From the NCBI RefSeq assembly GCF_000012925.1, contig NC_007517.1, forward strand, positions 1,530,001 through 1,562,000: a DNA stretch of 32,000 nt, in the 5' to 3' direction. The number at the start of each line of letters is the position of its first letter. Position 1 is the stretch's first letter. The notes under the pieces are model-generated. The model was not told the origin of the DNA. It ran no database searches and saw only the letters and a list, made by a program, of their open reading frames with translations. A program made the position numbers and the translations under genes. Origin of the DNA: Geobacter metallireducens GS-15 (GTDB lineage Bacteria; Desulfobacterota; Desulfuromonadia; Geobacterales; Geobacteraceae). Below, one piece after another: positions 1-32,000 of the stretch.

Positions 1-107
1 ACAAGGAGGGGGCGCCTCTCGGTTTCTTTCATGACGGCTCCACAGATATAGAAACATCGGCAACCGAGTCCCAGAAGATTGCAGGGCTACCGGGGGCAAA
101 GATAGAT

Positions 108-506
108 GTGCTCTCCACGAAAAGCGCCGATGAGTTGATGCACTATGACCTTCTTGAGATGGTCAACGTGTCGAAGCTTTGGGAATCGACCAGCAGCAGA
201 TTCGCCTCTGAGCGCGACAAGATCCGCAATGAAGCTGCTGTTGTCGACCGGTACCAGGAAGAGGAAAAGCTTCGGGAACTTGAGGATGATCTGAAAGAAG
301 TTGCCATGGCGTACGTGGGGAGGATGGGGGCTGCCCTCGTGGAGAAGGAACTGAATGACCGGGGGGGACGGCGGGCACTCCAGGATAGTGCGCTTGTCGG
401 CGCGTTTCTGGCCGGGGTGGAAAAGGGGGCAAAGCTGCTCACCAGCATGTCCAAGACTAAGGAGATGCTGGACACCATGAAGGAAGAGATTGCCCGGCGG
501 ATTTAA
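108..506 (+). CDS. hypothetical helical/charged protein; 5' end uncertain
   Basis: 132-aa ORF from GTG at 108. The frame has no stop back to window position 3, so the gene may begin upstream of the window. Charged helix-prone sequence (EEEKLRELEDDLKE), no family recognised. Lies 39 nt upstream of the next co-directional gene. Confidence 0.5.
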   Translation: MLSTKSADELMHYDLLEMVNVSKLWESTSSRFASERDKIRNEAAVVDRYQEEEKLRELEDDLKEVAMAYVGRMGAALVEKELNDRGGRRALQDSALVGAFLAGVEKGAKLLTSMSKTKEMLDTMKEEIARRI

Positions 507-545
507 CAGGCTGTAGATGATTTTTTCCGAGTAGTTGGGGGGACA

Positions 546-1283
546 ATGGCGGACATCACCACGGTTGACCTTGTACAAATAACATTCTGGTTCCTGGCGG
601 GATGTATCAGTTTTTACTTCAGTATCGGTAATGCCCGGGTCTGGACCAGTATTTCGCTGGGATTCTTCCTCATTTTCCTGAGCCAGCTCTATGTGGTGGA
701 GAAGGCCCTCGATATGCCGTGGACCGCCTATACCCAGCTTGAGGCCATCCACTACATTATCGGCACCATCTCTATCATGGTCATGACCCACGGGTTTCAA
801 GAGTATTACATCTTCAGCCGTACCCTGGAGATCGGCGGGACCAAGACGGCGGTTTATCTGACGGTTCTCGGCGTTGTCGCCGCGTCGGTGGTCTTCGTAT
901 TCATCAATCCGGAGCCTCAGTACACGGTGCTTCGCAACATCAGCGTGATTGAGAATGCCACGTGGGTCTTCCTCTCCCTGGTCAATCTCGATATGGTCCG
1001 AAAGATCTATGCCCAGATCCGGGACTCGGTCATTGCCAAGGGATTCATCGGTTTTGGCATTGTCTTTATCGCCATCTTCCTCTGGAAGGGGGCTGAGCTC
1101 TATCTCCAGGTCTATAACTGGGATGCGGACTGGAAGCTCATCATGCAGAACCTTGGGGGCGTCGTGCCTGATCTGTATTCGGGGCGTCGCGACTTCTCGC
1201 TCTTGGTCCACGACTATGCCGGTCTCCTTTCCGGGGTCTCGGTGGGGGGGACATTCATTTACCTGTTGAAGTTGTTGCGTTAA
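546..1283 (+). CDS. hypothetical polytopic (about 7 TM) membrane protein
   Basis: 245-aa ORF with ATG preceded by GGGGGGA. About seven hydrophobic segments (ITFWFLAGCISFYFSIG, SISLGFFLIFLSQLYVV, VYLTVLGVVAASVVFVFI, FIGFGIVFIAIFLW and others). No family recognised. Followed by an intrinsic terminator. Confidence 0.7.
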   Translation: MADITTVDLVQITFWFLAGCISFYFSIGNARVWTSISLGFFLIFLSQLYVVEKALDMPWTAYTQLEAIHYIIGTISIMVMTHGFQEYYIFSRTLEIGGTKTAVYLTVLGVVAASVVFVFINPEPQYTVLRNISVIENATWVFLSLVNLDMVRKIYAQIRDSVIAKGFIGFGIVFIAIFLWKGAELYLQVYNWDADWKLIMQNLGGVVPDLYSGRRDFSLLVHDYAGLLSGVSVGGTFIYLLKLLR

Positions 1284-1309
1284 CGCAGCACGTGGATCTA
1301 TTTTCCGAG

Positions 1310-1338
1310 AAAAGGGCTGCGAGGCCCTTTTCTTGTTT
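1310..1338 (+). terminator. rho-independent terminator after the 7TM gene
   Basis: Perfect 8-bp stem AAAAGGGC (1310-1317) / GCCCTTTT (1324-1331), loop TGCGAG, then T-rich CTTGTTT. Sits 27 nt after the stop at 1283. Confidence 0.65.
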
Positions 1339-1346
1339 GCGGGACA

Positions 1347-2003
1347 GTGAGCACTGTTCCGTCGATGCTCGGGGGCTACGTGAACCACCTGCTTGGTGAG
1401 TATCTGCAGCAACATGGTTACTGGGTTCTGTTTCTTTGGACCTTCCTAGAAGGGGAGGCGGGTCTCATCCTGGCCGGGTTCCTGGCCTTCCAGGGGTATC
1501 TGACTCTTCCCGCCGTTATCGTGACGGCCCTTGGCGGGGCGTTTCTCGGCGATCAGTTTTACTTTTATCTGGGGCGTTGGAAGGGTCCATGGCTTCTCAA
1601 GATGTTCACCCTTGTCGCCCGGAAGTTCCGCAAGGCCCTGCGGCTCATTGAGAAGTACGGTACGTTCGTTGCTTTCATCTCCCGATACACCTATGGTTTC
1701 CGGATTGTTTTGCCGATCATCCTCGGTATGTCCAGTTTTCCGGCGTCCCGCTTTCTTTCCCTCAATATGGTGAGTGCGCTCCTCTGGGCGACGCTGTTTT
1801 CGTTGGCCGGTTACTTCTTCGGCAAAAGCGCATCGCTGTTCGTGGAGGACGTGAGCCGTTACGAGATGCACCTTCTCGCAGCGCTCGCCGGCCTTATTTT
1901 CTGTATGTGGCTGTCCCATTTCGTCCATGCCTGGTTCCGGCGCAAGCCGGCCCGAACGAGGTTGAAGAGGATAAGGGATAGCCGAAAAACCGTGGATCAG
2001 TAA
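1347..2003 (+). CDS. dedA: DedA / SNARE-associated family inner-membrane protein
   Basis: 218-aa ORF with DedA-type motifs: WTFLEGEAGLILAGFLA, GDQFYFYLGRW, ISRYTYGFRIVLPIILG. GTG start at 1347; ATG at 1365 is an alternative. Confidence 0.85.
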   Translation: MSTVPSMLGGYVNHLLGEYLQQHGYWVLFLWTFLEGEAGLILAGFLAFQGYLTLPAVIVTALGGAFLGDQFYFYLGRWKGPWLLKMFTLVARKFRKALRLIEKYGTFVAFISRYTYGFRIVLPIILGMSSFPASRFLSLNMVSALLWATLFSLAGYFFGKSASLFVEDVSRYEMHLLAALAGLIFCMWLSHFVHAWFRRKPARTRLKRIRDSRKTVDQ

Positions 2004-2027
2004 CAAAGAGATGTGCTGGAGACCTCG

Positions 2028-2774
2028 ATGACCGTTTCGATGAAGAATAATATTTCAGTCATCCTCGTGGAACCCCAGAGTCCGGGTAACGTGGGGATGG
2101 TCTGCCGGGCCATGAAGAACATGGGTCTGGCTGAACTCCGCATCGTCAAGGGATGCCCCCTCGACCATCCCGAAGCATACAAGTTTGCCGTTTCCGCCAA
2201 GGACCTCCTGGAGGGGGCGCGGGTCTTTCCATCCCTCGAAGAGGCCCTGGCCGACACGGAGCTCTCCGTTGCCACCACCCGCCGTCACGGCAAGTACCGG
2301 CAGGAGATTTACTCTCCCGGGGAAATAGCAGGGAAGATCGTCACGAACCTGGCCGGCAACCGTGCGGCCCTCGTTTTTGGCCGGGAAGACAGCGGTCTGA
2401 CCACCGACGAGCTTTCCCTCTGCCGGTGGCACGCCACCATCCCCACCTCCGCAGAATATGGATCATTGAACCTGGCCCAGGCGGTGTTGATCTTCTGCTA
2501 CGAACTTTTTGCGGGATTGGGTGAGGGAACCGTTGCGGGGGAGGCCCGGACCCTGGCAGGCAGCGCTGCCCAGGAGGCCCTCTTCGGCCAGATGGAGCGG
2601 ACGCTCTTGCGGATCGGTTTCCTCAATCCCCAGAACCCTGACCACATCATGCGGACAGTGCGGCGCATCTTTTCTCGGGCCGAGCTGGATGACCGCGAGG
2701 TGGCCATCCTGCGCGGCATGATGACCCAGATCGATTGGGCCGCCGACCAGTTCAAGGGGAAGAAGGGGCAATGA
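2028..2774 (+). CDS. trmJ: SpoU/TrmH-class tRNA 2'-O-methyltransferase, TrmJ-like
   Basis: Collinear with E. coli TrmJ as I recall it: ISVILVEPQSPGNVGMVCRAMKNMGL, ALVFGREDSGLTTDEL, EYGSLNLAQAVLIFCYE, C-terminal RRIFSRAELDDREVAILRGM. ATG 2028 is preferred over GTG 2013 because GGAG (2018-2021) lies 6 nt upstream. Confidence 0.85.
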   Translation: MTVSMKNNISVILVEPQSPGNVGMVCRAMKNMGLAELRIVKGCPLDHPEAYKFAVSAKDLLEGARVFPSLEEALADTELSVATTRRHGKYRQEIYSPGEIAGKIVTNLAGNRAALVFGREDSGLTTDELSLCRWHATIPTSAEYGSLNLAQAVLIFCYELFAGLGEGTVAGEARTLAGSAAQEALFGQMERTLLRIGFLNPQNPDHIMRTVRRIFSRAELDDREVAILRGMMTQIDWAADQFKGKKGQ

Positions 2775-3088
2775 ACGGCGAGATAATGCTGGGGCTGGTG
2801 GCCGGCGCGGTGACGAGCATCGCGGTGGTGCCGCAGGTGGCCCGGGCCTACCGTACCAAGCGTGTGCGGGACATCTCGGTCTGGCAGCCGGTGATCCTGG
2901 TCGCCGGAATGATCCTCTGGCTCACCTATGGCGTCATGATCGGGGACATACCGCTCATCGCAGCCAACATCTTCTCCATCGCCTGCAACGGCATCCTGAT
3001 CGGGATGAAATTCTGCTACCGTGGGGGTGACAACGGGGCCGATGGTGGTTATTCTTTAGGGCAAACCAATCAAACGGAGGACCTATGA
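2771..3088 (+). CDS. SemiSWEET (PQ-loop / MtN3 half-transporter), 105 aa, 3 TM
   Basis: Matches bacterial SemiSWEETs: [18 protein letters not shown] (PQ motif) and [23 protein letters not shown] 2771 overlaps the trmJ stop (ATGA, 2771-2774). The ORF-track start at 2735 would overlap trmJ by 40 nt. Confidence 0.8.
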
Positions 3089-3669
3089 AACGGATAGTAA
3101 TGCTTGTGCTTGCCGCTCTCACCCTCTCGGGGTTGACAGGGTGTGGCTACAACGTGATGCAGGCCAAGGAAGAGGCGGTTCTCGCCGCATGGGGCGACGT
3201 TGAGGCCGCCTACCAGCGTCGGGCGGATCTGGTTCCCAACCTCGTGGAGGTGGTGAAGGGATATGCGAAGCACGAGGCGGATACCTTGACGGCAGTGACC
3301 GAGGCCCGGGCCAAGGTGGGCTCCATGCAGGTGACCAAGGAGGCGCTGTCGAACCCTGAAACTTTCGCCAAGTTCCAGCAGGCCCAGGGGGAGCTTTCCG
3401 GTGCCCTTTCCCGGCTCATGGTGGTGGTCGAACGGTATCCCGACCTCAAGGCGAACCAGAACTTCCTTGATCTCCAGAACCAGCTGGAGGGGACCGAGAA
3501 CCGGATCAACGTGGCCCGGACCCGCTACAACAAGTCGGTTCAGGACTTCAACACCAGCATCCGCACCTTCCCCAATAGTCTCACCAACAAGCTCCTGCTG
3601 CACCTGGAGCGGAAAGAACCCTTCAAGGCGGAAGAAGGGGCCAAGACGGCACCCAAAGTGAAGTTCTGA
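3085..3669 (+). CDS. lemA: LemA family protein (lipoprotein-type signal)
   Basis: 194 aa. N-terminal LSGLTGC lipobox-like signal. LemA-type sequence [31 protein letters not shown] ... [30 protein letters not shown] overlap with the SemiSWEET stop (3085-3088). Confidence 0.9.
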
Positions 3670-3680
3670 CCGAGATTTGA

Positions 3681-4553
3681 ATGATACGTCTCTTCCTTGC
3701 CATACTCATCGTTCTCCTCCCCGCGTTAGCTTCGGCTCTGGATGTGCCGCAGCTGCGGGGGTATGTGAACGACTATGCCGGCATCCTCTCCGCCGGAACG
3801 GTGCGGCAGTTGGAGGAATCCCTTGCCGGGTTCGAGCGGAGCGATTCGACCCAGATCGTGGTCCTCACGGTGCCGTCCCTGGAAGGGGATGATCTGGAAA
3901 CTTTCTCCATCCGGGTTGCCGAGGCATGGCAGATCGGCCACAAGGGGAAGGACAACGGCGCCATCCTCCTGGTTGCCAAGGCGGAGCGGAAGGTTAGGAT
4001 AGAGGTGGGGCGCGGCCTCGAAGGAACCCTCACCGACCTTGTCTCGGGGCGGATCATCCGGGGCGAGATCACCCCCCGCTTCAAACAGGGGGATTTCGAC
4101 GGCGGCGTCACTGCCGGCGTTACCGCCATCATGGCTGTGGTCAAGGGAGAGTATGCCGCCACACCGCGGGATCTCCGACAGGGGAAACGGAGCGCCCCTC
4201 CTGTGGCGGCGCTCCTGTTCTTTCTCGGTGTCGCCTGCATCTTCCTCGGGGCGCTCTCACGGGTCTTCGGAGGCATCGCCGGGGCTGCAGGGCTCCCCTT
4301 GGTGGCCTCGCTCACTTTCCCGGGTCTTGGCATTATCGTTCTCGCAGGGCTGGCGGTGGCGGGATTTCTCCTGGGCATCTTCCTGACGTTCCTCTTCGGC
4401 GGCGGGGGACGGGGAGGAGGGGGCACTTGGGGTGGTCCCTTCTACGGGGGGGGCTTTGGTGGAGGATTCGGCGGCGGATGGTCATCGGGCGGGGGAGGCT
4501 TTTCCGGGGGCGGCGGTGGCTTCGGCGGCGGCGGAGCGTCCGGTGACTGGTGA
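3681..4553 (+). CDS. TPM-domain (YgcG-like) membrane protein with Gly-rich C-terminal tail
   Basis: 290 aa. Signal peptide, then TPM fold motifs (YVNDYAGILS, DSTQIVVLTVPSL, NGAILLVAKAERKVRIEVGRGLEG), TM segments, and a 52-aa tail with 33 Gly (4395-4550). Confidence 0.85.
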   Translation: MIRLFLAILIVLLPALASALDVPQLRGYVNDYAGILSAGTVRQLEESLAGFERSDSTQIVVLTVPSLEGDDLETFSIRVAEAWQIGHKGKDNGAILLVAKAERKVRIEVGRGLEGTLTDLVSGRIIRGEITPRFKQGDFDGGVTAGVTAIMAVVKGEYAATPRDLRQGKRSAPPVAALLFFLGVACIFLGALSRVFGGIAGAAGLPLVASLTFPGLGIIVLAGLAVAGFLLGIFLTFLFGGGGRGGGGTWGGPFYGGGFGGGFGGGWSSGGGGFSGGGGGFGGGGASGDW

Positions 4554-4574
4554 TCAGGGTATGAGGGGGAACGC

Positions 4575-5210
4575 GTGAAAAGGGCGGAGGAGTTTTTCAC
4601 CCCGAAGGAGCGGGAGCGGGTAAGGGCCGCCGTGGCGGAAACCGAGAGAGGCACTTCGGGGGAGATTGCCACCATGGTCGTGGACGCCAGCGACAGCTAT
4701 CGTGAGGCGGAAATTCTCGGCGCGGTGCTCCTCTCCGGGCTCCTGTCGGTCATTGTTGCCGTGACGATCCACCATGTGACCATCTGGTCGTACATCCCCC
4801 TGGTTGTCCTGCTCTATTTTCCTTCCTGGTATCTCTTTCGGCGCGCCCCGCGTCTGAAGCTTCCCTTCGCGGGACGCCGCCGGCTCGCCGAGGCGGTGCG
4901 GGAGCGGGCGGTGCGGGCTTTCTACGAAAAGGGGCTCTACCGGACCCGTGAGGAAACCGGCATTCTCATCTTTATTTCCCTACTTGAGCACAAGGTATGG
5001 ATCCTTGGGGATCGGGGCATCAACAAGAAGATCGATCCGCGTTTCTGGCAGGAGTTGGCCGCTCAGCTGGCCCGGGGGCTTCGGGAGGGGCGGGCCTGCG
5101 ATGTCCTCTGCTCGGTCGTTGCCGGGTGCGGCGCCGAACTGGCCAGGCATTTCCCCCACAGGGCCGACGATGTGAACGAGTTGCAGGATGAGATTCTCAC
5201 CGAGCGTTAG
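4575..5210 (+). CDS. second TPM-domain membrane protein (TLP18.3/Psb32/MOLO-1 superfamily)
   Basis: 211 aa. GTG start 6 nt after GAGGGGGA. FFTPKERERVRAAVAETERGTSGEIATMVV, two TM segments, then TGILIFISLLEHKVWILGDRGI. This is the usual third member of LemA-TPM-TPM operons. Confidence 0.75.
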   Translation: MKRAEEFFTPKERERVRAAVAETERGTSGEIATMVVDASDSYREAEILGAVLLSGLLSVIVAVTIHHVTIWSYIPLVVLLYFPSWYLFRRAPRLKLPFAGRRRLAEAVRERAVRAFYEKGLYRTREETGILIFISLLEHKVWILGDRGINKKIDPRFWQELAAQLARGLREGRACDVLCSVVAGCGAELARHFPHRADDVNELQDEILTER

Positions 5211-6760
5211 TGCACCCCTTCGGTTTCAGCGCCGGTTTTCTGCTTTCTGAGCAGGAGCAGAAACGGCATCACACCGAGAAACGTCAATCCCACGATCCAG
5301 AAAATACGGTTGTAGGCCAGCATCCCCGCCTGGCGCTGGAGCATGCCATAGATGGCTGCCAGGGACGCCTTGTCGGCGGTGGCGGCATCGAGGCCCCTCA
5401 GCATCAATCCCTGCTTCACCATCTCAAGTTTTTGCCGGGCCACCGGGCTGTAGGGTGTAACCTGTCCAGCCAGGACATTCTGATAAAATTGAGACTGGCG
5501 GGAGAGCATCGTTGCCGCCACGGCGATCCCGACACTGCCGCCCATGTTGCGCAGCAGATTGTAAAGGCCGGCGGCATTTCCCATTTCCACCTTCGGAATC
5601 GAGCCGAGGGTCAGGGTGGAGAGCGGCACGAAGAGCATGGCAAGCCCCACCCCGAGAATGACCCTGGGCCAGACGAAGTCCCAGTACGACGCCTCCAGCG
5701 TGAAGCCCCGCATCAGGAACATGGACCAGGCGCTGATGATGAGCCCCACCAGTATCACCTTTCTCCCATCATATTTCGAGATAACCGCGCCGACGAAGGG
5801 CATGGTGATGAGGGTAGCCGCTCCCCCCGGGGCAAGGACCATCCCCGCCATGGTGGCGTCGTACCCCATGAGGGTCTGGAGGAAGAGGGGGATCAGCACG
5901 ATGGAGCTGTAGAGACTGAAGCCCAGCATGAACATGACGAAGTTCCCCGCCGAGAAGGAGACATCCTTGAAGAGCCGCAGGTTGATGATCGGGTGTTCGT
6001 GTTTCAGTTCCACATAGACGAGGGCGAGGAGGGTCAGGGCCGAGAGGATCGAGCAGGACAGGATGAAGGATGAATTGAACCAGTCGTCCTGCTGCCCTTT
6101 GTCGAGGACGATCTGGAGCGCTCCGAGACCGACGGTGAGAAGCCCGAGCCCCCACCAGTCAATGGCCACCCTGGCCCGGCGCAGGTACGGCGGGTCGAAG
6201 ATGAAGGCGGCGGCCATGATGACGGCGATGATGCCGAGGGGGATGTTGATATAGAAGATCCACCGCCAGTTCAGGTTGTCGGTGATCCACCCTCCGAGGG
6301 CCGGGCCGATGATCGGCCCGAACATGGCGCCTACGCCGAAGATGGCATTGGCCATTCCCCGTTCGTGGGGAGGAAACGTTTCCAGGAGGATCGCCTGGCT
6401 GCTGGGGATGAGGGCGCCCCCGGCCGCTCCCTGGAGCACCCGGAAAAAGATGAGGCTTGCCAGGTTGGGGGCCGCGCCGCAGAGAAGCGAGGCCAGAGTG
6501 AAGAGGGTGATGCAGGAGATGAGAAACCGTTTGCGTCCGAAAAGCCTGGAAAGCCAGCCGGTCATGGGAAGGACCACGGCATTGCTCACCAGGTAGGAGG
6601 TGAGGACCCACGTGATTTCGTCGGTCCCCGCGTTGAGGCTCCCCTGCATGTGGGGAAGCGCCACGTTGGCCACCGACGTGTCTACGATCTCCATGATGGT
6701 GGGAAGCATCACGGTGATGGTGACGATCCACTTGTTGACGTCCTTGACCGGTGCGTCCAT
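5207..6760 (-). CDS. emrB: MFS drug:H+ antiporter, DHA2 / EmrB-QacA subfamily (14 TM)
   Basis: 517 aa. EmrB-like N-terminus: IMEIVDTSVANVALPHMQGSL, LSRLFGRKRFL, FRVLQGAAGGALIP, GPALGGWITDNLNWRWIFYINIP. Confidence 0.9.
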   Translation of the reverse strand: MDAPVKDVNKWIVTITVMLPTIMEIVDTSVANVALPHMQGSLNAGTDEITWVLTSYLVSNAVVLPMTGWLSRLFGRKRFLISCITLFTLASLLCGAAPNLASLIFFRVLQGAAGGALIPSSQAILLETFPPHERGMANAIFGVGAMFGPIIGPALGGWITDNLNWRWIFYINIPLGIIAVIMAAAFIFDPPYLRRARVAIDWWGLGLLTVGLGALQIVLDKGQQDDWFNSSFILSCSILSALTLLALVYVELKHEHPIINLRLFKDVSFSAGNFVMFMLGFSLYSSIVLIPLFLQTLMGYDATMAGMVLAPGGAATLITMPFVGAVISKYDGRKVILVGLIISAWSMFLMRGFTLEASYWDFVWPRVILGVGLAMLFVPLSTLTLGSIPKVEMGNAAGLYNLLRNMGGSVGIAVAATMLSRQSQFYQNVLAGQVTPYSPVARQKLEMVKQGLMLRGLDAATADKASLAAIYGMLQRQAGMLAYNRIFWIVGLTFLGVMPFLLLLRKQKTGAETEGVH

Positions 6761-6772
6761 GAACCCGCAGTC

Positions 6773-7897
6773 CTAGAAGGGCCGGAAATCCCTGAGGATT
6801 TCCCCCAGTTTGCGCCCGGTGTTCACGGTGGGGATCACGCTCATTCCCACCCGGAGCAGATGCCGGGGGTCGCTCCCCGTATCCACCACGATCTTCACCG
6901 GCACTCGCTGCACCACCTTCACGTAGTTGCCGGTGGCGTTCTCGGACGGGAGGAGCGAGAAGGCGGCGCCGGTGCCGGCCATGATGCTGTCGACCCGGCC
7001 GGTAAAGGTGCGGGAGGGGTAGGCGTCCACGGTGAACGTCACCTTCTGGCCCGGTTTCATGTGGGCAAGCTGGCTTTCCTTGTAATTGGCCGTCACCCAC
7101 GTGTCGTTAAGGGCCACCACGGCCATGAGGGGCTGCCCTGCCTGGACCGTGGATCCCGTCTCAACGGACTTGCGGGTCACGTAGCCGTCGACGGGGGCAA
7201 CGATGCGCGTGTAGGAGAGGCTGAGGGAGGCTTCCCGTAGTTTCGCCTCCCGCTGGGCCACCCTGGCCTCTTTGCCGCCGGTGCCGGCAAGACCCAACTC
7301 TGCCTGGGCCTTGCGTACCCCTTCCTCTGCCTCCCGAAGCTGGGCAGCAGTCACCCGTCGTGCCGTTTCGAGGCGATCCAGCTGCTCACGCGGTATCACC
7401 TCCTTGGTAAAGAGGACACTTCCGCGCCTGAGGTCCAGCTCCGCCTGGTCCAGCCGCGCCCGGGCGTGGGAAACCGCTGCCCGGGCCGCTTCCACCTGGG
7501 CGTAGTCCCCCGAGGTTTCATTGCGCGCCATGTCAAGGTCGGCGGCCGCCGACCGGACCCGAACCTCATAGTCCGTAGGGTCCAGCTCCACCAGGGTCTC
7601 CCCCTTTTTCACAAACTGGTTGTCCATCACCGGGACAGCGGTCACGGTGCCCGAAACCCGCGGCGATATCGCGTGGATGTGGGCCTCAACAAAGGCGTTG
7701 TCGGTGGTGATGAGGGTCTTGCTCCGTAAGAACCAGTGCGTTCCCATGAACAGCCCGATGGCGATCACCGCGAGGAGAATGATTCCTGCCCGCGTCCGCT
7801 TCCCTCCCCGCTGCTTGCCCGCTGGGCCGGCCGTATCCGTTGCGGTTCTGGCGGTTTCTCCCGCCCCTTGATTTTCCTTCGATTCTTCCACTGCCAT
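6773..7897 (-). CDS. emrA: HlyD/EmrA-family membrane fusion protein
   Basis: 374 aa. Single N-terminal TM, then TDNAFVEAHIHAISPRVSGTV, coiled-coil segment and C-terminal GNYVKVVQRVPVKI. Lies 12 nt upstream of emrB. Confidence 0.9.
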   Translation of the reverse strand: MAVEESKENQGAGETARTATDTAGPAGKQRGGKRTRAGIILLAVIAIGLFMGTHWFLRSKTLITTDNAFVEAHIHAISPRVSGTVTAVPVMDNQFVKKGETLVELDPTDYEVRVRSAAADLDMARNETSGDYAQVEAARAAVSHARARLDQAELDLRRGSVLFTKEVIPREQLDRLETARRVTAAQLREAEEGVRKAQAELGLAGTGGKEARVAQREAKLREASLSLSYTRIVAPVDGYVTRKSVETGSTVQAGQPLMAVVALNDTWVTANYKESQLAHMKPGQKVTFTVDAYPSRTFTGRVDSIMAGTGAAFSLLPSENATGNYVKVVQRVPVKIVVDTGSDPRHLLRVGMSVIPTVNTGRKLGEILRDFRPF

Positions 7898-7899
7898 GA

Positions 7900-9207
7900 C
7901 TACAGTTCTCCCATCGCTTTTCTGACCCGCGCCGCCGCCACCTGGTAGTCGAAGACGGCGCGGAAATAGTCGGTCCTGATCTGGGTAAGGAGCGTCTGGG
8001 CGTCGATGACGTCGGTCGCGGTCCCCACCTGGGCCTGATAGCGGTCGCGGTTGATGCGCAGATTCTCTTCCCCCTGCTTGATTGCCGTTTCCACGGTCCT
8101 GATCCGCTCGGCGGCAACCCTGGCATCGTTCAGGGACGTTGCCAGTTCAAGGCGGATCTGTTCCCGGGCCTGACGGAGGCTGTCCCGCTGCTTCCTCAGG
8201 TTTGCCACTGCCTGGCGGTATCGCGACGTGGTGGCGAAGCCATCAAAGAGGTTGACGCGCAACCCCACGGTGGCAGCATAGATGGCCTGCTCCCGCGCCT
8301 TGCTGTTCTCCATGTAGTCGATGGTCCCCTGGGCGAAGATCTCCGGGTAGAAGCCGGTCCGGGCTTCGGATACCCCTGCTTCTCCTGCCTCCACCGTCCT
8401 GGTGAGAGAGGCGAGCTCGGGGCGGTTCGCCAGGGCCTTCTCTTCGGCTGTTTCAAGTGGCGGAAGGGACGCCGGGGTATCCTTCTCCTCCAGGTTGGCC
8501 CGGAACGGGAGAGGGCGTCCCGTCAGATAGTTGAGGAAAAGCCAGCGGTTCTCAACGAAGTTTGCCGCCGCGAGACGCCTCTGCCGGCTGTCGGCCAGCT
8601 TCACCTCGGCCTGGAGAAGGTCGTTACGGGTCACCACTCCCTGTTCGTACAGGTTTTGGGCCACTCCCAGATGGTCGGTGCGCTGTACGATCTCTTCGTC
8701 GGCGGCGCCGAGAACCTTTTTCGCTTCAAGGATCCCGTAGTAGGCCTCCACCACCTGGAGGAAGACATCCTTCTCCCGTGCGTCGTAGCTGTGTGTGATC
8801 GCCTCCTGGAGGAGCGATGCCCTCCTGGTGCGGGAAGAGGTGTGGCCGAAGTCGTAGATGGTCTGGGTGGCAGTGACGTTGAAGAATCCGTAAGTGGCGT
8901 CCTGGGTTTCGGTTTCGCGTCCCGCGAAGGAAAAAGCCTGGGGCCTGGCCTGGGCGGTGTATCCCCCCTGGAAATCGAGGCGGGGGAGAAAGCCGCTCTT
9001 GGCCTGGGAAATGTTCTCGGCGGCGATGCGCGTGTCATGGGCCGTTACGGTCAGGTCATAGTTGCCGGCGGCTGCCCGGCGCAGGCACTCAGCAAGGGAA
9101 AGGGTTTCGGCGCGTGCCGTTCCCGCCAGGGAGAGAACCGCCGCCAGGGCCGCAAGGAGTCTCGGTACTGTCGATTGAGGAATGGGTGCATTCTGGTTGT
9201 TCTGCAT
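7900..9207 (-). CDS. TolC-family outer-membrane efflux protein
   Basis: Signal peptide RLLAALAAVLSLAGTARA, then two OEP-type repeats. ATG at 9207 has GGGAGGA 7 nt upstream. Stop is 2 nt before the emrA start, so the three genes form one operon. Confidence 0.85.
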   Translation of the reverse strand: MQNNQNAPIPQSTVPRLLAALAAVLSLAGTARAETLSLAECLRRAAAGNYDLTVTAHDTRIAAENISQAKSGFLPRLDFQGGYTAQARPQAFSFAGRETETQDATYGFFNVTATQTIYDFGHTSSRTRRASLLQEAITHSYDAREKDVFLQVVEAYYGILEAKKVLGAADEEIVQRTDHLGVAQNLYEQGVVTRNDLLQAEVKLADSRQRRLAAANFVENRWLFLNYLTGRPLPFRANLEEKDTPASLPPLETAEEKALANRPELASLTRTVEAGEAGVSEARTGFYPEIFAQGTIDYMENSKAREQAIYAATVGLRVNLFDGFATTSRYRQAVANLRKQRDSLRQAREQIRLELATSLNDARVAAERIRTVETAIKQGEENLRINRDRYQAQVGTATDVIDAQTLLTQIRTDYFRAVFDYQVAAARVRKAMGEL

Positions 9208-9323
9208 GGAGAATCCTCCCGTTACTGGCGCAGTTTCTTGAGGGTGAAGCGCAGGGCGGCACATTCCTCTGCGGTGAGGGGAGAAAGGAATGTTTCCGTC
9301 ACCCGGGCGGCAATGGCGCGGGC

Positions 9324-9351
9324 ATTATACAGACAATCAGTATGCTGTCAA
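9324..9351 (-). promoter_or_regulatory. sigma70-type promoter for the tolC-emrA-emrB operon
   Basis: On the minus strand: TTGACA (9351-9346), 16-nt spacer, TATAAT (9329-9324). Both hexamers are perfect consensus. About 117 nt upstream of the ATG at 9207. Confidence 0.6.
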
Positions 9352-9403
9352 TTTGGAAGCTCAGGACGGAGAGGGATGCAAAGAATCAAGATCAAGAGCC
9401 CCG

Positions 9404-11569
9404 CTATTTTGAATTCTGGACGCCTGAATACGCCTTCTGGATGGCGGATTCAGGTGTCTTTACGAGAGTTGCCCGGTAGAGGGCACGGTAGATCTCCGCA
9501 TTGGCGAGGACCTTCTTCACGTATTCCCGTGTCTCATAGTAGGGGATGTTTTCGATGAACTCGTCATCACGTTGGTAGGGGAGGGTGCGGCGCCAGCGGT
9601 CCACCGGGGTGGAGCCGGCGTTGTAGGCTGCCACGGCAGCCACTGTGTTGCCGTGGTACTGGTTGAGCAGCCCTTTCAGGTGGCGCACGCCGAGGTTGAT
9701 GTTGAAGGCGGGATCGGTGAGGCGCGTGGAGATGTTGGCCCCCTTGCCGTTCACCATTGCCCTGGCGGTGGCCGGCATGAGCTGCATGAGCCCCACGGCC
9801 CCCACGGGGGAGACGACAGTCGGCGAGAAGGTGCTCTCCGCCCTGATGACACCGTAGACGAGCTCTTCCGCTACCCCATGGTCGGTGGCCTGACGGGTTA
9901 CCGCCTCACGGAAGGCCTTTGGATAGAGGAGCCCCCACTGGGTGAGGGAATCCCTGTCAATCCGGCGGGGGAGATTGTCCCGATAGATGGCTGCGGCCGA
10001 GTTGTAGTCTTCCATTTCCAGATAGAGGCGGGCCACTCCCAGGAGAGACTTCTGCTTCAGACCGTTTTTCTTCCTGACGGATGCAAGCTCCTTCCGGGCT
10101 TCGTCGTGGAGTCCCACGGCAATGAGGAGCTTGATACGCTCATACCCGGCGGGCATCGGCAGGGACAATGCAGCCGGCTCGGCCGCCAGGGAAGGGGTTT
10201 CCTCGATGGTATTCAGCGCCGTGCAGGCCCGGCGGCCGTAAAAGGAGAGGGGAGATTCTTCCTGGACGCGGGCTAGCGAAGCGGCAGCCCCCTCCTTGTC
10301 TCCCGCCCCTTCAAGGGCGCGGCCATGCCAGTAGAGGGCCCGCTCCCGGTATTCCGGGATGGTTTGGAGGGCCTTGAATGCGTCGGCTGCCCCCCGGAAG
10401 TCCTTCGTGCCGTAGCGGGCCCACGCCGCCTCCCACGTGGCCCGTTGCCGGAGCTTCACATCGGTGGCAGCGACAAGGAGCCGGTCAAGCAGGGGAAGCT
10501 CTTCCTGATACCGTCCCTGGAATTTGCGGATGAAGGCTGCCTCCAGAAGCGCCTCGTTGGCCAGCTCTCCCCGCGGCGAGGCCTCGGCTATCTTGAGATA
10601 GGCATTGACGGCGTCGTCGCTTTTCCCGATCCCCTCAAGAGCTTTGGCATGCCAGAACCGGGTCTCCTCGGCCAGGGACGGTTTCAGCTCCTTTTCCAGA
10701 AGCCGGGCAAAGGTCCGTTCGGCATCCTTCCGTTGACGGGCCTTGTAAAGGGCCTGACCGCTCTTGAACGTGACCCGGGCAATGAAGTCGGCCGACTGGT
10801 TCGCCAGCGGGATTGCGTCAAAGGTTTTGACGGCCTGCTGGAACCGGCCGAGGCTGTACAGGGTACTTGCTCTCCGGAAAAGCTCATCGGGGGTGTATGG
10901 CGCAGCCGGGAATCCCTGGCGTTCCAGTTGGCGCAGAGCCTCCTCGGCGTCTTCGGCCACCGGCGAGGCAGGGTAGGCGAGCCAGAGATTCCGCAGCTCC
11001 TGAACCGCCTTTGCCTTGTCGCCGAGCCCTTCCCGGCAGCGGGCTGCCTGGTAAATGGCGGTGAGGGAATCCCTCCCCGAGGGATAGCTTTCCACGAACC
11101 GGATGTAGACGGCCTGGGCCTCCTTCAGGTCGCCGCGGGCAAAGAGGATGTCGGCCTGGAGCATCCGTGCCCGGCGGACGAGGGGGCTTTCGGGCCGTTC
11201 ATGGAGGAGCCTCTTCACGGTTTCAAGGGCTTCATCGTGGCGTGCGATGCGATACAGGGCATCAGCCTCCCAGAAGAGCGGGTAGTCGGCCACAAGGGGA
11301 AGCTCCTTTGCCGCCTTGCCGAGCAGTTCGGCTGCATTGACCCACTCTTCGAGCCGGTATGCGGCGACGCCGGCAATCAGGTGCTTTTCCGGAGAGTCGG
11401 CTGCGTCCGTGGCGTTGTCCAGGGCCCCCCGGTTGTCCTTGAGCTTGAGCCGCACGGCGGCCTTGGCGAGTTTTTCGTCGAGTGTGGGGGTAAGGTTCTG
11501 GGAGGAGGCGGAGACAGCCAGACAGAGGAGCAGGGCCGTGGCAAGGAGCAAGCGGTTAAGCATGGGCAT
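9404..11569 (-). CDS. slt: soluble lytic murein transglycosylase (Slt70-like)
   Basis: 721 aa. Signal peptide, long TPR-like helical repeat region, C-terminal SLT domain with VIRAESTFSP (catalytic Glu), GLMQLMPATA and AAYNAG. Confidence 0.9.
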   Translation of the reverse strand: MPMLNRLLLATALLLCLAVSASSQNLTPTLDEKLAKAAVRLKLKDNRGALDNATDAADSPEKHLIAGVAAYRLEEWVNAAELLGKAAKELPLVADYPLFWEADALYRIARHDEALETVKRLLHERPESPLVRRARMLQADILFARGDLKEAQAVYIRFVESYPSGRDSLTAIYQAARCREGLGDKAKAVQELRNLWLAYPASPVAEDAEEALRQLERQGFPAAPYTPDELFRRASTLYSLGRFQQAVKTFDAIPLANQSADFIARVTFKSGQALYKARQRKDAERTFARLLEKELKPSLAEETRFWHAKALEGIGKSDDAVNAYLKIAEASPRGELANEALLEAAFIRKFQGRYQEELPLLDRLLVAATDVKLRQRATWEAAWARYGTKDFRGAADAFKALQTIPEYRERALYWHGRALEGAGDKEGAAASLARVQEESPLSFYGRRACTALNTIEETPSLAAEPAALSLPMPAGYERIKLLIAVGLHDEARKELASVRKKNGLKQKSLLGVARLYLEMEDYNSAAAIYRDNLPRRIDRDSLTQWGLLYPKAFREAVTRQATDHGVAEELVYGVIRAESTFSPTVVSPVGAVGLMQLMPATARAMVNGKGANISTRLTDPAFNINLGVRHLKGLLNQYHGNTVAAVAAYNAGSTPVDRWRRTLPYQRDDEFIENIPYYETREYVKKVLANAEIYRALYRATLVKTPESAIQKAYSGVQNSK

Positions 11570-11657
11570 CGAACCTTCGTGGATTGGATTTGAACGGGGG
11601 CAGTCAATTCGGTGAGCAGAAAGCCGGCCATGATGCGTTGTGTCGGCGTTTGACCCA

Positions 11658-11687
11658 TACTACCCGTACCCCCCCGCAAAAATCAAC
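11658..11687 (-). promoter_or_regulatory. possible sigma70 promoter for slt (weak)
   Basis: Minus strand: TTGATT (11687-11682), 18-nt spacer, TAGTAT (11663-11658). Each hexamer matches 4/6. About 90 nt upstream of the slt ATG. Confidence 0.25.
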
Positions 11688-11770
11688 CACGAACAGGTGA
11701 TTATTGCAGGGGGCGCTTCCTGAAATCCGTATATCTATAAGGCTCTTGCCTTGTTTATTGCACCAGCGAA

Positions 11771-12430
11771 TCAGATAGTAGCATCCACGTTCATCCGGTA
11801 TGTTCCATACTTGAGCCGGGTCAGCACGTTCTTTTCCAGCATAATCTGAAACGTCGCTACGACGGTCGGCTTGCTGGCGCTGAGTGCCTCAGCCACCTCG
11901 TCATAGGTGCCATGGAACAGGTTGTCGGCATCGAGGTGATTGATGACGTACTCCATGATCTCGGCCCGTCTTCCGCCGAGTGTATCGAGAATTTTCAAGA
12001 GGAAATCCCTATTGTCAGGCCCCTGTTTCCGCTCACTACTGGCGGCTTCCTTCTGGGTGGCTATGTCGGACAGGAGTTCGAGCATTTCGTGGAAGTTGAA
12101 CGGTTTCAGAAGGTAGCCGTCCGCCTTGTAGCGAAACGCATCCAGCAGGTATTCCGACTCAGAATGGGCAGATACTATGACGACGGCGACCGACGCATCC
12201 TTCTGCTTTACGGCATTGAGGAGCTCTATGCCTGACAAGCCGGGCATGCGGATGTCGGTGAGCACTATATCCGGGTGATGCTCCTGCAGCGCGGCCAGGG
12301 CCTGGTCGGCGCTACCTACACAGATTGTGTTTTTGCAGAAACTGCTCAGGACCATCTTCATCTGCTCCCGTGCAATCTCCTCGTCGTCCACAAAGAGCAC
12401 CGTCATCTGTTGCAAGGCGGTGACATTCAT
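11771..12430 (-). CDS. response regulator: REC domain plus atypical C-terminal winged-helix-like domain
   Basis: 219 aa. REC motifs LFVDDEE, DIVLTDIRMPGLSG, VIVSAHSE, YLLKPF. The C-terminal ~80 aa (TYDEVAEALSASKPTVVATFQIMLEKNVLTRLKYGTYRMN) looks HTH/wHTH but not OmpR, NarL, NtrC or LytTR class. The ATG overlaps the kinase stop (ATGA, 12427-12430). Confidence 0.85.
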   Translation of the reverse strand: MNVTALQQMTVLFVDDEEIAREQMKMVLSSFCKNTICVGSADQALAALQEHHPDIVLTDIRMPGLSGIELLNAVKQKDASVAVVIVSAHSESEYLLDAFRYKADGYLLKPFNFHEMLELLSDIATQKEAASSERKQGPDNRDFLLKILDTLGGRRAEIMEYVINHLDADNLFHGTYDEVAEALSASKPTVVATFQIMLEKNVLTRLKYGTYRMNVDATI

Positions 12431-14166
12431 ATCTGTTTACCTCCCTCGGTTGTTCTGGCGAACTGCAGGCAGATGCGGGCGCCATAGTGCGTTTCCCCGT
12501 GCAGTTCAAAGGACCTGTTCTCCGCCCAGACCTTCCCCTGGTCCAGATTCTCGACGATCTGGTGGCACAGATACAGTCCCAGTCCTGTGCCGTCGGCCTT
12601 GTCCTTGGTGGTGACATACGGTTCGAAAATGCGTTTGAGCAGATGGTCGGGGATCCCGCCACCGTTGTCCTGGAAGGTGACCGTCACCACCCCTCCCGAC
12701 TCCTCGTTGCAGGAGAGCAGGATGAAGCGGTCACTTTGCACCAGGGAAAGCTGATCGCGCGCATTCAACAGCACGTTTATGGTCAGCTGCACCAGGTCGT
12801 TCACGAAACCCATGGTGTGCACCGGCGTCGTGATCCGGTTCTCGATGGTGACCCGGCTCTGCTCCATGACCGGCGCAACCATCGCTATGGCGCGCTCGAC
12901 GGAACTCTGCAGCTCGATCACGGTCCGGCTGCTGCCCGACATGAGCAGTGAACGCCAGTCATCTATGATGTTAGACATGTATTCGATGTTCTGGTTCGCC
13001 TGGGTAATCTGCTTGCTGAGCAGGGCGTCGTCCAGTTTGCCGTACTGGTTCTGCAGCCCGATGTTCTGAACGATCAGAGAAAGGTTGTAGAGAGGTTGTC
13101 GCCATTGGTGTCCGATGTGTCCCAGCATTTCCCCGAGTGCGCACTGCTTTGACCGCTGGGCCAGCATCTTGTCCTGTTCCGTGATGATGTGCTCATACTT
13201 TCTGAACCCGACCATGTTGATACAGAGCATGACGCAGGCGGTGAGGGCGAAGAACAGCAGCCATGCGTAGAAATATCCCCAGTGCCGGTTCCGCAGCTCA
13301 GTCATGTCGTAGGCGACAAGATATTTACCGACTTCGCGACCTAGGTTGTCTCTAAGTACCTGGGACGTACTCACCAGGTAATACTTGTCTCCGATTTTGA
13401 TGTCGTTTTTCGCCCATCTGAAATCAATCCTGTCTTTGAACTGGTTGAAGAACGCGGCGTCGTTGGATTTCAGCTTTTTATAATAGTCATAGACATATTC
13501 CTCGGAATCCGTCTTGTCCCCGGTGTCAAATTCAAGGAGTTTCCCATTGGAGAAGATGGCTGTCTTTACGTCGTGTAAAAACCATTTCAGATTGTAGTGA
13601 AAAAATGACAGGTCCACACCTATCTCGATCGTTCCTTCCACATTTGAACGAGCGTCCCGTACAGGAAGAACAATGCAGAAGTAGAGGGGAACGATGTTGG
13701 TCTCATACCCGTAGGTGTAGTTTTTCGTGGCAAAGACCTCTTTGCTAACGTTCGGTCTTAATTCCTCGGGGTCATGGGTGATCGACGGCGGTGTCATATG
13801 ATATCTGAGTTTTCCATCGCCGTCATAGATGAGGACCGAGATCACCGGCACATAGCGTTTCCCGAAGTCGTAGAAAGCGTGATTGGCCACCTTCTCCAGG
13901 GCTTCTGCGTCGCCTGCTTTCAGCAGTTCGGCGAAGTGCTTTTGTTTTGCGATGTCGCTTACGTAGTTGACCAGGCGCGAACAGAGATACTCCGATTCGC
14001 TGTCGTGGGCATGCTTGATGAATGAGTTGATTTTGTTGGCGAAATAGGCGTAGTCGGAAGTCCTCTTGTACAGATCCATCAGGGAAAAGAAGCAGAACAT
14101 GCAGAAGAGCAGGATATAGGTAACGATGACGATGCGTTTTTTATTGGCTTCGATAAATTTCAACAT
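12427..14166 (-). CDS. sensor histidine kinase with large extracytoplasmic Cache-like domain
   Basis: TM1 IVIVTYILLFCMFCFFSLM, a loop of about 270 aa, TM2 YFYAWLLFFALTACVMLCINMVGF. H-box GHIGHQWRQPL, N-box NVLLNARDQ, G-boxes DNGGGIP and GTGLGLYL. ATG 14166 (MLKFIEANKK) is preferred over the extended start at 14226. Confidence 0.85.
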   Translation of the reverse strand: MLKFIEANKKRIVIVTYILLFCMFCFFSLMDLYKRTSDYAYFANKINSFIKHAHDSESEYLCSRLVNYVSDIAKQKHFAELLKAGDAEALEKVANHAFYDFGKRYVPVISVLIYDGDGKLRYHMTPPSITHDPEELRPNVSKEVFATKNYTYGYETNIVPLYFCIVLPVRDARSNVEGTIEIGVDLSFFHYNLKWFLHDVKTAIFSNGKLLEFDTGDKTDSEEYVYDYYKKLKSNDAAFFNQFKDRIDFRWAKNDIKIGDKYYLVSTSQVLRDNLGREVGKYLVAYDMTELRNRHWGYFYAWLLFFALTACVMLCINMVGFRKYEHIITEQDKMLAQRSKQCALGEMLGHIGHQWRQPLYNLSLIVQNIGLQNQYGKLDDALLSKQITQANQNIEYMSNIIDDWRSLLMSGSSRTVIELQSSVERAIAMVAPVMEQSRVTIENRITTPVHTMGFVNDLVQLTINVLLNARDQLSLVQSDRFILLSCNEESGGVVTVTFQDNGGGIPDHLLKRIFEPYVTTKDKADGTGLGLYLCHQIVENLDQGKVWAENRSFELHGETHYGARICLQFARTTEGGKQI

Positions 14167-14745
14167 GGGGCGCGTCCCTCTTGGGGGGTACTCGTGATTG
14201 TCGAGCCGGTGCTCCTGGCGGCGCAAGGGTACTCCAGTCGGCGGTGAGCACCAGCATGTAAAACTAATTTAGTTTACTTCACCATAACAATAAAAGTAAA
14301 CTAAAAATGAAAAGGTTCCCCGGAATACCCTGAAATCCCTCCTGTCTCCCTCTCGTAAAACCTCTCACCTTTAAAGTGCTTAACCAAATAATAGCAATAA
14401 ATCTAGCTGGTTGCGACGATTTATTCATGCCATGCTCCCGCAGGATAAATGCACTGACACAGCTGCTGGTGGGCGCATGCAAATTTACTAAAAAAATGCT
14501 TGACACATCGTTTTTGGTTTTGTTAAATAAACTAAAAACGATTTGGATAATAATTTAAAACCAGAAAGATAGTTGATGCCGCCTGGTATATGTATTGTGG
14601 CTTGCGTGGTTCAATTAAGTTGTCTAACTAAGGGTGACGCTATCACCAGGCCAGCAATCGGAGAAAGGAGGAGAACATCACACACCACACGTCATACGAG
14701 GCCAGGATTTGCAGAGCCAACTACACACTATCAAGGAGAAAGATC
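14167..14745. promoter_or_regulatory. AT-rich divergent control region with repeated AAACTAA motif
   Basis: 579 bp between divergent operons. Hand count for 14261-14320 gives 15/60 G+C. AAACTAA occurs at 14261-14267 (+), 14269-14275 (-; the two form palindrome AAACTAA-T-TTAGTTT), 14298-14304 (+) and 14529-14535 (+). Variant TAACTAA at 14625-14631. The 11-mer TAAACTAAAAA is exact at 14297-14307 and 14528-14538. Confidence 0.5.
14500..14528 (+). promoter_or_regulatory. candidate sigma70 promoter for the dsbL-dsbI-assT cluster
   Basis: TTGACA (14500-14505), 17-nt spacer, TTAAAT (14523-14528), with an A-rich tract upstream. One TAAACTAAAAA copy starts at the last base of the -10. Implies a leader of about 210 nt. 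Confidence 0.4.
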
Positions 14746-15411
14746 ATGTCATTCAAATTTGTCAAAACAATCGCCAAAAGTCTCGCACTGGTAGCTCTGT
14801 TCGCCGGCAGCTGCTTCGCCTTCACCGAGGGGACCGATTACGTGAAGCTTGCGAAACCGATCCCGAACGCCCAGGGGACGCTGATCAAGGTGTTCAGCTA
14901 CGACTGCCCCTTCTGCTACAAGTACGACAAGAAGATCACGCCGAACCTGGTTCCCAAGCTGCCGAGCGATCTCAAGTTCCGCCCCTTCCATCTGAAGACC
15001 AAGGGTAAATACGGCGTCCAGGGAAGCGAGCTCTTCGCCGTGCTGCTGCTCAAGGATCAGAAGGCCGGCCTCTCCGACCGCGATCTGTATGGCCCCAAGT
15101 CACTCCTGAAGAAGGCCAAGATGGCCTACTACACCGCCTACCACGACAAGAAAGAGCGCTGGGATGCGGGCCCCGACGCCTACCTGAAGACCGGTCTCGA
15201 CGCAGTCGGCATGAGCAAAGCAGAATTCGACAAGGCGAAGGCAGATCCCAAGGTCAAGGCGCTGCTGAAGGAGTGGGATGCCTCCTATGACGTGGCAAAG
15301 GTCCAGGGCGTTCCCGGCTTCGTCGTCAACGGCAAGTACCTCATCATGACCAAGAGCATCACCTCCATAGACGGCATGCTGAAGCTTATCAACGAGCTGA
15401 AGACCAAATAA
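14746..15411 (+). CDS. dsbL: periplasmic DsbA-family thiol:disulfide oxidoreductase, DsbL-like (CPFC active site)
   Basis: 221 aa. Signal peptide SLALVALFAGSCFA. CPFC encoded at 14905-14916. C-terminal VQGVPGFVVNGKY (cis-Pro loop). AAGGAG lies 7 nt upstream of the ATG. Confidence 0.8.
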   Translation: MSFKFVKTIAKSLALVALFAGSCFAFTEGTDYVKLAKPIPNAQGTLIKVFSYDCPFCYKYDKKITPNLVPKLPSDLKFRPFHLKTKGKYGVQGSELFAVLLLKDQKAGLSDRDLYGPKSLLKKAKMAYYTAYHDKKERWDAGPDAYLKTGLDAVGMSKAEFDKAKADPKVKALLKEWDASYDVAKVQGVPGFVVNGKYLIMTKSITSIDGMLKLINELKTK

Positions 15412-15422
15412 GGAGACGCGTC

Positions 15423-16133
15423 GTGAAACTATCAGAAATGTTCGGCAACTTCAGGTCGGACCCGGCAGGAACCATCAGCCAGTGGCAGGACAAGCGGTTT
15501 CTCTGGATCTTCATGGCGGTGCTCAGTCTGTTCATGGTTATCCTGGCCCACTCCGTGTTCCAGATCTGGCTCTACATGAGACCCTGCGAACAGTGCGTCT
15601 ACATAAGGCTTGCCTTCTTCGCCATGGCCTTCGGCGGCGTCGTCGCGGCCATCAAGCCCTCAAACCCCGGCTTGAAGATCGTCGGCTACCTGTTCGCCAT
15701 CTGGGGAAGCTTCAAAGGTGTCCTCTACAGCATAAAGCTCAATAAGATTCACCACGCCGCCCACAGCGACGACATCTTCGGCGTGCAGGGGTGCTCACCG
15801 GAGCCCACCTTCCCGTTCCACCTGCCGCTGGATAAGTGGTCTCCGGAATGGTTCAAGCCGACGGGCGACTGCGGCTACGACAACCCGATCATTCCCGACG
15901 GAGTCCAACTGAGCGCCATGCAGAAGGCCATCACCGACTTCTATTCCGAAGGGTGGTACCTCTGGCCTCCCTCCCACTTCATGAACATGGCGCAGTGCAC
16001 CCTCATCACCTTCGGCGTAATCCTCCTGTTCCTGGTGGTGGCAGCAGCCTGCTGGATCGTCACACTGGTGCGACGCAAGCGCCAATCCGCGACACACGAA
16101 GAAACTTCCAGCTGCTCTGGCAAGTTGGCATAA
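15423..16133 (+). CDS. dsbI: DsbB-family membrane disulfide oxidoreductase (DsbI-like partner)
   Basis: 236 aa, four TM segments. First periplasmic loop CEQC (15585-15596). Second loop carries a Cys pair (GCSPEP ... GDCGYD). GTG start 7 nt after AGGAG (15411-15415). Confidence 0.8.
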   Translation: MKLSEMFGNFRSDPAGTISQWQDKRFLWIFMAVLSLFMVILAHSVFQIWLYMRPCEQCVYIRLAFFAMAFGGVVAAIKPSNPGLKIVGYLFAIWGSFKGVLYSIKLNKIHHAAHSDDIFGVQGCSPEPTFPFHLPLDKWSPEWFKPTGDCGYDNPIIPDGVQLSAMQKAITDFYSEGWYLWPPSHFMNMAQCTLITFGVILLFLVVAAACWIVTLVRRKRQSATHEETSSCSGKLA

Positions 16134-16190
16134 CGACAATCCCGGCGTGAGGGGCGGCATGTCCGCCGCAGACAAAAAAAGGAGAACAGT

Positions 16191-18068
16191 ATGAACTGTC
16201 GAAAAACAGCATTGTTGAAAACCGGGAGAGTGGCGCGGCTGGTGTTGTGCTCAGCCATGCTCGGAGCAGCGATCCCGACCATGGCACTCGCCATCGGCGG
16301 TGCGAGTGGCGCGCATGTGGACTATCAAGTGCAGGGAAAACTCGGCGAGGTCATCATGAACCCCTATGACATCGCCCCCCTGACCGCCATCATCAAAAAC
16401 GGCGGCTACGTCCTTAAGGACGTCACGGTGCGGATCGTTCCCAAGAAAGATGGGCAGGAAATCAAGTACCAGGTCGCCAACAAGCATCTCCTGACCCACG
16501 GCGGCATCCCGGTCTTCGGCATGTACCCGGACTACGTGAATACGGTCGAGGTCGAATATTCCAGGCTGTACAACGGCAAGTGGGAGCAGGCCAAGGAAAG
16601 CTACACGCTCTATACCCCCCCTGTCTATACAGAGCCGAATGCCACGAAAACACAAAAGGCGGCTCTCTTTTCCGGGGCTGACGTCAAGAAGGTCGACAAG
16701 AAGTTCAGCGACCGGCTCTATTTCGTCAACAACTTCCTGCACAAGGCAGGCAAGGGGACCCGGGCGGTCTGGAACAACCCGACAGGCGGCGCCCTGGAGT
16801 GGAACTACTATCCGCAGAATTTCATCGTCGACACCAAGGGCGAAGTCCGCTGGTACATGAACGCCAACCCCATCTATGACCTGAAGTCGATCTATAACGC
16901 CGGTGTCATGATGGGCTTCAAGCAGAACAACGACGGCGCCATGAGCTGGGGTTTCGGCCAGCGCTACGTCAAGTACGACATCATGGGGAAAGAAGTTTTC
17001 AATCGTGAGCTTCCTGCCGGCTACAACGACTTCTCCCACTCCATGGACAATTCCCCCAACGGTAACTACTTCCTGCGGGTGGGCAGCTCCAACCTCAAGC
17101 GCGCTGACGGCAAGAATGTCCGCACCGTCCGCGACGTGATTATCGAAGTCGACCCCAGCAGCGGCCTCGTTCAGGATGAGTGGCGCCTCTTCGACATCCT
17201 TGACCCCTATCGTGACGTCAATTTTAAGGTGCTGGACCAGGGGGCCGTATGCCTGAACATCGACGCCAGCAAGGCCGGTCATACCATGAGCGCCGAAGAC
17301 CTGGCCAAGCAGGACGCAAATGATAAATTCGGCGACATCGTCGGTGTCGGCCCCGGCCGGAACTGGGCCCACGTGAACAGCGTCGATCATGACGCCGAAG
17401 ACGATTCCATCATCATCAGCTCCCGCCACCAGTCGGCAGTTATCAAGATCGGCCGGGACAAGCAGATCAAGTGGATCATGGGCAGCCCCGAAGGGTGGAA
17501 GAAGGAATACCAGGGCAAACTCCTGACCCCGGTCGACTCCAAGGGGAACAAGATCGAATGCGAGGCCGGAGGCTCCAAGTGTCCCGGTTACGAGAATGAC
17601 GAGGGTGGTTTTGACTGGACCTGGACGCAGCATACCGCGTTTAAGATCGATAGCAAATCCAAAGGCGACATCATTTATGTGAGCGTCTTTGACAACGGCG
17701 ACAGCCGCGGCATGGAGCAGCCGGCCCTGCCGAGCATGAAGTACTCCCGTGCCGTCATCTACAAGATCGACCAGAAGAAGATGACCGTCGAACAGATCTG
17801 GGAGTTCGGCAAAGAGCGCGGCAACGGCTGGTACAGCCCGGTCACCTCGCTGACTGAGTACCAGACAGACAAGGACTCCGTGTTTGTCTATTCGGCAACG
17901 GCTGGTGCTGATTTCGATATCAATACGGGTGCATTCAAGACCGACCCCAATCCTTACATCATGGAGTTCAATTACGGCTCCAAAGAGCCGGCAGTCGAGA
18001 TTCAGCTGAAGGATACGACCGGCTACCAGGCCATGCCGTTCAGCGTGGACAAGGCCTTCACCAAGTAA
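16191..18068 (+). CDS. assT: periplasmic arylsulfate sulfotransferase (ASST family)
   Basis: 625 aa with signal peptide (LCSAMLGAAIPTMALA). ASST-like motifs NWAHVNSVDHD, IIISSRHQSAVIKI, WTWTQHTAFKI. Closely spaced Cys pair CEAGGSKC (17559-17582). AGGAG lies 7 nt upstream. Confidence 0.85.
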   Translation: MNCRKTALLKTGRVARLVLCSAMLGAAIPTMALAIGGASGAHVDYQVQGKLGEVIMNPYDIAPLTAIIKNGGYVLKDVTVRIVPKKDGQEIKYQVANKHLLTHGGIPVFGMYPDYVNTVEVEYSRLYNGKWEQAKESYTLYTPPVYTEPNATKTQKAALFSGADVKKVDKKFSDRLYFVNNFLHKAGKGTRAVWNNPTGGALEWNYYPQNFIVDTKGEVRWYMNANPIYDLKSIYNAGVMMGFKQNNDGAMSWGFGQRYVKYDIMGKEVFNRELPAGYNDFSHSMDNSPNGNYFLRVGSSNLKRADGKNVRTVRDVIIEVDPSSGLVQDEWRLFDILDPYRDVNFKVLDQGAVCLNIDASKAGHTMSAEDLAKQDANDKFGDIVGVGPGRNWAHVNSVDHDAEDDSIIISSRHQSAVIKIGRDKQIKWIMGSPEGWKKEYQGKLLTPVDSKGNKIECEAGGSKCPGYENDEGGFDWTWTQHTAFKIDSKSKGDIIYVSVFDNGDSRGMEQPALPSMKYSRAVIYKIDQKKMTVEQIWEFGKERGNGWYSPVTSLTEYQTDKDSVFVYSATAGADFDINTGAFKTDPNPYIMEFNYGSKEPAVEIQLKDTTGYQAMPFSVDKAFTK

Positions 18069-18083
18069 CCATCCTGCACAAAA

Positions 18084-18115
18084 CCTCAGGCTGGAGGCTC
18101 TCCTTCAGCCTGAGG
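18084..18115 (+). terminator. strong hairpin without U-tract between assT and the thioredoxin gene (attenuator or processing site)
   Basis: CCTCAGGCTG (18084-18093) pairs perfectly with CAGCCTGAGG (18106-18115). Inner pairs G.U, A-T, G-C, G-C close a CTCT tetraloop. No T-run follows. Confidence 0.4.
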
Positions 18116-18164
18116 CACCGTACGATTCCACCGCACCGTAAACCGCATCAGAGAGGTTGTCTCC

Positions 18165-18671
18165 ATGAACCAATTGCTCCGCTACATCTGCGCCTGCCTG
18201 TTCACCCTGACGGTTCTCGCCGTGGCGGCGCCGGGCAAAGCCGAGAGTGATGCACCCCTCGTCCGAACCGGGGCGCTGGCCCCGAACTTCAAGCTGCCCA
18301 CCCTCTCGGGTGAGAACAAAAGTCTCGCCCAGTATCGCGGCAAGATCGTCCTCGTGAACTTCTGGGCTTCCTGGTGCCCCTACTGCCGCGACGAGATGCC
18401 TTCCATGGACCGGCTGGTCAAATCCTTCCCCAAGGGGGACCTGGTGGTACTGGCGGTCAACGTCGAAAAAAGATTTCCCGAAAAGTACCGCCGGGCCCCC
18501 GTATCGTTCAACTTTCTGAGCGACGCCACCGGCCAGGTGCAGCAGCGCTATGGCGCCAACCGCCTCCCGGACACGTTCATTGTCGACCGCAAGGGGATTA
18601 TCCGGCAGCGGGTGACCGGCGGCATCGAGTGGGACGCCCCCAAGGTCGTCAGCTACCTGAAATCACTGTAG
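18165..18671 (+). CDS. TlpA/ResA-like periplasmic thioredoxin (redoxin family)
   Basis: 168 aa. Signal/anchor CLFTLTVLAVAAPGKA. GKIVLVNFWASWCPYCRDEMP with WCPYC at 18375-18386. LPDTFIVDRKGIIR. Confidence 0.85.
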   Translation: MNQLLRYICACLFTLTVLAVAAPGKAESDAPLVRTGALAPNFKLPTLSGENKSLAQYRGKIVLVNFWASWCPYCRDEMPSMDRLVKSFPKGDLVVLAVNVEKRFPEKYRRAPVSFNFLSDATGQVQQRYGANRLPDTFIVDRKGIIRQRVTGGIEWDAPKVVSYLKSL

Positions 18672-18684
18672 CGGAGATACCATC

Positions 18685-19434
18685 ATGGACTTTGGTTCCG
18701 ATATCACCGTCTGGATCGCATTCTCCGCAGGATTCCTTTCCTTTTTCTCACCCTGCGTTCTGCCGCTTATCCCTTCCTATATGACCTATATCACCGGGCT
18801 CTCCTTCGGCCAGTTGCAGGAGGCACATCCGGGCGCGAAGGTGCGTCTGGTCGTTCTGGCCCACTCCGTGGTCTTCGTCCTCGGATTCTCCGTGGTCTTC
18901 GTCGCGATGGGAGCCCTTGCCGGAGCAGCCTCCTCCACCTTCCAGACCGTCATGAAGGACGGCCTGGTCTGGCTGCAGCGTGCTGGCGGCTTGCTCATCT
19001 TCATGTTCGGCGTCCACATGTCAGGGCTGTTTCACTTCGGCCTCCTGCTCGGGGACAAACGGGTCCAGATCCAGAATAAGCCGGGCGGACTGGCAGGGAC
19101 GTTCCTCGTGGGGATCGCCTTTGCCGCCGGTTGGACCCCCTGCATCGGTCCCATACTCGGGGCGATCCTTGCCATGGCGGCCGGCACGTCTGGATCAACC
19201 GCAACCAGCATGCTGCTGCTCGGAAGCTATGCTGCGGGGTTGGGAATACCGTTCGTCATCTCGGGTTTGCTGTTCCACGGTTTTCTCGATATTTTCAAGC
19301 GCTTCAAGTCGCACATCCGGAAGATGGAGTTCTTTACAGGGTTATTGCTGATGTCAGTAGGCATCCTTCTCTTCTTCGGTCTCTTCAACAACTTGACCAC
19401 CTTGCTTTACCAGTGGCTCCCGATGGGGGCCTGA
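18685..19434 (+). CDS. ccdA: CcdA / DsbD-transmembrane-domain thiol:disulfide electron transporter
   Basis: 249 aa, six TM segments. Both conserved Cys motifs are present: FSPCVLPLIPSY and GWTPCIGPILG. Starts 13 nt after the thioredoxin gene. Confidence 0.9.
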   Translation: MDFGSDITVWIAFSAGFLSFFSPCVLPLIPSYMTYITGLSFGQLQEAHPGAKVRLVVLAHSVVFVLGFSVVFVAMGALAGAASSTFQTVMKDGLVWLQRAGGLLIFMFGVHMSGLFHFGLLLGDKRVQIQNKPGGLAGTFLVGIAFAAGWTPCIGPILGAILAMAAGTSGSTATSMLLLGSYAAGLGIPFVISGLLFHGFLDIFKRFKSHIRKMEFFTGLLLMSVGILLFFGLFNNLTTLLYQWLPMGA

Positions 19435-19547
19435 ATCAACCTGCAGTGGAGTGTATCAATGCCTTTCTGGCCAGGTTGAAGCAACATCCAACAGCAAACG
19501 ACAGGATCGCCATCCTCTGCACGCACCCCAGATCAAAGGAGTACGTC

Positions 19548-20462
19548 ATGAAATTCAGCAAGCGTATCATCCCGCTTTCCCTCGCGGCACTTTGTACCTG
19601 CGCCGGCCTTTCCTGGGGTGCTGATGCCCCTGCCGCCCCCAAGCCCTTCGGGCCGGCTATCTCCGCCTTCGGTCCTGCGGGAACAGGTTTCCCGGTGGGG
19701 AAGCTTGGAGTCCTTCTCAATTATCAGTATTGTGAAACCGACGGTATCCGCAAGGGCAGCAGTGAAATTAACGAAAATGTCAAGCTTACTAAGAATGTCG
19801 GGGTGGTGAAATTCCGCTATGGCATCACGGAAGGTCTTGACGTCCGCACGGCGACCCCCCTCTATACCGTTTACAAAAAAAATAAGCTTACCGGCACAGG
19901 GGAGCATCTGGGGTGGATCGGTGATACCGCCATTGCCCTGCACAAGGTGCTCATGAACCAGTCAAAGGGTTCGATGTTTGATCTGGCGGTAGACGTCGGC
20001 CTGGTCGTGCCGACAACTGATGTCAGCAGCAAAAGCATAGACTTCGTCGGCAACGGTGCCTGGGGCACCGGCGGCGCCGTCGGCCTTACCTACTCGACAG
20101 GTTCACACCGTCTCGACCAGGAGATTCATGTGTACACCTTTACCGAAGGGGCTCACGATTACAGGAAGCCTATGTACGTCCGGAGCACTACCGCCTGGGG
20201 CTACGCCGTGAACAACTATTTCGACATGGGAGCCGAGTCACAGTTCGACTGGAATGACGCTAGCGAGAAGAACGGCAAGAGCCAGAACGATACCAAGAAC
20301 GAGTGGTACGCCGGGCCGAAGGTGGCGTTCAAGTACAAGCCTGCTGGATTCGCGGCGGGCTTGGCGGCCATGTTCCCCATGGTTCGCTGGTACGAGGCCA
20401 ACACTCCCTCTGAGGGGTTCCGGATTGAGTTGAAACTGAGCAAGACGTTTGACTTGATGTGA
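19548..20462 (+). CDS. putative outer-membrane beta-barrel channel (possibly Phenol_MetA_deg-type)
   Basis: 304 aa from ATG 19548 (AAAGGAG 6 nt upstream). Signal peptide ALCTCAGLSWG/ADAP. Alternating amphipathic beta-strand pattern rich in Y/G/T/N (VLLNYQYCE, VVKFRYGIT, AVGLTYSTG, WGYAVNNYF, KVAFKYKP). The family assignment is from memory. Confidence 0.6.
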   Translation: MKFSKRIIPLSLAALCTCAGLSWGADAPAAPKPFGPAISAFGPAGTGFPVGKLGVLLNYQYCETDGIRKGSSEINENVKLTKNVGVVKFRYGITEGLDVRTATPLYTVYKKNKLTGTGEHLGWIGDTAIALHKVLMNQSKGSMFDLAVDVGLVVPTTDVSSKSIDFVGNGAWGTGGAVGLTYSTGSHRLDQEIHVYTFTEGAHDYRKPMYVRSTTAWGYAVNNYFDMGAESQFDWNDASEKNGKSQNDTKNEWYAGPKVAFKYKPAGFAAGLAAMFPMVRWYEANTPSEGFRIELKLSKTFDLM

Positions 20463-20628
20463 GAACATGGTGGGCCGCTCCACCAACTCCGATTCCAGTA
20501 GGCTGAGCAGATGCCGTAACGCGACGACCGGATCAGCCTGCCGAATCCTGCCGATTCCCGTTGCTCTTCTTAAAAGGTCTGCAACAAGATCCTGCCCGCC
20601 ACCGGACAGTAGTGAGTGCATATACGCA

Positions 20629-20657
20629 TTGACTCCTGTGGCGCCCCTGTGCATAGT
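20629..20657 (+). promoter_or_regulatory. possible sigma70 promoter for rnr
   Basis: TTGACT (20629-20634), 17-nt spacer, CATAGT (20652-20657). About 36 nt upstream of the rnr ATG. Confidence 0.3.
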
Positions 20658-20692
20658 AGCCCCGTGCAACGGGTAACGGGAGAGGATTGATT

Positions 20693-22972
20693 ATGAAACG
20701 GAATCGGGAAACGGTGCAGGCGGTGATCCGCGAGCGGGGCGGTTCTGCCCCTTTCCGGGAGCTGATGCTGGCTTTCGGGGTGACCAAGGGGGAGCGGCAG
20801 AGTTTCAAGGGGTTCGTGGACAAACTCGTCACTGACGGCCATCTCGTGCGACTCAGGGGAAACCGCTATGCCCTGGCCGATGGGGAGAATCTCGTGACCG
20901 GGCGGCTCACGTGCCACCCGGACGGCTACGGTTTCGTCATTCCCGAAGGGGGAGGGGACGACGTCTATATCCCGGCCCGGGCCCTTGCCGGGAGCATGCA
21001 CGGTGACACGGTGGAGGTGCGGGTCGAGACCTTCAAGGCCGGCGGCAAGAAGGAGGGGCGGATCGTGCGGACCGTGACGCGGGGGCAAACCCGTGTCGTG
21101 GGGCGGTTCGAGCAACTCAAGGGATTCGGGGTCGTGGTTCCCGATGAAACCCGCATCAGCCAGCAGATTGTCATCTCTCAGCAGGGAATCGGTCGGGCCA
21201 AGGGGGGACAGACGGTCGTGGCCGAGATCACCGCCTACCCCACGGAGAAGCGCAGGCCCGAGGGGCGCATCGTGGAGGTGCTGGGGTGGCCCGACGACCC
21301 TGAAGTGGAAGTCCGGACCATTATCGCCAAGCACGGGCTCCCCTTCGAGTTCCCCGCCGAGGTGCTGGACGAGGCCCGGGCCGTTCCTCAGGCCATCGGG
21401 GAGAAGGATCTGCAGGGGCGTACCGATCTGCGGGAGATCGTGACCGTCACCATCGACGGCGAGACGGCCCGGGACTTCGACGATGCCGTGGCGGTCCGGA
21501 AGGAGCGGGGGGGGAACATCCGCCTCTGGGTCTCCATCGCCGATGTCTCCCATTACGTGAAGCCCGACGCGCCCCTGGACCGGGAGGCGTACCTGCGGGG
21601 GACCTCGGTCTACTTTCCCGACCGCTGTATCCCCATGCTCCCCGAGGAGCTTTCCAACGGCATCTGCTCCCTGAACCCCCGGGTGGAGCGGCTCACCATG
21701 ACGGCGGAGATGCTCTTCACCCGCAGCGGCACCATGAAAGAGGCCACTTTCTACCCGAGCGTAATCAAAAGCGACGCCCGGCTCACCTACACCATTGTAA
21801 AAAAGATTCTCGTGGACGGCGATGCCGAGGCCATGGCGGCTCACCAGGAGCTGGTCCCTCACCTGGAAGTCATGCGGGAGTTGGCCCAGAGCCTCACGGA
21901 GAAGCGGCGTAAGCGGGGGAGCATCGACTTTGATCTCCCCGAGCCCCAGATTATCCTCGATCTCCAGGGGGAGACCGTCGACATCATCCAGGCCGAGCGG
22001 AACCTGGCCCACCGGATCATCGAGGAGTTCATGCTGGCCGCCAACGAGGCGGTTGCATCCCACATCGAGGCAAAGGGAATCCCCTCCCTCTACCGGGTCC
22101 ACGAGCCCCCTGACCCGGCAAAGCTCATCGACTTCCAGGAGTTTATCTTCAATTTCGGCTTCCACTTCCGGATGGAGGGGGACCGGGTGGAGCCGGCGGA
22201 GATCCAGCGGCTTCTGGTGGAGACCGAGGGGACGCCGGAGGAGCGGATGATCAACCAGGTGCTCCTGCGGTGCATGAAGCAGGCCCGCTACAGTCACGAG
22301 AACCTGGGGCATTTCGGGCTTGCGGCCCGCTGTTACACCCACTTCACGTCCCCCATCCGCCGCTACCCTGACCTGGTCGTCCACCGCATCCTCAAGGCGC
22401 TCCTGGCCGGGAAGATTACCGACAAGGAGATCGCACGGCTGGAGACAACCCTCCCCGAAACGGCGGAGCAGACCAGCCGGCGGGAGCGGGTCGCCATGGA
22501 GGCGGAGCGGGAGATCGTGGCCCTCAAAAAGGCCCAGTTCATGCTCCAGAAGATCGGGGAGGACTTCGACGGCTACATCACCGGGGTCACGTCCTTCGGC
22601 CTTTTTGTGGAGCTGACGGAGATATTCGTGGAGGGGATGGTCCACATCTCCACCATGGGTGACGACTACTACCGCTATGTGGAGAAACAGCATTCCCTGG
22701 TGGGTGAGCGGACGAAGGAGACCTACCGGATCGGCGACAAGGTGCGGGTGACCGTGGCGGCGGTGAGCATCGAGAAGAAGCAGGTCGAGTTCGTGCTGGC
22801 CGGGCTTCATGAGCGGCGGCCCGGTGCCTCGTCGCCGCCGGGGTCGGAGGAGTACCCGCGGATTGCCGTCACGGGGAAGCGCCCCCGGGTTCTTGAAGAG
22901 CGACGACGCCAGTCGAAGGGAGATAAGAAGGGAAGCGGCAAGGGGAAGGGGCCACGCGGGAGGCGCCGGTAA
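20693..22972 (+). CDS. rnr: ribonuclease R (3'-5' exoribonuclease)
   Basis: Cold-shock-type N-terminus (CHPDGYGFVIPEGG), RNB motif TIDGETARDFDDAVAV, S1 domain GYITGVTSFGLFVEL, Lys/Arg-rich tail. ATG 20693 lies 6 nt after GGGAGAGGA; the track start (TTG 20687) is 2 codons longer. Confidence 0.95.
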   Translation: MKRNRETVQAVIRERGGSAPFRELMLAFGVTKGERQSFKGFVDKLVTDGHLVRLRGNRYALADGENLVTGRLTCHPDGYGFVIPEGGGDDVYIPARALAGSMHGDTVEVRVETFKAGGKKEGRIVRTVTRGQTRVVGRFEQLKGFGVVVPDETRISQQIVISQQGIGRAKGGQTVVAEITAYPTEKRRPEGRIVEVLGWPDDPEVEVRTIIAKHGLPFEFPAEVLDEARAVPQAIGEKDLQGRTDLREIVTVTIDGETARDFDDAVAVRKERGGNIRLWVSIADVSHYVKPDAPLDREAYLRGTSVYFPDRCIPMLPEELSNGICSLNPRVERLTMTAEMLFTRSGTMKEATFYPSVIKSDARLTYTIVKKILVDGDAEAMAAHQELVPHLEVMRELAQSLTEKRRKRGSIDFDLPEPQIILDLQGETVDIIQAERNLAHRIIEEFMLAANEAVASHIEAKGIPSLYRVHEPPDPAKLIDFQEFIFNFGFHFRMEGDRVEPAEIQRLLVETEGTPEERMINQVLLRCMKQARYSHENLGHFGLAARCYTHFTSPIRRYPDLVVHRILKALLAGKITDKEIARLETTLPETAEQTSRRERVAMEAEREIVALKKAQFMLQKIGEDFDGYITGVTSFGLFVELTEIFVEGMVHISTMGDDYYRYVEKQHSLVGERTKETYRIGDKVRVTVAAVSIEKKQVEFVLAGLHERRPGASSPPGSEEYPRIAVTGKRPRVLEERRRQSKGDKKGSGKGKGPRGRRR

Positions 22973-23148
22973 ACCCGGATATTCCATCAGACGGTGCGAA
23001 GCGCCTGCACGAGCCCTGCCGGACGCTTTCCGGCATCTTGCCGCCCGTTATCCTCACCAATAGCCCTGCTATTGCCTCGTCAAACGGACGCCAATCCGTT
23101 CGGAAATCGCCTCGGCAGCATCTCGTGCCCTGATGAAAAATCCGGGTT
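22972..23148 (+). other. highly structured element directly after the rnr stop (3' UTR structure or ncRNA candidate)
   Basis: Three nested collinear helices: 22972-22980/23140-23148 (9 bp), 22985-22990/23130-23135 (6 bp), 23007-23013/23122-23128 (7 bp). Local hairpins at 22993-23005, 23018-23034 and 23083-23100. Confidence 0.35.
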
Positions 23149-23225
23149 AAAGAGTGTTGCGCCCTTTCGCAGTGCTGTGCTAGTCTTGACCGGATTTACT
23201 TTCGTTTCAAAGGGATAGAACTTTA

Positions 23226-24086
23226 ATGAGCGAAGAGAACGGGAAAGTCCTGCCCTTTCTGGAGCATCTGGCCGAGCTCCGCAAGCGGCTCATCATCATA
23301 ATCGTCACGGTCGTCATCGGCATGGGCCTCGCCTGGAACCTATCCGGCGACGTCCTCCACTTCGTCACCAAGCCGATCACCGGCAAGACGTACCTGACCG
23401 ACATCAAGAAGCAGGTCTACCAGGAGGTGGGGAAGCGGTGGCCCGCCGCCTACCAGCAGTTCGATCTGGGCAAAGAGGTGGCTGCCGCCCCCAAGGAACG
23501 CAAGCTCAACTACAGCGCTCCCCTGGAGCCTTTTTTCGTCCAGTGCAAAATCTCGATCATCGCCGGTTTCATCCTGGCGCTTCCCATCGTCTTCTACCAG
23601 CTCTGGCTCTTCATCGCGCCGGGGCTCACCCGCAAGGAGAAGCGGCTGGTGGTTCCCTTCGTGACGGTGAGCTCCATCAGCTTTTGTGTCGGAGCGCTCT
23701 TTTTCCTGGTGATCATCTGGCCGGTCATCATCAACTTCTCCCTCTCCTACGAGGCTGAGGGGCTCAACAGCCTTTTCAACATGAGCGCCTACGTCAACTT
23801 CTGTCTCCGGTTGATTTTGCTGTTCGGCCTCATTTTCGACCTCCCTGTCCTGTTGCTCCTGCTGTCCCGCTTCGGGGTCGTGACCTATTCCTTCCTGGCC
23901 CGCAACCGGCGCTACGCGCTCCTGGCCAGTTCCATTGTCGCCGCATTCCATGCGGACCTCATCACCATGTTTGTCATCATGGTCCCCCTCTACGGGATGT
24001 ACGAGATCGGCGTCTGGCTCGTGTTCCTTTTCGGCAAGAGAAAGCCCGCCCCGGCAGAAGCCGAGGCCGGCGGGGAGGGGGAGTAA
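23226..24086 (+). CDS. tatC: twin-arginine translocase subunit TatC
   Basis: 286 aa, six TM segments. TatC N-terminal signature LPFLEHLAELRKRLI, then FFVQCKISIIAGFILALPIVFYQLWLFIAPGL. Confidence 0.95.
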   Translation: MSEENGKVLPFLEHLAELRKRLIIIIVTVVIGMGLAWNLSGDVLHFVTKPITGKTYLTDIKKQVYQEVGKRWPAAYQQFDLGKEVAAAPKERKLNYSAPLEPFFVQCKISIIAGFILALPIVFYQLWLFIAPGLTRKEKRLVVPFVTVSSISFCVGALFFLVIIWPVIINFSLSYEAEGLNSLFNMSAYVNFCLRLILLFGLIFDLPVLLLLLSRFGVVTYSFLARNRRYALLASSIVAAFHADLITMFVIMVPLYGMYEIGVWLVFLFGKRKPAPAEAEAGGEGE

Positions 24087-24092
24087 CGCGCC

Positions 24093-25061
24093 ATGCACAT
24101 ATTCAGGAGCATTGAAGAGATAGCGGAGAAGCTTCCCAATGCCGTGGTAACCATTGGCAACTTCGACGGGGTTCACCTGGGGCACCGGGAGATCTTCCGG
24201 CGGGTTAAGCGGGAGGCGGCGGCCATTGGCGGCGTGTCCCTGGTCATCACCTTCATTCCCCACCCCATTAAGATGCTGGGAGTGAAGAAAGGGTTCCGCC
24301 TGATCAGTACCTATGCCGAGAAGGAGACCCTCCTGGAGGCATCGGGGATCGACTATCTCCTGATCATTCCCTTCACCGGGGAGTTCGCCTCCATCAGTGC
24401 CGAGCGGTTCGTGCGGGATATCCTCGTGGGGACCATCGGGGTCCGCAAGCTCATCATCGGGTATGACTATGCCTTCGGCAAAAACCGCCAAGGGGATGTG
24501 ACGATGCTCCGCCGCATGGGGGAAGAGTTGGGCTTCACGGTGGACATGCTCGAACCGATAACCTCCGGCGACCTCGTCTACAGCAGCACCGCTGTGCGGC
24601 AGATGGTCGCCGAGGGTGATGTGCGGGGGGTGGTCCGGCTCCTGGGGCGCCATTTCTCCGTGGGGGGAACGGTGGTCCACGGCCGTCAGCGGGGGAAGGG
24701 GCTTGGGTTTCCGACCGCAAATCTCCAGACCGACAAGGAGCTGATTCCCAAACCCGGCGTCTACGCCGTAAAGGTGAAGGTCGAAGAGACCACCTATGAC
24801 GGGGCGTGCAATATCGGCGACAACCCCACTTTCGGCAACGGGAGCCTCTCCATCGAGGTGTTCATCTTCGATTTCGACGGAGATATCTACGGGCGCGAGG
24901 TGCGGCTCTACTTCGTGGACCGGATCAGGGACGAGGTGACGTTTCCCAATCCCCAGGTCCTCCAGGAGGCCATCGCCCGTGACGTGGCGCGGTGCCGGGA
25001 GCTTTTGCGCGACGTTGCCATCATCGAGTACCAGGAGTACCTGGCAGAGGAAGCCCCGTGA
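24093..25061 (+). CDS. ribF: bifunctional riboflavin kinase / FMN adenylyltransferase
   Basis: 322 aa. VVTIGNFDGVHLGHREIF, ITFIPHP, GYDYAFGKNRQG, HGRQRGKGLGFPTANL, NIGDNPTFG. Confidence 0.95.
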   Translation: MHIFRSIEEIAEKLPNAVVTIGNFDGVHLGHREIFRRVKREAAAIGGVSLVITFIPHPIKMLGVKKGFRLISTYAEKETLLEASGIDYLLIIPFTGEFASISAERFVRDILVGTIGVRKLIIGYDYAFGKNRQGDVTMLRRMGEELGFTVDMLEPITSGDLVYSSTAVRQMVAEGDVRGVVRLLGRHFSVGGTVVHGRQRGKGLGFPTANLQTDKELIPKPGVYAVKVKVEETTYDGACNIGDNPTFGNGSLSIEVFIFDFDGDIYGREVRLYFVDRIRDEVTFPNPQVLQEAIARDVARCRELLRDVAIIEYQEYLAEEAP

Positions 25062-26068
25062 CCGCTCTCGCCGGCGACAAACGCCTCTGGCTCGGGATCG
25101 GGGTCAGTATTGCCCTGCTGGCGCTCCTCTTCCGCTCCGTCGACCCGGCGGAACTCATCCGGGCCTTTCGGGGGATCCAGGGAATCTGGCTCGTCCCCGC
25201 CGTTGTCTTTACCTTCCTCAGCTACCTCATGAGGGCGGTCCGCTGGAAGTACCTCCTCTCACCCCTCAAGCAGACCTCCTTCCCAAACCTTGTCTCCGCA
25301 ACCCTTATCGGGTACATGGCCAACAACCTCCTGCCGGCCCGGCTCGGGGAGCTGGTGCGGGCCTACGTTCTCGGAGAGCAGGAGGGGATCGGCACGGGGG
25401 CGGTGGTGGCGACCCTGGTCATCGACCGGCTGGCCGACGGTTTCACGGTGCTCCTTCTGCTGGTGACGGCCGTCTTCACTCTGCGTCTTCCGCCGGGGAG
25501 CGAAGCGGCCCAGCAGGGGCTCGTGGCGGGGGGGTACATCACCCTCGGGCTCTACCTGGCGGTCGTGGTCTTCCTGGTCCTCCTGAGGCGGAACACCATG
25601 GGGACCATCCGGCTCCTTGAGCGGCTTCTGAGGCCTTTTCCCGGTAAAATTGCCGAGAAGGTCATCCCCTTTCTCGGGGCGTTCATCGACGGGGCGCGGA
25701 TTACCCCCCACTGGAGGGAGCGGCTGGCCCTTGTGGCCTCGTCACTCGTCATCTGGGGGTTCGCGGTTTTCCCCATCCATTGCGTGCTCAAGGCCTTCGG
25801 GCTGAATTTTCCCATCCCTGTTTCGCTTTTTATCATGGTTCTCCTCGTTTTCGCCGTCATGGTCCCGGCCTCTCCCGGTTTCGTGGGGACCTACCACGCC
25901 GCGTGCGTGTACGGATTACTCGCCCTGGGGGTGCCGAGAGGGATGGCCTTGAGTGTGGCCATTGTCATTCATGGAATAAATTTTTTCCCCGTCATCGTTG
26001 TGGGACTTGCCTGCCTCTGGCGGGAGAACCTGTCGCTCTCGGCCCTTAGCAAGAAGGCGGTGCGGTGA
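25058..26068 (+). CDS. flippase-like polytopic membrane protein (LPG_synthase_TM / UPF0104 family)
   Basis: 336 aa from GTG 25058, which overlaps the ribF stop (GTGA). About eight TM segments. Family-typical RAVRWKYLL and LIGYMANNLLPARLGELVRAYVL. Confidence 0.7.
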   Translation: MTALAGDKRLWLGIGVSIALLALLFRSVDPAELIRAFRGIQGIWLVPAVVFTFLSYLMRAVRWKYLLSPLKQTSFPNLVSATLIGYMANNLLPARLGELVRAYVLGEQEGIGTGAVVATLVIDRLADGFTVLLLLVTAVFTLRLPPGSEAAQQGLVAGGYITLGLYLAVVVFLVLLRRNTMGTIRLLERLLRPFPGKIAEKVIPFLGAFIDGARITPHWRERLALVASSLVIWGFAVFPIHCVLKAFGLNFPIPVSLFIMVLLVFAVMVPASPGFVGTYHAACVYGLLALGVPRGMALSVAIVIHGINFFPVIVVGLACLWRENLSLSALSKKAVR

Positions 26069-26826
26069 TGGAGCACAGGCTCGCGTGGTATCCCACCCCC
26101 AGCTACCTGGTGAAGCGGAAGGCTATCGTTGAGTTTCTGGAGAAGGTGCCGGTGCGGCGGGTCCTTGAAGTGGGGTGCGGCGCCGGCGACCTTCTCCGGT
26201 TTCTTGCAGGGCGTGGTTACGCTGGTGTTGGGATCGACCTTTCGGCCGAAGCGGTGGCAGCGGCCCGGGCGATTGCGGACCTGTCCCGCTTTCGCGTGGA
26301 GCAGGCCGAGGTTGACGATGTGTCGGGAATCTTCGAGGTTGTGATTGCCTCGGAAGTCCTTGAGCACTGTCTCGATGACGTGGCTTTCCTCCGGAAGCTC
26401 CGCCGGAAGACGGCGGAAGGCGGGCGCCTGATTCTGACGGTGCCGGCCCGCATGGCCAAGTGGGGTGCCAATGACGAGTTGTGCGGCCATTTACGCCGCT
26501 ACGAGCGGGAGGAACTTCGAGCACGGCTTGTGGAAGCAGGATTTGAACCCCTCACCGTCGTTTCCTACGGGGTGCCGATTTACAATTTGATGAAGCCATT
26601 TTACGATCGGGCCGTTGTGGGGAAGGTGACAGAGGTGGAGCTGCTGGAGAGACGGACTGAAAAGAGTGGCGGGATGCGGTTGCTGCCGAGGCTCGGCGGA
26701 CTCTTCGCACTTCTCTTTAACGACGTGACCATGTACCCGTTTTACCTTATTCAAAGGCTCTTTTACCGAACCGATCTCGGTAACGGTTATGTGGCGGTTG
26801 CTCTGAATCCGCGTGGAGAGGGGTAG
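26068..26826 (+). CDS. class I SAM-dependent methyltransferase
   Basis: Motif I VLEVGCGAGDL, GIDLS, motif II FEVVIASEVLEH, motif III GGRLILTVP. ATG 26068 shares one base with the upstream stop (TGATG); GTG 26065 is an alternative. Confidence 0.85.
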   Translation: MEHRLAWYPTPSYLVKRKAIVEFLEKVPVRRVLEVGCGAGDLLRFLAGRGYAGVGIDLSAEAVAAARAIADLSRFRVEQAEVDDVSGIFEVVIASEVLEHCLDDVAFLRKLRRKTAEGGRLILTVPARMAKWGANDELCGHLRRYEREELRARLVEAGFEPLTVVSYGVPIYNLMKPFYDRAVVGKVTEVELLERRTEKSGGMRLLPRLGGLFALLFNDVTMYPFYLIQRLFYRTDLGNGYVAVALNPRGEG

Positions 26827-26832
26827 ACGGCG

Positions 26833-28692
26833 ATGTTTTCATCTTTTTTTAGACGGGTTGATCCCTTTGCGGTGCTGGCAGTGACAGTACCGCTCGCCAT
26901 CTATCTCCTGACCCTCGCCCCGTCGGTCACCTTTTTCGACAGCGGCGAATTCATCACCGCTATCCATTCCCTCGGCACAGCCCATTCGCCGGGCTATCCC
27001 TTCTTCGTCAACTACGCCAAACCGTTCACCTGGCTCCCCTTCGGGAACATCGCCTTCCGCGTCAATATCGCCACGGCGGTTTCGGCGGCTGCAGCCTGCT
27101 ATGGAGCGTACCTTCTGGTGCTGGTCATGCTTCCCGGCGGGGATGCCGACGGCGCTGCGATGCCGCGCTACGTTGCCCGGGGATGCGCCCTCGCCGCGGC
27201 CCTGGCCTTTGCCTTCTCGGCCCGCCTCTGGCTCCAGTCGAACCATGACAAGCCCTATCCCCTGGTCTCGTTCATCGTCGCCGTGGTTTTCTGGGCGCTG
27301 CTCCGCTTCCGTACGCGCTACGACGAAGGGGAGGAATGTCCCCACTACGTCTATCTCGGGGCATTCCTCTGCGGACTTGCCACCGGCGCCCACCAGACAA
27401 TCATCCTCATGCTGCCGTCCTTTGCCTGGCTCATTATCTCCAAGGATTGGCGGCTCCTGGGGAGGGTAAAGGAATTCCTCATCGCCGTCGCCTTTGGCCT
27501 GCTCGGGTTTGCCATCCAGCTTCATATGCCGGTTCGAGCCTTGAAGAATCCTCTCCTCAACTGGGGAGATCCCCGGACATTGGATCAATTTCTCTGGAAT
27601 CTGCTCCGCAAGGGATATCCCAGCGACCCTCCAGTTCGGGATCTGACGCTACTCTGGCAACAACTGTGCGCCTTCAACGTGCCGTCGGAGTTTACCTGGG
27701 TGGGAATCGGCCTCCTGGTGCTGGGGCTTGTGGTCAGTTGCCGGAGGCGGCGGGATGAGGTGATTGCCTACTTTCTCGGTATCGGCACCTCGCTTGTTGT
27801 CATCGTGGGTCACTTTAATGCGCAGGCTGACCTGATCTTCCTTACCGAAGAGTTTTTCACCCCCCTCTATCTTCTCTCCGCCGTTTTCATCGGGGTGGGA
27901 CTGTTCTGGCTTCTGCGGCGGGCCGTCGACAGTATTCAAGTCGAAAAATTGACGTCGGTGCCGATAAAGGTACTCGTCCTGGTTTTTACCCTGATGCTCC
28001 CTGGGACCATCTGCGCCCTCAACTACTACGAGAACGACCAGCATGACAATTATGTGGCCTTCGACTACGCCACGAATACCTTCCGGTCGCTCCCACATAA
28101 TACCGCTCTATTCACCTGGGGGGACAGCGGCGCCTTCCCTCTCTGGTATCTCCAGGGGGTCGAACGGATGCGGGAGGACCTGGATCTGCTCCACACGCCA
28201 CATCTGGTCTTCCGGTGGTATCTGGATGCCTTTCCCCACCTCTTCGGCCAGAGCATGCTGCGGGCCGTGCCCGAAGACGCCCAGTCGGCCGAGTCGGCCC
28301 TGAAGATGGCAGTGGCCGAACAGATTGGTCGCAGGCCGGTCTTTATCGATTTCTCCACCCGCTACTCGCTCCCCTTTGCCGAGTACGGCATGCAGCAGCG
28401 GGGGATTGCCTACCGCCTGATCCAGGGAGGGAAGGATACGGTCTACCCCCCTGACCTCTCTGTCTGGGGTCTCTACAGCAGCCGGGGCTACACGAGCCAG
28501 ATGGGGTTCCGGGATCTCGACACGGGGAAGGCAATCCTGATCTATGCCATGGCAAGGCTTGAGGGGGGAGAGATTTTGCTGCGGACGGGATACCGTTCCC
28601 CGGGGGTGGAAGAACTGCGCCTGGCCGCCGCCATCGCGCCAGAACTGAGGGGTCAGGTGGAGCAGATGCTCGGCGCGTACGGGGTGAGGTGA
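26833..28692 (+). CDS. DUF2723 (TMEM260-like) GT-C-fold membrane glycosyltransferase
   Basis: 619 aa. N-terminal polytopic region with the DUF2723 signature TFFDSGEFITAIHSLGTAHSPGYPFF, then a C-terminal soluble domain. Starts 6 nt after the methyltransferase gene. Confidence 0.8.
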   Translation: MFSSFFRRVDPFAVLAVTVPLAIYLLTLAPSVTFFDSGEFITAIHSLGTAHSPGYPFFVNYAKPFTWLPFGNIAFRVNIATAVSAAAACYGAYLLVLVMLPGGDADGAAMPRYVARGCALAAALAFAFSARLWLQSNHDKPYPLVSFIVAVVFWALLRFRTRYDEGEECPHYVYLGAFLCGLATGAHQTIILMLPSFAWLIISKDWRLLGRVKEFLIAVAFGLLGFAIQLHMPVRALKNPLLNWGDPRTLDQFLWNLLRKGYPSDPPVRDLTLLWQQLCAFNVPSEFTWVGIGLLVLGLVVSCRRRRDEVIAYFLGIGTSLVVIVGHFNAQADLIFLTEEFFTPLYLLSAVFIGVGLFWLLRRAVDSIQVEKLTSVPIKVLVLVFTLMLPGTICALNYYENDQHDNYVAFDYATNTFRSLPHNTALFTWGDSGAFPLWYLQGVERMREDLDLLHTPHLVFRWYLDAFPHLFGQSMLRAVPEDAQSAESALKMAVAEQIGRRPVFIDFSTRYSLPFAEYGMQQRGIAYRLIQGGKDTVYPPDLSVWGLYSSRGYTSQMGFRDLDTGKAILIYAMARLEGGEILLRTGYRSPGVEELRLAAAIAPELRGQVEQMLGAYGVR

Positions 28693-28695
28693 GCC

Positions 28696-29556
28696 ATGGA
28701 TATCACGGGAAAGACACGGGTGCTTGGCATTATCGGCTGGCCGGTGGCCCATTCCCTGTCGCCGCTCATGCAGAACGCCGCCCTGGAGGCCATGGGGCTC
28801 GACTGGATCTACGTTCCCTTCGCCGTGCGCCCGGAAGACCTCGCCAGTGCCGTGGCGGGACTCAGGACCCTTGGCGTTTCCGGATTCAACGTGACCATCC
28901 CCCACAAGACCGCCATCATCCCCCTTCTTGACCGTATTACCCCCGAGGCGCGCCTCATGGGGGCGGTCAACACGGTGAAACGGGAAGGGGATGATCTTGT
29001 GGGTTACAATACCGACGGTGAGGGCTTCATCCGGTCCCTGGCGGAAGACCTCGGGTTTGTCCCGGCCGGAAGGCGCATCCTTGTCCTGGGAGCTGGGGGA
29101 GCGGCCCGGGCTGCTGTGGCATCACTGGCCCGGGGAGGGGCCGCTACCGTCATGATTGCCAACCGGAGCGTGGCCAGGGGGGAGGAGCTGGTGGAAGCAT
29201 TTCAAGGTGTGTTTGGCGGCACGCAATTTGCTGCAATGCCTCTCGATATCCCCCTGATCAATGCAGAAGTCCAAAATTTTGACTTGCTCGTTAATACCAC
29301 GTCCGTGGGGATGGGGGAAACCGCATTCGAAGGGCTCGATATCTCGCGCATGAACCCCGCTGCTTCCGTGTACGACATGGTCTATGCCCCCTGGGAAACA
29401 CCGCTTCTTGCCGAGGCATCCCGGGGGGGGAGGCGGTGCGCGAACGGGATCGGCATGCTTGTGGCGCAGGGTGAGTGCGCCCTTGCCATCTGGACCGGCA
29501 TGGAGCCGCCACCCGGCATCATGAGGAGACGTGTTCTGGCAGCCCTGAAGCGCTAA
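28696..29556 (+). CDS. aroE: shikimate 5-dehydrogenase
   Basis: 286 aa. GIIGWPVAHSLSPLMQNAA, GFNVTIPHK, GAVNT, GYNTDGEGF, LGAGGAARA. Confidence 0.95.
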   Translation: MDITGKTRVLGIIGWPVAHSLSPLMQNAALEAMGLDWIYVPFAVRPEDLASAVAGLRTLGVSGFNVTIPHKTAIIPLLDRITPEARLMGAVNTVKREGDDLVGYNTDGEGFIRSLAEDLGFVPAGRRILVLGAGGAARAAVASLARGGAATVMIANRSVARGEELVEAFQGVFGGTQFAAMPLDIPLINAEVQNFDLLVNTTSVGMGETAFEGLDISRMNPAASVYDMVYAPWETPLLAEASRGGRRCANGIGMLVAQGECALAIWTGMEPPPGIMRRRVLAALKR

Positions 29557-29563
29557 CCACTTC

Positions 29564-29592
29564 TTGACATTGGGGTTTTGCCACCCTACCAT
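29564..29592 (+). promoter_or_regulatory. candidate sigma70 promoter for pilB
   Basis: TTGACA (29564-29569), 17-nt spacer, TACCAT (29587-29592). About 28 nt upstream of the pilB ATG. Confidence 0.4.
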
Positions 29593-29619
29593 TACGGCGA
29601 CTTTTTCCGCGGAGAATCT

Positions 29620-31326
<1,707 letters not shown>

Positions 31327-31327
31327 A

Positions 31328-31448
31328 CACAATGTCATATTTGAGCGATCACGGCGTTGGCTCGGTCTCGGCTTCCTCAGCGTACTCTCAGTACGCCTCC
31401 GGAGCCTCAACCTCGCCGCCTTGTGCTCATCTCACATCTGACATTGTG
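31328..31448 (+). repeat. about 120-nt extended imperfect hairpin filling the pilB-pilT spacer
   Basis: Terminal 10-bp inverted repeat CACAATGTCA (31328-31337) / TGACATTGTG (31439-31448). Further collinear pairs (TGAGC/GCTCA, GGCG/CGCC, GTTG+GCTC/GAGC+CAAC). Apical perfect 7-bp hairpin GCGTACT-CTC-AGTACGC (31380-31396). Confidence 0.5.
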
Positions 31449-31465
31449 GAATGGAGAACACCATA

Positions 31466-32000
31466 ATGGCCAACATGCATCAGCTGCTCACGGAGCTCGT
31501 CAATCGTGGAGGGTCGGACCTCCATCTCACCACCAACTCTCCTCCCCAGATCCGGATCGACGGGAAACTGCTGCCCCTCGACATGCCACCCCTGAATGCG
31601 GTCGATACGAAGCAGCTCTGCTACAGCATCCTTACCGAGCAGCAGAAGCACAAGTTCGAGGAGAACAACGAGTTGGACCTCTCCTTCGGCATCAAGGGAC
31701 TGTCACGTTTCAGGGGTAACGTCTTTGTCCAGCGGGGGGCCGTGGCCGGGGTGTTCCGGGTTATTCCCTACAAGATCCTCTCCTTCGAGGAACTGGGGCT
31801 CCCGCCGGTGGTGAGGGAGTTGGCCGAGAAGCCCCGGGGCCTTGTCCTCGTCACCGGTCCCACCGGCAGCGGCAAGTCCACGACCCTGGCCGCCATTATC
31901 GACAAGATCAACACCGACCGCCACGAGCACATCGTCACCGTCGAGGATCCCATCGAGTACCTCCACCCCCACAAGAGCTGCGTGGTGAATCAGCGGGAGG
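31466..32000 (+). CDS. pilT: twitching-motility retraction ATPase PilT (3' end beyond the window)
   Basis: My own translation from ATG 31466 (GGAGA 8 nt upstream): MANMHQLLTELVNRGGSDLHLTTNSPPQIRIDGKL ... LVLVTGPTGSGKSTTLAAIID ... TVEDPIEY. The frame is open to the window end, which is why it is absent from the ORF track. Confidence 0.95.
   Translation, partial: MANMHQLLTELVNRGGSDLHLTTNSPPQIRIDGKLLPLDMPPLNAVDTKQLCYSILTEQQKHKFEENNELDLSFGIKGLSRFRGNVFVQRGAVAGVFRVIPYKILSFEELGLPPVVRELAEKPRGLVLVTGPTGSGKSTTLAAIIDKINTDRHEHIVTVEDPIEYLHPHKSCVVNQRE

Follow-up and report, generated by a model that had tools for sequence, protein, structure and literature searches.

Organization of the locus

In Geobacter metallireducens, a gene for an aryl-sulfate sulfotransferase (ASST) and those for its DsbL/DsbI oxidases lie among genes for a thiol-reducing branch, an outer-membrane channel and a two-component system (TCS), which raises the question of what the whole set is for. 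We analyzed a 32,000-nucleotide stretch of the G. metallireducens GS-15 genome, here called the window, in which this locus (Gmet_1378-1385) occupies positions 11771 to 20462. The response regulator and kinase genes on the minus strand stand opposite a plus-strand unit with the order DsbL-DsbI-ASST-TlpA-CcdA-barrel, and a spacer of 579 bp (45% G+C) separates the two divergent units. Along the dsbL-to-barrel unit, the intergenic gaps measure 26, 57, 96, 13, and 113 bp, and a sequence scan found no terminator-like sites between the genes. This spacing and the absence of such sites suggest that the six genes are co-transcribed.

An earlier note on this DNA had assigned all products to the correct families, and profile and structure matches recovered every component that it named where it had been placed. 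Its count of nine adjacent genes was one too high: eight are intact, as independent gene calls on identical contigs likewise indicate. A rhodanese gene, which is a frequent ninth member in other genomes, was missing from its list and survives in the window only as a relic (19458 to 19520). Nor is the cluster a new observation, since the 2009 genome paper of Aklujkar et al. (PMC2700814) already listed the same components as Gmet_1378-1385 and interpreted them in terms of cytochrome c biogenesis. Growth substrate affects Gmet_1380-1381 (PMC1924859). While the gene list has been known since 2009, what is new here is the recurrence of the set, the confinement of its TlpA, the rhodanese, the barrel subfamily, the reductant in two compartments, and the control elements.

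The ASST-DsbL-DsbI core

DsbL (14746 to 15411, plus strand) is predicted to act as a dithiol oxidase in the periplasm, and its sequence shows a CPFC active site and a signal peptide. It matched the DsbL structures of Salmonella (PDB 3L9U, 2.9e-76) and Escherichia coli (3C7M, 1e-74). The following gene (15438 to 16133, plus strand) encodes DsbI, the membrane-bound, quinone-linked DsbB-family reoxidizer of DsbL. It passed the NCBIfam DsbI equivalog (1.2e-112; 374.6 bits, cut-off 212), matched Pfam DsbB at 1.6e-24, and carries CEQC plus a second cysteine pair. The profile search proposed in the earlier note identified the product of 16191 to 18068 (plus strand) as a periplasmic, PAPS-independent ASST (Arylsulfotrans, 4.5e-141; Arylsulfotran_N, 7.6e-30; PDB 3ELQ, 4.2e-130). 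All of the E. coli ASST residues His252, His356, Asn358, Arg374, His436, and Cys418/Cys424, whose roles are given in PMC13426309, are kept, and the window ASST is, judged by its sequence, catalytically intact and equipped with the disulfide-forming cysteines.

As had been claimed, this core agrees with the paradigm of assT-dsbL-dsbI in uropathogenic E. coli CFT073 and Salmonella (Grimshaw 2008; Malojcic 2008 and 2014; as cited in PMC13426309). Indeed, the ASST of both systems is periplasmic and PAPS-independent, its catalytic residues and disulfide cysteines are shared, and a CPFC DsbL and a DsbI are encoded beside it. The E. coli ASST depends on DsbL/DsbI (PMC13426309). However, the window has the order dsbL-dsbI-assT instead of the assT-dsbL-dsbI of the Yersinia loci compared, and its module additionally includes TlpA/CcdA, a COG4313 channel, a dedicated TCS and, ancestrally, a rhodanese. 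Unlike the hosts of the enterobacterial system, G. metallireducens is otherwise without DsbA/DsbB (PMC2700814). Similarly, the dsbA2-dsbB-astA cluster of Campylobacter jejuni (PMC4152235), a layout also seen in L021, pairs a DsbA/DsbL-like oxidase and a DsbB-family partner with ASST, but it has no reductant, channel, or TCS. Many Campylobacter loci harbor 2 to 5 tandem ASST paralogues.

Recurrence of the gene set and the rhodanese

The whole set was found at 77 to 95% protein identity in five Geomonas species and in Citrifermentans bremense. It recurs at lower identity, with the order ASST-barrel-TlpA-CcdA, in two more distant Desulfuromonadales loci (L011 and L089), while L084 and L088 have it with a rhodanese added. 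Each genome examined has its own genes on either side of the set: SLT/RNase R in the window, and KatG, GGDEF/IS200, a sigma-54 regulator, or NDH-2/SSB elsewhere. The occurrence of the same gene set in other genera places the association far beyond chance, and its survival through changes of order and flanks strengthens the reading of a functional unit. The earlier note had allowed that the TCS, TlpA/CcdA, and barrel might adjoin ASST in this genome only; the neighborhood comparison disposes of this, as they do so in many genomes. The gene neighborhoods show that barrel, TCS, and thiol-reducing branch are inherited together with ASST across genera.

The rhodanese relic on the plus strand (tblastn E = 7e-4) has lost both ends and spans residues about 75 to 95 of 147, including the active-site cysteine. 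It shares 14 of 21 residues with the intact Geomonas rhodaneses, and the match is visible at the nucleotide level too. An intact gene for this periplasmic protein occupies the same position in L005, L006, L009, L013, L084, and L088; its active-site cysteine, within a CR(S/T)GNRS loop, is invariant. The ancestral module thus probably contained a rhodanese, which was lost at least twice and decayed in G. metallireducens. GlpE and PspE are thiosulfate:thioredoxin sulfurtransferases. The TlpA-CcdA-rhodanese trio of the sister loci, in which a thioredoxin-type reductant and a DsbD-type conduit join a rhodanese, resembles these enzymes as well as the rhodanese/DsbD fusion-like selenoprotein TsoB of NCBIfam. 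Unlike TsoB, the trio consists of separate proteins in an ASST operon, with the rhodanese a relic in G. metallireducens, and CcdA matched TsoB at 7.6e-10, far under the cut-off.

The thiol-reducing branch

The product of 18165 to 18671 (plus strand) is a TlpA/ResA-like periplasmic thioredoxin-fold protein (Pfam AhpC-TSA and Redoxin) with a WCPYC motif and is predicted to be a reductant. PDB entry 3HDC is this very protein (E = 2.7e-98), its chain sequence P0162, labelled G. metallireducens, being 100% identical over 88% of the TlpA length. CcdA (18685 to 19434, plus strand) is a DsbD-type membrane electron conduit (Pfam DsbD_TM, 4.2e-15) with FSPC and WTPC motifs and always adjoined the TlpA orthologue in the loci examined.

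A thioredoxin-fold CXXC protein, membrane-anchored or periplasmic, paired with a DsbD_TM conduit is what ResA/CcdA, CcmG/DsbD, and Bradyrhizobium TlpA have in common with the window pair. According to the 2009 interpretation (PMC2700814), the DsbA, DsbB, DsbE, and DsbD homologues would form a disulfide system for cytochrome c biogenesis that merely neighbors an arylsulfotransferase, a TCS, and an unknown protein. We consider this highly improbable on the present evidence. Although the best NCBIfam matches of TlpA are the cytochrome maturation proteins ResA, TlpA, and DsbE, it falls below the cut-off of every such equivalog and differs from ResA, CcmG, and TlpA in its WCPYC motif. No heme-handling genes were found near TlpA/CcdA. 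Among the loci examined, TlpA orthologues of at least 56% identity occurred only in ASST clusters (13 of 13), versus neither of two relatives of 49 to 50% identity. Furthermore, DsbL (about 1e-75 to DsbL structures) and DsbI (equivalog passed) are closely related to the pair specific for ASST, and the set is kept despite reordering and different flanking genes.

The earlier note's picture of an oxidizing and a reducing branch is correct as a description, but the known reactions of ASST do not require a reductant and hence do not predict a role for TlpA/CcdA. TlpA/CcdA might offset an extremely oxidizing DsbL in a cytochrome-rich periplasm otherwise devoid of DsbA/DsbB. They would then keep the CXXCH motifs of apocytochromes reduced, as well as proteins with a single cysteine (rhodanese, ASST Cys354), and would not participate in sulfuryl transfer. 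We regard this as possible but rather doubtful. The classic reducing pathway pairs a CXXC thioredoxin fold with CcdA, and in Bacillus subtilis, removal of BdbCD makes ResA/CcdA dispensable. Every TlpA/CcdA cluster on a long enough contig also has DsbL/DsbI, while the ASST loci of enteric bacteria and Campylobacter, which presumably have their own DsbD or CcdA, are without a dedicated reductant. In addition, DsbL/DsbI are the sole DsbA/DsbB-type genes reported for the G. metallireducens genome and are absent in G. sulfurreducens (PMC2700814). However, the same genome holds another CcdA and DsbC/G elsewhere (PMC2700814), and in the Desulfuromonas-type loci L012 and L014, DsbL/DsbI and a rhodanese come with no adjacent TlpA/CcdA, none being found within the contig. 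Moreover, cytoplasmic ASST clusters without DsbL still have thioredoxin (Trx) and thioredoxin reductase (TrxR), in two different arrangements, indicating that the reductant tracks ASST, not DsbL, and that a thiol reductant partners ASST in both compartments.

This association in both compartments, in independent gene arrangements, would also fit a catalytic role for the reductant. The sulfuryl group of the ASST sulfo-histidine would pass to a thiolate on a protein, either the rhodanese cysteine or the nucleophilic cysteine of TlpA or Trx. A CXXC partner would then resolve the S-sulfocysteine and release sulfite, in analogy to the half-reaction of APS/PAPS reductase that depends on thioredoxin. 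Overall, aryl sulfate + 2 electrons would give phenol + sulfite. The rhodanese active site, with its cysteine invariant here, is built to hold an S-SO3 group beside a thiolate. PMC13426309 describes the physiological acceptors of ASTs as unknown, and no paper in the literature collection searched joined aryl sulfotransferase, thioredoxin reductase, and sulfite. Nevertheless, we judge this reaction improbable. Thiol acceptors of ASST have no biochemical precedent, the rhodanese is lost in G. metallireducens, and periplasmic sulfite in Geobacter would have no clear fate. In L095, the same barrel-DASS-Trx-TrxR set accompanies a hydrolytic sulfatase, whose product is sulfate and whose reaction requires no thiol, and the LysR regulators beside the cytoplasmic versions are in line with ordinary sulfur assimilation, with Trx/TrxR serving APS/PAPS reductase.

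The outer-membrane channel

The barrel gene (19548 to 20462, plus strand) encodes a predicted outer-membrane channel of the COG4313/Phenol_MetA_deg family (Pfam, 1.8e-15) with a signal peptide. Its AlphaFold2 model (pLDDT 84.5, pTM 0.78) had as best Foldseek match 4RL8, the COG4313 channel Pput2725 of Pseudomonas putida F1 (E = 4e-14, TM 0.67 to 0.77; PMC4493636), with which it shares Pfam family and fold at just 16 to 17% identity in the structural alignment. Like Pput2725 and PSN_2688 of a syringate operon (PMC12314914), it lies in an operon that would process aromatic compounds, but its subfamily goes with sulfate-ester enzymes and not with ring-cleavage pathways. This subfamily is small (28 clusters at 44% identity or more), and four of five sampled barrel loci outside window-type clusters have an ASST or sulfatase nearby. 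It is not exclusive to ASST, as locus L091 has none within 10 kb. Distant barrel homologues stand alongside a cytoplasmic ASST or sulfatase, a Na/sulfate-family symporter, and Trx/TrxR. These neighbors indicate sulfate-ester handling rather than respiration, and we found no link to the quinone or humic acceptor role suggested earlier. In L086, an Alginate_exp barrel takes the place of the COG4313 type, implying that a channel as such is needed.

Two-component system and control region

The response regulator (Gmet_1378; 11771 to 12430, minus strand) combines Pfam Response_reg (REC; 3.3e-26) with RepL (2e-09, exceeding the gathering score). Its output is thus a RepL-like winged helix, in keeping with the unusual output class noted earlier: this C-terminal domain has 105 representative matches among 1.84 billion proteins. 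Eight of nine sampled matches of 213 to 236 aa are REC + RepL-like above the Pfam threshold, and the architecture is also found in divergent loci. The sensor kinase (12427 to 14166, minus strand) has two transmembrane segments, with a Cache-like domain in the periplasm and a HisKA/HATPase core. That it is a kinase holds (HATPase_c, 4e-16), but the Cache assignment is sub-threshold in Pfam (dCache_3, 3.4e-4; dCache_1, 8e-4), as is HisKA (0.0028), and dCache_3 scores weakly in the L084 orthologue too. The two genes share a 4-bp overlap, which implies translational coupling.

The spacer, which the earlier note took as a control region shared by both units, bears conserved promoter and putative operator elements. 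Conservation in seven genomes marks a predicted sigma-70-type promoter of the dsbL operon (14500 to 14545, plus strand, including an overlapping palindrome), with -35 TTGACA (14500 to 14505), a 17-nt spacer, and -10 TTAAAT (14523 to 14528). All seven are identical in the TTGACA box and in nearly the whole TTTTGGTTTTGTTAAATAAAC block. A promoter scan missed it because the scan accepts only -10 hexamers whose second letter is A. The overlapping palindrome, O2 (14504 to 14545), has 17-nt arms that are 88% complementary. Palindrome O1, TTTAGTTTACTT-N14-AAGTAAACTAAA (14268 to 14305, no strand assigned), has perfect 12-nt arms and is a conserved block within the otherwise divergent spacer of the seven genomes. 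It is a candidate operator and/or promoter of the kinase-regulator operon, although it could be just a promoter. O1 and O2 differ in half-site spacing. TAAACYAAAA has four copies in the 32 kb versus 0.87 expected, all within O1 and O2. The palindrome GTTTACTT...AAGTAAAC is present in the distant loci L012 and L014 as well, and in L011, GGTTTA-N6-TAAACC covers the -10 element.

A probable module for aromatic sulfate esters

Taken together, we think it fairly likely that the locus is a horizontally mobile, self-sufficient, inducible periplasmic module that processes aromatic sulfate esters and phenols, a Desulfuromonadales variant of the assT-dsbL-dsbI system known from enterobacteria and Campylobacter. 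The COG4313-type channel would admit aryl sulfates and/or phenols, and the kinase would respond to a periplasmic compound of this kind. Once phosphorylated, the regulator would bind the TAAACYAAAA palindromes and control both operons. DsbL/DsbI would form the ASST disulfide in a host without general DsbA/DsbB, and TlpA/CcdA would deliver reducing equivalents from the cytoplasm to a thiol partner within the pathway, originally the rhodanese. The co-inherited channel, sensor pair, and thiol-reducing branch offer a testable lead to the purpose of such enzymes.

Gene content and prior description of the locus

Independent gene calls on identical contigs and an ORF listing agree on eight genes in the module (11771 to 20462), which lies between slt, encoding a lytic transglycosylase (9404 to 11569, minus strand), and rnr, encoding RNase R (20687 to 22972, plus strand). 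The nine genes claimed in an earlier note were therefore a miscount; its component family assignments were confirmed by profile searches, with the Cache assignment of the kinase staying below threshold. An 805-residue open frame antisense to RNase R (20570 to 22987, minus strand), in which Pro, Leu, Gly, and Arg are abundant, was rejected as a shadow ORF typical of a high-G+C gene. Housekeeping genes surround the module (5207 to 9264, minus strand, and 29578 to 31326, plus strand), with an MFS/membrane-fusion/OEP efflux trio upstream and genes for TatC, RibF, a TMEM260-like protein, shikimate dehydrogenase, and a PilB-type ATPase downstream.

The six products that we looked up (regulator, DsbL, ASST, TlpA, CcdA, and barrel) match G. 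metallireducens proteins exactly, with accessions within ABB31612 to ABB31619, and the locus is Gmet_1378 to Gmet_1385 in the gene list of PMC2700814. The cluster as such is therefore not new. Aklujkar et al. reported proteins homologous to DsbA, DsbB, DsbE, and DsbD (Gmet_1380, 1381, 1383, and 1384) in a cluster with a two-component system (1378 and 1379), an arylsulfotransferase (1382), and a conserved protein whose function is unknown (1385); they noted the cluster in Geobacter FRC-32 too and connected it with the biogenesis of cytochrome c (PMC2700814). By microarray, Gmet_1380 and Gmet_1381 were lower on benzoate than on acetate (PMC1924859). In the searchable literature we found neither an ASST-centred reading of Gmet_1378 to Gmet_1385 nor the comparative points made below on reductant, rhodanese, barrel, and operators; a search for work linking ASST to a rhodanese or to thioredoxin reductase turned up nothing relevant.

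The ASST and its dedicated oxidase pair

The ASST (16191 to 18068, plus strand) comprises an N-terminal Ig-like domain and a six-bladed propeller (Pfam PF05935, 4.5e-141; PF17425, 7.6e-30) and matches the E. coli AssT structure 3ELQ across residues 48 to 606 (4.2e-130). The catalytic His436 of the E. coli enzyme and its sulfuryl-binding residues His252, His356, Asn358, and Arg374 (PMC13426309) correspond to H481 and to H283, H394, N396, and R412, respectively. Its disulfide pair Cys418/Cys424 corresponds to C457/C464, which are invariant in 17 homologues. The protein is thus predicted from its sequence to be a catalytically competent periplasmic enzyme. Additional cysteines in the Geobacter-type ASST were considered as the reason for a reductant and rejected, the enzyme having three, the same number as in E. 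coli.

The genes dsbL (14746 to 15411), dsbI (15438 to 16133), and assT are adjacent, all on the plus strand. DsbL carries the CPFC active site, and its matches to the DsbL structures of Salmonella and E. coli (3L9U, 2.9e-76; 3C7M, 1e-74) are far stronger than those to general DsbA structures (about 1e-10). DsbI scores 374.6 bits against the NCBIfam equivalog NF003304 (cut-off, 212), while the DsbB models stay below their own cut-offs. Pairing of ASST with DsbL/DsbI is a well-established paradigm (PMC13426309), and the module is a variant of this known assT-dsbL-dsbI system.

A reducing branch belongs to the module

CcdA (18685 to 19434, plus strand) matches PF02683 (DsbD_TM, 4.2e-15), and its translation holds both PC motifs, FSPC and WTPC. 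The TlpA-like protein encoded just upstream (18165 to 18671, plus strand) missed every NCBIfam cut-off: 91.5 versus 170 for ResA, 76.8 versus 230 for TlpA, and 61.5 versus 123 for DsbE. It shares the fold and the CXXC motif with the ResA/CcmG(DsbE)/TlpA cytochrome-maturation reductases but is not a member of those groups. It matches PDB entry 3HDC, a "thioredoxin family protein", at 2.7e-98 and is the protein of that structural-genomics entry, so a crystal structure already exists; a more distant thioredoxin-family relative is 3KCM (1.7e-29). Ready-made constructs may therefore exist.

Homologues of this TlpA with at least 56% identity make up a tight group, which a gap separates from the rest, at 50% or below. 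All members of the tight group with readable context lie in ASST clusters (the window, L005 to L009, L011, L013, L084/L085, L086, L088, and L089, the handles denoting loci from other genomes or metagenomes), and two relatives sampled just under the gap do not. This confinement argues against TlpA and CcdA being mere neighbouring cytochrome-maturation genes. We consider it highly improbable that the reductant genes are only adjacent; the reducing branch is part of the module, and the standing cytochrome c biogenesis reading of Gmet_1380 to Gmet_1384 is corrected accordingly.

A rhodanese was the ninth member

Several related loci hold one further gene, encoding a single-domain rhodanese of 147 residues with a signal peptide and the active-site loop CR(S/T)GNRS. 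It lies between ccdA and the barrel gene in L005, L006, L009, L013, L084, and L088 and after ccdA in L086. In two Desulfuromonas-type loci it stands before dsbL, between the kinase gene and dsbL (L012, 4401 to 4850; L014, 1936 to 2385); TlpA/CcdA were not seen within the contig of either. The ccdA-barrel spacer of the window retains a relic (19458 to 19520) whose translation, NAFLARLKQHPTANDRIAILC, is identical to Geomonas rhodaneses at 14 of 21 positions, catalytic cysteine included, both ends of the gene having been deleted. Only the last few rhodanese codons remain in G. propionica and C. bremense, and these different remnants mean that the loss there was independent of that in the window. 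The ancestral module thus had a ninth gene, the rhodanese.

Conservation and probable mobility of the module

We listed 79 ASST loci from species-representative genomes, out of 439 found in GTDB, and scored the presence of each component by tblastn with the window proteins. The full eight-gene set occurs at least in Geomonas edaphica, G. azotofigens, G. propionica, G. limicola, G. oryzae, and Citrifermentans bremense, at 77 to 95% protein identity, and the order is ASST-barrel-TlpA-CcdA in a more distant Geobacteraceae genome (L011) and a metagenomic contig (L089). The ASST is thus co-inherited with the oxidase pair dedicated to it and with the two reductant proteins, the channel, and the two-component system, and this co-inheritance in other genera bears out the earlier note's view of the module as a real functional unit. 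Cluster look-ups added Geotalea daltonii, Geoanaerobacter pelophilus, and some G. sulfurreducens strains; in the 2009 genome comparison such Dsb genes were not found in G. sulfurreducens (PMC2700814). Among the loci listed, those of enteric bacteria, Sutterella, and most Campylobacter have ASST with or without DsbL/DsbI and lack the extras.

None of the full-set or reordered loci has the flanking genes of the window. The flanks elsewhere are a catalase-peroxidase; GGDEF proteins and an IS200-type transposase; a sigma-54 regulator; or NDH-2 and SSB. The high identity across genera, together with the patchy distribution and changing flanks, indicates that the module probably spreads horizontally as a unit. 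The host lacks general DsbA/DsbB (PMC2700814), and our analysis shows that this species of Geobacter acquired its only oxidase of DsbA/DsbB type with a mobile ASST module. The G+C dip of the module comes from codon positions 1 and 2, and its GC3 (0.71 to 0.84) largely overlaps that of the flanking genes (0.77 to 0.87), so that base composition does not clearly point to recent acquisition. There is no integrase or tRNA gene between slt and rnr, and no flanking direct repeats or att-like sites were found around 11.5 to 20.8 kb. The tRNA scan found none, so the signature of a tRNA-linked island is absent, and an Rfam scan of the whole window gave no match.

In the Campylobacter loci L022, L016, and L020, three to five ASST paralogues (54 to 73% identity to the query) stand in tandem in one orientation; the array comes directly after DsbL-DsbI in L022 and is preceded by DsbL-DsbI in L016. 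This suggests a diversified substrate range in gut and oral Campylobacter.

The outer-membrane barrel and its genomic contexts

The last gene of the module (19548 to 20462, plus strand) encodes a protein matching PF13557 (Phenol_MetA_deg) at 58.1 bits (cut-off, 22). Its AlphaFold2 model (pLDDT 84.5) has as top fold match 4RL8, the COG4313 channel of P. putida (TM 0.67 to 0.77), and the protein is predicted to be a COG4313-type channel with a signal peptide and beta-barrel fold. Only 28 clusters at 44% identity or above make up its small subfamily.

The more distant members of the subfamily are found in several contexts. In L092 and L093, a LysR gene is followed by genes for a Na/sulfate-family symporter, a thioredoxin (CGPC), an ASST without signal peptide, a thioredoxin reductase (CAIC), and the barrel, and L096 has the same genes rearranged. 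The metagenome contig ERZ28615902 (L095, 10001 to 15859) carries LysR, barrel, Na/sulfate-family symporter, sulfatase, thioredoxin, a small ORF of unknown function, and thioredoxin reductase, the sulfatase holding the place taken by ASST in L092/L093. An NCBI-assembly contig with the same barrel protein (L094) has a truncated symporter gene followed by an rve-type (integrase-domain) gene. In L086 (172 to 5513) the order is ASST, Alginate_exp (AlgE-like) barrel, TlpA, CcdA, and rhodanese, the COG4313 channel being displaced by another barrel family. The most distant homologue (44% identity), in Desulfocurvus sp. (L091, 6124 to 10918), comes after genes for an FAD-binding oxidoreductase and two multiheme cytochromes c, one of which is a fusion with a cytochrome b domain. 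Within 10 kb of this homologue there is no ASST, and the barrel subfamily is therefore not exclusive to ASST.

From these gene contexts we infer that an outer-membrane channel would be a required part of these systems and that a thioredoxin-type reductant would go with ASST in either compartment, TlpA/CcdA with the periplasmic enzyme and Trx/TrxR with the cytoplasmic one. Gene context makes sulfate esters or their phenol products the most likely cargo of the barrel subfamily.

The two-component system and its control region

The regulator (11771 to 12430) and kinase (12427 to 14166), both on the minus strand, show in translation the receiver signature DDEE...LTDIRMP...KPF and the H-box GHQWRQPL, and Pfam REC, HisKA, and HATPase hits support both. 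The output domain of the regulator matches RepL (PF05732), at 37.6 to 40.5 bits against a gathering score of 20.3 in three divergent orthologues; a search by sequence returned no solved structure for it. Only 105 representative matches to this rare RepL-like domain turned up in 1.84 billion proteins. About 13 of these are proteins of 213 to 236 residues with the match at the C terminus, and REC plus RepL-like domains scored above Pfam's threshold in eight of the nine such proteins scanned. The periplasmic domain of the kinase stays under the gathering scores (dCache_3, 20.7 versus 25.7; dCache_1, 19.4 versus 45), and the L084 orthologue is weak too. A Helicobacter locus (L024) has DsbL-DsbI-ASST-barrel with a Cache kinase and an OmpR-type regulator. 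Orthology of the two systems was rejected, as the likeness of the kinases is confined to the core and the regulators differ in type; sensor-regulator pairs have therefore been recruited more than once.

The 579-bp kinase/dsbL spacer is poorly conserved in seven genomes except for two blocks. One is a sigma-70-type promoter of the dsbL operon (TTGACA, 14500 to 14505; 17-nt spacer; TTAAAT, 14523 to 14528) embedded in a palindrome, O2 (14504 to 14545). The other, O1 (14268 to 14305), lies about 100 bp upstream of the kinase start and is an inverted repeat with perfect 12-nt arms. Both contain TAAACYAAAA, whose four occurrences in the 32-kb window (0.87 expected) all fall within O1 or O2. Related palindromes occur in the distant loci L011, L012, and L014; in the last two, GTTTACTT...AAGTAAAC lies downstream, not upstream, of the dsbL promoter. 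As a candidate binder of O1 and O2, the cognate winged-helix regulator readily suggests itself. O1 could equally represent the -35 and -10 elements of the kinase-regulator promoter instead, and half-site spacing differs between O1 and O2.

A consensus scan for promoters and terminators gave counts no higher than in shuffled sequences and missed the conserved dsbL promoter because of its -10 rule; it found no terminator-like sites in the plus-strand intergenic gaps. The dsbL leader of about 210 nt has conserved sequence blocks and no conserved fold, and a riboswitch or attenuator was rejected (consensus fold, -0.36 kcal/mol; no covarying pairs). Within the leader, a direct repeat, ACCAGGCCAGCAATCGGAGA/ACGAGGCCAGGATTTGCAGA (14645 to 14664 and 14696 to 14715, 51 bp apart), has both copies inside blocks conserved across the seven genomes.

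Possible role of the reductant and implications

Important as ASSTs are in uropathogens, gut bacteria, and biocatalysis, what the PAPS-independent bacterial enzymes do in the cell, and on which natural substrates, is still described as poorly understood (PMC13426309). In the scheme we propose for the module, substrate would enter through the outer-membrane channel, the kinase would sense a periplasmic aromatic ligand, and the regulator would bind at O1/O2; DsbL/DsbI would form the ASST disulfide in a host without general DsbA/DsbB, and CcdA and TlpA would pass electrons to a thiol partner. A role in quinone or humic acceptor use, suggested in the earlier note, found nothing in its support.

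Besides mere adjacency, there are two readings of what the reductant does. It might be protective insulation against DsbL, a possible if doubtful explanation, against whose pure form the cytoplasmic Trx/TrxR parallel counts. It might also take a direct part, through reductive sulfite release from S-sulfocysteine, which we regard as rather unlikely. For the cytoplasmic systems, ordinary sulfur scavenging is favoured by the variant that contains a sulfatase and by the LysR regulators. We offer only as a long shot the direct role in its general form, in which bacterial ASSTs would use a thioredoxin-type reductant (TlpA/CcdA, with or without rhodanese, in the periplasm; Trx/TrxR in the cytoplasm) and the sulfuryl group would pass from an aromatic sulfate ester to a protein thiol, from which it would leave as sulfite.

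Three leads point toward concrete experiments: the sensor-regulator pair with its operator candidates, the thiol reductant accompanying ASST in both compartments, and the barrel subfamily found beside sulfate-ester enzymes in most sampled loci. If the direct role were true, organic sulfate esters would yield sulfite for assimilation or respiration by an "aryl-sulfate reductase" route that is independent of ATP, and a natural function would at last be assigned to ASSTs. Overall, the question of what ASSTs do physiologically, which has long been open, becomes accessible to direct tests through this comparative pattern, which offers concrete experiments in place of one more annotation.
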